A DNA stretch of 64,000 nt. Origin: Candidatus Latescibacterota bacterium. Its GTDB lineage: Bacteria > Latescibacterota > UBA2968. Both the position numbers and the translations under genes were made by a program. Under the pieces are notes generated by a model. It was given only the letters and a program-made list of their open reading frames with translations. It searched no databases and was not told the origin of the DNA. Positions 1 to 64,000 of this stretch are shown here, piece by piece. Location: NCBI GenBank assembly GCA_965232265.1, contig CBDDPH010000002.1:1176290-1240289 (forward strand), in the 5' to 3' direction. Each line of letters starts with the position of its first letter. Position 1 is the stretch's first letter.

Positions 1-237
1 GCCAATCCATTCATCTGCCCGTTTGTGGTATTTGTCATTCCCCGTCAGCGTACCCAATGCATCCAGCACCCGCAAAAAATTCTGCTGACACGCGAGATTG
101 GAAAGCATATTTCCCTCCCAAATCAGCGGCTGTGCGGTCGATAGATCGAGACCGTCTGCCAGCATTGCGCCATTTTTGTGTGTACAATGCGCGAATACTT
201 CCTGTACGTGCTTATCTACCGCATCGATAAATCCCAT
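1..237 (-). CDS. hypothetical protein, N-terminal part only (gene runs off the left edge)
   Basis: Reverse-strand ATG at 235-237 preceded by AAGGAG, with an open frame to position 1 (MGFIDAVDKHVQEVFAHCTHKNGAMLADGL...). Not in the ORF track because no stop lies in the window. Confidence 0.45.
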   Translation of the reverse strand, partial: MGFIDAVDKHVQEVFAHCTHKNGAMLADGLDLSTAQPLIWEGNMLSNLACQQNFLRVLDALGTLTGNDKYHKRADEWIG

Positions 238-420
238 GATTGATCTCCTTGTGTTGGTTAAACCAATTATAGCTCCAATAGACCAAATATCAAAGTGCTC
301 GTACATCCGCTCAACAATCAACTTGACATTGTTTGCCACAGCAAGCATAAATTAGAAGGGTGAAGTGTAATGGGGGAAGTGTGATATGATGTATCAGCCT
401 CTGGAGGATTGGGCGGGGCC

Positions 421-508
421 TTCTCACTTCAAACTTCTTACTTCATCGGGGTGTTGGGTGGTTTTCTCATTGCCGTTTGAAACGGCAATCTACTTCAAAC
501 TTCTTTTG
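421..508 (+). repeat. CACTTCA(A/C)ACTTC-type short motif copies in the 5' region of the oxidoreductase gene
   Basis: cacttcaaacttcttacttcatc (425-447) and ctacttcaaacttcttt (492-508). An inverted copy gaagtgtaatgggggaagtgtga lies at 362-384. Confidence 0.4.
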
Positions 509-518
509 GAGGAATCAC

Positions 519-1469
519 ATGTTAAAAGCCGGATTTATCGGAGCTGGAAATCGCAGCCAGGGCGCGCATTATCCAAATGTCCATCGCCTGGAGCGTGATG
601 TCGAGATGTGCGCGGTTTGCGAACTCGATGAAGAACGCCTGGATCAGGTTGCAAAAAAATACGAGTTTCCGCAAGCATATACAGATCACAAAAAGATGCT
701 CGACGAAGCCGATCTCGATATCATCTATTGCGTTATGAATGAAAAATGGATTTTGCAGACGGCGATTGATTGCATGAATGCGGGCAAACACATTTTTATT
801 GAAAAGCCACCTGGCGCCAATCTCGAAGAGACCGAGCAGTTGCTCGAGGCGGCGGTGTCCAACAATGTGTTCGCCGCGGTCGGGTTCCAGCGGCGCTATA
901 CCGCGGTTACGCGCGAGGCTATGCGTCTGGTAGCAGAAAAGGGGCCCGTTTCATCCATTGTAACGACATTCAACAAACAGATGCTCGGTGGCGATGGCAA
1001 AGAATTTACTTCTACGCTGTGGAATGATGTCTGCCATATTGTCGATCTCACGCGCTATATGGCCGGGAGCGAACCCGTGGAAGTGACCGCCTATCAGGAT
1101 AAATTTGGCGGGGAGAGCTATAATAATTACACGGCTCTCGTACGTTTTGAGAATAACGCAACCGCCACCATCCATGGCAATCGCGCTTCTGGTGGGCGCG
1201 TGTTGCGCTCTGAACTACACGGTGTGGGTATTGGGTGTTATATGAAGATTCCCCAGGAGATCGAGATTCACGAAGACAATCAGGTGCGTACTCTGGGGGG
1301 ATGGGAAGTTGATGGCGTGGAAGAGGAAGATGTCGCCAGTTACGAGGGTGTTTTGACCATGCACCAGCATTTTGTCGATTGTATCAATAAAAACGAGTTG
1401 CCGCACAACGACCTGCGAGATGTTATCCATTCCATCCGTCTGGTGGATCAGCTCGAAGCAAAAGAATAA
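519..1469 (+). CDS. Gfo/Idh/MocA family NAD(P)-dependent oxidoreductase
   Basis: N-terminal Rossmann motif MLKAGFIGAGNRSQ and the Gfo/Idh/MocA-type EKP motif. GGAGG RBS sits 6 nt upstream of the ATG at 519. Confidence 0.8.
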   Translation: MLKAGFIGAGNRSQGAHYPNVHRLERDVEMCAVCELDEERLDQVAKKYEFPQAYTDHKKMLDEADLDIIYCVMNEKWILQTAIDCMNAGKHIFIEKPPGANLEETEQLLEAAVSNNVFAAVGFQRRYTAVTREAMRLVAEKGPVSSIVTTFNKQMLGGDGKEFTSTLWNDVCHIVDLTRYMAGSEPVEVTAYQDKFGGESYNNYTALVRFENNATATIHGNRASGGRVLRSELHGVGIGCYMKIPQEIEIHEDNQVRTLGGWEVDGVEEEDVASYEGVLTMHQHFVDCINKNELPHNDLRDVIHSIRLVDQLEAKE

Positions 1470-1662
1470 ATGAGGTCAACGGGAGTAAAAAACGCATATC
1501 TACCAGAAAGCGCACCGTTACTCGCTGGTCATCTATCCCCGAGGCCACCCCTTCGATATAGGTCATTCCCATCGGCTGTTCCTCCATTTTACTGTACCCA
1601 ATAGTATTGTCCAAAATATTGGTACTCAAACATCAAAGATAGAGCGCGAAAAGTCAAGGGAT

Positions 1663-2634
1663 CTAATGAATAAAGGTCGCCGCAGCCTCCAATACCTCGA
1701 TCCCCGCATTCTTTTTGTACGCGTTTTCGCTGATGTATCGCCGCCAGGTTTTTGCACCCGGTACGCCAGCGAATAGCCCTATGAGATGCCGCGCAATATG
1801 GTGCAATCGCGTACCGCGCTCGATTTGATCGGAGATATAGGGCAAATACGCCTGCAGAATTTCATGCCGAGAAGGTATTGGGCGCGTCTCACCGAAGAAC
1901 CGATGGTCGGCATCGGATAGAAAATAGGGGTTTGAATAGGCTTCCCGCCCGACCATCACGCCATCCACACGCGCCAGATGCGCGGCGGCTTCGTCGAGCG
2001 ACGTTATTCCCCCGTTGATTACGACCTCCAGATCTGGGAAGTCGCGTTTGATGCGATAGACCACCTCGTAAGACAATGGGGGGATTTCTCTGTTTTCTTT
2101 GGGGCTCAGACCCTGAAGCCATGCTTTGCGCGCGTGAAACGCAAAGATACGGCCTCCCGATTCGGCAACGGTCTGGACAAAATGCACCAGTTCTTCGTAA
2201 GAGTCGCGATTGTCAACGCCAATTCGCGTTTTTACGGTTACGGGAATATTTACCGCGTCGCGCATTGCGCCTACACCATCGCGCACCCGTTCGGGTTCTT
2301 TCATCAAGTACGCACCAAAAAGCCCCGATTGTACGCGGTCACTCGGGCATCCCACATTCAGATTGATCTCATCATATCCCCAGTCTTCCCCCACTTTGGC
2401 GCACAGTGCGAGGTCGGAGGGGTCGCTTCCGCCCAGTTGCAGTGCTATGGGATGTTCAATCGGATCAAATCCCAATAAACGCGTGCGGTCGCCGTGTATG
2501 ATTGCGCCGGTGGCAACCATTTCGGTATATAGCAAAACCCGTTGGGTGATCAGGCGCAAAAAATACCGCTCGTGCCGGTCTGTGCAATCCATCATGGGCG
2601 CGATTGAAAATCGCCTGCTCTGTCCAATAGCCAT
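1663..2634 (-). CDS. dusA: tRNA-dihydrouridine synthase A
   Basis: PMMDCTDRHERYF N-terminus and NLNVGCPSDRVQSGLFGAYLM FMN/TIM-barrel motifs typical of DusA. Start set at the internal Met (MAIGQ). Confidence 0.8.
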   Translation of the reverse strand: MAIGQSRRFSIAPMMDCTDRHERYFLRLITQRVLLYTEMVATGAIIHGDRTRLLGFDPIEHPIALQLGGSDPSDLALCAKVGEDWGYDEINLNVGCPSDRVQSGLFGAYLMKEPERVRDGVGAMRDAVNIPVTVKTRIGVDNRDSYEELVHFVQTVAESGGRIFAFHARKAWLQGLSPKENREIPPLSYEVVYRIKRDFPDLEVVINGGITSLDEAAAHLARVDGVMVGREAYSNPYFLSDADHRFFGETRPIPSRHEILQAYLPYISDQIERGTRLHHIARHLIGLFAGVPGAKTWRRYISENAYKKNAGIEVLEAAATFIH

Positions 2635-2705
2635 AGAAAATCCCATAAAAAAAACGAGTCGATCACAAGGGCAACCGACTCGTTTTGAATTAACACCCGT
2701 GTTTA

Positions 2706-3851
2706 TCATGCATAATCGGGCAGCCCGACTTCACTTGCATTGACAATACTGGGGGCTGCCTGCGGGGGATTGTCGCCGAGGAAGGGCAACACATCGTCCG
2801 GATCTTGCCACGCGCCATACCCATTCAAAACACCGGCCACATTCGAGGCCGCCAGAATGGCCATTCCCGAACGGGTCCATATCGTCGCCGATGCAATATG
2901 GGGTACAATGACCACATTGGGCAACTCTTTGAGCCCGGGTTTCATCAGGGGTTCGTCTTCAAACACATCCAGGCCGACTTTGAAATCGGGATGGGTTTTG
3001 CAGTGTTCGACCAGGGCGACTTCGTCGATGACCGGACCGCGGCTGGCGTTGATGAGTATCGCATTGTCCTTCATCAGTGAAAGACGCTCGGTATTCATCA
3101 AGTGGAAGGTGGTGTCATCTAATAGCGGATGTAAGCTGACCACGTCTGCAACCCGCAACACGTCTTCAACCGAGTCCAAACGCCGACACGTCACGGGGTC
3201 ATCGCCTTGAGATTTTAAGAACTCGCCATAAGCCGCCATATAATTTTCCATATATTCATTGGGATACGGATCAAAATAAACCACGTTCATCTTGAACCCT
3301 TCGGACATCATTTTGGCATACGCACAGCCGATGCGACCAGCGCCGATTACGCCGACTGTTTTCCCGGTCATCAATTCGCCCAGATAAAGCGTGGGCAACC
3401 AGCCGAGATATTTTTCGGCGCGCATAAAAGCATCGGCTTCGATTACCCGACGCGCCGCTGAAAAGGTGAGGGAGACGGCCATTTCCGCGGTGGTCTCGGT
3501 CAATACGCCCGGGGTATTGCCCACCGGTATGCCGTATTTCGTCGCCACGCCAACATCCACATTATTGTATCCCACGGCATAGTTGGAATACGCTTTGCCG
3601 CCTGCATTCTTGAGGACGGTAAACAGTTCTTCGCCCCACTTTTCCGTCAACTGCCCGATCACGCCATCGCATTGGTCGCCGATTTTGTCTGCGATTTCTT
3701 CGACACTCAAAATTTCTGTCGATGTGCCAATCTCTACGCGGCAATCAGCCGCCGTGAGTATCTCAAGCCAGCGGTCGCCGGGCAATTCTTTGGTTACGAC
3801 GACGCGCTTGCCGCCCGATTCGTTATGTGTTCTCCAGTCATTGGTGCTCAA
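2706..3851 (-). CDS. D-isomer-specific 2-hydroxyacid dehydrogenase (glyoxylate/hydroxypyruvate reductase-like)
   Basis: NAD-binding GKTVGVIGAGRIGCAYAKMM and the catalytic domain of the D-2-hydroxyacid dehydrogenase family. Confidence 0.8.
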   Translation of the reverse strand: MSTNDWRTHNESGGKRVVVTKELPGDRWLEILTAADCRVEIGTSTEILSVEEIADKIGDQCDGVIGQLTEKWGEELFTVLKNAGGKAYSNYAVGYNNVDVGVATKYGIPVGNTPGVLTETTAEMAVSLTFSAARRVIEADAFMRAEKYLGWLPTLYLGELMTGKTVGVIGAGRIGCAYAKMMSEGFKMNVVYFDPYPNEYMENYMAAYGEFLKSQGDDPVTCRRLDSVEDVLRVADVVSLHPLLDDTTFHLMNTERLSLMKDNAILINASRGPVIDEVALVEHCKTHPDFKVGLDVFEDEPLMKPGLKELPNVVIVPHIASATIWTRSGMAILAASNVAGVLNGYGAWQDPDDVLPFLGDNPPQAAPSIVNASEVGLPDYA

Positions 3852-3926
3852 AATACATCCTCCTTGAATTATGCGTTCTGTTCAGAAAATTGCGAGTGCG
3901 AAATATAACCAATCAAAGTGTTGGTT

Positions 3927-4130
3927 TCAAGTAATTCTCGTTGAATATTCGGATATATCGGACACACTACGGTGGTTGACCATAATCAGTTCAGGTGCTG
4001 TGTCCAGCATGATTTCTTCAAATTCGTCGAGACTGGGGGCTTCAATATGCAAGCCCTCAATATCGCTTTGGGCATAGAAGACCTGCGCTTCATTATCCCA
4101 GATAGCCTCTACTGTAAAAGTGCGCTTCAT
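3927..4130 (-). CDS. DUF1902 / HicB-like small protein (orphan antitoxin-like)
   Basis: MKRTFTVEAIWDNEAQVFYAQSDIEGLHIEAPSLDEFEEIM resembles the DUF1902 (HicB-like) family. No adjacent HicA-like partner gene is present. Confidence 0.4.
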   Translation of the reverse strand: MKRTFTVEAIWDNEAQVFYAQSDIEGLHIEAPSLDEFEEIMLDTAPELIMVNHRSVSDISEYSTRIT

Positions 4131-4178
4131 ATCTGTGCTCCTCATGATGCGGTTGCGCGGCATAGATACTCATTGCTG

Positions 4179-7100
4179 TCAATCAGCATCGGTATCTCGA
4201 TAGGGCAACGGGCGGTCTTTGCGTTGCTCGCGTTGCCATGCGACCGGATCTTTTATGTCGGCGAAAGTACCTTTTTCTGCCACAGGCGCGATATCCAGAA
4301 CCTCGCGGTCGAGTTTGGGGGGTGTTCCTTTGCCATTGAGCCAGTAGTCAGCCATTTTTTTGGCAGCGGCCATCTTGGGCCAGATCACTTCGCGGTAGCC
4401 CCGCACGTCGTCGGGCAGGCGCAATGCTTTCACATAAGTATCGTATCGCTCTGTACTGTCAAAATCAAAATTATCAACCAGATCGATATACCAGTTTCGA
4501 TAGTTTTTTTCCTCGCGGTGCCAGGCCGGAAGCCTGCGTAAAAAGCGCGCCCGTTTCATGAGATTGAGCATCCAGTCGCGGGTTTGAATATCGAATCTGA
4601 TGTCCAGCCCCAGCACGGTGAAATGCGGCCGGGTTAAATGCCTGTAAGAGATCCGGTCGCCGCGACCGGGATCGACATCATAACGCATGCGATCTCGGCG
4701 ATACTTTTCTTCGCTCGTCAATAGATGTGCCACATAGATTTCATCTTTATAGGCCATCACGCGCGCGAGAAAGCGCACCGCAGCATCGGTTGCGCGATAT
4801 TGATATTGGGCATTATCGCGGTCGTAAATTCTTTTTACGCGGACGACATAAGATTGCGCGTATTCGACGCCGCCCCATTGAATGAGATCGTAAACACCGA
4901 GGGCAAATTGCAATTTTGTCGCGTCAGAAAGTGACCAGTCTGCGACGGTCTCTGAGAGGGTGCGATAGGTTTCGGCCAATTTGTCGCCCCGCGTTTTTGC
5001 CAAAATTTCCGCTTTGTCGTCAATGAGATCCCTGTATGTGGTTACGAGTTTGGGTTTGAAAAATGCATCGGGATCCAACGCGGCTTTGCGCCCCATTTCA
5101 AATGCTTTGAGATTGGCTTCGAGTTCATTCGATTTGATATTTTGCTTCATCGCCCAGCGGATATTTTCCAGCGTGAGGGGCAGTGCCCCCCGTTGAAATG
5201 CCGCGCCCAGCAAGATGCTGTTGGCGTAGATTTTGTTGCCCAGGTATCGTTCAGAGATTTCGCCGAGGTCCATCCCAAAATACGTGTCGGGATTGGTATA
5301 ACGCCGCAACATATCCTCCAGATGATCTGTATCAAAATCGTCTCGTCCAATCATAGACAAAATGGTTTCGCGTTTGCCGGTTTCCACGACGGCTGTGGTG
5401 CGCTGAGGGCTGCCCACGCGACCGGTTCCATTCGGATCTAATCCGCGTACGGCCTCCAGAATGTCCAATCCCAATAGCAAGTCTGCATGTCCATAGGGCG
5501 TCAACTGCGAAATTACCCGCTCGTCTTTGGTAAAACTGACGTGCGAATACACGCCGCCATTGCGGATAGCCAGTCCCTTTTTGTTGGTAAATCGAACGGT
5601 ATATCCCTGTTTCGCGCCTGCAACGGCGATAATCGCAGAGATGGTATTGATGCCCATGCCGCCTACACCGGCCACATAAGCGTACCACGCCGTATCAAAG
5701 TCGCGGCATTCGGGTTCGGGAATATTCGATAGATCAATCGACTCGGTTTGTACTTCGGGCGCGTGCGATCGATGAATTGTCAGGCTTTCAAAAGAGGGAC
5801 ACGTTTTATCGCCATTGGCTACTTCGACCTTTGTACACGCCCCGTCGGCAACGCACAAAGATAGATCGGTCGCGACCTTTGGACCGTGGAGCGATTCTTC
5901 TACGGTCAAGCCGCTGCATCCGGTTGCTTGCGTGCATTCCAGACAATATTCGCAGACTTCTGGCGTGATGTTGATGTGGGTTTCTTCTGACAGAAATCCC
6001 TTTTCCCGAACGGTCTGAATCTGCTCTGCACGCACGCGACGGTGATATGTGATACCGCACTCTTTGTCGGCAATGACAATTTTGACGCCATCTTCTATAA
6101 GTGCTCGCTCCAAGACATCGCGATACGCCTCCCGATTTTCCGGATTCATGCGGGCGACCATCACCGGGCCATTTGTACCGCCCCCCAAACCGCGCACGAC
6201 CTGTTCGATATCCTGCGCAAAGGTCGGGCGTCCCATCAGGTCGATATCTACGCCTGGCGTGGGCTGATGCCCCGTCATTGCCGTGGTCTTATTATCTAAA
6301 ATGACATAAGTAATGTCTTGCCCGTGTTTAATCGAATCGGAAATCGCCGCCATTCCGCTGTGGAAAAATGTCGAATCGCCCATGAATACGAGTTGTTTGT
6401 TGTCGATAAAAGGATCGATACCCGCACCCGTGCCACCGCCGAGTCCCATTCCCGACAAATTGTGCATCAGCCGGTTGAATGGCTCGTATTTCAGCAGGGA
6501 ATAACACCCGATATCGCCGTGAAAAATCAGATCCGTCGGATCTGTGCCGTGTTTGCGCTGCATGTAATCGCCATCTTGAAAATCGTCGATCATCTTGTCC
6601 AGCACACTGGCCGAATCGCGGTGCGGGCAGCCCGGGCAAAACGAGGGTGTGCGAACCGACGCGCTCAGGTCATAAGTTTCTGTCTGAGCCATCAGGGCGA
6701 CAACGGCGTCAATGCGCCTAACATCTACGGGTACTGTGGGGTCGTCCAGCGATTTCAACACGGGGGCCAGTACATTGAGTGTGATGCTCGGGTTCAGGCC
6801 ACAACTGTCGGGAAAACCGCGTCCATGGGGAAATCGTTTGCCCCATATCCGGAACGCATTTGTTTTGCCGGCTTGATACAGGTTTTGCAAGGCCGTGGCA
6901 ATTTGTTCTTCCAGAAAACCGCGTTTTTCTTCCACCACGTAAATTTCATCGACCAGGTCCGCAAATTCGCGCAAAATCTCCGAATCAATCGGATGCGTAA
7001 TCCCGTATTTCAAAATGGGAATGCTGCCCCCCAACCCAACCATATTGAGCGCGTGTTCCAAATAACAATAGGCCAAACTGCTGGTGACAAAGCCGATCCG

Positions 7101-7871
7101 CTTTTTGCCAGAGTCTGGCCGGTATAAAATTCGATTCAACTCGTATTCTTTTGCGAGGGTGAGCAGCTTGGGAAAACGCTGCTCGAGGACCTCCTTTTCT
7201 TTTATTACAGTATGTGGCGGAATGATCACCCGATCATCTGGAGAAATCGTCTGTGGATCCAAGCGGACGGGCTGGTTAAATGTTTTTTCGGGAAATTGGT
7301 TTGCGTGTACTTTGACCGTGCCCCCGCCATCTGCCTGATTGGATGTCACGAGGTAGGCGATATAAAGCCGGGTCTTTTCCGACAGTTCAAAGGCGACTTT
7401 GATCCAGTCTTTCATTTCCTGAAAGGTGCTGGGTTCAAATACGGGCATGTACAGATGTTTGGCGATAAAGCGAGAATCCGCGGGCACCTGCGTACCCTCA
7501 GACCACGTATCATCGCCAAATACGGCAACCGCAGCAGCACCTTCTCCCGTCCCGGCCATATTGCCCAGTGCCAGCGCGTCTGAAGCGACGTGCGCGCCCA
7601 CGCTTTTCATGACTGCGATGGCGCGAATGGCTTCCATCTGCGCCCCATTGAGGCGTGCAGCCCCAAGAGCCTCGTTGTTGGCAATTTGCACCATCACGCC
7701 TTTTTCGACCAACAACTCACGGATGCGCTCTGCCGCATCGAATACTTCTGCCACGGGTGAACCGGGATAGCCCGTCATCAATCCCATGCCGCCTTCGAGG
7801 CTACCCTTGACGATCAGTTCATTGCCCGTAAAAATACCCGTGCCTTTTTCAAATGTAAATCGAGGATCCAT
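4179..7871 (-). CDS. indolepyruvate ferredoxin oxidoreductase family protein (fused alpha/beta, 1230 aa)
   Basis: GYPGSPVAEVFD N-terminus, TPP-binding domain, CxxCxxC ferredoxin motifs (CEYCLECTQATGC) and a C-terminal IorB-like domain. The length matches fused IOR-family proteins. Confidence 0.8.
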   Translation of the reverse strand: MDPRFTFEKGTGIFTGNELIVKGSLEGGMGLMTGYPGSPVAEVFDAAERIRELLVEKGVMVQIANNEALGAARLNGAQMEAIRAIAVMKSVGAHVASDALALGNMAGTGEGAAAVAVFGDDTWSEGTQVPADSRFIAKHLYMPVFEPSTFQEMKDWIKVAFELSEKTRLYIAYLVTSNQADGGGTVKVHANQFPEKTFNQPVRLDPQTISPDDRVIIPPHTVIKEKEVLEQRFPKLLTLAKEYELNRILYRPDSGKKRIGFVTSSLAYCYLEHALNMVGLGGSIPILKYGITHPIDSEILREFADLVDEIYVVEEKRGFLEEQIATALQNLYQAGKTNAFRIWGKRFPHGRGFPDSCGLNPSITLNVLAPVLKSLDDPTVPVDVRRIDAVVALMAQTETYDLSASVRTPSFCPGCPHRDSASVLDKMIDDFQDGDYMQRKHGTDPTDLIFHGDIGCYSLLKYEPFNRLMHNLSGMGLGGGTGAGIDPFIDNKQLVFMGDSTFFHSGMAAISDSIKHGQDITYVILDNKTTAMTGHQPTPGVDIDLMGRPTFAQDIEQVVRGLGGGTNGPVMVARMNPENREAYRDVLERALIEDGVKIVIADKECGITYHRRVRAEQIQTVREKGFLSEETHINITPEVCEYCLECTQATGCSGLTVEESLHGPKVATDLSLCVADGACTKVEVANGDKTCPSFESLTIHRSHAPEVQTESIDLSNIPEPECRDFDTAWYAYVAGVGGMGINTISAIIAVAGAKQGYTVRFTNKKGLAIRNGGVYSHVSFTKDERVISQLTPYGHADLLLGLDILEAVRGLDPNGTGRVGSPQRTTAVVETGKRETILSMIGRDDFDTDHLEDMLRRYTNPDTYFGMDLGEISERYLGNKIYANSILLGAAFQRGALPLTLENIRWAMKQNIKSNELEANLKAFEMGRKAALDPDAFFKPKLVTTYRDLIDDKAEILAKTRGDKLAETYRTLSETVADWSLSDATKLQFALGVYDLIQWGGVEYAQSYVVRVKRIYDRDNAQYQYRATDAAVRFLARVMAYKDEIYVAHLLTSEEKYRRDRMRYDVDPGRGDRISYRHLTRPHFTVLGLDIRFDIQTRDWMLNLMKRARFLRRLPAWHREEKNYRNWYIDLVDNFDFDSTERYDTYVKALRLPDDVRGYREVIWPKMAAAKKMADYWLNGKGTPPKLDREVLDIAPVAEKGTFADIKDPVAWQREQRKDRPLPYRDTDAD

Positions 7872-7880
7872 CGATATCCT

Positions 7881-9257
7881 TTAAAATGCCGTGCTTTGCC
7901 AGTTGGGATTGTAGAGTTCACCCGACATGGTCGAATGCACCAGTTCGTAAACACCGGTTCCTCGGCGATCAAAAAATACAAAAATATATCGTCCCGACTT
8001 TTCGTAAGTCCAGGTATCTATGGCTTTTCCTATCGCAGCCGATGTGGTATAGTCGCGCTCGCTGGGCGGGCCGTATTTGATATAAACACGGCCTTTGTCT
8101 GTCTCTGCCCCCCGCTTGCCCGGTTGCGATGTGAACGTATCATCGGAGTATTTCATGCGATTGATATGGTCTCGAAGCCGTTCATTTAAGGGCGTCTTTG
8201 GCGTCGGATCCAGTTTTTTCCAAAATGCCCGCAGGAATTTCATTTTCGAATCCCGTGTTGGCAAAGACTCGTAAGTAGCGAGATCTTTTTCAGACGCAAT
8301 GTGATGAATGGTTTGAAAATATCGCAGTTGTTCCTGTTGTGCCTCTGTCAATTGTGGACTTTCATTTTCATCTGAAATGAGAAAGACTTTGCGTTTGTGA
8401 CGCACATGCTCGCGCGTGCTGCGGTCAAATAACTCGATTTGCAAATCGTACGCGCCGCCAGATAGTCCTTCTGTTTCCAGAACTTCTGTTTTTACCACGC
8501 TTTCGCCGGGCTTCATCAATCGCTTTGCCGGATACGATTTGACAACGACATCGGCGGTATCGAGCACACTGTATCCCAAAACAAATGAATCATTGGGATT
8601 GTCGGGCACGACCTTGAAGTTGTAAACCTCAAAGTAGATCTGTATCGGCTTGCCCACGCGGAAGAACCGCGTTGTATTGGGGACGACGCGCCATCCATTT
8701 TTGACAAAGCGCCCGGCAGATTCAGCCTTTTTGAGTTCTGAAGCGAATACCACATCGCTTACGACCAACTCTGTGCCCTCAAAATGGCGCACGCGCGTAT
8801 TCCCTTCACAGGTGCCTGAAATATCTCCGTAAATATCTTCGGCTGTCAGCGTCATTTTGTAGGGACCCGGCGCAATATCAACGGCGATGATATCGCGCAC
8901 CAGCGCGCCATTTTGTTTCAATTCTCGGATATTTGCCACCGAAACATTGCGCGTCCATAACTCTTGCACTGTGGGATTTCCCGCGGAATCTTGCAGAGAA
9001 AGTTCAAAGTCAATTTGGGATACGTATTTGCCATCTTCGGGTACAAATTGCAATTGCCGCGCATCGAGTAATGTATAGACTTCCAGGCGCGTGAGGTTTT
9101 GAGGCCCCCGAAATGCAGCGGTTTCGGCAAAAACGCGCAATTCGCCCTTTGAGCGCAAAGGCATATCTCGATATATCGGCGCATCTTCTTGCCCATAAGC
9201 CGTTGCCCAGCAAAAACAGGTGGCAACCAGTGCAACATACCATTTTATGGAACGCAT
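7881..9257 (-). CDS. secreted GWxTD-domain-like protein
   Basis: Signal peptide MRSIKWYVALVATCFCWATAYGQ and a C-terminal GAETDKGRVYIKYGPP...WTYE block resembling the GWxTD domain. Confidence 0.45.
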   Translation of the reverse strand: MRSIKWYVALVATCFCWATAYGQEDAPIYRDMPLRSKGELRVFAETAAFRGPQNLTRLEVYTLLDARQLQFVPEDGKYVSQIDFELSLQDSAGNPTVQELWTRNVSVANIRELKQNGALVRDIIAVDIAPGPYKMTLTAEDIYGDISGTCEGNTRVRHFEGTELVVSDVVFASELKKAESAGRFVKNGWRVVPNTTRFFRVGKPIQIYFEVYNFKVVPDNPNDSFVLGYSVLDTADVVVKSYPAKRLMKPGESVVKTEVLETEGLSGGAYDLQIELFDRSTREHVRHKRKVFLISDENESPQLTEAQQEQLRYFQTIHHIASEKDLATYESLPTRDSKMKFLRAFWKKLDPTPKTPLNERLRDHINRMKYSDDTFTSQPGKRGAETDKGRVYIKYGPPSERDYTTSAAIGKAIDTWTYEKSGRYIFVFFDRRGTGVYELVHSTMSGELYNPNWQSTAF

Positions 9258-9342
9258 GACGATCCTCCAGGTGGATATACAACAATTCCCCGGCCGGAAT
9301 TTAAGACAGTATAAAGAGTTGAGAGAATGGAATCAAGGGTTA

Positions 9343-10227
9343 TCAAGCGACTTGATCCGCAGCATGGTAGGAACTACGCACCAGTGGGCCGGATTCGACA
9401 TGCCGAAAACCCAGCACGAGCGCGAATTGTTTGAGAGCCAGAAATTCATCGGGATGGTAAAAACGCGCCACAGGGACGTGTTGGGCAGACGGTTGTAAAT
9501 ATTGGCCTATTGTGAGAATATCTGTTTTGCAATCTGCGATATCTCGTATCGTTTGGCGCACCTCGACTGGGGTTTCGCCCGCACCGACCATAATGCCCGA
9601 TTTTGTGGGCATACCGCGTCCCATTGCTTTGGCCTGTTTCAAAAGTGTGAGTGACCTGTCGTATTTTGCCTGGGGACGCATAGTTTTATACAGGCGCGGC
9701 ACGGTTTCGACATTGTGGTTCAAGATATCGGGTGCTGCTTCTATGACCGCGCGCAATGCCCGCCAATTGCCCTGAAAATCTGGGATCAAGACCTCGACCT
9801 TTGTGTGTTGGCACAACCGCCGAATCGCATATATCGTTTCGGCAAAAATGCGTGCGCCCCCGTCCGGGAGTTCATCGCGATTTACAGAAGTGACCACAGC
9901 ATGCCGCAATCCCATCGTCTGCACGGCTCGGGCGACCCGTTCGGGTTCTTCGGTATCGAGGCCCTCAGGACGACCGGTTTTTACCGCGCAAAATCCACAA
10001 CTCCGCGTACACACATCTCCCAAAATCATAAATGTCGCCGTGCCCGAGTTCCAGCATTCGCCGATATTGGGACAGCGTGCACTTTCGCAGACTGTGTGGA
10101 GATTTAACCCGCGCATTAAGTTTTTCAATGCGCGGTATCCCTCGCTGCCCGGGGCGGGTACGCGAAACCATTCGGGTAATCGCCTTCGGCGCACAGGAGG
10201 CGCCGCAATGTCCATCAAACCATTCAT
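9343..10227 (-). CDS. lipA: lipoyl synthase
   Basis: [13 protein letters not shown] and CTRSCGFC radical-SAM / auxiliary-cluster motifs. Confidence 0.9.
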
Positions 10228-11603
10228 TGCACCCTCCGCCCGGTCAGTGTACGCAGGGTCGTTTGGGTAATTTCGACATTGGTCAGCGCATTGTCTGCAA
10301 CGCCCTCACGCGGAAATACGACTGTCTTAAAACCATCGGATTTTCCCACGGCGAAATCCTCGCCTTTGCGGGCATCTCCCTGTACCAAAACCTCGAGCGT
10401 GCGACCGATATAAGTCGCGTTGATTTCTTCAGAAATGCGATTTTGTTGTGCAATAATGGTTTCGAGCCTTTGTACCTTTTCCTCTTCTGGGACCGTATCG
10501 GGCATCTCGCGGAAAGCGACCGTGCCTTTTCGCGCAGAGTACTTAAACATAAACGCGGAATCATAACGCACCTGCGCCATCAATGCCAGCGTGGCTTCAA
10601 AATCGGTTTGGGTTTCACCGGAAAAGCCAGCGATAATATCTGTACTCAAACATAGATCTGGCATCGCGCCGCGCAAATCATCGACCAGGGCGAGGTAGTC
10701 TTCGACCGTATAACTGCGCTTCATCGCTTCTAGAACGCGGTTTGACCCCGACTGCACGGGCAAATGAATAAAGCGACAAATTTTCTTTTCACGCGCCATC
10801 GTTTCAATGAATTTTTCAGAGAAATCACTCGGATGAGGCGAAGTAAAGCGGATGCGGTCAATACCGTCTATGCGCGCAATCATCGAGAGTAAATCGGCAA
10901 AATCGCAGGCATCATCGCGATAAGAATTGACGGTTTGGCCCAATAAGGTAACCTCTCGAAAACCCGCATCGGCGGCGGCACGAGCTTGTCGGACAATTTC
11001 GTGCGCCGGCACACTGCGCTCTCTGCCGCGCACATAAGGCACAATGCAGAACGTGCAAAACTTATCGCATCCGCGCATAATGGTGATCCAGGCGTTGCTG
11101 CCCTCTTCGCGCAAGGGATCGATGTCCATATAGTATTCGCCGCGATCCAAACGCACGTCCAGAGCTGAATCTCCACGCGCTTCGGCAATGAGTTCGGGCA
11201 GTCGCCGATACGAATCTGGCCCCACGATGAGATCGACATAGGGCGCGTCGTTCATCAGGGATTCTGAAACGTGCTTGGCCATGCATCCCGATACCCCCAT
11301 AATCAGGTCTGGACGCCGATACTTTAGCTGGCGCAATTGTCCCAACCTGCCCCTTATTCGCTCTTCGGCGTGTTCGCGTATCGCGCAGGTATTCAGCACA
11401 ATGACATCGGCATCTTCCGGGCGATGGACAGAGGTATATCCCGATTGCTTCAAAATGCCCTGCATCAGTTCCGTATCCGATACATTCATCTGGCAACCAT
11501 AGGTCTCGATAAAAACCTTTTGCCCAGACACGGGTGCGACAGGTATCTCGGGCTCGGTTTGTACGGCGCGACCGTCTAATTCGATATCGAGCAATGCGCT
11601 CAC
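10224..11603 (-). CDS. miaB: tRNA (N6-isopentenyladenosine37-C2)-methylthiotransferase
   Basis: [15 protein letters not shown]0004 N-terminus, radical-SAM CxxxCxxC (CDKFCTFC) and a C-terminal TRAM domain. Overlaps lipA by 4 bp. Confidence 0.9.
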
Positions 11604-12727
11604 GTTCGTTTCCTTTTTATTTTTTTTCTTGCCAAACGCATCTCTTCCATTACTTCTGCATCGCGTTCACACAACAGTGCTTTGTCAAGCGCCCGTCTCG
11701 CCCGCCCGCCTCCAATTTTGCCCAGTGCCCAAGCCGCGTGTTGTCGCACGAGTGGCTCATCATCTGTCAGGGCATTTACCAGGGCGGGAACTTCAGATTT
11801 ACCTCCCACATTGCCCAATGCCACGGCAACATTTCGCAATAATCCACGCCGTTTGGCACGCTTGATTGGGCTGTTTTTAAATCGCTTAGAAAAAGCCTCT
11901 TGATCCATGTGTAGTAAGTCAGTCAGCGCGGGCGCATTCAAACCCTCGCGCGCCTGAAAAGCATTTTCAGAAGTCGGCTTTGCGTGTTTGAGATTCCAGG
12001 GGCATACTTCCTGACAGATATCACATCCAAAGACCCAGTTGCCCACGTCCGATCTCAAATCCCGCGGAATAGCGCCTTTCAATTCAATGGTCAAATAAGA
12101 AATACACCGCCGAGAATCCACGACATAAGGTTCTGGAATGGCGTCTGTTGGACACGCATCCATGCACTGCGTACAGGTGCCGCAGTGATCGGGTTGCGGG
12201 CGATCAATTTCGAGATCGAGATTCAGAATAATCTCGCCTAAAAAAAACCAGGACCCGCGGCTTTTGTCAATCAAGCAGGTGTGTTTCCCAAACCAGCCCA
12301 GCCCGGCTCGAGCGGCGAAATCGCGCTCCAGAACAGGCCCGGTATCGACATAGACCCGGCCCTCAGCAGAGGGTTCAATTTGCTGAATTTGAGATAGGAG
12401 TTGGAGCAAGCGGTCTTTCATGACGGTGTGATAATCATCGCCACGCGCATAGCGCGCAATCTGCCCTTTGGGCGCACCGTCATTATCGGATCCATCGGAA
12501 CGGGGCTGATAATTGAGGCCCACGCAGAGTACTGATTTGGCGTCTGGAAAAATCTGGCGAATATCTGACCTTCGATCCAGGTTGCGAGCCAAATACCCCA
12601 TTTCCCCCGCGTAGCCCATCCCCAGCCACTTTTGATAAAACGCCCAGTGTTGCGGGGGATCTGCGGATGCAATCCCCACGGGATCAAATCCCAAACGCCG
12701 CGCCACATCCTTAATCCGACGGGTCAT
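11600..12727 (-). CDS. queG: epoxyqueuosine reductase
   Basis: QueG N-terminal domain, 4Fe-4S ferredoxin motifs (CGTCTQCMDACP, CDICQEVCP) and C-terminal HEAT repeats. Start set at MTRRIKDV. Confidence 0.8.
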   Translation of the reverse strand: MTRRIKDVARRLGFDPVGIASADPPQHWAFYQKWLGMGYAGEMGYLARNLDRRSDIRQIFPDAKSVLCVGLNYQPRSDGSDNDGAPKGQIARYARGDDYHTVMKDRLLQLLSQIQQIEPSAEGRVYVDTGPVLERDFAARAGLGWFGKHTCLIDKSRGSWFFLGEIILNLDLEIDRPQPDHCGTCTQCMDACPTDAIPEPYVVDSRRCISYLTIELKGAIPRDLRSDVGNWVFGCDICQEVCPWNLKHAKPTSENAFQAREGLNAPALTDLLHMDQEAFSKRFKNSPIKRAKRRGLLRNVAVALGNVGGKSEVPALVNALTDDEPLVRQHAAWALGKIGGGRARRALDKALLCERDAEVMEEMRLARKKIKRKRT

Positions 12728-12781
12728 GCAGGTACTCCAAAAATAGAGGACAGGGCACAACAATGCCCTGTCCCGCGATTC

Positions 12782-13156
12782 TCAGGTCTGACGAGCCAGT
12801 TTGTCAAGTGCATTGCGAACGGCATCTACTGCCAGATCAGCGGCGTGTTTCCGCGTGGGTGGCAAGCCGCCAAGCGCAGTCTCGATATCGGCACGAACAA
12901 TTTTAAACGCCTGAACGGGCGTTTTCCCAACCACCCATTCCGTGAGCACAGACCCCGAAGCAATGGTTGCAGCACATCCCTGTGCCCGGAAAAGAGCGCG
13001 GTCAATAACGCCGTCTCGGATGGCAATATGCAGGGATAGGGTCGCCCCCGAAGCGGGATTTTCTGCAAATCCAATCGCATCGGGGGTGTCTAATGCGCCG
13101 ACATTTCTGGGATGTTCAAAATGATCCCGTAAAATCGTGGAGTAATCATCAGACAT
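12782..13156 (-). CDS. Fe-S cluster assembly scaffold, NifU/IscU/SufU-like
   Basis: HFEHPRNVGALDTPDAIGFAENPASGATLSLHI...AQGCAATIASGS conserved Cys scaffold motifs. The ORF-track N-terminal extension overlaps rny and is rejected. Confidence 0.65.
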   Translation of the reverse strand: MSDDYSTILRDHFEHPRNVGALDTPDAIGFAENPASGATLSLHIAIRDGVIDRALFRAQGCAATIASGSVLTEWVVGKTPVQAFKIVRADIETALGGLPPTRKHAADLAVDAVRNALDKLARQT

Positions 13157-13160
13157 GGAA

Positions 13161-14843
13161 TTACGCGCCGGCCCGTGAAGAAGTTCCCGAGCGATAATTG
13201 CGTCCGCGCCGACCATAGCGCCGCCCTCTACTGCGCGGAATGCGTTTGCCAGAGCGGCCAGCCCAACCTGTGGCAATTGTTTGTCTAATTACCGTGATCT
13301 GAACCTCGCCCGGATAGGTCATTTCTTCGCGGATACGCTCGGCAATTGCAAAGGACAGATCTTTGGCCTGTTCGTCGTTCACGCGCCCGGCATTGACCAG
13401 CACGCGCACTTCTCGCCCGGCATTGATGGCATAAGCATCGCGCACGCCATCGAAAGATTGCGCCACCTCTTCTAAATCGCGCACCCGTTTGATATATCCT
13501 TCGGCATCGTCGCGCCGAGCACCGGGACGCGATGAAGAAATCGCATCGGCTGCCTTGACCAAAAACGAAAGCGGGGTGGAAGCCTCCGCCTCGCCATGGT
13601 GATAGAAAATGCCGTTGATAACCTCTTTGCCCTCGCCGTATTTGCCAGCCAGATGCGCGCCAATGTCGGTGTGTTTGCCCTCGAGTTCCTGGTCCACGGC
13701 TTTGCCGATATCGTGCAATAGCCCACATCGCCGCGCGAGTTTTTCATCCATGCCCAATTCTGCTGCCATTGCACCGGCCAGAAAAGCCACTTCTTTGGAA
13801 TGCCCCAAAACGCTTTGCCCATAACTCGTGCGATACTTGAGTTTTCCGACCAGTTTGACCAGTTCCGGATGCAATGATTCAATACCCAATTCGCGCACTG
13901 CCTGACGGCCTTCTTCGGCAATAAGTGAGTAGATCTTCTTTTCGCAGTTGGCAACAACCGCTTCAACGCGGCTTGGATTGATGCGGCCGTCGCGCACCAA
14001 TTGCTCCATAGACAGACGCGCCACATCGCGCTTGACCGGATCAAAGCTGGATAAGACAACCGCCTCGGGCGTATCGTTCACAATGACTTTCACACCGGTG
14101 GCGGCTTCAAACGCAATGATATTGCGCCCCTCTTTGCCGACAATCCGCCCCTTGATATGATCATCGGGCAATGTGACAACCGATATGGATGACTGAACGG
14201 TTTGATCGGTGGAACAGCGTTCTATTGCCTGTGCCAGAATTTTCTTGGCCTCGCGGTCAGCTCGTTCTCTGGCGTGATCGATAATTTCGCGGCCGATATT
14301 TGCTGCTGTCTGCCGCAGGGAATGGCGAATGTTTTCGAGTAACATATCACGGGCGCGATCGACATTCATACCCGAAATACGCTCCAGTTGTGCCCGTTGT
14401 TGATCGAGAACATCGGTCAGTTCCAGCTCTCGTTTTTCCAAACGGACGGCTTTTTGATTTCCCTCTTGTTCCCGCCGGGTTAAGGTCTTTTCGCGCTGGC
14501 TTGCAACTTCGGCCTGTTTTGCGAGACGAGTCTCTTGTTCCTGCAATTCTCCATTTCGGCGATCTAAGGCACGCTGTTTTTTATCAAAAGACTTTTCAAT
14601 TTCCGCCTTTTCTTCATACCAACTGTTTTTAATTTCTAAAAAAGCAGCCTTGCGATCTCGGTCTTCCTGTTTCGCGAGTTTGATTGCGCGTTTTTCTGCC
14701 TGCTGTTCAATATCTCGCATTTTTCTATCTCTAATGTGGGTGCCAATAAACCACCCGATTCCAAACGTAATAAGGGCAATGGCAACTGCCAGATAGATGA
14801 TAATGTTCGTTGCCATTGAAGCTCCCTGAAATAGCATGTCCAT
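13161..14843 (-). CDS. rny: ribonuclease Y
   Basis: N-terminal TM helix, coiled-coil region, KH domain and HD domain (GLLHDIGKA). Carries an unusual 35-40-aa Arg-rich C-terminal tail. Confidence 0.85.
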   Translation of the reverse strand: MDMLFQGASMATNIIIYLAVAIALITFGIGWFIGTHIRDRKMRDIEQQAEKRAIKLAKQEDRDRKAAFLEIKNSWYEEKAEIEKSFDKKQRALDRRNGELQEQETRLAKQAEVASQREKTLTRREQEGNQKAVRLEKRELELTDVLDQQRAQLERISGMNVDRARDMLLENIRHSLRQTAANIGREIIDHARERADREAKKILAQAIERCSTDQTVQSSISVVTLPDDHIKGRIVGKEGRNIIAFEAATGVKVIVNDTPEAVVLSSFDPVKRDVARLSMEQLVRDGRINPSRVEAVVANCEKKIYSLIAEEGRQAVRELGIESLHPELVKLVGKLKYRTSYGQSVLGHSKEVAFLAGAMAAELGMDEKLARRCGLLHDIGKAVDQELEGKHTDIGAHLAGKYGEGKEVINGIFYHHGEAEASTPLSFLVKAADAISSSRPGARRDDAEGYIKRVRDLEEVAQSFDGVRDAYAINAGREVRVLVNAGRVNDEQAKDLSFAIAERIREEMTYPGEVQITVIRQTIATGWAGRSGKRIPRSRGRRYGRRGRNYRSGTSSRAGA

Positions 14844-15059
14844 TGGAGCCTCCTGTCAAAATTCAAATCCGGTTTTATATCCAGAACGCAGGTGCGAAAG
14901 ATATTTTTACACAGCTTCTGCACAAACTGCGCCGATGCGTTATACGCATCGCAAATAAGAAAAAATATGAAAAAAATAGACGTCATGCGTTTTTATTCCT
15001 CAGAAGCTGGCTTAAAGCGATAAAGGGGTGTTATGTGGTGATGTTTTAAAGGACTCAAA

Positions 15060-15090
15060 AGGGAGGAATCGCGAGGCGACCCCTCCCTTC
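15060..15090 (-). terminator. putative intrinsic terminator downstream of iscA
   Basis: GGGAGG...CCTCCC hairpin; the reverse strand is followed by TTTTGAG. Confidence 0.35.
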
Positions 15091-15119
15091 AACACACGGG
15101 CTTTTCTACAAAGCGATGT

Positions 15120-15446
15120 TTACACGCTAAATGATTCTCCACAGCCACACTGATTTCTGGCATTGGGATTGTTAAATCGAAATCCCGTTCCCATCAGGCC
15201 ATCGTCGTAGTCCAGTTCAGTGCCTGTCAAAAAGAGCGCGCTTTTCATATCGACAAAAACCCGAACGCCATAAGCTTCAATTACGCTGTCATCTGCGCGG
15301 GTAGTCTCATCGAAGTCGAGCTGATATTGAAGGCCAGAACATCCGCCGCCGATCACTTTCAAGCGCAAACCATGACCTTCGGGACGTCCTTCTCTGTCCA
15401 TGAGCTCTTTAATTTTGCCCGCTGCTGTTTCTGTGACGCAGACCAT
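15120..15446 (-). CDS. HesB/IscA family iron-sulfur cluster insertion protein
   Basis: C-terminal CGCGESF motif and the IscA/ErpA fold signature. Confidence 0.8.
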   Translation of the reverse strand: MVCVTETAAGKIKELMDREGRPEGHGLRLKVIGGGCSGLQYQLDFDETTRADDSVIEAYGVRVFVDMKSALFLTGTELDYDDGLMGTGFRFNNPNARNQCGCGESFSV

Positions 15447-15457
15447 AAATGCCTCCA

Positions 15458-15943
15458 TTAACTCAACGCTTGCAGACACGCTTTAATCGCATCAAAATCG
15501 GGCAACTGGGTTGGATCGTCGGACACAGAAGCAAAACGCACCACGCCGCTTTTATCTACGACAAAAGCCGAACGCTTTGCCACGCCCTTAAATCCAATCA
15601 AGTCTTCGAATTGCGATCCATAAGCCGCGCTGACTTCTTTGTTGAAATCGCTGAGCAGGGGAACGGTAATATCGTTTTCCTTTGCCCATGCTTCCTGGGC
15701 AAAGGGGCTATCTACACTGATGCCCAAAACCTGTGCATCGAGGGCGTCGTAATCGGCCAGACCACCACTGACCGAGCACATTTCATCGGTACAGACGCCG
15801 GTATAAGCGAGTGGGAAAAACAAAATTACGACGTTTTTTTGCTCTCTGTAATCGCTCAGAGAAATATCGGTCATATCGTCGCCAGACTTTGATTTCAGCG
15901 TAAAATCTGGTGCCTGATCACCTACAGTAATACCCATTATCAT
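15458..15943 (-). CDS. peroxiredoxin (AhpC/TSA-redoxin family)
   Basis: FPLAYTGVCTDE peroxidatic Cys motif. Confidence 0.8.
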   Translation of the reverse strand: MIMGITVGDQAPDFTLKSKSGDDMTDISLSDYREQKNVVILFFPLAYTGVCTDEMCSVSGGLADYDALDAQVLGISVDSPFAQEAWAKENDITVPLLSDFNKEVSAAYGSQFEDLIGFKGVAKRSAFVVDKSGVVRFASVSDDPTQLPDFDAIKACLQALS

Positions 15944-15958
15944 ATCCTTTGGAAAAAC

Positions 15959-16570
15959 TTACAGCGCAGCTTCGTAACGGCGATTGACTTCGTCCCAGTT
16001 AATCGTATTGGTCCAGGCTTCAATATAATCGGGACGCAAATTCTGATACTTGAGATAATAAGCGTGTTCCCACACATCGAGGCCGAGAATGGGCGTTCCG
16101 TCACCTGTCATGATCGGATTATCTTGATTGGCAGTGCTCAAAATATCGAGCTTGCCGTCTTTGACCACGAGCCAGGCCCAACCACTGCCAAAGCGCGTTG
16201 TGGCAGCAGTGACAAATTGTTCTTTTGCAGCTTCCACACCGCCCAAATCGGACCCAATAGCGCTGGCGACTGCGCCTGTTGGCCCACCACCGCCATTGGG
16301 GCTCATAATTGTCCAGAACAAACTGTGGTTGGCATGGCCGCCGCCATTGTTTTGAACAGCCGTGCGGATATCTTCTGGCACGCTGTCCAAATTGGTGATC
16401 AAACTTTCGATAGACTGATTTGCCAGATCATCGTGCCCCTCAAGTGCGGCATTGAGATTGGTCACGTAGGCATTGTGGTGCTTGGAATGGTGAATTTCCA
16501 TCGTCCGCGCGTCAATATGTGGTTCGAGTGCATCATAAGCATAGGGCAAGTCGGGCAATTGGTATGCCAT
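15959..16570 (-). CDS. superoxide dismutase (Fe/Mn)
   Basis: [32 protein letters not shown] and DVWEHAYY metal-ligand motifs. Confidence 0.9.
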
Positions 16571-16737
16571 TTTGAAACTCCTTGTTTAGAGATGAATCGT
16601 TAGAAATGAATTGCGATAGCATGACTGACTTTGAGTTCAAAATATAATGAACTCCCATAAGGGCGTCAAGTCCTTATACAAGTCGTTTATTTTATGTAAC
16701 ATAAATACTTACAACAACTTGATATACGCCAAAAAAA

Positions 16738-17592
16738 TCATTTGATATGAACCAGTGCGTTGTCTATCAGGCGTGCATTGCCAAACCGCACTGCCACGGC
16801 CAGCAAAACGGAATTTTTTAGCTCAGCAACGGGTGTGAGATCTTTTGCATCGACGGCTTCGATATAGTCGATTTCTGCACTGCGCTGTGGTTCAATGACA
16901 TCGCGCATAGCTTCAATGACCTTTTGGGCACGTCTTTCGCCTCGCGCGATCATTTTTTGTCCCACCATCAATGCGCGGTAAAGCGCGGGGGCTTCCCGCC
17001 GTTCTTCAGCACCCAAATACGCATTTCTCGAACTCATCGCCAATCCGTCCGCTTCGCGCACTGTGGGGGCCATCAGTATCTCTACATCCAGGTTGAGATC
17101 GCGCACCATGCGTTGAATGACGATTGTTTGTTGCGCGTCTTTTTGTCCAAAGACAGCCACATGGGGTTTTACTGCCGCAAACAGTTTGGTCACGATTGTT
17201 GTCACACCTTCAAAATGCCCCGGACGACTTGCGCCACACAGCCTTTCGGTCAGCTTTGCCACGCGCACCGATGTTGCAAAATCTCCGGGATATATTTCTT
17301 TTTTCTCGGGCAAATATACGAGATGTGCGCCGTGTTGGTCGAGCAATTTCAGGTCCCGATCAATGTCTCTTGGATAGGCTGCGAGATCTTCGGTGGGACC
17401 AAATTGCAGGGGGTTGACAAAAATGCTCACCACAACCCGATCTGTTACTTTTAATGCCTGGCGCACGAGGCTGAGATGGCCTTCGTGTAGATATCCCATT
17501 GTGGGTACAAGCCCGATACGCAGGCCCGCCTGTCGGATACGGTCCGCTGCGCGGTGCATCTCGCGGACGGTTTTTATAATTTTTACGGCCAT
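16738..17592 (-). CDS. panC: pantoate--beta-alanine ligase
   Basis: VPTMGYLHEGHLSL HIGH-class motif and the PanC fold. Confidence 0.9.
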   Translation of the reverse strand: MAVKIIKTVREMHRAADRIRQAGLRIGLVPTMGYLHEGHLSLVRQALKVTDRVVVSIFVNPLQFGPTEDLAAYPRDIDRDLKLLDQHGAHLVYLPEKKEIYPGDFATSVRVAKLTERLCGASRPGHFEGVTTIVTKLFAAVKPHVAVFGQKDAQQTIVIQRMVRDLNLDVEILMAPTVREADGLAMSSRNAYLGAEERREAPALYRALMVGQKMIARGERRAQKVIEAMRDVIEPQRSAEIDYIEAVDAKDLTPVAELKNSVLLAVAVRFGNARLIDNALVHIK

Positions 17593-18425
17593 TATTCGTC
17601 TATTCGCGCCCTGAATTGGCGCAGTTCCGCGCTCTTTATCTTAAAACGGTGTTTGTCTTCTGGAAATCGGTGTGCCTTGATATCTGCGACATAGTCTGCA
17701 AATGCCCGATGCATCTCCCCTTTGAGGTCGGTGTATGTTTTGACAAACCGATAATGGCTTTTGTAAACGCCCAGCATATCGTGTGCAACCAGCACCTGTC
17801 CATCGCATACACGCCCGGCACCAATTCCAATGGTTGGTATGGACACCCGGTTGGTCACGACTTCGGCAATGCGCTCGGGCACGCATTCTAAAACCACGGC
17901 CAGCGCGCCGGCAGACGCCAAAGCATCGGCATCGTACAGGACATCGAGCGCTTCTTCGGCGCGGTCGCCAAACACGGGACGCTGACCCGTGCGCGTTTGG
18001 GGCGTATAGCCAACGTGTCCCACCACCGGGATACCCTCGGCGACTAGGGCCTCGACCTGGGGCGTTATATTGCGCCCCCCCTCGAGTTTAACCACTTCGG
18101 TGCCCGCAGAAACCAATTGCCGCGCATTTTCTATTGCACGCTCCGGCGTTTCGTAAGCGCGATAGGGCAAATCTGCCATCAACAGCGCACTCACGACTCC
18201 GCGCCGCACCGCTTGCGTGTGGTGGCGCATATCATCCATTGTCACCTGCTGTGGGCTTTTATATCCCAACACATTGACGCCAACCGAGTCTCCCACAAAA
18301 ATGACATCGACACCCGCAGCATCTTGAAAAACAGCCATGGGATGATCGTAACAGGTCAACACCGCAATGGGTTCGCCTCGTTGTTTCATCCGTGTGAGAG
18401 TTTCTGGTTTTACCCGCGATCCCAT
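17592..18425 (-). CDS. panB: 3-methyl-2-oxobutanoate hydroxymethyltransferase
   Basis: IAVLTCYDHPMA and VFVGDSVG PanB motifs. Lies immediately upstream of panC. Confidence 0.9.
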   Translation of the reverse strand: MGSRVKPETLTRMKQRGEPIAVLTCYDHPMAVFQDAAGVDVIFVGDSVGVNVLGYKSPQQVTMDDMRHHTQAVRRGVVSALLMADLPYRAYETPERAIENARQLVSAGTEVVKLEGGRNITPQVEALVAEGIPVVGHVGYTPQTRTGQRPVFGDRAEEALDVLYDADALASAGALAVVLECVPERIAEVVTNRVSIPTIGIGAGRVCDGQVLVAHDMLGVYKSHYRFVKTYTDLKGEMHRAFADYVADIKAHRFPEDKHRFKIKSAELRQFRARIDE

Positions 18426-18428
18426 AGA

Positions 18429-19082
18429 TCAAATCCACCTCGTCTTGCCAGCTTCCATGTGTGTTGGTCGATAATAACGGGTTCCAGACGGAGGAGATTT
18501 AATTTGTGCCAGTAAATCCTCCAGGTGTTCTGGGCGATTTTCAAAATCGACCTCCGATACATTGACTGCGAGTAGCGGTGTGATCGAATAATGAAAGAAA
18601 AACTGGTTATACGCTTCCAATAACTTCGAGATGTATTCTTTTGATATCTCTCTTTCATATCCGCGTTCATGGCGTCTTATACCCCGCATCAGATGATTGA
18701 CTGTGGTCTGTAAATAAATCACCAGATCTGGACGGGGAAGTTTTGCACTCAATGTTTCGGCCAGTCGCTCATAGAGCGCGAATTCCGCATCATTGAGCGT
18801 CACATTGGCGTAGATGCGATCTTTTTCAAAAATAAAATTGCTGACCACAGCTTCTTGAAATAAGTCCATCTGATGGAGTTCTTGTTGCTGTCGATAGCGG
18901 CTTAGCATAAAAAAGACTTGGGTTTGAAAGCCATATTGATCGGGAGCCTCGTAGAACAAGGGCAAAAAGGGATTTTCTTCGGGTTCTTCAAGCAGCAGGC
19001 GGGCATTTAGACGACGCCCTAAAAGGCGGGCGAAACGCTTTTTGCCCACACCTGTTACGCCTTCAATAGCTATATATCGCAA
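18429..19082 (-). CDS. deoxynucleoside kinase
   Basis: P-loop IAIEGVTGVGKK and the dNK-family ERS motif region. Confidence 0.75.
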   Translation of the reverse strand: MRYIAIEGVTGVGKKRFARLLGRRLNARLLLEEPEENPFLPLFYEAPDQYGFQTQVFFMLSRYRQQQELHQMDLFQEAVVSNFIFEKDRIYANVTLNDAEFALYERLAETLSAKLPRPDLVIYLQTTVNHLMRGIRRHERGYEREISKEYISKLLEAYNQFFFHYSITPLLAVNVSEVDFENRPEHLEDLLAQIKSPPSGTRYYRPTHMEAGKTRWI

Positions 19083-19099
19083 TGCTAAATCCCCTGGTC

Positions 19100-19603
19100 T
19101 TATTTTCTGTTGATCAAATTGAGACCTTCAATTTTTCGCACGGGCAAATCCATGCCCAAAGAATCGGTCAAACATTGAATCGATTGATGCAGGACGGGGT
19201 GTTTGAGGTCGGGTTTGAGGTCGCAAAGCGGTATCAGGACGAATGCGCGCTCGTGCAGGCGTGGGTGTGGCACCTGCAAGCCCGGCTGGTTGATGACGGC
19301 ATCGCCATACAATAAAATATCGAGGTCCAGGGTGCGCGGTCCCCACCGTGTCTGACGCACGCGACCAAATTCGCGCTCAATTGCCAGTAGGCAATTCAAT
19401 AAATTTCGCGCAGAGAGACGGGTATGGATTTGCAGAACTGCGTTGAGAAAATACGGCTGGTCAACTACACCTATCGGGGCGGTCTCATAGACTGCAGAGG
19501 CTGCGACAACGGCGATCTCGGGTTTTGCATCTATCATACCCGTCGCGTCCTGGAGCGTTTTTTCTCGATCTCCCAAATTCGCGCCAATGCCAATGTAGAT
19601 CAC
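19100..19603 (-). CDS. folK: 2-amino-4-hydroxy-6-hydroxymethyldihydropteridine diphosphokinase
   Basis: IYIGIGANLGD N-terminus and RWGPRTLDLDIL HPPK motif. Confidence 0.85.
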   Translation of the reverse strand: MIYIGIGANLGDREKTLQDATGMIDAKPEIAVVAASAVYETAPIGVVDQPYFLNAVLQIHTRLSARNLLNCLLAIEREFGRVRQTRWGPRTLDLDILLYGDAVINQPGLQVPHPRLHERAFVLIPLCDLKPDLKHPVLHQSIQCLTDSLGMDLPVRKIEGLNLINRK

Positions 19604-19959
19604 GTTTCACGTCTCACTTCAACTTCAACGCCATCGAAATTGACGGATACTGGCGGATTGGGTTTGCGAACTCGCACGAGGAGTTTTGACAATCCCAATT
19701 CCGACTGCAAAACATCGGCGATGCGGTCTGCCAGGGCTTCGACAAGGCCAAACCTTTCTCCTGTCACCACTTGCTCGACTATTTTACAGACGCGCGGATA
19801 ATCGACAGCCCGAGGCGTATCCTTGTGTGCAAATCCCCTGAAATTGCCATAGATTTCTACGTCAACTTCAAATTTTTGACCGAGTTTGGCCTCTTCTTCA
19901 AACAGCCCATGGTAGCCGTAAAAAGCCATATTTTTTATTCTCAGTACGTCATTTGTCAT
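19600..19959 (-). CDS. folB: dihydroneopterin aldolase
   Basis: MAFYGYHGLFEEEAKLGQKFEVDV FolB signature. Overlaps folK by 4 bp. Confidence 0.85.
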   Translation of the reverse strand: MTNDVLRIKNMAFYGYHGLFEEEAKLGQKFEVDVEIYGNFRGFAHKDTPRAVDYPRVCKIVEQVVTGERFGLVEALADRIADVLQSELGLSKLLVRVRKPNPPVSVNFDGVEVEVRRET

Positions 19960-19985
19960 GGTGCTAATATTTACAATTCCATGTG

Positions 19986-20969
19986 TTAAGTCAAGGAGTT
20001 TGCTGTAAATGGCAAGTTGACCACTTCGGCCTCTGATCCGTCGTCCAGGAGTACGCGCTGTCCCGCTTCGTGATAGCTCCGGCGGATGATGGCAAGTGCG
20101 ATCACGCGATTGAGGAGAAGCGATTTCACGCAGGTGGTTACCCGTCCAACGGTTTTACCGTTGACTGTGATATTGCCACAAACAGGCGTATTGCCGATTA
20201 GGCCGGTTAGATAGCGGCGGGGGCGTCCCCGAAAGTGCATTTTGGCGATTACCTCTTGCCCAATGTAGCATCCCTTGTCAAAATCGACTGCGCGATTTAA
20301 ACCAACTTCGAGGGGCGCGACTGATTCATCGATCTCGGCGCCATAACGGGGAATGCCAGCTTCAACCCGCAATATTTCCTCCACTTGCCAGCCGATTGGC
20401 GTTCCGCCTGCTGTGACGAGTGCCCGCCGCAATGAATCGGCACGGTCTTGAGCAATGCGGAGATCACAACCCGGTTCGCCCGTGTATGATCGCGCGGTGA
20501 CCCAAATTGGGATGCCTTCAAATTTGCGTATAATCGTATGATGTTCGGGGAGGTCAACAGGTACGCGCCCGACAACCCGACTGACTAATTCATAGGCCGC
20601 GGGACCCTGTACCCCAAAAATGGCCCAGGCGTCGGATTCGTCCGATAGTGCGACATCATCGGCGATCAGATAGCGGTCCAGGGTTTCAATTAGCTTTGTC
20701 GCAAGTTCCGGTTCTGTTTCCATATAGATACAATCTCGTAAGCGGTGGACCCAAACATCTAATAGCGTTTGTCCTCGCGCCGATGTGACTGCGGCGTAAT
20801 TGCCCTCATTTTCGGCGAGGGATTCAACGGTATTGGTCACCATGCCGTGCAAAAATCTCAGACAATCCGCGCCTTCTGCACGCACTTTGCCCCGCTTGCT
20901 GCGGTTGAATATCCCCGCGTTTTCTCGAACGGCGCGGTACTGTGTTTCCACATTTCGATGCGATGACAT
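19986..20969 (-). CDS. folate-binding aminomethyltransferase-like protein (YgfZ/GcvT family)
   Basis: GcvT-like N-terminal domain (RGKVRAEGADCLRFLHGMVTN). Confidence 0.65.
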   Translation of the reverse strand: MSSHRNVETQYRAVRENAGIFNRSKRGKVRAEGADCLRFLHGMVTNTVESLAENEGNYAAVTSARGQTLLDVWVHRLRDCIYMETEPELATKLIETLDRYLIADDVALSDESDAWAIFGVQGPAAYELVSRVVGRVPVDLPEHHTIIRKFEGIPIWVTARSYTGEPGCDLRIAQDRADSLRRALVTAGGTPIGWQVEEILRVEAGIPRYGAEIDESVAPLEVGLNRAVDFDKGCYIGQEVIAKMHFRGRPRRYLTGLIGNTPVCGNITVNGKTVGRVTTCVKSLLLNRVIALAIIRRSYHEAGQRVLLDDGSEAEVVNLPFTANSLT

Positions 20970-21075
20970 ATATCTTATCCTCCTATTGCCTAATTGGGGT
21001 AATATCTATATACTTTGAAAATGCCGTTTTTGTCAAAGGATTCTTATTCTCATCACAAATCAAAAGGAGATTCGT

Positions 21076-22044
21076 GTGAAAGCCATTCGCATATCGCAAT
21101 ACGGTGGTGCTGAAGTTTTGAGTTTTGAAGATGTTGATGTCGCAGATCCGGGCGAGGGACAGGTGCGGATTACCATAGAAGCCGCGGGTGTCAACTTTAT
21201 CGACACCTATCACCGCACAGGTCTCTATCCTCTGGATTTGCCGTTGACGCTGGGTCTGGAAGGCGCTGGCATCGTGAACGCGGTGGGCGCAGGAGTTTCG
21301 GATTTGACCGAGGGAGACCGCGTGGCATGGAAGAGTGTGGCGGGTTCTTATGCCGAGCAAGTTGTCGCAGACGAAGCCGAGGTGGTCAAAATTCCCTCAG
21401 ATGTCGCCACCAAAACCGCAGCCGCGGTGATGTTGCAAGGGTTGACCGCGCATTATCTGGTCAATAGCACCTATCCGGTTCGAGAAGGCGATACCTGCCT
21501 CATCCACGCAGCCGCAGGGGGTGTTGGTCTTTTGCTCGTACAGATGGCAAAAATGCGCGGGGCGCGGGTTATTGGCACCACATCGACCGAAGAAAAAGCG
21601 GCTCTGGCACGGGGTGCTGGTGCCGATGATATTGTTCTTTATACCGAACGGGATTTTGAAGCCGAAGTTCTGCGCCTCACAGATGGTCAGGGCGTGGAGG
21701 TGGTTTACGATTCCGTTGCCCAGGCCACCTGGGAGAAAAGCATCAATTGCCTCAAGCCGCGCGGTTATATGGTCTTTTTTGGCAATGCCAGTGGGCCGGT
21801 TCCGCCAATTGATCCCCTGCTTCTGTCGCAAAAAGGATCTATTTATCTCACGCGACCGACGCTCAATAGCTACACGCAGACCCGAGAAGAATATCTCCAG
21901 CGCACCAGCGAGGTTATGGGCTGGATTCAAGACGGCAGTCTGGATGTGCGTATTGGCGAAGCGCATCCGCTTGAAAATACGGCTGAAGCACATAACCGCC
22001 TCGAAGGTCGGCAGACGACGGGGAAAGTGTTGTTGATTCCGTAA
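21076..22044 (+). CDS. qor: NADPH:quinone oxidoreductase (zinc-binding dehydrogenase family)
   Basis: MKAIRISQYGGAEVL...GVNFIDTY N-terminus and the AAGGVGLLLVQMAK nucleotide-binding motif. Confidence 0.8.
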   Translation: MKAIRISQYGGAEVLSFEDVDVADPGEGQVRITIEAAGVNFIDTYHRTGLYPLDLPLTLGLEGAGIVNAVGAGVSDLTEGDRVAWKSVAGSYAEQVVADEAEVVKIPSDVATKTAAAVMLQGLTAHYLVNSTYPVREGDTCLIHAAAGGVGLLLVQMAKMRGARVIGTTSTEEKAALARGAGADDIVLYTERDFEAEVLRLTDGQGVEVVYDSVAQATWEKSINCLKPRGYMVFFGNASGPVPPIDPLLLSQKGSIYLTRPTLNSYTQTREEYLQRTSEVMGWIQDGSLDVRIGEAHPLENTAEAHNRLEGRQTTGKVLLIP

Positions 22045-22141
22045 ATCGGTGAGACGTGAGAGGCCGCCCATCCCTACCCCGACTGCGAGATTTGATGAAC
22101 TGCTGGCGAGACGTCGCAGTTGTAACCAGTCCCATAAATAT

Positions 22142-22651
22142 ATGTGTATCGAGACTCACACCACGCTGATTCTGCTCGTGAGAGCCTGCCCCTGCGGGGG
22201 TAAGCAGGGGGGCGATCCCATAACCCGTGTTTTGCTCGGCTACAAAAAACGCGGGTTTGGCGCAGGGAAATACACGGGTATTGGCGGGAAAATTGAACCC
22301 GGCGAAACGGTGCGTGCAGCCGCTGTGCGCGAAATGCGTGAAGAAACCGGCGTTGTGATGTCGCCTCATGACCTTGTGGATGCCGGGCATGTGGCGTTTT
22401 ATTTTCCCGCCCGTCCCCAGTGGAATCTCACGACCCGTATTTTTATTGGCCGCAGGTGGCAGGGCGAGCCGATAGAAACCGGGGAAATACGCCCCGTGTG
22501 GTTTGAAGTCAATCACCTGCCCTTTAATACGATGTGGGATGATGCCGCCTATTGGTATCCTTATGTGTTGGAGAACAAGCACGTCAGAGCAACATTTACA
22601 TTTTCCACTGACTGCAAAACCGTCGCGACCAGCGAGATTGAGATGTGGTAA
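22142..22651 (+). CDS. Nudix hydrolase (MutT-like)
   Basis: Nudix box GGKIEPGETVRAAAVREMREETGV. Start set at the internal ATG at 22142; the upstream 31 codons look non-coding. Confidence 0.7.
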   Translation: MCIETHTTLILLVRACPCGGKQGGDPITRVLLGYKKRGFGAGKYTGIGGKIEPGETVRAAAVREMREETGVVMSPHDLVDAGHVAFYFPARPQWNLTTRIFIGRRWQGEPIETGEIRPVWFEVNHLPFNTMWDDAAYWYPYVLENKHVRATFTFSTDCKTVATSEIEMW

Positions 22652-22668
22652 GTTGTATGTTTTTTTTC

Positions 22669-22697
22669 TTGACTCTTGTGGTGGAATTATTATATAT
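22669..22697 (+). promoter_or_regulatory. sigma-70-like promoter candidate upstream of the sigma factor gene
   Basis: TTGACT (22669-22674), a 16-17-bp spacer, then TATATA/ATATAT (about 22691-22697). If the host is FCB-like, E. coli-type consensus may not apply. Confidence 0.3.
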
Positions 22698-22750
22698 CAG
22701 GACGTTTGATAAATGAAACTTAACAGACTCTTTACTTTCTCTTTAATGAG

Positions 22751-23611
22751 GTGATTGTTTTGACTACATCGCCCAGAAGTGTTCCCAAAGATGCACTGCA
22801 TCACTATCTCGAAGATGTGGCTTCGTCTCAACCCCTGTCTTCCGAAGAGGAAGTTGCGCTCGCTGTTCGCATTCGCAAAGGCGATCAGGAAGCGCGGGCA
22901 AAACTCATTGAAGCCAATTTGCGCTTTGTGATTACTGTGGCCTACGAATATCAAAATCAGGGCGTACCGGTCGTGGATCTCATCAGCGCGGGAAATGTGG
23001 GGTTGATCACCGCGGCAGAGCGTTTTGACGAGACGAGGGGATTTAAGTTTATCTCTTATGCTGTTTGGTGGATTCGCCAATCTATTTTGCAAACTCTGGC
23101 AGAACACGCTCGGGTCGTGCGGCTTCCGCTCAATCGCGTGGAATTGCTCAGACGCATATCTCGCTGTAAAAACAACCAGAAGCAAGAGTCTTCCACGCGC
23201 ACTGCCGAAGAAGAAATTGCCGAAGAATTGGATATTCCGGTGGCGCAAGTTACGGATATTCTCACGAGTGGGCAGCGCACCTTGTCTCTGGATACGTCTC
23301 TTGGCGATGGGGAAAATAGCCTTCTTGAAATGATGCCCGATAACTCTCAAGAGTCGCCAGATGCAATGGCATTGAGAAATACCCTCAAAGCTGAAATCTC
23401 AAATGCTTTGAGCACCCTCGATGAGCGCGAGCAAAAAGTGATCCGGCTCTATTTTGGATTGGGCGGCGGCACAGAGATGACGCTGGAAGAAATTGGCAAG
23501 CAATTTCGCCTGACGCGCGAACGCATTCGGCAAATTAAAGAAAAAGCACTCCGAAAGTTGCGCCATCCCACGCGCGGGCGAAAGCTGATGCCCTATGCGG
23601 AAGATACGTGA
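22751..23611 (+). CDS. RNA polymerase sigma-70 family factor (short, ~286 aa, lacks region 1.1; possibly the primary sigma)
   Basis: Region 2 (DLISAGNVGLITAAERFDETRGFKFISYAVWWIRQSI), region 3 and region 4 HTH (TLEEIGKQFRLTRERIRQIKEKALRKLR). GTG/TTG start with a GAGG RBS. Confidence 0.8.
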   Translation: MIVLTTSPRSVPKDALHHYLEDVASSQPLSSEEEVALAVRIRKGDQEARAKLIEANLRFVITVAYEYQNQGVPVVDLISAGNVGLITAAERFDETRGFKFISYAVWWIRQSILQTLAEHARVVRLPLNRVELLRRISRCKNNQKQESSTRTAEEEIAEELDIPVAQVTDILTSGQRTLSLDTSLGDGENSLLEMMPDNSQESPDAMALRNTLKAEISNALSTLDEREQKVIRLYFGLGGGTEMTLEEIGKQFRLTRERIRQIKEKALRKLRHPTRGRKLMPYAEDT

Positions 23612-24966
23612 ATATTACACCTCAATTTCTCCACCCATTCTCGAAATCGCTCACCGCGCTCTTCAAAATTGCGAAACTGATCGTAACTCGCCGATGCTGG
23701 CGATAGCAATACCACATCGCCAGCTTGTGCGAGGCTTGTCGCGCAGCCCATCGCTTCTTCCAAATTTTCTACGCGGTGAATATTGGTTTTCCCTTTTGCC
23801 GTTGCCGCAATCGCATCCCCGGTTTCGCCCATCACAATCAGATGTGCGACCTTTTCCGCTATTACCCCTCCCAAATTGTCATACGCAATTCCCTTATCGT
23901 AGCCGCCTGCGATCAGCACGATCGGTTTGCTGTATGCCATGAGCGCTGTCCGCGTGCGGTCGGGACTCGTGGCTATTGAGTCGTTCACATAGAGAACGCC
24001 CTGTACTTCTGCCACTTGCTCCAATCTGTGTGGCATGCCCCGAAATGTCTGCAAGACCTCGGCGATATTTTCTTCAGATACGCCGCTTATGATCGCTGCA
24101 CCCGTAGCCGCCAGTGCGTTGGCGAGGTTGTGCCGCCCGCGCAAGGATAGGGTATCTACTGGACAGACGGTTCGCGTCTCGCCTCCGATTGTGTGTTGAA
24201 TTTTTCCCCCGCGGACAAATATATCCCCTTCGCCTTCAACGGCAAATACCACCCGCTGTCCCGCGCCCGTCCAACGAGACACTTCGGCATCTTCTCCGTT
24301 GACAATCGTCCAGTCGCTTTTTGTCTGGTGCATGACGATTTGTTGCTTGGCTTGTCGATACGCTTGTAGCGATCCGTGAACGTCGATGTGATTTGGCGCG
24401 AAGTTGGTCGTGACGGCGATGTGGGGGCTCCACGGCTGCTCGCCCAATCGGTCGAGTTGAAAGCTCGATAATTCCAGTACGATGGGTACATCGGCGTGTA
24501 GCAGGTCCAATTCATCGAGTAACGATCCCCCAATATTGCCGCCGATTTGCGTGCGTTTGTCTTTTCGCTTGAGCATTGCTCCTATGAGCGAGGTCGTCGT
24601 GGTTTTGCCACTGCTGCCCGTTATGCCGATTATGGGCGCGGGACAGCGTTCGACAAATAGGCAGATTTCCGATGTGATGGGCACGCCCGCAGATTCTGCG
24701 ATTTTCAAGTATGGCGATGATCGGGGGACTGCGGGATTGGCGACTATTAAATCTGCGTCCCGAAAATCCGTTTCTTCGTGCCCGCCCAGCTTATAGGCGA
24801 TGGGTAATCCATTTAGGGCGCGTACCGAAGCGCGCAGGTCTTTTTCAGGGCGCAAGTCCGTCACTGTCACCACCGCGCCTTCGCGTACCAGAAAACGCAC
24901 GGCTCCCACGCCCCCGCCAAATAATCCCAATCCCATTACTGTGACGCGCTGGCCTTTTAAGTTCAC
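23593..24966 (-). CDS. murD: UDP-N-acetylmuramoylalanine--D-glutamate ligase
   Basis: VTVMGLGLFGGG N-terminus and the Mur-ligase GSSGKTTT P-loop. GTG start at 24966. The 3' end overlaps the sigma gene 3' end by 19 bp. Confidence 0.85.
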   Translation of the reverse strand: MNLKGQRVTVMGLGLFGGGVGAVRFLVREGAVVTVTDLRPEKDLRASVRALNGLPIAYKLGGHEETDFRDADLIVANPAVPRSSPYLKIAESAGVPITSEICLFVERCPAPIIGITGSSGKTTTTSLIGAMLKRKDKRTQIGGNIGGSLLDELDLLHADVPIVLELSSFQLDRLGEQPWSPHIAVTTNFAPNHIDVHGSLQAYRQAKQQIVMHQTKSDWTIVNGEDAEVSRWTGAGQRVVFAVEGEGDIFVRGGKIQHTIGGETRTVCPVDTLSLRGRHNLANALAATGAAIISGVSEENIAEVLQTFRGMPHRLEQVAEVQGVLYVNDSIATSPDRTRTALMAYSKPIVLIAGGYDKGIAYDNLGGVIAEKVAHLIVMGETGDAIAATAKGKTNIHRVENLEEAMGCATSLAQAGDVVLLSPASASYDQFRNFEERGERFREWVEKLRCNIHVSSA

Positions 24967-24980
24967 GGGAAGTCTCCAGG

Positions 24981-25033
24981 TGTCGATAGGTGCGGGTTTC
25001 GAGTGGTGTTCAACTGCGTAGCAGTTCAACCCG
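24981..25033. repeat. palindromic REP-like element (AGGTGCGGGTT ... AACCCGCACCT)
   Basis: An 11-bp inverted repeat enclosing a ~30-nt loop that itself holds a GTTCAACTGC/GCAGTTCAAC near-palindrome. The same stem sequence recurs at 33754-33784. Confidence 0.45.
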
Positions 25034-25039
25034 CACCTA

Positions 25040-26026
25040 CTATTCCTCTAACAATTGATCGATGAGATCGACCGGGGTGATGCCCTCGGCTTCGGCATTG
25101 AAATTTGTGACGAGGCGATGGCGCAAGACGGGTTTGGCGACAAAAGAGACGTCGGCGATAGACGGTGCAAAGCGTCCGCTGAGTACGGCACGCGCTTTGG
25201 CGCCCAGGATGAGGCATTGGGAGGCGCGCGGGCCTGCGCCCCATCTGAGCATGTTGCCGATGGATGTGTCTGCATTTTGAGGGCGGGTTTTGCGGACGAG
25301 ATCTACCGCGTGATCTACGATGTGATCGGCTACTGGAACTTTGCGGATGAGTTGCTGGAGGTTGCGAATTTGTTCGGCGTTGATTACGGGCTGCACGTCA
25401 TAGGTTTGGGCACCTGTGGTGGCTTTGACAATGGCGCGTTCTTCTTCCTGGGTGGGATAATCAATCCACAGGTTAAATATGAAGCGGTCGAGTTGGGCTT
25501 CGGGCAAGGGATAAGTGCCTTCCTGTTCGATGGGATTTTGAGTGGCCAGGACAAAGAACGGTTCTTCGAGGCGAAAGGTTCCCCCCCCGGCGGTGACTTC
25601 GTGTTCTTGCATGGCCTGCAATAAGGCGGCCTGGGTTTTGGGCGGGGTGCGGTTGATTTCGTCGGCGAGGATGATGTTGGCAAATAAGGGACCTTTGACA
25701 AAGCGAAATGTTTTGTGTCCGGTGGTCTGGTCTTCTTCGAGGAGTTCTGTGCCCGTGATGTCTGAAGGCATGAGGTCGGGGGTAAATTGGATGCGGCTGA
25801 AGGACAGGTCAAGCGCACGCGCGAGGGTGCTGATGAGGAGTGTTTTGGCAAGGCCGGGCACACCGACGAGCAAACAATGGCCCCCGCAGAGGAGGGCGAT
25901 GAGTAGTTGATCGACGATTTCCCGCTGTCCAATAATGACTTTGCCAATTTCGGCGACGATCTGGTGATATGCGGTTTTTAATTCTTCAACGGCCTGGAGG
26001 TCTTCATGAGGTGATGCTTCGGGCAT
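25040..26026 (-). CDS. MoxR-family AAA+ ATPase
   Basis: Walker A GVPGLAKT, Walker B ILADEINR and MoxR-type C-terminus. The ORF-track 129-aa Pro/Ser/Thr-rich N-terminal extension is rejected; ATG at 26026. Confidence 0.85.
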   Translation of the reverse strand: MPEASPHEDLQAVEELKTAYHQIVAEIGKVIIGQREIVDQLLIALLCGGHCLLVGVPGLAKTLLISTLARALDLSFSRIQFTPDLMPSDITGTELLEEDQTTGHKTFRFVKGPLFANIILADEINRTPPKTQAALLQAMQEHEVTAGGGTFRLEEPFFVLATQNPIEQEGTYPLPEAQLDRFIFNLWIDYPTQEEERAIVKATTGAQTYDVQPVINAEQIRNLQQLIRKVPVADHIVDHAVDLVRKTRPQNADTSIGNMLRWGAGPRASQCLILGAKARAVLSGRFAPSIADVSFVAKPVLRHRLVTNFNAEAEGITPVDLIDQLLEE

Positions 26027-26039
26027 TTTGTTTCCTTTC

Positions 26040-27368
26040 TCAGGTTTTGCGTTTTTCTTTTTTCGCCGCCGGAAAGAGAATATTGTTGAGGATGAGGCGA
26101 TAGCCCGGCGAATTTTTGTGTAGCGCGAGTTGCGTGGGCGGGTCGTTGACAAAGTGCTGATAGTCTTCCGGATCGTGTCCCGCATAAAATGTGAACGTGC
26201 CTTTGCCGATGTTGCCGTGGATGTATTTGACGTGGTCCGTGCCGGGGATATCGCCCATAATGGTGACGGATTTTTTGATGCTATTTTTGCGAAAGGCCGT
26301 GGTTTGGCCCAAAAAGCCGGGGACAATAGGCGTGTGGTTTTGCGTGAGCATGGTGGGCACGGGATCGTATTTTGCCGAGAATTCAAATAGGGAGAAGGCG
26401 TCGATGTCGGCATTTCTAATCTGGCTCATTTCAATGGGCGACAGGTCGATATCGGCGTGTTCGTACTCGAGGGGGTCCATAACGAGGTTGAAGTTTTCAA
26501 AGGCTACTGTGCGCGAGAAATCGAGCTTTTGACGCGCCTGTGGGTCTGCGGGGTCGCCGTCGTAAACGCTATCGACAATGTCGATTCCGCGTGCTGCAAG
26601 GGCAATGTCAAAGGTATCGGTGGCCGAGCACATGGCAAAGAGAAAGCCGCCCTGTGTGACGTAGTTGTAAATGGCCTGTGCGACCGCGCCTTTGAGGTGG
26701 GCTACTTTGGCAAAGCCCAATTTGCCAGCGAGGGCTTTGAATCCGGCCTGTTGTTGGCGGTACCAGAGGGTGTGACCGTGGCTGCGATAAAATTTGCCGT
26801 ATTGTCCCGTGAAGTCTTCGTGGTGCAGGTGTAGCCAATCGAAGTTTTCGAGTTTGCCCATGATAACTTCTTCGTCCCACAAGGTGGTATAGGGGATTTC
26901 CGCATACGTGAGCGCCAGTGTGACGGCGTCGTCCCAGGGCTGTTTGTTCGGAGGGGTATAGACTGCGATGCGAGGGGCTTTTTCAAGGCGCATGCGATTC
27001 ATGTTGCCGGATTCAATATCGGCGTAGATGCGCGTGGCCTGCGCGGCTGAGATGGCCTGGAATGAGACAGCGCGTATTCGGGCTTCTCGCGCGATGGTTT
27101 CGTGGTTGTCCATGAGAAAGGACCCGCCGCGGTAGTTGAGCAACCACTCGACGGAATGCCCCTGCTGCAATGCCCAATACGCAATGCCATAAGCTTTGAG
27201 GTGATCGGTTTGCGAGATGTCCATGGGGATGAGGATTTTGCCGACATTCGCGCTTCCGCCACCAATCGCCGCGGTGCAGGGAGATGATGTCACTATAATG
27301 AAGAGCAAGGTGAGAAGTGTGAAGTGAGAAGTATGAAGTGTGAAATGCGTGAGGCTTGAGTTTCGCAT
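26040..27368 (-). CDS. secreted hypothetical protein (possibly class-I glutamine-amidotransferase-like/DUF4350-like fold; uncertain)
   Basis: Hydrophobic signal-like N-terminus (LLTLLFIIVTSSPCTAA). No confident family match by eye; a DISQTD motif follows the signal. The first ~25 codons overlap a CACTTCA simple repeat, so the exact start is uncertain (27368 or 27395). Confidence 0.45.
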   Translation of the reverse strand: MRNSSLTHFTLHTSHFTLLTLLFIIVTSSPCTAAIGGGSANVGKILIPMDISQTDHLKAYGIAYWALQQGHSVEWLLNYRGGSFLMDNHETIAREARIRAVSFQAISAAQATRIYADIESGNMNRMRLEKAPRIAVYTPPNKQPWDDAVTLALTYAEIPYTTLWDEEVIMGKLENFDWLHLHHEDFTGQYGKFYRSHGHTLWYRQQQAGFKALAGKLGFAKVAHLKGAVAQAIYNYVTQGGFLFAMCSATDTFDIALAARGIDIVDSVYDGDPADPQARQKLDFSRTVAFENFNLVMDPLEYEHADIDLSPIEMSQIRNADIDAFSLFEFSAKYDPVPTMLTQNHTPIVPGFLGQTTAFRKNSIKKSVTIMGDIPGTDHVKYIHGNIGKGTFTFYAGHDPEDYQHFVNDPPTQLALHKNSPGYRLILNNILFPAAKKEKRKT

Positions 27369-27391
27369 CTCACTTTTTTGCCGTTTCAATA

Positions 27392-29227
27392 TCATCCCGT
27401 TTCCTTTGTTTTTTTGAGCGTCTGGATTTTTTGTCGGAGGTTTCGCAGTCGCTCGCGTGCTATGTCGGCTTCGAGGCTTGTGGGATAGTTGACGAGCAGG
27501 GTTTCATAGATTTTTTGCGCGTCGTAATATTGGCCCAGGTATTTGTCGTATATCGCGCCCTGTGCGATATATGCGGCGGGGGAAAGCGGGCTTTCGGGTT
27601 GTGTGGCGATGAGTTTGCGGTAGGTCTGAAGGGCTTGTGGATAGCGTTTTTGGTCGGTGTAAATTTTTGCCTGATGCTCGAGCAGGCGATCCGCGAGAAA
27701 AGATTGCGGATGGGCGCGATGGAGGGTTTCAAAGGCGTTTAATGCCCCGTTCTGATCTTTTTGGCGCAGCTTGAGACAGGCACTGGCATACGCGCTGAGC
27801 AGGGTTGCATCTGCGCGCTGGCCTTCTTGTAACAGGGCGGATAGGGCGATGGCGTCGTTGATGATGTCGCGGTTGACATCTGTTTTGAGCAAGGCGTTGA
27901 GCAGGGTTTGTGCCTGGTCGATCTGGCCCGATAGAAAATGCAACTCGGCGAGGCGAAAGCGCGCTTCGGTTACTTCGGAGTCGGTCGCTTTTTCGGAAAT
28001 AACCTGGTAGTAGATGCGCCGCGTTTTATCTGTGTTATTCGCCTGTAGATGTCCTTCGGCAAGGGCAAATAGCGCCTTGTATCGCCAGGTGCTGCGCCGA
28101 TGGGTCTGGATCAAGTTTTGAAATGCTTGTTGGGCACCTGCGGCGTCATTGTGGTGATCGCGCAAGATGATGCCCACGAGATAACGGGCTTCGTCTGCCT
28201 CTGCGCGGTCGGGGTGATGGGTGATGAGGGCACTGTAGTGGGTTTGTGCCTCAGCGGGGCGGCCTGCAAGCTGATACGCTTTGCCCAGGCCCAATTGTGC
28301 GCGGGCGCGATAGTCGGGACGGTCTGCGCGATCACATATCGCCCGATAAGCGGCAATAGCGATTGCGGGATTTTCATTGTCGAGGGCGTAGTGCGCGATG
28401 CGGAAGAGATAATGCCAGTTATTATTTGTAGGCGCATCGGGCGAGAGCAACAGGTCGAGTGTTTGCGCGATAAATCCAGCGGGCAGGGCGTATTCGATGA
28501 GCAGGCTGAGATGGGTTTGGTCGCTGGGCGATGAGAGCAGGCCAAAGATCTCGGCGTGCTGGTCGCCATTTTGGGCAAAATCGCGCAGGCGTGATTCAAC
28601 GTGTGCGCGGTACTGCGGATTTTCCCGAACCCAGACCAGATATTCGCGCACGGCATCGGGATAATGGGCGCGGCGTTCGGCGAGTTCGGCGAGTTCGCGG
28701 GCAAAAAGCGTTGTGTCCTGGCGTGCGGTTCTCGCGCGGCGGTAGGTCTGTTCGGCGCGTTTGTCCATGTTGCGCCTGCGATAGCGGTCGGCAATGATGG
28801 CAAAGGCGTGTGTGTTCGTCGAATGCTGAAGCAGGGGTTCCCAGGAGGCGGCTGCGGAATCTATTTGCCCCAGTTCAAAGAGCGCGATGCCCAGGTGAAG
28901 ACGTGTGTTGTTGTCGTTTGGAAAAGACGACAGGCGTTGGCGCAATAGCTCCACGGTTTCGGCATGCCTGCCCGCCCGCGAGAGTGCGGTGCTGAGGCGC
29001 ATGAGAAGGTCGACGCGATGGGGATGCTGGATGTAAAGCCCGCGGTAGATGTGGATCGCGCTCGTGAAGTCCTTTTCGGCTTCGAGGGCGCTTGCACGCT
29101 GGAGCGCGGCGCTGATCTGCTCGGTAGATGCGATAGCAGTTCCCGCGATTAAGAGGAGAAGTGCGATATAGCAACTATCTCGCAAAAACCAAATTTTAGT
29201 CGTCCGTTGTCTTTTTCGCATCTTCAA
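27392..29227 (-). CDS. TPR-repeat protein (611 aa)
   Basis: Multiple TPR-like helical repeats and an N-terminal signal/TM segment. Overlaps the upstream gene end by 32 bp. Confidence 0.65.
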   Translation of the reverse strand: MKMRKRQRTTKIWFLRDSCYIALLLLIAGTAIASTEQISAALQRASALEAEKDFTSAIHIYRGLYIQHPHRVDLLMRLSTALSRAGRHAETVELLRQRLSSFPNDNNTRLHLGIALFELGQIDSAAASWEPLLQHSTNTHAFAIIADRYRRRNMDKRAEQTYRRARTARQDTTLFARELAELAERRAHYPDAVREYLVWVRENPQYRAHVESRLRDFAQNGDQHAEIFGLLSSPSDQTHLSLLIEYALPAGFIAQTLDLLLSPDAPTNNNWHYLFRIAHYALDNENPAIAIAAYRAICDRADRPDYRARAQLGLGKAYQLAGRPAEAQTHYSALITHHPDRAEADEARYLVGIILRDHHNDAAGAQQAFQNLIQTHRRSTWRYKALFALAEGHLQANNTDKTRRIYYQVISEKATDSEVTEARFRLAELHFLSGQIDQAQTLLNALLKTDVNRDIINDAIALSALLQEGQRADATLLSAYASACLKLRQKDQNGALNAFETLHRAHPQSFLADRLLEHQAKIYTDQKRYPQALQTYRKLIATQPESPLSPAAYIAQGAIYDKYLGQYYDAQKIYETLLVNYPTSLEADIARERLRNLRQKIQTLKKTKETG

Positions 29228-32200
29228 TCAAGTTTTCAAAATACCGCCGGATGAGGGCCTGATATTCGGATGAATATCCTTCTTTGAGGGCGTCGCGCAT
29301 GAGATGGCGCAGGGGGTTGTCGGCTTCTCCCAAATCTGCGGGGAGCGATCCCGGTCCGCGATAGGTCAGATTTACGCCCGTGCGCGCCTGTCGTTTTTTG
29401 CTCTTTCCGCGCGATCTCATTGCCTGTTGGGCATCGAGCATGCGGGAGAGGATTTGTCGCTGTCGCATGAGGGTTTGAGGAGCGACCCGGCGCTGGAGCA
29501 TTTCGCGTGTGGTTTCCTGCATGTCGCTGGCGATTTTGCCCAGGTCGCCGAGCATTTCGCGCTGTTGCCGCGCCAATTCGCCGCGCAGGGCATTGAGCGC
29601 GTCCCGGATGGCGCGCTGTTGGGCCGCGAGTTTTTGCCACGAAGGTTGGCCGCCTGGCTGCCCAAATAGATTTTCGGTTTGGGCGTTGAGCGATCCCTGT
29701 TGCTGGGCGAGTTGCGCCATTTTTGCCATCATTTCTTCAAAGCCCGTACCCGATTCTGACGCGGCGAGTTGCCCCAGTGCGTTTTGTACCATCATGGCCC
29801 CGCGATTGATTTCGCCCATGGCTTCGCGGGCGAGTTGTGCGGCCTGATTGGCATTGCCCGCGTTGAGTTGTTCGGCAGCACCGGCCATTTTGTTCAGGGC
29901 CTGACCCAGGGCTGCCTGTGCGCTGGGGGGCATGAAGAAGGTTTTTTGCGAGGCGTCCATCATGCGTTGCGCCATGCGCGATGCTCCGGTTATGGCACGC
30001 GCCTGGTCCAGGGCAAGGGGCGCGGTGTCGTCGCGGTTTCCCGCCTCATTGGCGCGCTGTGTCGTGCGTTCCTGCGCCTGGGATAAGGTGAGCAAATCGT
30101 GCAATACGCGGTTGAGTTCTCTGGCGATCTCATCTTTTTGGCGCTGGACAAATTGCTGTCGGGTCTGTGCGAGGTTCTGGCTCATGTTCTGCAAGTCCCG
30201 GGCGAGCGCATCGCTATTTTGCCCCGCGCTTTGCCGTTGTCCCCGGGCGAGATCCCGGCGCACCTGATCCATGCGGGGGGTGAGTCGCTTGTTTTGTATG
30301 GCGTTGGCGAGTTGGTCGAGTTCGCCGTCGGTGGGGCTGTCCATTTTTTGCGATGCCTGTTGCAGTTCGGTGTGCAATTGTTCGGTGTCTCGGGCAATGC
30401 GCGTCTGGCGGCGGATGAGGTCTTCGACGGGTTCGCGTTGGATATTTTGCGTGATCTGATCCTGAGCCTGGGCGAGTTCTTCGAGTTTTTGGTTGAGCGC
30501 GTCGAGGGTTTGTTGTTGTTGCACGCGCCGCAAGAGAGCGAGGGTGCGGTCGATACTTTCGCGGAATTTCTCGCGCTCCATCTGAAATTGTTCGAGGGCT
30601 TCGCGCACCATGTTCGCATCGGCACTTTTGATGGCTTCGTCCAATTTTTTCATGACATCGTCGAGTTCTGGCGTGCGGATTTGCGAGAGCAATGTTTGTA
30701 ATTCTTCGAGTTTTTGCAGGGTATCGTCTTCGAGCAATCCGCTTTCTTGCAGGCGGTCGAGTGCGTGTTGGAGTTGTTCGGCTGTGGATTCAATCTGTTC
30801 GGCGAGTTGTTCTTGCGTTTGGCGCGCTTTTTCGAGTTCGCGTTTTTCCTGCCAATCGAGTTTGTCTTTGGAGAGCATATCGCGGGCGAGTTCTTTGAGG
30901 CGTGCGTCGAGTTTGCGCCCGCGTTGTTGTACGGCTTCCATCTCGTCGATGCTTTCGCGCTGTGTTTTGTCCGCTTCCCGATGGATTTCAAACAGGCTGG
31001 GCATGCGAATGGTAAAGGTGGCTGTTTCCCCATAAGAGGGCCTGGGGTTGTTGTCGTAAGCGCGGATTCTGTAGGTGATTTGATCGCTGGGGAGCAAGTC
31101 GAGGTTGGACAGGTCCCAGGGGTAAGAGGTCTCGATTTCGCGCCCGGGCGTTGTGACAATTGGCAGGATGTGGTCTGTGTCGTCGCCTTTCTGGTATCTG
31201 AGTTGCAGGCGCGAGATGCCATAGTCGTCAAAGGCTTCGGCAACGAGGGAGACGCGCATCGATTCTGTGAGGTCGATGTCCTGTCCCGGCTGCAACAGGC
31301 GCACATCGGGCGGTTGATCGGGCAGCGCGACAATGCGATATGTTACGGGATCTTTGTTGGCGATCATCTGGTTATCGCGCAAGCGCATGCGATAACGCCC
31401 GTCTTTTTTAACGATCAGGGTCGCCCGCGCAAGCGATGAAGATACGGCGGCGGGCAATTCTGTTGCGTCGTCAAATACGAGCGCGGCGGACGCGAGGGGC
31501 TTGTTGGCTTCAATGGTCAATGAGACTTCTGTGCCGATTGGTACAATGATGTCGCCGCCCTGTTGATCGATGCGGTCGGGCATGGCCGTGTGCGGCGGAA
31601 ATCGGTCGCGGTGCGAGATGCGCGTGACAATGGGGCGCGGGTGTACGGTTGCGGTGTAGATGGGGGTTTGCGCGTCGTGGGCAGATAGGCGATAGTCAAA
31701 AGACCGCGTGACATTGGGAAAGTGATGAGAGGCACCCGCTTGTCTGACCGATAAGGCAAAGGACGCCCACGTTTGTACGCCCTTTTCGCGCACATACAAA
31801 CGCGCAGTACGCGGCACAATGCCCGCAAATTGTGCGGTGAGTGTGAGAGGCTCCCCACCGACGATTTCGATATTGCCCGGTTTTAAAATTATATACGTGT
31901 CTGCCGGGCGGGTGTATGGGGTTTGTGGGTTTGCGAGGCGTTGGACTGCCCCGGACAAATCCGCGGGCCATCCCGCGTGGAGCAAGAGCGCGACGAGGGC
32001 GAGCACGACAACTGCCGTGGCAGCGCGGATGGGTGGCTTGCGGTTGATGAGCGTTTGATATGGCAGATGCTGGGTGGCGCGTTCTGCCTGGATGATTGCG
32101 GCATCCACGAGTGCGGTGGCGTGTTCTTCGCGGTCTCTTTGTCGCCACAATTGGAGCGCGTTGATCAGGTGTTGCTGGAGGCCGCCAAAGTGTTGTTCCA

Positions 32201-32480
32201 CGCGCAGTGCAATCTGGTCGAGGCTGAGAGGTCTGATAAATGGCATGACGCAGAAGCGAGCGAGCAGGTATAAGAGGCACAGGCCACACAAACTCTCCAA
32301 AATGATTTTGAGAATTGGGCGCAGGTAGAATATCGATTCGAGGATGACGAGGGCAATGCCCGCGCTGAGGATAAATACCAGCGCGAGTCCCACACCTGTC
32401 AGTGCCCGATTCGCCGCGAGCAGGGTGCGTAGCCTCGTAAGGCGGTGGGTGAGTTTTTGATGTGCGGCGTGTGAGGTCAT
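29196..32480 (-). CDS. large membrane-anchored coiled-coil protein, DUF4175-like (1094 aa)
   Basis: Two or three N-terminal TM helices, a long Gln/Glu/Arg-rich coiled-coil and a conserved C-terminal YSSEYQALIRRYFENL block reminiscent of DUF4175. Confidence 0.5.
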   Translation of the reverse strand: MTSHAAHQKLTHRLTRLRTLLAANRALTGVGLALVFILSAGIALVILESIFYLRPILKIILESLCGLCLLYLLARFCVMPFIRPLSLDQIALRVEQHFGGLQQHLINALQLWRQRDREEHATALVDAAIIQAERATQHLPYQTLINRKPPIRAATAVVVLALVALLLHAGWPADLSGAVQRLANPQTPYTRPADTYIILKPGNIEIVGGEPLTLTAQFAGIVPRTARLYVREKGVQTWASFALSVRQAGASHHFPNVTRSFDYRLSAHDAQTPIYTATVHPRPIVTRISHRDRFPPHTAMPDRIDQQGGDIIVPIGTEVSLTIEANKPLASAALVFDDATELPAAVSSSLARATLIVKKDGRYRMRLRDNQMIANKDPVTYRIVALPDQPPDVRLLQPGQDIDLTESMRVSLVAEAFDDYGISRLQLRYQKGDDTDHILPIVTTPGREIETSYPWDLSNLDLLPSDQITYRIRAYDNNPRPSYGETATFTIRMPSLFEIHREADKTQRESIDEMEAVQQRGRKLDARLKELARDMLSKDKLDWQEKRELEKARQTQEQLAEQIESTAEQLQHALDRLQESGLLEDDTLQKLEELQTLLSQIRTPELDDVMKKLDEAIKSADANMVREALEQFQMEREKFRESIDRTLALLRRVQQQQTLDALNQKLEELAQAQDQITQNIQREPVEDLIRRQTRIARDTEQLHTELQQASQKMDSPTDGELDQLANAIQNKRLTPRMDQVRRDLARGQRQSAGQNSDALARDLQNMSQNLAQTRQQFVQRQKDEIARELNRVLHDLLTLSQAQERTTQRANEAGNRDDTAPLALDQARAITGASRMAQRMMDASQKTFFMPPSAQAALGQALNKMAGAAEQLNAGNANQAAQLAREAMGEINRGAMMVQNALGQLAASESGTGFEEMMAKMAQLAQQQGSLNAQTENLFGQPGGQPSWQKLAAQQRAIRDALNALRGELARQQREMLGDLGKIASDMQETTREMLQRRVAPQTLMRQRQILSRMLDAQQAMRSRGKSKKRQARTGVNLTYRGPGSLPADLGEADNPLRHLMRDALKEGYSSEYQALIRRYFENLIEDAKKTTDD

Positions 32481-32486
32481 GAGAAT

Positions 32487-32578
32487 CAGTTGTCAGTTGT
32501 CAGTTGTCAGTTGTCGGTTGTCAGTCCCAACCACCCAACCCCGCCTTGGTGTGGCGGTGTGGGGACTGGTTACTGGTT
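32487..32578. repeat. tandem heptanucleotide repeat tracts (CAGTTGT)x5 and (ACTGGTT)x~5
   Basis: cagttgtcagttgtcagttgtcagttgtcggttgtcag (32487-32524), then a C/A-rich and G/T-rich segment, then ggttactggttactggctactgatcactg. Lies between the DUF4175 start and the DUF4159 stop. Confidence 0.7.
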
Positions 32579-32599
32579 ACTGGCTACTGATCACTGCCT

Positions 32600-33262
32600 T
32601 TAATGCGTTAGTGCCCAAATAATAACATTAGTACCCATCTTAAGTGCTTCTGTTCTCTTCTCCGGCGGGGCGTTGTGTACGTCGGGATCATCCCATCCAT
32701 CGGCGATGTCGCTGCTCGTGTTGTAAAAGACGATCAAGCGGTTTTCGTGAAATAGACCCAGCGCCTGGGGGGGATCGCCGTCGTGTTCATGGATTTTTGG
32801 CAAGCCATTTGGAAAGTGAAATGGCGTCTTGAAGAGATCAAAAGACGGGGGCAATTGAACGAGTTTTTTGTCGGGGAATGCGCGTTTGAGTTCCCGGCGA
32901 AAGGATTCGTCCAAGCCGTAGTCATCGTTGGCAAAGAGAAAGCCGCCGCGTTCGAGATAGAGGCGCAAGCGCCGCAGTTCTTCTTCGGAGAATCGGATGT
33001 TGCCGTGGCCTGTGAGAAACAGTACGGGATAGGCAAAGAGGTGTTCGTCGGTGAGCGCGACCTGGGCTTCTTGCTCGGCGGTGCGGATGGGCGTGTGTTG
33101 TTTGATAAATGCGAGCAGGTTGGGGATTTCTGTTGGGCCATTGTACCAGTCGCCGCCGCCGTCGTATTTGAGACGTGCGATGGTGAATGCCGCAGGCGGG
33201 TCTTGCAATTGCGCCAGGCTGGGCGCAGAGATTATCAGGAGTAAGAGGCAGAAATGGCGCAT
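32600..33262 (-). CDS. DUF4159 domain protein (secreted)
   Basis: Signal peptide and the ARLKYDGGGDWYNGP motif characteristic of DUF4159. Confidence 0.6.
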   Translation of the reverse strand: MRHFCLLLLIISAPSLAQLQDPPAAFTIARLKYDGGGDWYNGPTEIPNLLAFIKQHTPIRTAEQEAQVALTDEHLFAYPVLFLTGHGNIRFSEEELRRLRLYLERGGFLFANDDYGLDESFRRELKRAFPDKKLVQLPPSFDLFKTPFHFPNGLPKIHEHDGDPPQALGLFHENRLIVFYNTSSDIADGWDDPDVHNAPPEKRTEALKMGTNVIIWALTH

Positions 33263-33298
33263 GATTTTTATGACGCAAGAAAGCGGTTTTCGGTTCCG

Positions 33299-33637
33299 TC
33301 AGCGGTCTTTCACGTTGTCTATTTGCAGGATGGGAGGCTCTGTGCCAAAGGTATAAGTGCAGTCGAAGTCAACTTCGGATAAACACCGCGTATCGATTGG
33401 AAATGCCGCGCATTGTTTGGGGCGGTTTTCGTAGATGCTACAGAGGGTGTCTCCGGTGTCATTTTTGATGAGAAAGGGGCATTTGAACAGGAGTTCGCAG
33501 CAGTTGCCACACTGGTTGCATTCGCCCTGTCGGTTTTTTTCTTGTTGCGCGACGTAGGCTTTGCGAAATCGCAGCAGCACAAAGCGTCGCACTTTGCCGA
33601 TGGCTTGTTCGCGCATTTTGCCAAGGGTTCTGGGCAT
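33299..33637 (-). CDS. YkgJ-family cysteine-cluster protein
   Basis: CNQCGNCC and downstream Cys motifs (UPF0153/YkgJ). Confidence 0.7.
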   Translation of the reverse strand: MPRTLGKMREQAIGKVRRFVLLRFRKAYVAQQEKNRQGECNQCGNCCELLFKCPFLIKNDTGDTLCSIYENRPKQCAAFPIDTRCLSEVDFDCTYTFGTEPPILQIDNVKDR

Positions 33638-33753
33638 AAGAGAGTCCTATGAAAATATCCATGGTCGGGGTATGAAGGCGAGTGAGCGGTGTATAACTGC
33701 GCCAGCAGTTCAATCGAGCATGACTGGTTCAGGCCCGTTCACGACACGAAGGG

Positions 33754-33784
33754 ATGGTAGGTGCGGTTTAAAACCCGCACCTGC
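33754..33784. repeat. second copy of the palindromic element (AGGTGCGGTTT AAAACCCGCACCT) followed by a T-run
   Basis: taggtgcggtttaaaacccgcacctgcgtttattttatatttt. Shares its stem sequence with 24981-25033. Confidence 0.45.
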
Positions 33785-33786
33785 GT

Positions 33787-34929
33787 TTATTTTATATTTT
33801 CAATTTCACGCTCTGCAGCCTGTACGCCGTCTTTGGTGTCGTGAACGGCGATGGTGAGGTCGCAGTGCCGGGTTTCGCCCCCGTTGAGTGTGATAACGCG
33901 CCCGGCGTCGCGCTCAACGCTTTTGGCGTTGGGATAGTTGGTGGCGGGTTCGAGGCCTACAACGTATCCATCTGAGGTTGCTGCGGTGTTTTTCCAGAGG
34001 GTAAAGTACGGCATGTGTTTGCGTGAATAGTGGAGCGAAGACCCTATGTTGCCTTCGGCGTTTTTGAGGAGGACAGATGTGTTGCCCGCGCTGTTGCCAG
34101 CGAGTTCGTAAAAATAAACTTGTTCGATATAACCCGGGGTGGGACCGAGACATTGGTCGAAGGTGTGAAAGCCTTCCTCTGCGCGTGGGTCGCGTGGGGA
34201 GACGGTTTTGTGCGGCGTTACAATGGACGCGCCTTCTTCGAGGAGGGGTGCGCCGTAATTGCAGTGGTAGAGCAGTTGCATTTCAGCGGGTTTGTCGTTG
34301 AGGTTGGTGACTTGATCGGCGATGGTGAAGGCGTTGCTGCCGAGTTCGGTCGATATGGCTGTGGTGAGGCGCAGCGCGGGACCAAACATCATGGTTTCAT
34401 CCACGATGCCCAATACGGTGATGCGATGGGGTGGTGTCAGGTCGATTTGTACTTCGACATAACGCGCGGGTATGTTGGCGATTTTGCCGTGCAGAGGGAC
34501 AAAGACTTCGGCTTCGTTGCCGTTGTTGTCGATGACGATGTCGTTGCCGGGTGCGCCATTGCTATCGAGGCCACAGCGCACGATCCATTCGTTAAAGCCT
34601 TTTAGCCATCCCAGGCCGCCCCGGTCGTTGAGGTCGATAAAGGCCGGGTTGACGAGGTCGCGCACGGGCGATTCCCAGCCGAGGCATAAGCCGCGATACG
34701 AGCCTTTCCATATTCCCATGCCGCGCGTGGGAACGATAGAAACTGAGAGTGCGCCGTTGTCGAGTTCTATGAGGTCAACCCCGTCTTGTGTGCCGCCTTT
34801 GAGGGCGGTTTTTTGTACGCGCCATGGATATTCTGTGCCAAGTGGTAGGGTGGATTCATCGATGGTCCACGATTCGGTCCAGAGTGCGCGTTCGACATTG
34901 GTGAGAACAAAGCGATACATGCCTTCCAT
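33787..34929 (-). CDS. aldose 1-epimerase-like (DUF4432-like) protein
   Basis: Galactose-mutarotase-like beta-sandwich features; weak assignment by eye. Confidence 0.45.
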   Translation of the reverse strand: MEGMYRFVLTNVERALWTESWTIDESTLPLGTEYPWRVQKTALKGGTQDGVDLIELDNGALSVSIVPTRGMGIWKGSYRGLCLGWESPVRDLVNPAFIDLNDRGGLGWLKGFNEWIVRCGLDSNGAPGNDIVIDNNGNEAEVFVPLHGKIANIPARYVEVQIDLTPPHRITVLGIVDETMMFGPALRLTTAISTELGSNAFTIADQVTNLNDKPAEMQLLYHCNYGAPLLEEGASIVTPHKTVSPRDPRAEEGFHTFDQCLGPTPGYIEQVYFYELAGNSAGNTSVLLKNAEGNIGSSLHYSRKHMPYFTLWKNTAATSDGYVVGLEPATNYPNAKSVERDAGRVITLNGGETRHCDLTIAVHDTKDGVQAAEREIENIK

Positions 34930-35143
34930 GGGATTTCCTTCTGTGTAGGGGACAGAGGTCCTTTTTTGTTCGTCTGAATATACGGGAAAATGCGCGAGGT
35001 GAAAAGCGCAACATAAGGGCGGTTGTCAAAATGGATATAAGTCGTTATACTTTTTTATCGTATTGCCAATCATGCGAATAAAGCGTAGAAATCATAGCGC
35101 AATGACGGGCGAAAGGTTTTTCGCCCCTACAATATCCACGCCC

Positions 35144-36526
35144 ATGAACAGACAAACTTTTTTCTTTTGCGGTATTGGCGGCAGCGGCATGAGTGCTATT
35201 GCACAGGTGTTGCTGCATCAAGGCCATGCGGTGCGCGGGTCGGATCGCAGCTATGACCGCGGGCAGAATGCGGATTTGTACGCGCAATTGCAGGCACTTG
35301 GGGTGGTGTTATTTCCGCAAGATGGATCGGGCGTGGATGCAGATGTGGATGTGCTGGTGGTGTCGAGTGCGGTCGAGCCGACGATTTTGGATGTACAGGC
35401 GGGGCTGGATCGCGGTATTGCGATTTGCAAACGGGCAGAGGTGTTGGCGGACTTGTTCCATCGGGGGACGGGGATAGCCATAGGGGGGACGAGTGGCAAA
35501 TCCACAGTGACGGGAATGATTGGGCATATTTTGAACAGGACGGGACGCAATCCCACGGTGATCAATGGCGGGATCATGCGCGATGCGGTGCAACCTCCGC
35601 GATTGGGCAATGCATTGTGCGGCGATGCCGAGTTGGTCGTGATTGAGGCAGACGAGAGCGATGGTACGATTGCGCTGTACGAGCCGACGGTGGCGGTGTT
35701 GACGAATATTTCGCTGGATCACAAGCCGATGGCAGAATTGGAGTCGCTTTTTGGGGCGTTTTGCGAAAGGGCGAGCGATGCGGTGGTGGTGAATCGCAAC
35801 TGCGAGCGGTCGATGGTGTTGACGCAAGGGGTAAAGCGGCGGGTGACTTTTGGAGTGGATTGCGAAGGGGCAGATATGCACGCTGCCGATGTCGCGTTGT
35901 TGCCCGATGGCGTGCGGTGTGTTCTCAATGGACAGCCGTGTCGGTTGCGCGTACCTGGCCGGCACAATGTCGCCAATGCCGTGGCGGCGATTGCCGCGTG
36001 TGGGGTGCTTGGGATAAGCGCGAAGGATGGGGCAGAAGCATTGGGTGATTTTCGGGGGATCGGCAGGCGATTGGAGGTGGTGGGCAAAGCACAGGGGGTG
36101 ACGGTGATCGATGATTTTGCCCATAATCCAGATAAAATTGCCGCGAGTTTGGCAACGCTAAAGGCGCAGCCCGGGCGCGTGTTGTCGGTGTTTCAACCGC
36201 ACGGGTTTGGACCAACGCGATTTTTGATGGATGGACTGATTTCGGCGTATGTCAATGGGATGGACGCGGATGATCTGGTGATTATGTCGGAGATTTTTTA
36301 TGCGGGTGGGACAGCGCAAAAGGATATTTCTTCGGGGGATTTGATCGCGCAGATTGCGCGTGCTGGGCGACGGGCTGAGTATATTGAAAGGCGCGAGGAT
36401 ATCGTCGTGCGTCTGGCGGAGGAAGCGCGGGATGGCGATAGGATTGTCGTCATGGGCGCGCGGGATGATTCGCTGACGGATTTTGCGAGAGATATATTGT
36501 CGCGGATTGAGAGCAGGGTGCGATGA
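35144..36526 (+). CDS. Mur ligase, MurC/Mpl family (UDP-N-acetylmuramate--L-alanine ligase or murein-peptide ligase)
   Basis: FFFCGIGGSGMSAIAQVL N-terminus and P-loop IGGTSGKST. An LD-carboxypeptidase follows, which favours a recycling (Mpl-like) role. Confidence 0.75.
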   Translation: MNRQTFFFCGIGGSGMSAIAQVLLHQGHAVRGSDRSYDRGQNADLYAQLQALGVVLFPQDGSGVDADVDVLVVSSAVEPTILDVQAGLDRGIAICKRAEVLADLFHRGTGIAIGGTSGKSTVTGMIGHILNRTGRNPTVINGGIMRDAVQPPRLGNALCGDAELVVIEADESDGTIALYEPTVAVLTNISLDHKPMAELESLFGAFCERASDAVVVNRNCERSMVLTQGVKRRVTFGVDCEGADMHAADVALLPDGVRCVLNGQPCRLRVPGRHNVANAVAAIAACGVLGISAKDGAEALGDFRGIGRRLEVVGKAQGVTVIDDFAHNPDKIAASLATLKAQPGRVLSVFQPHGFGPTRFLMDGLISAYVNGMDADDLVIMSEIFYAGGTAQKDISSGDLIAQIARAGRRAEYIERREDIVVRLAEEARDGDRIVVMGARDDSLTDFARDILSRIESRVR

Positions 36527-37422
36527 GCTTACCTCCCAAATTACAACCCGGCGATACCGTTGGCATTATCGCGCCGTCTGGGTCTTTTGAACGCGAGCGG
36601 TTGGCTCCCGGTCTGGCGTTTTTGCGCGCGAAGGGGTTTGATGTGCGCGAAGGGGCGTCGCTTTACGCTCAGGATCGGTATTTGGCGGGGACGGATCGGG
36701 CGCGTGCCGACGATGTGAATGCGATGTTTGCCGATGGGGATGTGAAGGGTATTTTTGTCGCGCGTGGGGGGTATGGGGCTGCGCGTATTTTGGAGCTTTT
36801 GGATTGGGCGTCTATTGCCCAAAATCCAAAGGTGCTGGTGGGGTTGAGCGATACGACAGCGTTGCAGTTGGCGATTTTTGCACGAACGGAATTGGTGACA
36901 TTTTCGGGGTTTTTGCTGTGTTCGGATGTGACGGCAGCAGGCGTTGATCAGGAGACGGAGCAGGCATTGTGGGCGGCGGTGTGTTCGCATCGGTTTGCGG
37001 ACGTTGATTTAACGCCTCTGCGCGGTGGCGAGGTGACGGGCACACTTACGGGCGGATGTTTGTCGCTGGTGGCGTCGCTGGTGGGTACGCAGTTTTTTCC
37101 AGCACTGGACGGTGCGGTGCTGGTGCTGGAGGATGTGAATGAGCCCCCGTATCGCATGGATCGAATGCTGAATCAGTTGGCGATGGCCGGGGTGTTTGAT
37201 CGCGTCGCGGGTGTGATGTTTGGCGCGTTTGTGGATTGCGAACCCGAGCGCGAGACAGAGGGCCGGGTCGAAGACGTGATCGATGATTTTGCCGCACGGG
37301 TATCCTGCCCGGTTTTTTGTGGCTTGCCCTATGGACACGGCAAAGCGCGGCGGGTGCTGCCGATTGGTCTGCGCGTCAGGATTGCACGGGATGTGTTGGC
37401 ATTTCAAGGCGCTGGGGGTTAG
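36523..37422 (+). CDS. LD-carboxypeptidase (peptidase S66, LdcA-like)
   Basis: GDTVGIIAPSG N-terminus and Ser-His-Glu triad context (GLSDTTAL). Confidence 0.8.
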   Translation: MSLPPKLQPGDTVGIIAPSGSFERERLAPGLAFLRAKGFDVREGASLYAQDRYLAGTDRARADDVNAMFADGDVKGIFVARGGYGAARILELLDWASIAQNPKVLVGLSDTTALQLAIFARTELVTFSGFLLCSDVTAAGVDQETEQALWAAVCSHRFADVDLTPLRGGEVTGTLTGGCLSLVASLVGTQFFPALDGAVLVLEDVNEPPYRMDRMLNQLAMAGVFDRVAGVMFGAFVDCEPERETEGRVEDVIDDFAARVSCPVFCGLPYGHGKARRVLPIGLRVRIARDVLAFQGAGG

Positions 37423-37540
37423 AGTTGGGGACTGGCTGTGTTGAAATACGGGCGACACGCAGAGCGCGAATCCGATAAATTCGCCGTGCAATGTCTGATG
37501 AACGCAGGTGTCCATCATCTCACTTCACAGTCCCTCTTGT

Positions 37541-37610
37541 TCATCTGCGTTCATCTGCGTTCATCTGCGGATAACCTTCACACTTCACACTTCACACTTC
37601 CTACTTCCTA
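37541..37610 (+). repeat. tandem decamer (TTCATCTGCG)x3 followed by (CACTTCA)-type repeats
   Basis: ttcatctgcgttcatctgcgttcatctgcgg ... cacttcacacttcacacttcctacttccta sits just before the ATG at 37610. Confidence 0.7.
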
Positions 37611-38623
37611 TGGTTCGTTTTCTCAAATGGTTTGTCCCGATTAGCGCGGCGGTTCTGATTGTTTTATTCGCCAGTGCATACTGGTATGTGACGCCGCAAC
37701 GGATGAAGGCGATTGTGCAGCCGCGCTTGTCATCGGCTTTGGGCCGAGAGGTGATGTTCGACCGTATCGCGTGGGGGCTGTCTGAGGGCATAGTGTTTTC
37801 GGATTTGCGAGTGGAAGGCGGGGATGGTTCTGATCCCTTGTTGGTCGCGGAGCAGGTACAGGTGCCCGTGTCTCGGTGGAAGTTGTTGTCGGTTTTGGGC
37901 GCGCTGGCGCTGGAAGGTGAGAGGCCCGGGAGGGATGAGCAGAGCGATGCCGACGATGCGCCAATTCTATCCATAGATCACGTTCGGTTTCAGGATGGTA
38001 CGTTGCGGGTGAGAGGCATTGCGATTGTTTTTGATCATTTAGAGACGGCTTTGCAGGTCGAGAATAGGCGTGTAAATCTGGACCCTATTCAGGGGCAGGT
38101 GTGCGAGGGCACGCTCACGGGTGATCTGGCGTGGGATAATGGCGCGTGGGATGGCTCTGTGTCGCTTGCGAATGCTCAGGCAGAACAGGTGGTGCATTCG
38201 ATTGGCTGGGATATACCGCTTTCCGGCGCGGTGGATATAGCGATTCAGGTGTCAGGTGCAAGCGTGCGCGGTTCCGCAAGTATGGCCGAGGGGCGCATTG
38301 TGAGGTGGGCTTTTTTGCAGCGGTTGTTGCACCCGATGGCACAATGGGGTTTGATAAAGACCGATGAGGTCCCGCTCAAAGATGTGACGGTGGTTTTTCA
38401 GGTGCAGGGCGATGAGGTGATTTTGGATGGGACAAAGTTCACGGCTTCAGATATAGCGTGTGTATTAAATGGTAAGACTTTGGGTGGGCAGTTGGATTAT
38501 GTGCTGGATGTGGAGATGCCCATTCAATTTGCAGGATTTCGTTTGGGAAGCGGGACCATTCCCCTACGCATAAAAATGACCGGCATGGCAAACGCGCCAG
38601 AGGTGGCCGTGGAGATAAGATAG
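37610..38623 (+). CDS. AsmA-like / DUF748-like membrane-anchored protein
   Basis: N-terminal TM helix (FLKWFVPISAAVLIVLFASAYWY) followed by a beta-rich domain. Confidence 0.4.
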   Translation: MVRFLKWFVPISAAVLIVLFASAYWYVTPQRMKAIVQPRLSSALGREVMFDRIAWGLSEGIVFSDLRVEGGDGSDPLLVAEQVQVPVSRWKLLSVLGALALEGERPGRDEQSDADDAPILSIDHVRFQDGTLRVRGIAIVFDHLETALQVENRRVNLDPIQGQVCEGTLTGDLAWDNGAWDGSVSLANAQAEQVVHSIGWDIPLSGAVDIAIQVSGASVRGSASMAEGRIVRWAFLQRLLHPMAQWGLIKTDEVPLKDVTVVFQVQGDEVILDGTKFTASDIACVLNGKTLGGQLDYVLDVEMPIQFAGFRLGSGTIPLRIKMTGMANAPEVAVEIR

Positions 38624-38626
38624 GTT

Positions 38627-38740
38627 TTAAAGCGCGAGCGCAATGACAATGAGTATGGCGACCACTATCAAGACGATGCAGAAACCTCTGATAAAACCTC
38701 TGATAAAACCGCCCACAAATCCATCTTTGTTGTCGTCCAT
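38627..38740 (-). CDS. candidate small hydrophobic peptide (37 aa)
   Basis: AGGAAA RBS 8 nt upstream of the ATG. Product MDDNKDGFVGGFIRGFIRGFCIVLIVVAILIVIALAL, with a C-terminal TM segment. The GFIRGFIRGF stretch comes from a 12-nt tandem duplication. Shorter than the ORF-track cutoff. Confidence 0.25.
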   Translation of the reverse strand: MDDNKDGFVGGFIRGFIRGFCIVLIVVAILIVIALAL

Positions 38741-38741
38741 G

Positions 38742-39146
38742 TTACTCGTTTCCTTCGGCATTGCCGCGAGCAAAGCCATGAGCAGCCTTCAGCAAAACGG
38801 CTGGTAGCCGTTTCAGTTCTTCATTTCTCGGATCAACCTCGAATCCACCGGATTCCAAAGCAGTAACACCGAGCAATGGTTCCGCGCCCTCTTCTCCGTA
38901 CACAACAGTTCCCCCGACAATTTCTCCCTCGAATTCGATCTCTGCAATGGTTATATCCAGGGCCACAGGATTCCCGTCTGCAAGTACGTAATCGCGGCTC
39001 CCCCTCGGTTCGAGTCCAATCGCTTCAAGACGCGCCCTCGGCACGAGTGAGTCGAACGCGCCAGTATCGACTAAAAATTTGCCGGTCCAGCTACGTTGTC
39101 GGTCCGCGGGATTGCGGATCGTTACGTCAACATAAACCGAGGCCAT
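38742..39146 (-). CDS. retropepsin-like (clan AA) aspartic protease, ~134 aa
   Basis: FLVDTGAFDSLV catalytic D-T-G motif. AGGAGA RBS precedes the ATG at 39146. The ORF-track extension into the CRISPR array is rejected. Confidence 0.6.
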   Translation of the reverse strand: MASVYVDVTIRNPADRQRSWTGKFLVDTGAFDSLVPRARLEAIGLEPRGSRDYVLADGNPVALDITIAEIEFEGEIVGGTVVYGEEGAEPLLGVTALESGGFEVDPRNEELKRLPAVLLKAAHGFARGNAEGNE

Positions 39147-39265
39147 GGTGCTTCTCCTATTGGGTTGGTGGTGGACAGTTCCTATCTGAAGATATGGGAC
39201 AAAATTGAGTCTGTATAGCACCGCATAAATAAAATAAGAATATGGGAAAACAAACCGCCATGCAA

Positions 39266-42200
39266 GATTCAATCCTTGTTCTATTGGAATGTCCTGCTGA
39301 ATTCGCTGCGACCAGGAGATGCCGATTCGCGGTACGCGTGTTTCAATCCTTGTTCTATTGGAATGTCCTGCTGAATTCGATGCTGGCAATCAGGTTGCGG
39401 CTGAAGCAATGACGTTTCAATCCTTGTTCTATTGGAATGTCCTGCTGAATCCTAAAACGCAGTGTAGAGGAGGGCTAAAAAATGGGTTTCAATCCTTGTT
39501 CTGTTGGAATGTCCTGCTGAATGACTATATTCTAATCAAGACAGAGAGATACCCACCGTTTCAATCCTTGTTCTGTTGGAATGTCCTGCTGAATGACTAT
39601 ATTCTAATCAAGACAGAGAGATACCCACCGTTTCAATCCTTGTTCTGTTGGAATGTCCTGCTGAATACGTGTCAATTTACCGATGGGTTTGGTGCGTATG
39701 TGTTGTTTCAATCCTTGTTCTGTTGGAATGTCCTGCTGAATTCTCGGCGTATGATCATCCCAATGTCGTGCACGGTCGCGTTTCAATCCTTGTTCTGTTG
39801 GAATGTCCTGCTGAATTGGCGACGGGTGAGGAAGATTTAGACGCGCCAGAACCCGTTTCAATCCTTGTTCTGTTGGAATGTCCTGCTGAATTAACGCCGA
39901 TCTGGTCGAGCGTGCTGACGTGCTGTGTGTTTCAATCCTTGTTCTGTTGGAATGTCCTGCTGAATGATCCCAAAACGGGGATTGTGGAGAAAACCATGAA
40001 TTTGTTTCAATCCTTGTTCTGTTGGAATGTCCTGCTGAATGAGGCTATCAGATGGCTATCTCCTTGTAGATACTGACGAGTTTCAATCCTTGTTCTGTTG
40101 GAATGTCCTGCTGAATGAGATTCTGAATCAGAACTTTCCGCAGGTCGAAAAGTTTCAATCCTTGTTCTGTTGGAATGTCCTGCTGAATCCAGCCGCGCCG
40201 ATTTGCACCACCAAAACGCCCGCACGTTTCAATCCTTGTTCTGTTGAAATGTCCTGCTGAATTTCGCGTATAGCCGTGACGTGTTTTCAACTTCAGACGT
40301 TTCAATCCTTGTTCTGTTGGAATGTCCTGCTGAATTGCACATGTTTAGGGATAGAGAATTAACTGATGAGGTTTCAATCCTTGTTCTGTTGGAATGTCCT
40401 GCTGAATCCGATGCGATTGCATCGGCTATGAAGAAAATCCCTGAGATGATGTTTCAATCCTTGTTCTGTTGGAATGTCCTGCTGAATCGAGGCGCGTGAA
40501 CCGCGTTTGTTTCGTCCGTCCATCGTTTCAATCCTTGTTCTGTTGGAATGTCCTGCTGAATTGACCGCCCTGATTTTGAAACTGTATGTCCCGACCGGTT
40601 TCAATCCTTGTTCTGTTGGAATGTCCTGCTGAATGTTTGCGGTACGCGAGCGGATGTCACCCGCCAAAAGTTTCAATCCTTGTTCTGTTGGAATGTCCTG
40701 CTGAATTGGTTTTGATCTTCTTAACGTACGTGACTTCACCCCAAGTTTCAATCCTTGTTCTGTTGGAATGTCCTGCTGAATGCGCATCTTTGATAAACCA
40801 ATGTTTATAAGCCGGCCTGTTTCAATCCTTGTTCTGTTGGAATGTCCTGCTGAATCCCGCGAAAGACCATGGTCTTGAGCCACAAAGGTACGGTTTCAAT
40901 CCTTGTTCTGTTGGAATGTCCTGCTGAATCGAATCAGAAATAACACTCATGCAAATCAATTCCCCAAGTTTCAATCCTTGTTCTGTTGGAATGTCCTGCT
41001 GAATTGACTTCTTGCCCTAAGTATTGCGACAATAGTTTAGTTTCAATCCTTGTTCTGTTGGAATGTCCTGCTGAATTCGTCATATTGAGCAAAAAGTGTT
41101 TCAATCCTTGTTCTGTTGGAATGTCCTGCTGAATACGGCGGTATTCTTTTTCGCATACAATTCTTTGCGTTTCAATCCTTGTTCTGTTGGAATGTCCTGC
41201 TGAATTATTAAAATGGCATACGAAAAAATGTTGGTCGTTGTGTTTCAATCCTTGTTCTGTTGGAATGTCCTGCTGAATTTTCTTGCGTCAGCCCGTTGAT
41301 GAAGTTTCAATCCTTGTTCTGTTGGAATGTCCTGCTGAATTAGTCGGAAGTCTCGTTTATGTTTCAATCCTTGTTCTGTTGGAATGTCCTGCTGAATAAC
41401 TGTCCGAATGAGCGAGACGGAATGGGAAACTTGTTTCAATCCTTGTTCTGTTGGAACTGAATCGCCGAGAAAGCAGGATGCTCAAGAATCTGGTTTCAAT
41501 CCTTGTTCTGTTGGAATGTCCTGCTGAATGCCGCCGCAATCGGCAGGTCAACATACAGGCATTAGACGGTTTCAATCCTTGTTCTGTTGGAATGTCCTGC
41601 TGAATCGGAATCTCGTTTGATGTTCACCCGCAGTACGTGATGTTTCAATCCTTGTTCTGTTGGAATGTCCTGCTGAATGGATCAGGTATTACCCCCCGAT
41701 ATAGTAGATGAAACTGTGGTTTCAATCCTTGTTCTGTTGGAATGTCCTGCTGAATGTCATAGGCCGTCTATAGAATAACAACTATGAGTATGGTTTCAAT
41801 CCTTGTTCTGTTGGAATGTCCTGCTGAATAAAGATTGCCCTTGTCTTTTCGCGCCTTGTAGATGGAAGTTTCAATCCTTGTTCTGTTGGAATGTCCTGCT
41901 GAATGTTGCAGTCAATCGCAGAGAAAAGCTGAAGGGATGCGGAGTTTCAATCCTTGTTCTGTTGGAATGTCCTGCTGAATTCAGTCAACTTATACTGCCC
42001 CACAAGAGCATCGCAGTTTCAATCCTTGTTCTGTTGGAATGTCCTGCTGAATAAATCGTTTGTGTGAGGCGGTTGAGGTTGAAAAAGGTTTCAATCCTTG
42101 TTCTGTTGGAATGTCCTGCTGAATTTTTCCTTTCTTCACGCCTTTGTTCCTATTGCATTCGTTTCAATCCTTGTTCTGTTGGAATGTCCTGCTGAATGAA

Positions 42201-42686
42201 TTTTTTGAGAATATACCCATTGAGTTTCAACCTGTTGGAATGTCCTGCTGAATAAACATCCATCAAAACCGACCAGACTAATGGTTTCAATCCTTGTTCT
42301 GTTGGAATGTCCTGCTGAATCGACGTCTAAGTTTCAATCCTTGTTCTGTTGGAATGTCCTGCTAAGCTGTTTTTCAATCGCATGTTTCAATCCTTGTTCT
42401 GTTGGAATGTCCTGCTGAATGGGGCGTGATTGATTACGGTTTCAATCCTTGTTCTGTTGGAATGTCCTGCTGAATACGGCGTTTAAGTTGGACATGGTAC
42501 CCGTTTCAATCCTTGTTCTGTTGGAATGTCCTGCTGAATGTAGAGGAGGAAATAGTTGGGATGAGGTTTTCAAACGCGTTTCAATCCTTGTTCTGTTGGA
42601 ATGTCCTGCTGAATTTTTTGCACCTGTGCCATGTGGTTTCACCCCCTTTGTTTCAATCCTTGTTCTGTTGGAATGTCCTGCTGAAT
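39266..42686 (-). CRISPR. CRISPR array: 49 repeats (37 bp; three internally or terminally truncated), 48 spacers of 10-43 bp
   Basis: Plus-strand repeat GTTTCAATCCTTGTTCTGTTGGAATGTCCTGCTGAAT. Its reverse complement ends in ATTGAAAC (the classic 8-nt crRNA 5' handle), so the array is transcribed on the minus strand like the cas genes. Degenerate terminal repeats (CTATTGG variants) at 39266-39450 mark the trailer end. The AT-rich leader is at 42701-42857. Confidence 0.95.
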
Positions 42687-42700
42687 CGCATTTTATGTAT

Positions 42701-42857
42701 ATCGTTTGAAACGACAACAAGTTACGCGAATTGACTGACGGATAAAATCTCGGTTTGATACGCCTTTTTTGCTTCTAAACGCAGACATTTAGCCATCCTT
42801 TGCAGAATGGAAATTTATCAACATATTGATTTTTAACGGATTACATCCTTGTTGTTT
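42701..42857 (-). promoter_or_regulatory. CRISPR leader
   Basis: AT-rich 157-bp region between cas4 and the first repeat. Confidence 0.55.
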
Positions 42858-43454
42858 TTACACACAAATATTTTTGTAGCAACAGTCACCACATTTAGTG
42901 CGGTTAGGTGTCTTTTTGGGCAGTCGCCCGGTTTGAATAATGCCGAGAATTTCAGCTACAATTTGTTGTGCAGTGATTTTTTCTTCCTCGCCAATCGGAA
43001 CTTCTACCAGACGACTCCCACCACGAATGTAGGCAATATATCCACGGGATACGGGCTTTTGGTAGGCTTCGTGGGCCAGTAGCCCGTAGAGTATAATTTG
43101 AATGCGATGGGTTTTGAAAGCGTGCTCGCGATAGGGTGAATATTTGTAATCCAGAGGCGCAAGGCTACCATCTTCCAAAGTCAAGACTTCATCTACAACC
43201 CCGCGCACGCCAAGGCTGGGCGATGCCAGATACACATTGAGATCGCGATCCACAACGCCGATTTTTTTACGCAAATAAAACCGGTTTTCTGTTTCGCGGC
43301 GTTTGTGGACTTCGCGGCCTTTGAGCACTTTGAAGCGTCGGTCTTCAAACTGTGGGATGTTGAGCACATTCATGTAGTAGGTAAAACGCGGACAGTAGAT
43401 ATGTTCAATCACCTCAGAGGGCGTGATCATGATGGTTGTTTCGGTATCGCTCAC
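42858..43454 (-). CDS. cas4: CRISPR-associated exonuclease Cas4
   Basis: RecB-like nuclease motifs and the 4-Cys cluster (N-terminal C and C-terminal CGDCCYKNIC). Confidence 0.85.
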   Translation of the reverse strand: MSDTETTIMITPSEVIEHIYCPRFTYYMNVLNIPQFEDRRFKVLKGREVHKRRETENRFYLRKKIGVVDRDLNVYLASPSLGVRGVVDEVLTLEDGSLAPLDYKYSPYREHAFKTHRIQIILYGLLAHEAYQKPVSRGYIAYIRGGSRLVEVPIGEEEKITAQQIVAEILGIIQTGRLPKKTPNRTKCGDCCYKNICV

Positions 43455-43756
43455 AGGAATAAACTCCTCACGTCGTCTGTAACCATCTTTTGATCAAATG
43501 CCTGGCCCTGCAAGATCACTTTGCGAAAGTCCATCGCGCACATGGGAAAAATGTACACGCTGTCGGTTTCCTCATCGATCTGGTCTTCAATACGCATTGA
43601 AAGTTCGTCCAAGCGGTTGTGTTTGACCGTGCCGAGAAAGACGGATTTTTGAACGCGATAGAGACCGGCTTCCTGACAGGCTTTGACCACATGCCGACGA
43701 ATTTTGTTGTTGGAAATGTCGTAGAGTATCCAAGTGAGCGATTCATCGGATTTCAT
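43451..43756 (-). CDS. cas2: CRISPR-associated endoribonuclease Cas2
   Basis: ~100-aa protein LTWILYDISNNKIRRHVVKACQEAGLYRVQKSVF typical of Cas2. Start set at the internal ATG at 43756. Confidence 0.85.
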   Translation of the reverse strand: MKSDESLTWILYDISNNKIRRHVVKACQEAGLYRVQKSVFLGTVKHNRLDELSMRIEDQIDEETDSVYIFPMCAMDFRKVILQGQAFDQKMVTDDVRSLFL

Positions 43757-43760
43757 GGGA

Positions 43761-44807
43761 TCATTCCTTTGTGTTTGAGTCTTGTTCGAGCAGATCATTG
43801 GCGATGCGGTGTAGATCAAATTGGATGCTGTCTCGCCGCGTGATGTTGCGTCCCCGATAGCGAATGGCTGTGTCGAGATAATCGGTAAATGATTCGATGA
43901 GTACAGCCTTGCCCTCTTTGTTCAGGGTAAGGCCGTTGCTCAATTTGTCGAATTGGTTTTGTTTGATTTTTCGCGCGGAAAAGAGGCCGATAACGGTTTC
44001 GTCGGCCCAGATGCGATATTGTTCAATGAGGTCAAAAACGAGAGATGGCTTGTTGTAGTGGTCGGTATGGATAAAGCCGATGTAGGGATCGAGTCCCGAG
44101 AGCAAACAGGCGCGTTCAACGATGCCGTAGAGCATGCCATAGGCGTAATTGAGCAGGCAGTTAAAAGGGTCTTGGGCCGGGTTGCGGCTGCGTCCATCAA
44201 AGCGATAGTGGACGGGTAATAGCAGGGATACTGCCGCCCAATAGGTGCGCCCAGCCCGACCTTCCAGACCGAGCAAACTCTGGCGCATGGGGTCAATACC
44301 AATGAACTCCGTATCAGCACACGCATTGTCTGCGAGGTCCTGCGTTTGCTCTTTGAGCGTTTTGAGACTGCCAATGGCTTCGGTAAGCGGTGCCGAAAGC
44401 CGCGTGCGCCGGTCGCGCATGCGCGTGAGCAATGCGATCTGATTGTCAAATTTGCGCCCGATCCAGCCGAGGGCGAGTTGCACGCCGAGGTCGGTTTGCG
44501 CTACCGCGAGTTGCAAGCGGCGGATAGCTGTTGTAGAACCTGGGCGGCCATGCCACACGCGCCCAAAGGGATCGCCATATTTGTCGAGAAAGAGGATGTC
44601 GATATTCTTCTCTACAGCCAGTTGCACAGCATCTGACGAAAATGCCGCACCCGTTGAGATGAGAATAGAACGCACTTTGCGAGCGGAAATTTCAGTTGAT
44701 TGATCCTTCACTTTGACCTGAAATAACTCTCCCCGCCGACTCAAATACGCGCCGTAAGTGTTGAGCACGAGTTGCAAGATGTTCTCCCGTAGATGATACT
44801 GAAACAC
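43761..44807 (-). CDS. cas1: CRISPR-associated endonuclease Cas1
   Basis: 348 aa with Cas1 fold motifs (integrase active-site region ...HTDHYNKPSLVFDLIEQYR). Confidence 0.9.
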   Translation of the reverse strand: MFQYHLRENILQLVLNTYGAYLSRRGELFQVKVKDQSTEISARKVRSILISTGAAFSSDAVQLAVEKNIDILFLDKYGDPFGRVWHGRPGSTTAIRRLQLAVAQTDLGVQLALGWIGRKFDNQIALLTRMRDRRTRLSAPLTEAIGSLKTLKEQTQDLADNACADTEFIGIDPMRQSLLGLEGRAGRTYWAAVSLLLPVHYRFDGRSRNPAQDPFNCLLNYAYGMLYGIVERACLLSGLDPYIGFIHTDHYNKPSLVFDLIEQYRIWADETVIGLFSARKIKQNQFDKLSNGLTLNKEGKAVLIESFTDYLDTAIRYRGRNITRRDSIQFDLHRIANDLLEQDSNTKE

Positions 44808-44844
44808 ACCTGTCTATCACAAGCGTTCAAAAAAAACTTAAAAC

Positions 44845-44872
44845 TTGATATTCGTATGGTATTGGTTATAAT
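44845..44872 (+). promoter_or_regulatory. strong sigma-70-like promoter on the plus strand inside the cas operon
   Basis: TTGATA (44845-44850), 16-bp spacer, TATAAT (44867-44872). Confidence 0.4.
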
Positions 44873-44879
44873 AAAATTG

Positions 44880-45003
44880 CCAGTGGACGAAATTCGGCTC
44901 CATAGCCGTGTGATTGCCGGGCTGCGGTTCGCGCAATCCTATATCCCTAGCTTTTTATTTTTTTCTCGCCACGCCAAAGCCGCTACATTAAGCGGCTTTT
45001 TTT
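44880..45003 (+). ncRNA. candidate ~125-nt small RNA (promoter to terminator), antisense orientation relative to the cas genes
   Basis: Bounded by the promoter above and an intrinsic-terminator-like hairpin AAAGCCGCT-acatta-AGCGGCTTT plus TTTT (44976-45003). Holds no ATG-initiated ORF, only a GTG frame of 42 codons. Confidence 0.25.
44976..45003 (+). terminator. rho-independent terminator-like hairpin with U-tract (plus strand)
   Basis: 9-bp stem, 6-nt loop and 7 T residues. Confidence 0.45.
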
Positions 45004-45054
45004 GTGTGTAATACACACCATAAGTGTTGAGCCTGAGTTTCACAATAGTCCCTC

Positions 45055-45717
45055 CTAAACTTCACGCATCAAACCAAAACCATTGGACGTCAATTTACCG
45101 ATGCCAAGACCAGTAGGCAGAATCATATTGGAAACAAAGGATACTTTTACCCCCTTAAATACGACACCGTGATGTTTTAATGATAGAATTGAGAAGTTCA
45201 GGACACGAGTCATCAGACGTTCCGTGAGATAAATACCAATTCCTTTACATAGTGAGAGATAATTTCCATTCAGGATTTTCTCCAAAAGCTTTCTCCGGCT
45301 TTCAAATTTCGGTTCTTTCTGAAATATTGCGTGGTTCTTTTCATTAAGTGCCAGCCAGGGAGTAATTGAGCGATAACTGATTAGATTGTCTGATAGTCCG
45401 ATAACTGCTATCTCGTCTTCCAACTCTGCGCCCATAATTTGATATTGAATGCCTCCTATTCTGAGTGTATGACCTTGGCTGTAAATCTCTTGCAAAATTT
45501 GAAGGCCATCGTCAAAGGAAATGAGTTGTGGGAGGTTATTCAAGACGATATAGCGAACTCTGGGAGAGCGATAATCAAATTGATCTCCCTTATGATTATG
45601 TAATACTGGTCGATCAGAAAATGCGCCTGTTATTGCTCTTCGAAGTTCCGATCCATGATGCTTAAAGGGACGATCAGTGTAAATTTTTAAGCGTCGGATA
45701 TGTATATGTTCTGACAT
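45055..45717 (-). CDS. cas6: CRISPR-associated endoribonuclease Cas6
   Basis: C-terminal glycine-rich loop GLGIGKLTSNGFG and RAMP-like fold. Confidence 0.75.
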   Translation of the reverse strand: MSEHIHIRRLKIYTDRPFKHHGSELRRAITGAFSDRPVLHNHKGDQFDYRSPRVRYIVLNNLPQLISFDDGLQILQEIYSQGHTLRIGGIQYQIMGAELEDEIAVIGLSDNLISYRSITPWLALNEKNHAIFQKEPKFESRRKLLEKILNGNYLSLCKGIGIYLTERLMTRVLNFSILSLKHHGVVFKGVKVSFVSNMILPTGLGIGKLTSNGFGLMREV

Positions 45718-45761
45718 CTCAATTTCCTATAATGATTACGCCTGAAATGATAGAGGCGAGA

Positions 45762-48137
45762 TCAAAAACACACCAAATTCGGCTCTTTTTCTGCCTTATA
45801 CCCAAACCTTTTATCATAGCCTCCGAGTTGGGTATCCAACATACACAGGTCGTCAACAGCATCGCTTGCATACACTTGTACAATGCGCTCCATCAAAGCA
45901 GCACGGATTTTATAGAATTCCATCTTGCGTTTTATTGGATTTTCGATTTCTTGGATCCCGAGATATTGATCCCAAATTTCTCGATCACCATTATCCTGGA
46001 CGATATAATAAGATTGTTGGGGTAATTCCTCGATAAGCTGAAAACGATCTTCTACCTCTTCAAACTGTCCACAGGCCAGCAGACGATCAATAGGTTCTTC
46101 ACTGTTATGTGTGCGTTCATAAACCATTTTGAAATAAGATTCTCCCAACTCCAAAAATTGAGATTCCTTGACTTCTTCATATTGGCTTAGGAGCTCTTGC
46201 GTTGCACCTATCAATACTGGGCTATAAATCCGTGTGAACTGTTTCTCTCGTTCATCTATTAAAGACCAAACTCTTACAATTCCTCCATCACCATCTCCAT
46301 GCCGATTACAACGTCCCGATGTTTGAATAATCGCGTCTAATGGTGCAAGATCCCTTTCAATCCGATCTACACTCAGATCAACACCTGCTTCTATCAATTG
46401 TGTCGTAATGACCAAAACGGGTTGATCTGAAGCCAGTGCTTTGCCAATGTCTTCAATCCGATCTTTGCGGTCTTTAGGCGTCAGCAGTGCTGAAAGCGGG
46501 TAGATGCAAAATCCTTCGATGTTGACCTTTTTTTCAAATATTTCTGTTAGCTCACCCACAAGCTTTCGATAATTGACCACAATCATACGACTGAGATCCG
46601 GATTTTGATGAATTTCTTCGACAATTTCATTTATAAAACTCTCAAGAAGTGTATTCTCAGTTGCCCGATTGACAAGACACACACGCGATAGTTTTTGATA
46701 ATATTCTGGATGTTTGGGTAAAAGCTCTCTGGACATATCGGGTGTAAAAATCAACGGTTTTGTGGCTGTCATTAGTATGAAGCGCGTTTCAAGACATCGG
46801 CTCATCACTTGCAATATATTGCGAATAGCTCGCCAGTATTTCGGAGGAATGGCCTGCACCTCATCGAGAATGACAATGGCTCTACGCAGCGTTGGCAAGC
46901 GTTTGAGATTCCGATTTCTGCCTGTGAAAAACGTATGAAGAAATTGATAAAATGTGGTCACTACAAGTTCTGATTGCCAGGTTTCAACGAAAAGCTCGGC
47001 CCCATCAGGATCAAACTCCGGGTCTAAAGAGCGGTATTTCATATCTGTGAGATGGTGATGTTTTAAGAGCAAATCCGTTGTTTCGGCAAGTCCTCCATGT
47101 TCTAATACTTTTCGATAGACATCGTGATTTTGGTCAATAATCGCAGTAAAAGGCAAGCAATAGATGATACGCGGGTTTTCTTGATAGACTTCATGCAATT
47201 CATGGCGCAGACGAATTGCTGCATCCAAAGCAGTCAAAGTTTTTCCCGATCCGGTTGGTGCGGTAAGCGTAAATAATTTCTCATCTGAATGAGCAGATAA
47301 CTCACATAAAACATCATCTCTTATACGGTCTCTCGGTTCATCAAGAGGAGACGGTTTATGGTCAGAGTCTTGTTTTAAGTGCATCAAATATTGAGAGACA
47401 AGAGAATCGGGAATTGCCAGACGACTGAATTCTGTTTCTCCTGTTGCGGTATGGATTTTATCCATCTGTAAAAGACTGCCAAATCCAAATAAGAAATCCA
47501 CCGCTTGATCAAATTGCTCCAAACAGACCTCCTGATCGTTATTTGGAAAAGCTTTTCGCAGACGAAAGGGAGATATGTCCTGTACAGCTTTCCGCAGAAC
47601 CGATCCATTGAGATCAGGCACTTCAAAGTGAAGGTCGAACTCAAGCAAGGTCTTCCTTAGCCATTGTGTAATACCAAAGAGGTCCATGCTGTTAATTTGA
47701 CGAGCAAATGTCCCTTGTGGGGCAGAATCTTCTCGAAGATGGCCTCTGGCCTCGGCATAATAGTCCGTCCACGACTTTCGCAGATTGCCATGGTGTTTCA
47801 TAACAGATGTAATCACCGAGAGTTGGAATTGATAGGCAGCTGTCTGGTCGGGTGCTTGGACGCTTTGACTAATCAACCAACCAATGATCGCAGAAACAAA
47901 TGAATGGTTGGAGAGTTCAGACTTTTCTCCTTTACGGCCCGGTTGAACGCGCTCTTGAAACCAAAAGGTCGCTTTACCCAAATCATGGACGAGGGCAGAC
48001 AATAGTGCAGCCTGGGAAGGGAGAGACCGGCTACCTTTCCACAGTTGATTTACACCTTTGGCGACCTCTGTAAGGTGCGTTTGCAGAAAGTCGTCTGGCG
48101 GATGCGCCAAACATTCAGAAAAACAGTATTTGGTCAT
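45762..48137 (-). CDS. cas3: CRISPR-associated helicase/nuclease Cas3 (HD + SF2 helicase)
   Basis: HD domain (LVHDLGKATFWFQ), helicase motif I APTGSGKT and DEAH-like DEVQ. Confidence 0.9.
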   Translation of the reverse strand: MTKYCFSECLAHPPDDFLQTHLTEVAKGVNQLWKGSRSLPSQAALLSALVHDLGKATFWFQERVQPGRKGEKSELSNHSFVSAIIGWLISQSVQAPDQTAAYQFQLSVITSVMKHHGNLRKSWTDYYAEARGHLREDSAPQGTFARQINSMDLFGITQWLRKTLLEFDLHFEVPDLNGSVLRKAVQDISPFRLRKAFPNNDQEVCLEQFDQAVDFLFGFGSLLQMDKIHTATGETEFSRLAIPDSLVSQYLMHLKQDSDHKPSPLDEPRDRIRDDVLCELSAHSDEKLFTLTAPTGSGKTLTALDAAIRLRHELHEVYQENPRIIYCLPFTAIIDQNHDVYRKVLEHGGLAETTDLLLKHHHLTDMKYRSLDPEFDPDGAELFVETWQSELVVTTFYQFLHTFFTGRNRNLKRLPTLRRAIVILDEVQAIPPKYWRAIRNILQVMSRCLETRFILMTATKPLIFTPDMSRELLPKHPEYYQKLSRVCLVNRATENTLLESFINEIVEEIHQNPDLSRMIVVNYRKLVGELTEIFEKKVNIEGFCIYPLSALLTPKDRKDRIEDIGKALASDQPVLVITTQLIEAGVDLSVDRIERDLAPLDAIIQTSGRCNRHGDGDGGIVRVWSLIDEREKQFTRIYSPVLIGATQELLSQYEEVKESQFLELGESYFKMVYERTHNSEEPIDRLLACGQFEEVEDRFQLIEELPQQSYYIVQDNGDREIWDQYLGIQEIENPIKRKMEFYKIRAALMERIVQVYASDAVDDLCMLDTQLGGYDKRFGYKAEKEPNLVCF

Positions 48138-48801
48138 CGCCCACCTCATAAGCTTGATCGGTTTCAACCGTTATTGAATCACCATCCTCTGCGACAACGA
48201 CCTCCCGGTAATCTACAACTGTTCTATCTGGTTGCATTTGTGCTGGTACTCGATAGCGAACATAGCACCGACCCGGTTCATATCTGCAATTTTCTTCGGG
48301 ATCAGGTACAACAGAGGCAATATTACACTCCGTCTGCGAAAGTAGCTGGGCCTCAAATGCACCGACAAAAACAACATTTGCGATACATTGTGCAAGGCCA
48401 AGAGACGGTGTATAGACTGTTCTGCCCGTCCGAAGTTGGTCCTCCAGGTCTTGCATGGCTTCATCTGTGGCTTCTGCAATATAAATCCGAAAAGCTGGAT
48501 CAATAAGAAATTCATAGGGATACTGACCCCGTAAAGCGCTGTCTTTCTTTCTCGGATCAGGTTCTAAGCGGAGATTTAGCCCTGTCCTGTATTTTCGGGT
48601 TGCGCGGAGCAAGCGAATACCGACACGCACATTTTCCCATCCAATTTTAGTCAGGTATTCTTCCTTTCCATAACCAACAATAGCACCCGTAAGCCCCAAA
48701 ATGGTCGGTGGTGGTGGAAAAGGATAAGTTACAGGAGAAGCAGGCGCATACGGTTTGCGAAAATGTCCATAAGGCCCACTCACATCGAATACAATGGTGT
48801 G
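48115..48801 (-). CDS. cas5: CRISPR-associated protein Cas5
   Basis: N-terminus IVFDVSGPYGHFRKPYA typical of Cas5. Confidence 0.8.
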   Translation of the reverse strand, partial: HTIVFDVSGPYGHFRKPYAPASPVTYPFPPPPTILGLTGAIVGYGKEEYLTKIGWENVRVGIRLLRATRKYRTGLNLRLEPDPRKKDSALRGQYPYEFLIDPAFRIYIAEATDEAMQDLEDQLRTGRTVYTPSLGLAQCIANVVFVGAFEAQLLSQTECNIASVVPDPEENCRYEPGRCYVRYRVPAQMQPDRTVVDYREVVVAEDGDSITVETDQAYEVGDDQILFF

Positions 48802-48808
48802 CATTAGA

Positions 48809-49795
48809 TCACCCAATGGTCAAGGGGGTTGATTGCAGGTCACGACTTACAGCCAGTGATGTAAAATCGCCTTCACTATCTCCGTCTCTAAGTTTAAGGC
48901 GAGAATCCTGAACAATCTCCAATCCTTCAATATCATCTTTAAGCTCGCTAAGACCATCGAGCAATTGTGTGACGTTGATTTCATAATCATCAATCGAACG
49001 AATAGCTATGTCCTCTTTTTCGCTTGTCAAAGAGATTCGACCAGAAAGGTCGCCCAAGCGTCGTCCATTGGCGTAGCTTATCACCAATAGCAAAAGAGGT
49101 TGATGGCCCATCTTTGATCGGCTGATCAGTGATTCCGTCCCCTTCCAGAGTCCTTCGAACAATAACGAAACGTCATCTTCCGATAATTCAGTTGTCTGCG
49201 CTGCGATTTCATTGACAATGCCATACGCAGATATAAGAGCATAAGGGAGCATGTGGTCTTCACGAAAAGATTTCTGAGTGGCATTCTTCCTTGATGCAAA
49301 ACCTGCTGTTCCTTGTATAAGCTGCGGACTTACACGATGCAATGAGCGATTGAATCCTGAAAACTGGACTGGTCCTGTTAGACGTATAGATGACTTTTTT
49401 TTGCTACTTTGTTCCACTGGTAGAGTTGCTCCAAAAAGCCTTGCATCAATACAACGTTCCAAGATGATGCCACGGACTTTCCTGACCATTTCCGTAATTG
49501 TATCGGCTTTGGTCACGCCCGCTTCCTCAAGAAAATCATCACAACGACCTTTTCCATCTTTGAGATACCCTTGTTCATCTTCTGTATCTCTGACAAGGAT
49601 TTCAAGGTCTTTGGTTTGAAACAAATAATCTCGCACAGTTCTCTTTATCCTCACGTCGGTTACAGTTGCCACTCCAGTTTCGGGATCGGTACGCGGTTTG
49701 TTTTCATCAAGGGGATCACCATTGGGATTACAGTCTTTTGTTTCGTACAGAAATAGAATTTCCATACGGTTTTTAATCGAATTTTGATCAGCCAT
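48809..49795 (-). CDS. cas7: CRISPR-associated protein Cas7 (Csh2/DevR family)
   Basis: ILFLYETKDCNPNGDPLDENKPR signature. Confidence 0.85.
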   Translation of the reverse strand: MADQNSIKNRMEILFLYETKDCNPNGDPLDENKPRTDPETGVATVTDVRIKRTVRDYLFQTKDLEILVRDTEDEQGYLKDGKGRCDDFLEEAGVTKADTITEMVRKVRGIILERCIDARLFGATLPVEQSSKKKSSIRLTGPVQFSGFNRSLHRVSPQLIQGTAGFASRKNATQKSFREDHMLPYALISAYGIVNEIAAQTTELSEDDVSLLFEGLWKGTESLISRSKMGHQPLLLLVISYANGRRLGDLSGRISLTSEKEDIAIRSIDDYEINVTQLLDGLSELKDDIEGLEIVQDSRLKLRDGDSEGDFTSLAVSRDLQSTPLTIG

Positions 49796-49796
49796 T

Positions 49797-51581
49797 TTAG
49801 TCTCCTTCTTCTTCAGTTAAGACAGCATTTTTATCTGTTTCCCGGATTTTACCTGCAAGGCTCATGCCCAGTGTAAAAGCAAAAGTCGATTCTTCGTCAG
49901 AGATATTCCATTCTTCGCCGCATTTAATCCACGCTTCTGCGAGTTGCGGATCAAGTGTTTTAGCGACCAATCCAAAGCTATTATACTGGTGCAATTTAGT
50001 TTGTGCCTCGGGATAAATCTGCTGGAGTTTCCGACGATCCATTTTTATACCCTGAACTTTTTTTAAAAACGGTGTCCGTTTATCGAGGTTCTGATATTGA
50101 ACGGATGTCACTGCGCTAACATAACAGCCGGTCAGAAAAGCAACGACTTTTTCTTGGCAATCAAAAAACTCAGGATGATCTGTTACATACTTTCCATACA
50201 CATTGTCGGATTCTACCATTGTTACACCTCCTTTCGGTGGGGTTAAAATATCAAGAAGACTTAGAAAGCGATATGTCGCCCAAGCATCTCGGACGGTAAA
50301 TATGGCTTTATCCGGTTCTCTTTTGTAAGATGCGAGAATAACGGATACAACATCTCGCAAAAATACCTCACGAGCAATTTTGCTTGTGCGACCAGCGAAA
50401 ATTTGGTCAACATAAGTCAAGAACTGCTTCTGGCTACTTTTGTCCGTTCTTGTGCCCGTAAATTGGCGTAAGGTTTTCAGGGTAAAACCGTAGGTCTTAT
50501 TCTTACCAAAAACCAATAGAGGATCGGAATCTATCTGGCTTTTGATACGGTATATTTCTTGAATGCGTGAAGGTAAAACAGTCGGAATTTCAGCGGTAAT
50601 TCTCCAAGCGGCATTCTTTTTTTGAAAAAAGATCAGGGACAAGATAATCTCATCTTTGTCTCCAGAAACATCAGCGATTGCTTCCAGAATCTCATCTTCA
50701 GAGTTTGTAATTGTCTTCAAGGCATCCTTCTTAAGCGAAATGCCTCGTTCGCGTTTCTCCAATTCTTCAATGACATAGTGCCTCAATTCAGGGTTGTGAA
50801 TTTGGGGCAAAAGCAGATACAATTCTCCTGCTAAGTTGAATTGGAGATTTGAATTGACAAAATTCCAACCTTTAGACACCGCAAGCATACAATAATCACA
50901 TACAGGAAAATTTCGTGTCGCAGCACTATGATCCATACCGCCCGCGATTAAACCTCTTTTATCGAGATTATAGCACGAGATCAATGAGAAATTTCCATAT
51001 ACCTTATCTGCCAGTTTGCCACATACAGAACAAACTTGATTTTCAGCTTCTAATGGCTGTTTCTGGACGCGCCCATATCGGGAGAGTACCTCAGAGATTG
51101 CGAATTGTTTGACATATTCGTTTTCGTAAAATGGGACTGGTTTAGTACCTTCAAGCCAACTCAAATACACAAAAGGATATTTTTCATGTGTATCAAGCTT
51201 TTCAAGCTCATTTTTAATATCCTCAGCAATTTGAGGCTCATTATATCCGTCCAGAATATTATCTATCTGGTCCTGAACGGATTCAGCCTGTGGTGATTGA
51301 TTAAAAGTCTCTAAACATTTCCGAAGTCTGTGTGTAACTTTCTTAGAACAGCCTGCATATTTTGAGATGGCCAATGGATCAAATCCATTGGGAGCACCTT
51401 TAATATAGATCACATTTTTGCTACCTTCTGTTATTATGATGTTTTTGTATTGACCAACTTCATCGAAACAGACAGCCAATCCATAATGATATGACGGTTC
51501 CAGACCTTCATTCAAAAGTTTAATACGATCACTTTCATCGCCATAACGAATCTGAGAAATGTGAAGTAGCCGTTCAAACAT
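49797..51581 (-). CDS. cas8b: CRISPR-associated large subunit Cas8b (Csh1-like)
   Basis: 594 aa and the first gene of the cas operon. Cys-rich segment CSVCGK...CDYC typical of Cas8b. AAGGA RBS. Confidence 0.7.
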   Translation of the reverse strand: MFERLLHISQIRYGDESDRIKLLNEGLEPSYHYGLAVCFDEVGQYKNIIITEGSKNVIYIKGAPNGFDPLAISKYAGCSKKVTHRLRKCLETFNQSPQAESVQDQIDNILDGYNEPQIAEDIKNELEKLDTHEKYPFVYLSWLEGTKPVPFYENEYVKQFAISEVLSRYGRVQKQPLEAENQVCSVCGKLADKVYGNFSLISCYNLDKRGLIAGGMDHSAATRNFPVCDYCMLAVSKGWNFVNSNLQFNLAGELYLLLPQIHNPELRHYVIEELEKRERGISLKKDALKTITNSEDEILEAIADVSGDKDEIILSLIFFQKKNAAWRITAEIPTVLPSRIQEIYRIKSQIDSDPLLVFGKNKTYGFTLKTLRQFTGTRTDKSSQKQFLTYVDQIFAGRTSKIAREVFLRDVVSVILASYKREPDKAIFTVRDAWATYRFLSLLDILTPPKGGVTMVESDNVYGKYVTDHPEFFDCQEKVVAFLTGCYVSAVTSVQYQNLDKRTPFLKKVQGIKMDRRKLQQIYPEAQTKLHQYNSFGLVAKTLDPQLAEAWIKCGEEWNISDEESTFAFTLGMSLAGKIRETDKNAVLTEEEGD

Positions 51582-51611
51582 GATTTTTTCCTTTTGTTAT
51601 AAAGTGATGAT

Positions 51612-51707
51612 TCCTAAATCCTTGTTTTAATGGATTTTGCAGACTAATTTTTCATTTACAAACAAACCATGCTTCAATCCTTGTTTTGATAGAGATTGAT
51701 TGGCCAG
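51612..51707 (-). repeat. degenerate CRISPR repeat - 22-nt spacer-like - degenerate repeat unit upstream of cas8b
   Basis: 51612-51648 tcctaaatccttgttttaatggattttgcagactaat (~23/37 identical to the repeat). 51671-51707 gcttcaatccttgttttgatagag... (20/23 identical over the first 23 nt). Same orientation as the main array; sits 31 nt upstream of the cas8b ATG. Confidence 0.55.
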
Positions 51708-51770
51708 TAATGTTCACCAGATATAGAAAATAAAAGTTGCTTTTTTGGGGAGGTTGGCTATATTTTTTGT

Positions 51771-51836
51771 CAGCGACCAGAATGGGCCGGTGCTAACCGA
51801 CCCGGGACTAATGTCCCTGGCCGCTACTTTTTTTAT
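51771..51836 (+). other. structured GC-rich element with multiple hairpins followed by a T-run
   Basis: cagcgacc...gggccggtgctaaccgaccc gggactaatgtccc tggccgct then ctttttttatttct, between the DUF3800 stop and the mini-array. Confidence 0.3.
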
Positions 51837-51871
51837 TTCTACGCCAATACTTCCGAAAACTTTCCCCCTTC

Positions 51872-52633
51872 CTATGGGCTAGCGGGAACGAAACGAGGGA
51901 GATTTGTGCTCGGGTACCATGTATCCCCGTCATGGATTAACGGCTCTATGCCTGCAATACCGCTTTCATCTATAGCTTTAATCGGAAAACCTGCTTTTTG
52001 CTCTTCCTTTTTTCGTGCGCTTAAGACACACAGATCGCATAGTTGTAGCATCAGACTCTTTGAAGATTCAATAAAGAACCCCTTTTCTATAACGTGGTCG
52101 AGTTGCAGCGCCCCCCCTTCACGCAGCATGCGGATTGACTCCTCGACATCGTAAATCACCTCTTTGTTCTCGTCCGAAATAAAAATGCCCAACTCTTGGC
52201 CTGGAAGGTCTTGTAAATAGTGATTAATAATCTGGGCTACCAGCCTAAAGACCATGACATGTGGATTGATCGGCCTATTTGATCCAAAAGATCGTAGCCA
52301 ATTCTTAAAGTGACTTTTGACAACAGCCCTGTATATGAGTTTTAGATTATGGCGGCGTGCAATGTCAAACCAGGTGTCGCGCAGGGCTACGCGATCACTA
52401 ATACTCATACCATCAAAGTCTTTTCTCCCTGAACGAATATCTGTACCGTGAATCTCAAAGTTGTCTCGTCGGGGAGGCGGAAAGTGGTCATCTATCACAT
52501 TCTGCAACTCCTGCTCGATATTGGTCCAAATATGATCTGGAATGATCAGTGCAGCCAATACAAAAATGGGTTGTTGTGTATCGTCTAAATTGTTGCCGGT
52601 ATTACCAGATTCATCAAAATAAATGAGATGCAT
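51872..52633 (-). CDS. DUF3800 domain protein
   Basis: N-terminal MHLIYFDESGNTG motif diagnostic of DUF3800. Start set at this Met. Confidence 0.65.
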   Translation of the reverse strand: MHLIYFDESGNTGNNLDDTQQPIFVLAALIIPDHIWTNIEQELQNVIDDHFPPPRRDNFEIHGTDIRSGRKDFDGMSISDRVALRDTWFDIARRHNLKLIYRAVVKSHFKNWLRSFGSNRPINPHVMVFRLVAQIINHYLQDLPGQELGIFISDENKEVIYDVEESIRMLREGGALQLDHVIEKGFFIESSKSLMLQLCDLCVLSARKKEEQKAGFPIKAIDESGIAGIEPLIHDGDTWYPSTNLPRFVPASP

Positions 52634-52715
52634 ATCAAATAGTGCCCTATTGTCTTCAGAGATTTGGGTGATCACATAGACAAAGTAATTTGGACGACTA
52701 TTTAGAAACATACCA

Positions 52716-53720
52716 TTAAATCAATACAGTGTCAACCCGTTTTTTTTTCTGCTCATACATCCTCCCCGCCGCGATCATATCCTTTGCGATGACCTGTCGC
52801 AACGCCTCTGGTTCTATCACCTCGCAATCTGCGCCCCAGCCTCTGATCCACGGTTTCATCTCCAGCGTGTGGCTCACGGTTAAGGTCATGAGACAGCCGC
52901 CGTCTGGCAGGTCGTCAATGGCATCGACGCAGGGCCAGTCCGATTCCCGCACGCGGTATGCCACATTGGGCGAAAAGCGGAGTTTGACGACAATGCGCTC
53001 ATCGCCCCCCATCACGCCCCATGCTTGCGTGAGATAATCGTAGGGATCGAAATGGTCTCGGATCTGATAGGACGAGTCGAGGATTTTGACCTGCTGCACG
53101 CGCTCGATTTTGAACTCTCGGATGTCGCGGCGCAGATGGTCATACCCAATCACATAACAGGCATATCCCACGGGCGACGGCTCGATAAAATAGGGGTCAA
53201 AGACGCGCCTGGTGGTTTCATCGGTGTATGGATTGTAATACGTCAAACGCACCTGTTTGCGTTCAGACCACGCGCGGGTAAAGGTCTCCAAAATGCGGAT
53301 GTACTCGCGATGCGGTCTGCGCTTGCGCGTGGCTTCGGCGGTTCGGGCGATGTGTTGACCGATTGATTCGGGGAGTGCGCTGGCGAGTTTTTCAAGTGCC
53401 GAGACGACATGGGGATTGTGTTTGTCGCTGTGTGCTGAGAGCAGCCGGGCTGAGAGATACAGTGCGAGGGACTCGTGCAGATTTACGCGCACAGATGTGA
53501 TATAGCGGTCTTTGTGCATGCCGAATCTGCCATTGCGTTCCCAGATGGGCACGTTGAGCTTGGAAAGGGAGTCGATATCGCGATAGATGGTGCTGCGGTG
53601 ACAGCGCAGTTTTTTGCCCAATTCCAAAGCTGTAAGTCCCTGAGCAGATTGAAACAGGATGCGACCCAGTTCAATGAGTCGCTCTGAACGCTTAAATTGT
53701 TGTGTATTGTTATTTGGCAT
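52716..53720 (-). CDS. HTH + WYL-domain transcriptional regulator (YafY-like)
   Basis: N-terminal winged HTH (LIELGRILFQSAQGLTALELGKKLRCHRSTIYRDIDSL) and central WYL domain (VRLTYYNPYTDETTRRVFDPYFIEP...YVIGYDHLRRDIREFKIERV). Start placed at MPNNNTQQFKRSERL. Local coordinates are uncertain by 1-3 nt. Confidence 0.75.
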   Translation of the reverse strand: MPNNNTQQFKRSERLIELGRILFQSAQGLTALELGKKLRCHRSTIYRDIDSLSKLNVPIWERNGRFGMHKDRYITSVRVNLHESLALYLSARLLSAHSDKHNPHVVSALEKLASALPESIGQHIARTAEATRKRRPHREYIRILETFTRAWSERKQVRLTYYNPYTDETTRRVFDPYFIEPSPVGYACYVIGYDHLRRDIREFKIERVQQVKILDSSYQIRDHFDPYDYLTQAWGVMGGDERIVVKLRFSPNVAYRVRESDWPCVDAIDDLPDGGCLMTLTVSHTLEMKPWIRGWGADCEVIEPEALRQVIAKDMIAAGRMYEQKKKRVDTVLI

Positions 53721-54014
53721 AGTGGTCTCCGCAGATAGTATAATGGGGGTGTGTTCCACATGTTGCGACAGATTTTAAAAAATATGATCGCAATTTTATT
53801 TTACCCAAAAAAAATAAAGCCGAGGGGATGTGTTTATCCCACCGGCTAATAAGTTCAGAGATTGAAAGGTTGAGTACTACCAAAGGGCAAGAGCTATGGG
53901 ATGACGGAACATATATGCACAGCGCGCTATTCCGTCAACCGCTGTTCTTTTAGTTTGCATCTAACTTTGAAGGCCACAACCTGGCGTCCATCCACCTGAG
54001 CATTTTGCGCTGTG

Positions 54015-54073
54015 CAAGCCCCCCGCAGGGGCGCCCTTTTTTTGCTTCATTTTTTTGGGCGCGCAAAAAAATG
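54015..54073. other. two adjacent palindromes (GC-rich hairpin + T-run; AT-rich cttcattttttt-gggcgcgc-aaaaaaatgaag)
   Basis: Located about 40 nt downstream of the 97-aa gene stop and in the divergent WYL promoter region. Confidence 0.35.
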
Positions 54074-54110
54074 AAGTCGCCGAAGGCATGAAAAAAAATA
54101 ATAAAAAACT

Positions 54111-54404
54111 TTATACGTCATTCCAATTCGAGGTGGTTAGAGAGCGATGGGTCATGCCTACGATTTTACCAGTATGGTCATTGATTTCAACGACTTTGAA
54201 CGAACGATTCTTCCAGTCTTTTCCCCCGAGGTTGGCTGCTAGGCTCCGCCGTTCCCAGGGGCGAGAGAACCCTATGGTTATTTTCCAGGCATTTGCTGTT
54301 TCGTCGAATACTACCTCTTCAAGTCCTAAGTCCTGAACTTCCTCGTCGGCAAACAGTTCGGTTATGTATTTGTTCGCCGTCCGCACGGCTTCTTTTACGT
54401 TCAT
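54111..54404 (-). CDS. hypothetical small protein (97 aa)
   Basis: Clean ORF directly downstream of the nuclease gene on the same strand. No recognisable family. Confidence 0.5.
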   Translation of the reverse strand: MNVKEAVRTANKYITELFADEEVQDLGLEEVVFDETANAWKITIGFSRPWERRSLAANLGGKDWKNRSFKVVEINDHTGKIVGMTHRSLTTSNWNDV

Positions 54405-54502
54405 TTACGCCTCCATACAGTCTTATCATTTTCTTTTACATTAAATTTTCAAAAAAGTAACCAATTCAGGCTGCTAAGAAAAGCGTTTCTATGACAAAAA
54501 AA

Positions 54503-55492
54503 TTAAAAAAGTGAGAGTTGGACGGGGTCTTGTTCTGGGGTGGGTTGTCTGGCAGGTCTCTCATCGGGATAGCACACGGCTTTGAAGGGGCAGGTGGTAC
54601 ACAGGTGGGTATTGGTCGTCATTGGGAAGGTGTCTTGCGAAGCGGTGTTTTGCTCGGGATCGTCGAGAAGCGCACGCATTTTCTGGACGCTCTCGGTGAC
54701 AAAGATACGGGTCTGGTCGAGGTCGTCGGGCGAAAGTTCCAGAGTGCGTTCGGCGTTGGTTTGCAGGTAGATGTCCTGGAGTTGCAGGTCGGATAATGCC
54801 ACGCCCCACTGCGAGGTGGCGTACAGGGCGTACACCGCGAGTTGGTGGCGGTCGGCCTGGCGTTCGCGCCCGGTTTTCCAGTCGAAGACAGAGACCGATT
54901 GGGCGCGGCGAATTGCCACGTCGAGCACGACCCAGATTTTGGTACTGACTTGACCCGAGTCAGCACATGCATTGGCAAGGGTAAAATCTGAGAGTTTTTC
55001 GATGGTGAGATAGTCTTCGGGACGGGCAGCTTGCAGGGTGGCGTAGGCATCGGAGGCAAAAAAACCATTGAGGCTTGTGGAGATGTGATTGGTGGAAGCG
55101 ATCTGGTCGGTTTCTGTAAAGGGTTCGTTGTAATAGTGTTCAAACAGATTGGTGTATTGAGAGGCCGAATAGCGCCAGAGGCGATCTCGGGAGGCTTGCA
55201 GGTGTTGGTGGAATAAATTTTGCGCGTAGGTCTCAACGGCAAAGGGGAGAATATTGCGTCCCAATTTCAGGGCATTGAGCGCGTTGCTGATGGCGTCGTG
55301 AACCACGGTACCGACGAGTTGCGGTACTGTGGTTATTTTTTTCAGGCGGTAGAGCAGTTGGGCCTGCGCGTCTGCGCCTTTGTCCCAGCCGCCCCAACTG
55401 CCGTAGTAGTTGAAGTAGTATTGTCGCTTGCACGATTCAAACATGCGATGGCGCGATGGCGACCAGGAAAATTCGTTTTGGAAATTGGACAT
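54503..55492 (-). CDS. Cas4-like PD-(D/E)XK nuclease with 4-Cys Fe-S cluster (solo, outside the cas operon)
   Basis: N-terminal Cys (FESCKRQYYF), motifs VVLDVAI / SVFDWKTG (D...D-x-K), QLAVYALY (QhxxY) and C-terminal CTTCPFKAVC. Start ATG is 3 nt after the aroA stop. Confidence 0.7.
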   Translation of the reverse strand: MSNFQNEFSWSPSRHRMFESCKRQYYFNYYGSWGGWDKGADAQAQLLYRLKKITTVPQLVGTVVHDAISNALNALKLGRNILPFAVETYAQNLFHQHLQASRDRLWRYSASQYTNLFEHYYNEPFTETDQIASTNHISTSLNGFFASDAYATLQAARPEDYLTIEKLSDFTLANACADSGQVSTKIWVVLDVAIRRAQSVSVFDWKTGRERQADRHQLAVYALYATSQWGVALSDLQLQDIYLQTNAERTLELSPDDLDQTRIFVTESVQKMRALLDDPEQNTASQDTFPMTTNTHLCTTCPFKAVCYPDERPARQPTPEQDPVQLSLF

Positions 55493-55495
55493 GTT

Positions 55496-56770
55496 TCAAT
55501 AAAGCGCGTTCAAGACCTCAAAATACGTCGGAAATGTTTTGTTGACGCAGTCGGGATCGTTTATGACAATGCCGGGGCTTTTTAGTCCGATCAGCGACAG
55601 GCTCATCGCCATGCGGTGGTCGTCGTACGTGTCGAGTGCCGCGGGTTGAATGTGGTCTGCGGGATAGACTGTGAGGCCATCGGCGCGGGTGTCAACGCGT
55701 ACGCCGAGCTTGTTCAATTCGGTTTTGAGGGCGGCGATGCGGTCGGTTTCGTGGAGGCGGAGGACTGCGACATTGCGTACGCCGATTGGCGCAGACGCAT
55801 AAGGAGCCAAGGCGCACAGGGTTGGCACGATGTCGGGCGTGGCGTTCATGTCGATGTCGAGGCCCGACAGGTGGCCTGTTCCGCGCACTTCAATGCCTTC
55901 GGGGTCTTTGTTTACCTCACAGCCCATTTGGGAGAGGATATCGACAAAGCCGATGTCGCCCTGAATGGATTGCGCCGTTAAATTGGGTACGCGCACGCGA
56001 CCCCCTGTGAGTGCGGCTGCGGCAAAAAAATAAGAGGCGTTGGATGCATCGGGTTCGATCTGGTAGGTGCGGGCATGATAGCGCTGGCCCGCGCGCACGG
56101 TGAAAGAGCGGTAGTTACGATTGGTGACTTCAATGCCGAAGTCGCGCATGACGGCCATGGTGAGGTCGATATACGGCTTGGATACGAGGTCGCCTTTGAC
56201 ATAGATTTCGACATCACTTTGGGCATAGGAAGCCACCTGGAGCAGAGCCGTGAAATACTGGCTGCTTTTGCTGCCGTTCATGGTGGTGCGACCGCCTTTG
56301 AGGCCAGAGGCGAGGATGAGCGCGGGGGGGCATAGCCCGTCTTTGCCTTCACAACGCGCGGTTACGCCGAGGGGGGTGAGGCCGTCGAGGAGGTCCTGGA
56401 TGGGGCGCTCGCGCATCCGCTGGACGCCATCTATGGTATAGGTTCCCGTGCCCAAGCCGAGATATGCCGCGAGAAAGCGCGCTGAGGTGCCCGAGTTCCC
56501 AATGTGGAGTTCTGCGCGCTCAGCGGGAATAAGCCCACCTGTGCCATACACGCGAAATGCGTCATCTGATTCATCTACGCGAATGCCCAGATCGCGCAGG
56601 GCATTTGCCATATACCGCGTGTCGTCGCTCATGAGTGCGTTGTTGAGATGGCTAACGCCATCTGCAAGCGCGGCAATCAGCAGAACGCGGTTGGTGATGC
56701 TTTTAGAACCGGGGATCGCGACATCGGCATCGACTGGGGCTGTCAGGGGTTGGATTTCAAGCGTTTTCAT
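55496..56770 (-). CDS. aroA: 3-phosphoshikimate 1-carboxyvinyltransferase (EPSP synthase)
   Basis: IPGSKSITNRVLLIAALADG N-terminal signature. Confidence 0.9.
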   Translation of the reverse strand: MKTLEIQPLTAPVDADVAIPGSKSITNRVLLIAALADGVSHLNNALMSDDTRYMANALRDLGIRVDESDDAFRVYGTGGLIPAERAELHIGNSGTSARFLAAYLGLGTGTYTIDGVQRMRERPIQDLLDGLTPLGVTARCEGKDGLCPPALILASGLKGGRTTMNGSKSSQYFTALLQVASYAQSDVEIYVKGDLVSKPYIDLTMAVMRDFGIEVTNRNYRSFTVRAGQRYHARTYQIEPDASNASYFFAAAALTGGRVRVPNLTAQSIQGDIGFVDILSQMGCEVNKDPEGIEVRGTGHLSGLDIDMNATPDIVPTLCALAPYASAPIGVRNVAVLRLHETDRIAALKTELNKLGVRVDTRADGLTVYPADHIQPAALDTYDDHRMAMSLSLIGLKSPGIVINDPDCVNKTFPTYFEVLNALY

Positions 56771-56939
56771 CTGAGAAAGATAGCGCAGAACATGGCAACT
56801 GTCAATCTATCGCTTGATTTTTCCAAATCCTGGTTTTAGATTAGAAATCGCAAACTTCTCTCCCATTTTTTTCTACCTTCAGTTTCTTTTTTCTTCGAGA
56901 TGCCCCTCCCCCAACATCTCCATTTACGGGAGCGTGTTG

Positions 56940-64000: not shown

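What the first reader, a model, noticed from the sequence alone, without database searches (positions are those of the whole stretch)
51612..51707. Degenerate repeat-spacer-repeat mini-array directly upstream of the cas operon (crRNA-like regulator candidate, CreA/CreR-type)
Two decayed copies of the CRISPR repeat (about 62% and 87%-then-diverged identity) flank a 22-nt spacer-like segment (ttttcatttacaaacaaaccat). The unit lies 31 nt upstream of the cas8b start, in the same orientation as the main array. The last 8 nt of the upstream pseudo-repeat in crRNA sense read ATTGAAGC (7/8 of the ATTGAAAC handle). Cas6 could therefore still process a crRNA-like RNA with a truncated spacer. In several type I systems such units encode crRNA-like RNAs that guide Cascade, through partial seed-only complementarity, to repress a small toxin gene (CreTA) or the cas promoter itself (CreR). 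This position, overlapping the cas8b promoter region, fits that role. I could not find an 8-nt or longer seed match to the spacer-like segment within about 400 bp by eye, so the target, if any, is unidentified. The alternative is a decayed remnant of a second array.
Basis: partly seen in the sequence, partly recalled or inferred. Interest (0 to 1): 0.72.

Follow-up and report, generated by a model that had tools for sequence, protein, structure and literature searches.

The report
CRISPR mini-array that represses its promoter
The two decayed CRISPR repeats in front of the cas genes very probably encode a guide-like RNA that steers the cell's own CRISPR complex onto a promoter 1 kb upstream to switch it off; this kind of self-regulation is already known, and here it also controls an inserted nuclease gene.

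Summary
Window 51612..51707 holds two repeat-like units (23/37 and 22/37 identical to the array repeat) around a 22-nt spacer-like segment, 30 nt upstream of cas8b, in the array's orientation.

It exists, 1046 nt upstream. The first 17 nt of the pseudo-spacer (ATGGTTTGTTTGTAAAT) match minus-strand 52716..52700 (ATGGTATGTTTCTAAAT) at all 15 pairing positions. The only mismatches in that stretch are at positions 6 and 12, which type I Cascade flips out. The site follows TTA and covers the -10 box of the best sigma-70-like promoter call in the region (TTGACA-17-TATGTT).

That promoter is followed by a DUF3800 (RNase H-like) gene, a conserved three-way-junction RNA, the mini-array and cas8b.

Eight loci, grouped into five sequence-distinct pseudo-spacer/target pairs, show the same logic with TTA or TTG. 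They include type I-B systems with Cas8b only 20-37% identical. Relatives without a target show a decaying pseudo-spacer.

This is a CreR/CreA-type regulatory mini-array that controls a cargo gene, a known kind (Liu 2023; Shmakov 2023; Shu 2024). It is a new member. Transcription, Cas6b processing, repression and the PAM are not shown experimentally.

The parts
51671..51707 (-). psiR1, the upstream pseudo-repeat in RNA sense (CTGGCCAATCAATCTCTATCAAAACAAGGATTGAAGC). It supplies the 8-nt 5' handle ATTGAAGC.
   Evidence: 22/37 identical to the array repeat. The repeat's 3' half (the hairpin's 3' arm plus the handle) is kept: 16 of the last 18 nt in RNA sense. The hairpin is in register with the repeat hairpin. 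Only 2 of 37 columns vary among four group-A loci.
51649..51670 (-). psiS, the spacer-like guide segment (ATGGTTTGTTTGTAAATGAAAA). Positions 1-17 (51670..51654) are the pairing part.
   Evidence: Matches the target at 15/15 pairing positions. Among group-A loci the only substitution in positions 1-17 is at non-pairing position 12.
51609..51648 (-). psiR2, the downstream pseudo-repeat (ATTAGTCTGCAAAATCCATTAAAACAAGGATTTAGGAATC). It has an intact 6-bp hairpin AAAUCC/GGAUUU and is the presumed 3' Cas6b site.
   Evidence: Rfam CRISPR-DR7 hit, 27.1 bits, E 0.01. Fold. 23/37 identical to the array repeat.
52700..52716 (-). Target (protospacer-like site) ATGGTATGTTTCTAAAT. It matches psiS positions 1-17 except positions 6 and 12.
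   Evidence: It is the only exact match to ATGGTNTGTTTNTAAAT in 64 kb besides psiS itself. Shuffles give 0.16 even when 2 mismatches are allowed. 0 of 200 Markov shuffles reach the score.
52717..52719 (-). TTA, the presumed PAM immediately 5' of the target.
   Evidence: TTA or TTG stands at this position in all 8 loci that have a target. The system's PAM could not be measured independently.
52707..52735 (-). Promoter-like site P1: TTGACA, 17 nt, TATGTT, with an upstream TG. The -10 hexamer is protospacer positions 5-10.
   Evidence: Scored 10/12, the joint-best consensus call in 51400..54200. The other 10/12 call lies about 1.4 kb further upstream, near 54190. The geometry of a -10 box at protospacer positions 5-10 recurs in L010 and L017.
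51872..52633 (-). DUF3800 (RNase H-like) cargo gene, 253 aa, starting MHLIYFDESG. It is the first gene downstream of the targeted promoter.
   Evidence: Pfam PF12686, E 1.2e-13. Start inferred from the DESG motif and from homologue lengths of 254-262 aa.
51771..51826 (-). Three-way-junction RNA structure directly 3' of DUF3800 and upstream of the mini-array. No U-tract follows it in this sense.
   Evidence: Minus-sense fold -35.5 kcal/mol, z -4.5. Plus-sense fold -28.1 kcal/mol. It is conserved with compensatory changes after DUF3800 genes in L038, L039 and L040. No Rfam hit.
49797..51581 (-). cas8b, the first gene of the type I-B interference operon. It is followed by cas7 49795..48809, cas5 48816..48115, cas3 48167..45762 and cas6b 45717..45055.
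   Evidence: NCBIfam and Pfam hits.
39268..42686 (-). Main CRISPR array (48 repeats), which competes for the same Cas6b and Cascade. The leader lies at 42687..~42857.
52716..53759 (-). HTH-WYL-WCX regulator gene immediately upstream of P1. It is a likely second regulatory layer.
   Evidence: Pfam and PADLOC hits. The same position is occupied in all syntenic relatives.

Best explanation
The unit is a regulatory mini-array of the CreR/CreA type belonging to a type I-B CRISPR-Cas system, most likely of a Latescibacterota bacterium.

Proposed mechanism:
1. It is transcribed on the minus strand. This is inferred. Transcription most likely reads through from promoter P1 at 52735..52707, because no consensus promoter or terminator lies between P1 and cas8b.
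2. Cas6b cuts in psiR1 and psiR2. This yields a crRNA-like RNA of about 59 nt with the handle ATTGAAGC and a short guide (inferred).
3. The RNA is loaded into Cascade (Cas8b, Cas7, Cas5). It pairs through guide positions 1-17 with the TTA-flanked site 52716..52700. That site covers the -10 box and start region of P1. The complementarity and the geometry are shown.
4. The match stops after 17 nt and the RNA is about 14 nt shorter than a normal crRNA. Cascade should therefore bind and block RNA polymerase without licensing Cas3 (inferred by analogy with CreA, CreR and the I-F1 mini-array).
5. P1 drives the DUF3800 nuclease gene with its 3' structured RNA. It probably also drives the mini-array and the cas8b-cas6b operon.

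The result would be a negative feedback loop. Plenty of free Cascade closes P1. Titration of Cascade by array crRNAs, or its inhibition or loss, opens P1, which replenishes Cas proteins and releases the DUF3800 cargo.
For: (1) The repeat-like units are real, non-random, hairpin-competent and correctly oriented.

(2) A unique target exists in the window. It matches 15/15 pairing positions, with mismatches only at positions 6 and 12 within the paired stretch and again at 18. It is preceded by TTA. 0 of 200 shuffles reach this score.

(3) The target overlaps the -10 box of a promoter call made independently of the target search: TTGACA-17-TATGTT, 10/12, with an upstream TG.

(4) Pseudo-spacer and target covary in five sequence-distinct pairs. 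They are not fully independent, because their targets share a GTATG..TT core and are probably homologous promoters.
- Group A (window, L024, L029, plus L038).
- L002: ATGGTATGGTTCTGTTAA against ATTGTATGGTTATGTTAA.
- L028: ATTAGCTGTTTTTTGC against ATTAGGTGTTTTTTGC.
- L010: TATGTTTGATTCGAAT against TATGTATGATTTGAAT.
- L017: CACGTTTAATTGGGAAA against CACGTATAATTTGGAAA.
Every target lies on the sense strand, follows TTA or TTG, and sits at or within 25 nt downstream of a promoter-like site. The tool called that site in L002, L028 and L010. In L017 I read it by eye, because its 15-nt spacing is outside the tool's range.

(6) Constraint tracks the presence of a target. In group A, psiR1 and the paired part of psiS are 5-6% variable while the flanks are 25-33% variable. 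In group B, which has no target within 10 kb, psiS is 52% variable, its upstream flank 4% variable, and the psiR2 hairpin decays. L001 has lost psiR1 and psiS.

(7) The mechanism has experimental precedent for I-B, I-E, I-F and V-A systems (bioRxiv 10.1101/2023.03.10.532045, 10.1101/2023.03.03.530964, 10.1101/2024.01.05.574328).
Against: - There are no expression data. Transcription of the unit, Cas6b cleavage at the altered psiR2 site (GGATTTAGGA instead of GGATTGAAAC) and Cascade loading are all unproven.
- The PAM of this system is not known independently. One phage BLAST and six IMG/VR spacer scans found no protospacer.
- P1 is only a consensus match, and sigma-70-type rules may not hold fully in this phylum.
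- Read-through from P1 across DUF3800 and a very stable 3' structure into cas8b is assumed. A non-consensus promoter nearer to cas8b cannot be excluded.
- The 5' handle carries one change (ATTGAAGC against ATTGAAAC).
- Group-B relatives keep a mini-array without any detectable target. Persistence alone therefore does not prove function.
Confidence: 0.8

Rival explanations
1. The unit is a non-functional, decaying remnant of a second CRISPR array or of an old leader-end duplication. The similarity to 52716..52700 is a leftover of a local duplication of promoter sequence rather than a guide-target pair.
For: Both pseudo-repeats are only about 60% identical to the array repeat. Group-B relatives and L001 show that such units can persist without a target while they decay. 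Targets in different lineages share a GTATG..TT core, so they are probably homologous promoters rather than fully independent inventions.
Against: The mismatches between psiS and target fall on positions 6, 12 and 18, counted from the predicted handle boundary, in the window, L017, L010, L024 and L038. A duplication that drifted without constraint would scatter them. Double (compensatory) differences keep the pairing in five sequence-distinct pairs. TTA or TTG is always present. In group A, psiR1 and psiS are the most conserved stretch of the intergenic region. The unit is kept in front of Cas8b proteins only 20-37% identical to this one.
Confidence: 0.07
2. The unit is a toxin-guarding module in the strict CreTA/CrePA sense. 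Its essential job is to keep a toxic DUF3800 nuclease, with its 3' RNA, silent. Loss or inhibition of Cascade then kills or arrests the cell, giving addiction and anti-anti-CRISPR protection. Regulation of cas genes would be secondary or absent.
For: The first gene after the targeted promoter is DUF3800. DUF3800 is an RNase H-fold predicted nuclease, an effector partner in type VII retrons and an accessory gene in some class 2 CRISPR loci (PMC7736814, PMC10910872, PMC12669027). In L010 and L017 the same slot holds a PIN toxin next to a MazE-like antitoxin gene. Shmakov et al. report toxin-antitoxin enrichment between mini-arrays and cas genes.
Against: Toxicity of this DUF3800 protein is unknown. 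In L002 the same promoter, target and mini-array have no cargo and sit directly before cas8b. In L028 the cargo is a sigma-70-family protein. The feature common to all loci is therefore control of the cas-proximal promoter. The same DUF3800-plus-RNA cassette also lives outside CRISPR loci without any mini-array (L039, L040).
Confidence: 0.3
3. The pseudo-repeats act only in cis, as Cas6b binding or cleavage sites in the 5' untranslated region. They would separate the DUF3800 message from the cas message, or tune cas8b mRNA stability and translation. The released fragment would have no guide function.
For: psiR2 lies 30 nt before the cas8b ATG. Its 3' end plus the leader (AAGGATTTAGAAT[C/T]AT) is kept even in L025 and L028, where the sequence upstream of it has been replaced. 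No promoter is called between DUF3800 and cas8b, so the unit probably lies inside a longer transcript.
Against: This does not explain why psiS matches a PAM-flanked promoter site with a six-nucleotide mismatch period, nor why psiS and target covary. It is compatible with the main explanation as an additional effect.
Confidence: 0.1

Closest known systems
CreR (Cas-regulating RNA) mini-CRISPRs of type I-B, I-E and V-A systems (Liu et al., bioRxiv 10.1101/2023.03.10.532045)
   Same: Two degenerate repeats flank a pseudo-spacer beside the effector genes. psiR1 keeps the 5' handle and psiR2 keeps the 3' hairpin. The PAM-proximal part of psiS matches a PAM-flanked site at the promoter of the effector operon. 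The predicted outcome is autorepression that senses crRNA load and anti-CRISPR attack.
   Different: Here a 253-aa DUF3800 gene and a structured RNA lie between the targeted promoter and the mini-array, so the target is 1 kb away rather than adjacent. The mini-array seems to be part of the transcript it represses. Nothing has been tested experimentally. The host phylum (Latescibacterota, inferred) is new for this element.
Cargo-regulating mini-arrays in type I loci (Shmakov et al., bioRxiv 10.1101/2023.03.03.530964, published in NAR 2023)
   Same: The mini-array position is conserved. The cargo (toxin-antitoxin genes, regulators) sits in a variable slot next to the first effector gene. Targets lie in cargo promoters. 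Relatives occur with a mini-array but no cargo, and with neither. Sixth-position mismatches are noted there too.
   Different: That work documents cargo slots mainly for I-D systems. Here the system is I-B and the cargo is DUF3800 plus an RNA motif (elsewhere PIN or a sigma-70-family protein). In the window, the cargo lies upstream of the mini-array, between target and guide, not downstream of it.
CrePA: CreA RNA plus a CRISPR-repressed protein toxin in Acinetobacter I-F (Shu et al., bioRxiv 10.1101/2024.01.05.574328)
   Same: A protein-coding gene lies behind a promoter that matches the first 17-19 nt of psiS except sixth-multiple positions, with a canonical PAM. The idea that the cargo fires when Cascade is inhibited also fits.
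   Different: CreP is a 103-aa KilAC-domain protein in a I-F locus. Here the cargo is a DUF3800 RNase H-like protein in a I-B locus, and its toxicity is unknown.
CreTA RNA toxin-antitoxin of Haloarcula hispanica I-B (Li et al. 2021, as summarised)
   Same: The subtype is I-B, the element is CreA-like, it sits just upstream of cas8, and it represses through a partial match.
   Different: No small creT RNA gene or rare-codon mini-ORF was found here. The targeted promoter runs in the same direction as cas8b, not divergently.

Membership tests
Regulatory mini-array / CreR-type crRNA-like RNA | Two repeat-like sequences flank a spacer-like segment, inside or next to the cas locus and separate from the main array | tested here: met
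   Units at 51612..51648 and 51671..51707 flank a 22-nt segment and lie 9 kb from the array. The repeat core is found nowhere else in the window.
Regulatory mini-array / CreR-type crRNA-like RNA | psiR1 keeps the 8-nt 5' handle and psiR2 keeps the Cas6 hairpin | tested here: met
   The handle is ATTGAAGC (7/8). Hairpins are in register with the repeat hairpin. psiR2 hits Rfam CRISPR-DR7.
Regulatory mini-array / CreR-type crRNA-like RNA | Partial, PAM-proximal complementarity of psiS to a site in a promoter of cas or cargo genes in the same locus | tested here: met
   15/15 pairing positions over nt 1-17 match 52716..52700, which overlaps the -10 box of TTGACA-17-TATGTT. No pairing beyond nt 17.
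Regulatory mini-array / CreR-type crRNA-like RNA | The target is flanked by the functional PAM of the system | tested here: inconclusive
   TTA (6 loci) or TTG (2 loci) always precedes the target. No protospacer for any array spacer was found, so the real PAM is not known.
Regulatory mini-array / CreR-type crRNA-like RNA | Conservation in related loci, with coevolution of psiS and target | tested here: met
   Five sequence-distinct pairs (not fully independent). Group-A psiS varies only at position 12.
Regulatory mini-array / CreR-type crRNA-like RNA | The RNA is made, processed by Cas6 and loaded into Cascade; repression depends on Cascade and on the seed | not testable with these tools
   Needs RNA-seq or Northern blots and reporter genetics.
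CreTA (RNA toxin plus CreA) | An adjacent small creT RNA toxin gene whose promoter is the CreA target | tested here: not met
   The gene after the targeted promoter is a 253-aa DUF3800 protein gene. The structured RNA at 51771..51826 has no promoter of its own in this sense and also occurs with DUF3800 outside CRISPR loci.
CrePA (protein toxin plus CreA) | A protein-coding gene lies directly behind the CreA-targeted promoter | tested here: met
   DUF3800 starts at 52633, about 67 nt downstream of the predicted transcription start.
CrePA (protein toxin plus CreA) | The toxin is a KilAC-domain protein | tested here: not met
   Pfam gives only PF12686 (DUF3800).
CrePA (protein toxin plus CreA) | The cargo is toxic when derepressed | not testable with these tools
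   There is only indirect literature support that DUF3800 is an RNase H-like effector.
Type I-B CRISPR-Cas | Cas8b, Cas7, Cas5, Cas3, Cas6b and Cas1, Cas2, Cas4, with a 37-nt repeat ending in ATTGAAAC | tested here: met
   TIGR02556/TIGR02591, TIGR02590, TIGR02592, the cas3 core and HD domains, the Cas6b N- and C-terminal domains, and TIGR00287 all hit. Array shown. cas2 and cas4 were not scanned in the window; their identity rests on ORF position and on Pfam calls for the syntenic genes in relatives.

The most novel reading that the evidence does not exclude
The promoter silenced by the mini-array is a general 'guarded slot' of this type I-B lineage, into which different effectors have been inserted. 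The window and L038 carry a DUF3800 RNase H-like nuclease with a dedicated 3' three-way-junction RNA. L010 and L017 carry a PIN toxin split from its MazE-like antitoxin. L028 carries a sigma-70-family protein. On this reading the DUF3800-plus-RNA cassette is a self-contained toxic or abortive-infection module that fires when Cascade is depleted or blocked by anti-CRISPRs. That would be the first protein guard described for I-B. It would also give the first functional context for the DUF3800-associated RNA motifs, which have been unexplained since 2017.
Probability: 0.25. Interest if true: 0.7.

Novelty: new member of a known kind. Interest (0 to 1): 0.5.

Why it matters
If the model is correct, it adds a clean and evolutionarily well-supported example of Cascade autoregulation by a crRNA-like RNA. 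The host is an uncultivated phylum and the Cas8b family has not been examined for this before.

The six-nucleotide mismatch period fixes the register of the guide without any experiment, and it suggests TTA/TTG as the PAM.

The model also places a DUF3800 nuclease and its conserved RNA partner under CRISPR control. DUF3800-associated RNAs have had no functional hypothesis. A Cascade-guarded promoter offers a concrete test: derepress it and look for toxicity or phage defence.

In practical terms, such units predict how cas expression in these systems responds to crRNA load and to anti-CRISPRs. They also show that short guides can be used for self-safe repression.

Tried and rejected
1. **Exact k-mer search for a target.** Searching psiS k-mers of 9-14 nt in the window gave only chance-level 9-mers. 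The target appeared only when every sixth position was ignored.

2. **Independent PAM determination.** 4 kb of concatenated spacers blasted against 50,697 phage records gave no match. Six spacer scans of IMG/VR also gave no match. BLAST of 451 spacers against all fetched loci gave only array-to-array hits and chance 15-16-mers.

3. **Phage-borne mimic of the guide.** An IMG/VR scan for handle plus seed gave 7 hits. These are two phage coding sequences with no second repeat, so they are chance matches.

4. **Divergent small RNA.** I considered a plus-strand small RNA (CreT-like) at 51745..51835. I rejected it because the structure is more stable in the minus sense, where G-U pairs become A-C mismatches on the plus strand. 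It also belongs to the DUF3800 cassette wherever that cassette occurs.

5. **Rfam search of 51400..53000.** There was no hit for the structured RNA and none for any DUF3800 motif.

6. **A newly acquired strong promoter in group B.** I suspected one, TTGCAT-17-TACATT. The scan tool does not call it (7/12), so I dropped the argument.

7. **Targets for group-B pseudo-spacers.** None were found at any register within 10 kb on either side.

8. **Seed-only match after cas6b.** A 9/10 seed match with CTT just after cas6b (~45020) is within the chance range of the scan.

9. **Metagenome scan.** The scan with the Cas8b alignment returned only distant loci. Close relatives came from exact-protein look-ups instead.

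10. **Alignment error.** One row (L021) of the RNA alignment had wrong coordinates and should be ignored.

Full report
**Layout of the locus.** All relevant genes are on the minus strand.
- HTH-WYL-WCX regulator: 53759..52716.
- DUF3800 gene: longest ORF 52711..51872.
- A 290-nt intergenic region.
- cas8b 51581..49797, cas7, cas5, cas3, cas6b (45717..45055).
- cas1, cas2, cas4.
- Leader, then a 48-repeat array at 42686..39268.

The array repeat in crRNA sense is ATTCAGCAGGACATTCCAACAGAACAAGGATTGAAAC. This is a complete type I-B system. Relatives with 79-90% identical Cas8b come from Candidatus Latescibacterota metagenome-assembled genomes, with the same synteny (aroA, PD-(D/E)XK gene, WYL, cas). 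The window most likely comes from that phylum.

**Checking the observation.** The finding is accurate.
- Unit 51612..51648 is 23/37 identical to the repeat.
- Unit 51671..51707 is 22/37 identical, with 16/18 in the part that gives the hairpin 3' arm and the handle in RNA sense.
- The two units enclose 22 nt and end 30 nt before the cas8b ATG.
- The repeat core with at most 1 mismatch occurs only in the array and in these two units. Shuffles give 0.34 against 50 observed.
- In RNA sense the unit reads psiR1 (..AACAAGGATTGAAGC), psiS (ATGGTTTGTTTGTAAATGAAAA), psiR2 (ATTAGTCTGCAAAATCCATTAAAACAAGGATTTAGGA).
- psiR2 is recognised by Rfam's CRISPR-DR7 model (27.1 bits, E 0.01, below the gathering score).
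- Both units fold into the repeat's small hairpin, in register.

**The missing target.** Exact k-mers gave nothing. I then scored psiS positions 1-18 against both strands while ignoring every sixth position, which type I Cascade flips out of the duplex. One site stands out: minus strand 52716..52700, ATGGTATGTTTCTAAAT, preceded by TTA.
- It matches 15 of 15 pairing positions. The mismatches up to position 18 are at 6, 12 and 18, and pairing stops from position 18 on.
- The pattern ATGGTNTGTTTNTAAAT occurs exactly twice in 64 kb, as psiS and as this site. Shuffles give 0.16 hits even when 2 mismatches are allowed.
- 0 of 200 Markov shuffles reach the score.

**What the target is.** A separate consensus scan calls a sigma-70-like promoter on the minus strand at 52735..52707 (TTGACA, 17 nt, TATGTT, with an upstream TG). 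It scores 10/12. That is the joint-best call in 51400..54200; the other 10/12 call lies about 1.4 kb further upstream. No promoter and no terminator is called on that strand between the DUF3800 stop codon and cas8b.
- The -10 hexamer is protospacer positions 5-10.
- The DUF3800 reading frame most likely starts at ATG 52633 (MHLIYFDESG). This fits the Pfam domain start and homologue lengths of 254-262 aa.
- The target is therefore promoter and start region, not coding sequence.
- Downstream of DUF3800 lies a very stable three-way-junction structure (51826..51771; -35.5 kcal/mol, z -4.5). No U-tract follows it in the sense direction.

**Comparative evidence.** I fetched the cas8b neighbourhoods of 12 close relatives and several distant ones and compared their upstream regions.
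- **Group A** (window, L021, L024, L029) has the same arrangement. psiS positions 1-17 differ only at position 12. The targets in L024 and L029 are again TTA-flanked with mismatches at 6 and 12.
- **L002** has no cargo. The only promoter called (TTGACA-17-TATCTT) is followed directly by TTA and then ATTGTATGGTTATGTTAA. The mini-array 106 nt downstream carries ATGGTATGGTTCTGTTAA.
- **L028** has an unrelated psiS (ATTAGCTGTTTTTTGC). Its TTA-flanked match lies 25 nt after a TTGACA-16-TAATAT promoter. A sigma-70-family gene sits between target and mini-array.
- **L010** (Cas8b 37% identical) and **L017** (35%) are distant I-B systems with their own psiS sequences. Each matches a site over the -10 box of the promoter just upstream, with mismatches at 6, 12 and 17 (L010) or 6, 12 and 18 (L017). 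There the mini-array is followed by a PIN toxin gene and preceded by a MazE-like antitoxin gene.
- **L038** carries the group-A module (promoter, TTG plus target, DUF3800, structured RNA, mini-array) in front of a Cas8b only 20% identical to the window's.

Across eight loci the flanking trinucleotide is TTA or TTG.

**Constraint follows the target.** In group A, psiR1 (5% variable columns) and the paired part of psiS (6%) are the most conserved parts of the intergenic region. The flanks are 25-33% variable. In group B (L022, L026, L027, L030) the promoter and target region has been replaced by a small divergent ORF. No target is found within 10 kb at any register. psiS becomes the most variable segment (52%, against 4% for its upstream flank), and the psiR2 hairpin weakens. 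L001 has deleted psiR1 and psiS. L025 keeps only the 3' end of psiR2. These patterns are what selection on guide-target pairing predicts. A neutral remnant would not show them.

**Mechanism.**
- Shown by sequence: a correctly oriented repeat, guide, repeat unit with intact hairpins; a unique 17-nt match in the right register, flanked by a presumed PAM, over a promoter's -10 box; covariation of the pair.
- Inferred: the unit is transcribed, probably from P1 as part of a DUF3800, RNA, mini-array, cas8b transcript. Cas6b releases an RNA of about 59 nt, against 73 nt for normal crRNAs. Cascade carrying it occupies P1 and blocks initiation. The short guide and the 17-nt match prevent Cas3 recruitment.
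- Expected behaviour: autorepression that relaxes when array crRNAs or anti-CRISPRs draw Cascade away. This has been demonstrated for CreA and CreR in Haloarcula I-B, Salmonella/E. coli I-E and Cas12a, for a Pseudomonas I-F1 mini-array and for CrePA in Acinetobacter.

**Comparison with known systems.** Shmakov et al. already describe mini-arrays whose spacers partly match cas8 promoters or promoters of cargo genes such as toxin-antitoxins and regulators. They also describe variable cargo hot spots, empty relatives and sixth-position mismatches. The element therefore belongs to a known kind. It meets all sequence-level criteria for a regulatory mini-array. The PAM criterion is only internally consistent, because I found no protospacers for any of the array spacers tried. 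It is not a CreTA module in the strict sense, since there is no small RNA toxin gene. It is not CrePA by homology either, since the cargo is DUF3800 and not KilAC.

What is specific here is the host lineage, the Cas8b (TM1802) family, the placement of the cargo between target and guide, and the cargo itself.

**The cargo.** DUF3800 proteins are predicted RNase H-fold nucleases. They are linked to many unrelated structured RNAs of unknown role (PMC5737381). They partner type VII retrons (PMC7736814) and serve as accessory genes in some class 2 CRISPR loci (PMC10910872, PMC12669027). This subfamily is widespread (581 hits). The three-way-junction RNA follows the gene also in a defence island (L039) and in a housekeeping neighbourhood (L040), with compensatory changes. 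It has no Rfam match. The gene plus its RNA is thus a mobile cassette that has landed behind a Cascade-controlled promoter. Whether it is toxic is unknown.

**Verdict.** This is a new member of a known kind. My confidence in the guide-target relationship is about 0.8. Confidence is lower, about 0.5, that P1 also drives the cas operon. It is about 0.25-0.3 that the DUF3800 cassette acts as a guarded toxin.

Noticed in passing
window 51771..51826 (minus); also L038 1772..1828, L039 4781..4838, L040 4769..4823: A ~56-nt three-way-junction RNA (TAGCGGCCAGGGAC..GTCCC GGGTCGG..CCGGCCC ..CTGGTCGCTG) follows the stop codon of DUF3800 genes of this subfamily in CRISPR and non-CRISPR contexts. Both hairpins show compensatory changes. 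It has no Rfam hit. It may be one of the unexplained DUF3800-associated RNA motifs or a new one.
   Followed up: partly
L010 5097..5944 and L017 8989..9944: In two distant type I-B loci the promoter, target and mini-array sit between a MazE-like antitoxin gene and a PIN toxin gene, directly upstream of cas8b. The toxin of a classical toxin-antitoxin pair therefore appears to be placed under Cascade control.
   Followed up: partly
L038 860..2010: The same promoter, target, DUF3800, RNA and mini-array module (psiS identical over nt 1-17) precedes a Cas8b only 20% identical to the window's. The junction lies right after psiR2, and the flanking trinucleotide is TTG instead of TTA. This suggests module exchange by recombination at the pseudo-repeat.
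   Followed up: partly
L022, L026, L027, L030 (about 100 nt upstream of cas8b); L001 5930..5965: Close relatives keep a mini-array without any detectable target. Their pseudo-spacers diverge fast. L001 has lost psiR1 and psiS. In these loci a small divergent ORF (51-66 aa, no Pfam hit) replaces the promoter and target region.
   Followed up: yes
window 52716..53759 (minus): An HTH-WYL-WCX regulator of the CRISPR-associated kind lies immediately upstream in every syntenic relative. In the window its reading frame runs through the -35 box of P1 and stops at the TAA that overlaps the TTA PAM. In L024 and L029 it stops about 30 nt earlier.
   Followed up: partly
window 54503..55492 (minus): A PD-(D/E)XK, Cas4-like nuclease gene (best PADLOC hit: an Argonaute-associated Cas4-like nuclease) lies between aroA and the WYL regulator. 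It is conserved in relatives. Its link to the CRISPR locus is unclear.
   Followed up: no
window 39486..39666, 41436..41465, 42228..42257, 42320..42440: The main array has irregularities. One spacer is duplicated in tandem (100% identical, period 72). Two repeats carry internal deletions of 7-8 nt. Several spacers near the leader end are unusually short (18-27 nt). These may be real rearrangements or long-read assembly errors.
   Followed up: no
window 44976..44999: A strong 9-bp hairpin with flanking A and T runs lies in the 247-nt gap between cas6b and cas1. It may separate the interference and adaptation transcription units.
   Followed up: no
arrays of L021-L030 compared with window 39268..42686: Among loci with 82-91% identical Cas8b, the 5' 15 nt or so of the repeat differ almost completely, while the 3' 20 nt or so (hairpin plus ATTGAAAC) are invariant. 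Low identity of a pseudo-repeat to the local repeat therefore overstates its decay.
   Followed up: partly

Follow-up and report, generated by a model that had tools for sequence, protein, structure and literature searches.

A DUF3800 gene and its structured RNA, probably held off by the cell's own CRISPR complex, ahead of a type I-B cas operon

Only two kinds of CRISPR-repressed toxin are known so far, the RNA toxin CreT and the protein CreP. The protein toxin belongs to CrePA, where it is paired with a CreA RNA in the type I-F systems of Acinetobacter (bioRxiv 10.1101/2024.01.05.574328); in CreTA, a haloarchaeal I-B CreA accompanies an RNA toxin, and Cas-regulating CreR RNAs have been described in I-B, I-E and V-A systems (bioRxiv 10.1101/2023.03.10.532045; Shmakov et al., 10.1101/2023.03.03.530964). 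A 2025 review raises the question of further CRISPR types and cellular targets (PMC12737573). For the DUF3800 family, ties to retrons, Cas12a2/a3 and Cas13 loci and no fewer than 11 orphan structured RNAs are already on record; the RNA motifs DUF3800-I to XI are associated with DUF3800 (Weinberg et al. 2017, PMC5737381).

Here we describe a bacterial type I-B locus in which the spacer of a mini-CRISPR matches the promoter of a DUF3800 gene, a nuclease-family cargo whose function had no experimental basis. The locus lies within a 64-kb stretch of DNA, the whole of which was analysed (the window; Table 1). An earlier note on this DNA had placed a WYL-domain regulator gene and a DUF3800 gene next to a cas operon and co-directional with it; both open reading frames were verified at those coordinates, on the minus strand, and the operon is of type I-B. 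From the 3' end of the DUF3800 gene the order runs mini-array, cas8b (49797-51581), cas7, cas5, cas3, cas6b, cas1, cas2, cas4 and CRISPR array. The main array is itself irregular. Three separable things precede the cas operon: the WYL regulator, the DUF3800 unit and the two-repeat mini-CRISPR. The upstream slot is variable, with HEPN-MNT pairs and other genes gained or lost.

Table 1. Features of the WYL, DUF3800 and type I-B cas locus, in positions of the window.
Feature	Position	Strand	Basis or remark
HTH-WYL-WCX transcription regulator, 334 aa, ATG at 53720	52716..53720	-	Pfam, PADLOC
Operator-like inverted half-sites TTGCGA-N19-TCGCAA, candidate autoregulatory site	53763..53793	-	40-75 nt upstream of WYL start
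DUF3800 sigma-70-like promoter: -35 TTGACA 52735-52730, N17, TG-extended -10 TATGTT 52712-52707	52707..52735	-	promoter scan
Pseudo-spacer target: PAM-like TTA (52719-52717) then ATGGTATGTTTCTAAATAGTCG (52716-52695)	52695..52719	-	overlaps -10 box
DUF3800 protein, 253 aa, predicted RNase H2-like nuclease	51872..52633	-	Pfam PF12686, alignment, model
DUF3800-associated three-stem RNA motif, 9-bp P1 (AGCGGCCAG/CUGGUCGCU) enclosing two hairpins	51767..51830	-	covariance model
Putative regulatory mini-CRISPR, CreA/CreR-like	51612..51707	-	sequence, Rfam, conservation
psiR1	51707-51671	-	keeps ATTGAAGC 5' handle
Pseudo-spacer, 22 nt, ATGGTTTGTTTGTAAATGAAAA	51670-51649	-	conserved in six loci
psiR2	51648-51612	-	weak Rfam CRISPR-DR7 match, E 0.018
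Type I-B cas operon, cas8b to cas4	42858..51581	-	Pfam, PADLOC, NCBIfam
Cognate CRISPR array, ~46-49 copies of 37-nt repeat	39265..~42800	-	minus-strand repeat ATTCAGCAGGACATTCCAACAGAACAAGGATTGAAAC

The mini-array has the anatomy of a CreA or CreR gene: two degenerate repeats around a short spacer inside the cas locus, with the psiR1 handle kept, and a PAM-proximal partial match to a promoter in the same locus that is conserved among relatives. The end of psiR1 reads ...AACAAGGATTGAAGC where the main-array repeat has ...AACAAGGATTGAAAC, and psiR2 is identical to the repeat at 23 of 37 positions (manual count). The array ends about 30 nt short of the cas8b ATG. Its pseudo-spacer is conserved across three cas operon architectures.

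The target of the pseudo-spacer lies over the -10 box of the DUF3800 promoter. Of the first 17 spacer positions, 15 pair with it (1-5, 7-11 and 13-17). This match is present in all six cas-linked loci that bear the mini-array. In these loci positions 1-5, 7-11 and 13-15(17) are invariant and paired, and mismatches in the paired stretch are confined to spacer positions 6, 12 and 18; positions 6 and 12 are mismatched in six of six, varying in both spacer and target. In type I Cascade, bases are flipped out with just this periodicity. Since the six loci share descent, with 79-94% protein identity, they do not count as independent observations. Spacer itself aside, the DUF3800 promoter target is the sole 15/15 site in the window, and shuffled controls never reached 15 matches (0 of 200). 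The motif preceding the target is TTA at six of seven target sites and TTG at the seventh. Protospacers that would define the PAM of this type I-B system were sought in IMG/VR with four spacers, every sixth base of which was set to N, and in phage genomes by BLAST with the whole CRISPR array; none was found, so TTA is a PAM-like motif. Judged from sequence, the pairing pattern is the signature of CreA/CreR-type repression by Cascade.

The promoter so targeted has 10 of 12 consensus matches plus the TG extension in a promoter scan, and is kept in seven cas-linked loci; DUF3800 homologues outside CRISPR loci are without it and abut upstream genes instead. With so strong a sigma-70-like promoter at the stop codon of WYL, the two genes probably do not form a single transcription unit. 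A longer DUF3800 frame begins at 52711, with its ATG inside the predicted -10 box; homologue alignment backs the ATG at 52633 as the start. No terminator was found 3' of DUF3800, and no promoter-like site between the DUF3800 stop and cas8b; within 51708-51871 the promoter scan, a simple and insensitive method, found no sigma-70-like site, only weak TAnATC hexamers being conserved there. Since neither a separate mini-array promoter nor a terminator was found, DUF3800, the mini-array and cas8b may therefore share one transcript.

The cargo protein scores 52.4 bits against PF12686 (gathering cut-off 21). Its YFDESG and QLCD motifs are invariant among 31 aligned sequences, as are residues D7, E8, D154 and D200 in the homologue alignment, the last of them within a QxxD motif. 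Structure prediction, which the earlier note had proposed as a check for an RNase H-like or nuclease fold, gave an AlphaFold model (pLDDT 83, pTM 0.85) whose best Foldseek matches are RNase HII and HIII (1EKE, 2DFH, 3PUF; probability 1.0), with modest TM values of 0.39-0.48. We therefore predict, from motifs and model, an RNase H2-like nuclease. Membership in retron type VII, where msr/msd is accompanied by a reverse transcriptase that is either adjacent or fused, was rejected: Pfam found no reverse transcriptase family among the DUF3800 flanks here, in the called-gene loci or in the neighbour census. The same fold has been reported for the DUF3800 of type VII retrons (PMC7736814) and for TPR-DUF3800 proteins adjoining Cas12a2 (PMC10910872).

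The DUF3800 gene carries a conserved RNA partner in its 3' UTR, about 45 nt past the stop codon. The earlier note had described this element as a GC-rich hairpin separating the genes from the mini-array; it is more than a separator, being linked one-to-one to DUF3800. The RNA is roughly 60 nt long, folds at -35.5 kcal/mol (z = -4.1) and scores 81 bits with covariance model R1, as the sole match in the window. In the motif alignment 94.8% of cells are paired, 11 pairs show compensatory changes, and the covariation score is 0.26 vs 0.01-0.05 in slid controls. Of 141 homologous DUF3800 genes, 133 carry a single copy at their 3' end, always on the sense strand and overlapping the stop codon or just past it, with one covariance-model match per gene at 87 of 87 loci and at 46 of 54. 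A covariance-model search of 1.6 Mb did not find the motif away from DUF3800 genes, a DUF3800-free control locus gave zero matches, and distant DUF3800 homologues are without it. Rfam has no match to the motif, either at the gathering score (window and 20 loci) or at E up to 10 (51400-54200).

Other identities for this RNA were tried and rejected. The antisense fold reaches -28.1 kcal/mol vs -35.5 for the sense strand and antisense covariance scores are about 16 bits; an antisense reading fails because conserved G.U and U.G pairs (in 80 and 66 of 85 sequences) would turn into A.C mismatches. A terminator is contradicted by the lack of a following U-tract and by homologues located between co-directional genes in R-M operons. 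In type III toxin-antitoxin systems the toxin gene is preceded by tandem RNA repeats, with a terminator in between; here the RNA is single-copy, without repeats, and downstream of or overlapping the stop codon.

The DUF3800-RNA unit transfers between genomes as a block. Within this clade the order DUF3800, RNA, mini-array, cas persists over three cas architectures, one of them with cas6 as the first gene and another with a divergent effector module. Elsewhere the unit is mostly found in R-M systems, with the restriction gene on one side and the methylase gene on the other; outside the clade and without cas genes, it is found in R-M operons, alone, or with DUF2442. The proposal that DUF3800 recurs in defence neighbourhoods is borne out by the set of 80 genomes, in which a DNA methyltransferase gene lies downstream of about 32 homologues and helicase or restriction-subunit genes precede about 10 or more. 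More cas-linked relatives were sought in metagenome contigs, which returned only homologues of at most 58% identity.

BrxR, CapW and CRISPR-linked WYL proteins are defence regulators of HTH-WYL-WCX type. The WYL protein here has the same domain order (YafY/BrxR/CapW-like), with Pfam matches to HTH_11 (E 1e-8), WYL (4e-15) and WCX (1e-18); in PADLOC the N-terminal third of a 'Cas3c' model matches best (E 8e-90), and CRISPR-associated WYL models come next. The exact protein is already recorded as a called gene. By C-terminal comparison its frame is about 11 codons longer than those of relatives and enters the DUF3800 promoter. The gene adjoins I-B operons here and in loci L001, L096 and L153, an I-E operon in L097, and in L155 lies 4 kb from a cas6-first I-B operon. 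Upstream of it, where the earlier note had suggested a search for palindromic operators, there is a candidate (Table 1), in a region that includes GTCGCAAC at 53762-53769. Every WYL homologue examined has a palindrome 40-50 nt upstream, varying in sequence and spacing (TTGTCGCA-N5-TGCGACAA in L155; GTGTAGCGA-AAG-TCGCAACAC in L001 and L097), and WYL is probably autoregulated through the palindrome in its own promoter. Upstream of WYL, Rfam searches with either the gathering score or an E limit of 10 gave nothing beyond weak, non-significant wcaG and mmgR matches.

We suggest that the cell's own CRISPR complex probably keeps DUF3800 off until that complex is lost or blocked. Cas6b and Cascade, supplied by the type I-B cas operon, would process the mini-array transcript and load it like a crRNA. 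Pairing at 15 of 17 positions after TTA would be sufficient for Cascade binding and insufficient for Cas3 cutting; Cascade would therefore park on the promoter, and DUF3800 would stay off. Were Cascade lost, diluted by a burst of crRNA or blocked by an anti-CRISPR, the promoter would open and DUF3800 would be made, together with the downstream cas genes if transcription reads through. The 3' RNA would serve as the cognate regulator or antidote of DUF3800. That DUF3800 is a growth-arresting or abortive effector, repressed by Cascade via the mini-array as a CrePA/CreTA-like guard of the CRISPR system, with the 3' RNA as its regulator or antidote, is the reading we favour, at slightly better than even chances. 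Anatomy, conservation, pairing pattern, RNA covariation and fold are seen in the sequences and the model, whereas Cascade binding, repression, toxicity and the part played by the RNA are inferred. The one-transcript layout is awkward for a lethal toxin, as the antidote RNA would arise from the promoter it represses.

Two roles are most likely for DUF3800: a CrePA-like effector under Cascade repression, as just described, or the leading gene of a cas operon that represses itself. In the latter case, which is possible but rather unlikely, the mini-array would act in CreR-type autoregulation only: the DUF3800 promoter would drive DUF3800, the RNA, the mini-array and cas8b onward, and DUF3800 would be no toxin but a harmless, co-regulated accessory nuclease that might act on RNA:DNA hybrids in interference or adaptation. 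The absence of any promoter-like site or terminator between the DUF3800 stop and cas8b speaks for this, since one transcript favours plain cas autoregulation; so do the closeness of the cas8b ATG to the mini-array end, the wide occurrence of type I-B CreR autorepression, the ability of a single CreA to repress a toxin gene and cas genes alike, and the listing of DUF3800 proteins as accessory genes in V-A2 and VI-F loci. The simple scan is insensitive, however, and a weak mini-array promoter is possible. Type VII retrons, moreover, have DUF3800 as an associated protein or fused domain, and because the DUF3800-RNA unit occurs outside the clade without cas genes, the function of DUF3800 is not Cascade-specific.

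We consider improbable the model that follows the earlier note, a two-gene sensor-effector or sensor-regulator module of WYL and DUF3800, in which the WYL protein would respond to a ligand and, through sites close to the DUF3800 promoter, regulate DUF3800 or the cas operon. Their adjacency is kept in five close relatives, and the window has only two copies of GTCGCAAC, one within the WYL promoter and the other some 60 nt 5' of the DUF3800 -35 box. TTGCGA/TCGCAA half-sites in the WYL 3' end are confined to DUF3800-linked WYL genes, unlinked ones encoding the same amino acids there without them; this pattern could, however, reflect common descent of genes that are 85-91% identical. In loci L002 and L095 WYL has been lost, and DUF3800, RNA, mini-array and cas genes remain: no remnant of WYL was found as protein, only a vestige of about 15 nt of its 3' end, and WYL-DUF3800 is therefore probably the ancestral arrangement of the clade. 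Against a module stand this loss, the promoter of DUF3800's own, and the wider census. HMM searches of the fetched flanks, 10 kb for genome loci and 6 kb for metagenome loci, found WYL at 2 of 80 genome loci and at 1 distinct metagenome locus, about 3 of 134 loci outside the lineage; clusters at 90% identity hold 78 WYL members vs 3 for DUF3800; and WYL relatives of 80% and 66% identity adjoin I-E and I-B operons without DUF3800. These neighbours uphold the other part of the proposal, that WYL is a cas-linked regulator, and by such comparisons it is best read as a separate cas-associated regulator, not a partner of DUF3800. Adjacency alone misled; the informative links are the two non-coding elements. 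We find it very improbable that there is no functional link at all, the locus being a chance defence island, the mini-array what is left of a decaying array, and the hairpin an element that generically stabilises mRNA 3' ends. The gene turnover in the upstream slot, including HEPN-MNT pairs, and the irregular main array would fit, but a decaying spacer would not persist in six loci while pairing to a promoter and departing from it at positions 6, 12 and 18 alone. The compensatory changes in the RNA, its strict one-to-one linkage to one protein subfamily and its place between co-directional genes in R-M operons, where it is hence not a terminator, likewise argue against this.

A broader and more tentative idea, which we hold to be unlikely as it stands, is that DUF3800-RNA units are a general class of guards: an RNase H2-like toxin checked by a cis-encoded RNA and wired into defence systems, either between R and M genes or, as here, under crRNA-like repression by Cascade. 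Such units would fire upon loss of the host system or its inhibition by phage counter-defence. If true, this would give a function to a dozen orphan DUF3800-associated RNA classes, and nuclease-plus-RNA cargo would join the family of CRISPR-repressed toxins. The locus offers a handle on DUF3800 and its RNAs, with a defined promoter, a guide, an RNA partner and four predicted catalytic residues.

How, then, does the locus compare with its closest counterparts? PrrC/RloC-type proteins are latent nucleases embedded in R-M operons. With these and with retron VII the locus has in common a nuclease gene placed within, or joined to, a second defence system that plausibly keeps it inactive; here the control appears to act on transcription, via Cascade, and DUF3800 has no anticodon-nuclease domain such as that of PrrC/RloC. 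The retron VII protein shares its fold and its N-terminal DE motif with the protein of this locus, but reportedly lacks the Q of QxxD, with DEED in place of the DEDD found here (PMC7736814). The WYL protein resembles the HTH-WYL-WCX defence regulators in domain order, in the position of its gene at the head of a defence operon and in the palindrome in its own promoter region; its clade differs in being tied to type I cas operons, and the PADLOC model fuses that clade to Cas3. Like DUF3800-I to XI, the present motif is a structured, covarying RNA that strictly accompanies DUF3800 genes, different protein subfamilies having different RNAs; no Rfam 15 family, DUF3800-I and DUF3800-IX included, matches it, a comparison limited to the motifs in Rfam.

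CreTA and CreR share with this locus the subtype I-B, the kept 5' handle of psiR1, partial complementarity to a promoter, a spacer conserved among related loci and, possibly, joint repression of cargo and cas genes. The locus differs from them in its bacterial host, in a cargo that is a protein gene rather than a small toxic RNA, and in its target, a promoter that belongs to a non-cas gene and lies some 1 kb 5' of cas8b. CrePA differs in being of type I-F, in its 103-aa KilAC protein where we find a 253-aa RNase H2-like DUF3800 with a structured RNA, in the position of its module between cas3 and csy1 rather than upstream of cas8b, and in a separate creA promoter, which is not evident here. 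CrePA and the present locus nonetheless have in common a degenerate two-repeat mini-CRISPR within the cas locus, a target 60-120 bp upstream of the ORF, and a pseudo-spacer that matches roughly the first 17-19 nt after a PAM or PAM-like motif in the promoter of an adjacent protein-coding cargo, with mismatches at a 6n position.

The WYL and DUF3800 genes are co-directional with the cas operon, as the earlier note had described, and carry the expected domains (see table). Aligned with 30 homologues, DUF3800 begins at the ATG at 52633 (MHLIYFDESG); the upstream ATG of the 279-aa ORF falls within the -10 box of the DUF3800 promoter, and the short start is therefore the real one.

Features of the locus and its surroundings
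Feature	Coordinates	Strand	Description
PD-(D/E)XK nuclease gene	54503-55492	-	Cas4-like, C-terminal cysteines; PADLOC Aga_Cas4-like_Nuc E 4e-25, Cas4 models E 1e-6
97-aa ORF	54111-54404		No family match
Possible small RNA gene	53806-53938	-	Between 97-aa ORF and WYL; promoter-like TTGACG-N17-TATATG (53938-53910), terminator hairpin and T-run about 53846-53806
WYL gene	ORF 52716-53720/53759	-	HTH_11, WYL and WCX domains
DUF3800 promoter	52735-52707	-	Near-consensus TTGACA-N17-TG-n-TATGTT; -10 box covered by pseudo-spacer target
Pseudo-spacer target	52719-52695	-	TTA, then ATGGTATGTTTCTAAATAGTCG
DUF3800 ORF, long form	51872-52711	-	DUF3800 domain
psiR1	51707-51671	-	Ends in handle ATTGAAGC
Pseudo-spacer	51670-51649	-	22 nt
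psiR2	51648-51612	-
cas operon	Downstream of DUF3800	-	cas8b, cas7, cas5, cas3, cas6b, cas1, cas2, cas4
CRISPR array	39265-42860	-	After cas4; ~46-49 copies of 37-nt repeat
Variable slot, relatives	L001 7762-8850; L152 1753-2504; L153 57-536

The pseudo-spacer of the mini-array, the two-repeat mini-CRISPR before cas8b, is kept in six loci despite strongly differing effector modules (phmmer does not detect Cas8b in L002, and the L095 operon starts with cas6 and encodes a DevR-type Cas7). A partial-match search per locus returned the same target each time, and it precedes the DUF3800 start by 60-90 nt. In the window, spacer positions 1-5, 7-11 and 13-17 are paired and 6, 12 and 18 unpaired; in all six loci positions 6 and 12 are mismatched, with variation on both sides, and the paired positions do not vary. 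Type I Cascade binds with five-plus-one periodicity, every sixth base being flipped out, and the mismatch pattern is this periodicity. CrePA, a Cascade-repression system, likewise excludes position 12 (bioRxiv 10.1101/2024.01.05.574328). When only the 15 pairing positions are scored, the 64-kb window contains no other perfect site apart from the spacer itself, and 0/200 composition-preserving shuffles reached 15. The DUF3800 promoter is conserved in 7/7 cas-linked loci; non-CRISPR homologues lack it and lie directly behind other genes. The window WYL ORF has lost its relatives' stop codon (after ...GRMYExx; 52716-52750 compared with L001, L096, L152 and L153) and runs 11 codons further through the DUF3800 -35 box, its terminal TAA overlapping the PAM-like TTA. 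The CRISPR array is irregular, with several spacers of just 18-27 nt, three units with truncated or fused repeats, and identical adjacent spacers 41 and 42 (GGTGGGTATCTCTCTGTCTTGATTAGAATATAGTC).

The GC-rich hairpin previously read as a separator between WYL/DUF3800 and the mini-array is instead an RNA motif belonging to DUF3800. It folds into a 9-bp outer stem around two hairpins (-35.5 kcal/mol, z = -4.1) and lies at the stop codon of every homologue inspected by eye, irrespective of neighbourhood. A covariance model built from 16 sequences gave exactly one match per DUF3800 locus (87/87), all on the sense strand at the gene 3' end; neither the DUF3800-free control locus L097 nor the rest of the 1.3 Mb yielded any. 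It also matched 46/54 loci of an independent metagenome set, the remainder being contig-end truncations and five distant (22-25% identity) DUF3800 homologues. Among 85 distinct sequences pairing holds in 94.8% of cells, versus 26-43% with partners slid, and 11/21 pairs are changed on both sides; covariation scored 0.26 versus 0.01-0.05, and 0/500 shuffles reached 0.26. That the RNA is read from the sense strand follows from conserved G.U and U.G pairs. The 5' half of the motif doubles, in most homologues, as coding sequence for a C-terminal ...KK(x)RPG; in the cas-linked clade the ORF stops short of the motif, which follows ~45 nt downstream, and coding therefore does not account for its conservation in that clade. 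No family in Rfam 15 matches it. Judged against Rfam 15 the motif is new; it is strictly linked to the DUF3800 gene and fits the pattern of Weinberg et al. (2017), who tied 11 unrelated RNA motifs of no known function to DUF3800 genes (PMC5737381); antidote, cofactor and autoregulatory site are candidate roles. A short conserved tail, A(A/G)TATAGC(C), stands 5-10 nt after the motif (51740-51766) in cas-linked and Planctomycetota-type loci, followed in the cas-linked clade by AAAGCAAC(T/C)(T/A)TT.

As to whether DUF3800 has an RNase H-like or nuclease fold, a confident AlphaFold model (pLDDT 83, pTM 0.85) is closest among solved structures to RNase HII, RNase HIII and human RNase H2A (E 1e-4 to 1e-2, TM 0.39-0.48). 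D7, E8, D154 and D200 (in QLCD) are invariant in the alignment with 30 homologues, and the YFDESG motif is similar to the first strand of type 2 RNase H, which contains DE. Others have likewise assigned an RNase H2-like fold to DUF3800 proteins of type VII retrons (PMC7736814) and to TPR-DUF3800 proteins adjoining Cas12a2 (PMC10910872), and the 2025 CRISPR classification counts DUF3800 among the accessory nucleases of some V-A2 and VI-F loci.

Close homologues of DUF3800 (>580 at ~50-60% identity) occur, by named members and record titles, in Planctomycetota, Verrucomicrobiota, Omnitrophota, Latescibacterota and other phyla. Their recurrence in defence neighbourhoods was borne out: among 80 genomes the next co-directional gene 3' of DUF3800 is a DNA methyltransferase in ~32 (Eco57I/MmeI type 19, N6_Mtase 9, N6_N4 4), and the gene 5' is frequently a helicase or restriction subunit (ResIII 10, SNF2, HsdR, PLD). 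Because of these neighbours we regard the family as mainly a passenger of defence operons, and its layout in R-M operons recalls that of latent nucleases embedded there. DUF3800 and its RNA have a helicase or restriction gene (PLD-SNF2, HsdR, ResIII) on one side and a methyltransferase (MmeI/Eco57I, N6_Mtase) on the other in L004 and L006, both ordered PLD-SNF2 helicase, DUF3800, MmeI-like methylase, and in ~30 of the loci L015-L094. Other copies lie alone amid housekeeping genes or with a DUF2442 gene. In Thermoguttaceae (L009-L014; e.g. L009 9747-10789) the DUF3800 gene and an upstream 87-aa DUF2442 gene overlap by 10 nt amid housekeeping genes, a pair that looks like a toxin-antitoxin module.

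Outside this lineage WYL rarely lies near DUF3800. A WYL profile matched a protein no more than 10 kb from DUF3800 in 2/80 species genomes and, among 54 metagenome loci, in one distinct locus, 2 kb off and on the opposite strand; relatives of the window's Cas proteins were found near DUF3800 in 0/80 species genomes. An 80%-identical WYL protein heads a type I-E operon and a 66%-identical one stands 4 kb away from an I-B operon that begins with cas6, both in loci without DUF3800, and the 90%-identity clusters hold 78 sequences for WYL versus 3 for DUF3800. Within the cas-linked DUF3800 clade, WYL is present in five loci besides the window (L001, L096, L152, L153 and kin); L002 (82% identity) and L095 (79%) keep DUF3800, RNA motif, mini-array and cas, and WYL is absent. 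Since ~15 nt resembling the WYL 3' end remain in both, WYL was probably ancestral there and later lost. Their WYL slot (L002 458-772; L095 4392-4934) holds a gene with a sub-threshold uracil-DNA glycosylase superfamily match (E 2e-4 to 6e-4). The top PADLOC match of the WYL protein, to the first 326 of the 1009 positions in a 'Cas3c' model (E 8e-90), points to putative Cas3-fused members of the WYL clade as well. WYL is an independent cas-associated regulator adjoining a probably Cascade-targeted DUF3800 gene, and a conserved WYL-DUF3800 pair is not supported. The I-E operon headed by the 80%-identical gene carries an IS21-type element (transposase and IstB) between cas3 and cse1 (L097 14016-16276).

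A look for palindromic operator sites had also been suggested, and upstream of WYL one was found, 40-50 nt before the start in every homologue examined: TTGTCGCA-N5-TGCGACAA in L155, GTGTAGCGA-AAG-TCGCAACAC in L001 and L097, and TTGCGA-N19-TCGCAA in the window. Other HTH-WYL regulators are autoregulated, and the palindrome is consistent with the same here. On the DUF3800 side the outcome was a second copy of GTCGCAAC, which occurs only twice in the window, in the WYL promoter and ~60 nt upstream of the DUF3800 -35, there amid further TTGCGA/TCGCAA half-sites; these are missing from WYL genes without downstream DUF3800, the amino acids being the same. The candidate half-sites leave room for WYL input into the DUF3800 promoter, weakly, because the loci are close relatives.

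Upstream of WYL, the possible small RNA gene has ~60 nt between its promoter-like element and a terminator hairpin (GCCGGTGGGAT...ATCCCCTCGGC) kept in L096 and L001; its Rfam matches were insignificant (wcaG, mmgR; E 3-5). The PD-(D/E)XK gene, a second Cas4-like gene besides the operon's cas4, has aroA on one side and the WYL-cas locus on the other, an order shared by synteny with L001, L096 and L152; the 90%-identity cluster of aroA has Gemmatimonadota as its named members. The slot between the PD-(D/E)XK gene and WYL is variable: in relatives it is occupied by pairs of nucleotidyltransferase (MNT) and HEPN genes along with further small genes, in the window by just the 97-aa ORF. Positions 25000-38000 show sustained positive GC skew (0.1-0.35) and higher GC (0.53-0.59) where successive large ORFs of up to 1094 aa lie on the minus strand.

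The window arrangement matches the CreA/CreR principle, in which a degenerate mini-CRISPR RNA in Cascade, through limited PAM-proximal pairing, parks Cascade on a promoter and Cas3 is not triggered. A functional Cascade would keep DUF3800 silent, and its loss or inhibition would lead to DUF3800 expression; we prefer to read DUF3800 as a toxin or guard. DUF3800 may instead simply be the first gene of an autorepressed operon, for which it speaks that neither a terminator after DUF3800 nor a mini-array promoter was found; that DUF3800 accompanies retrons and sits inside R-M operons much like PrrC argues against this and favours the guard reading.

The locus is a promising entry to the function of DUF3800 and of DUF3800-linked RNAs. 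The cargoes known to be repressed by CreA are CreT, an RNA toxin (I-B, haloarchaea), and CreP, a KilAC protein (I-F, Acinetobacter); in CreR versions cas promoters are repressed, and a single CreA is able to repress both cargo and cas. In the window the repressed promoter would be that of DUF3800, and this probably Cascade-targeted gene with its strictly linked RNA motif would be kin to CreTA, CrePA and CreR.
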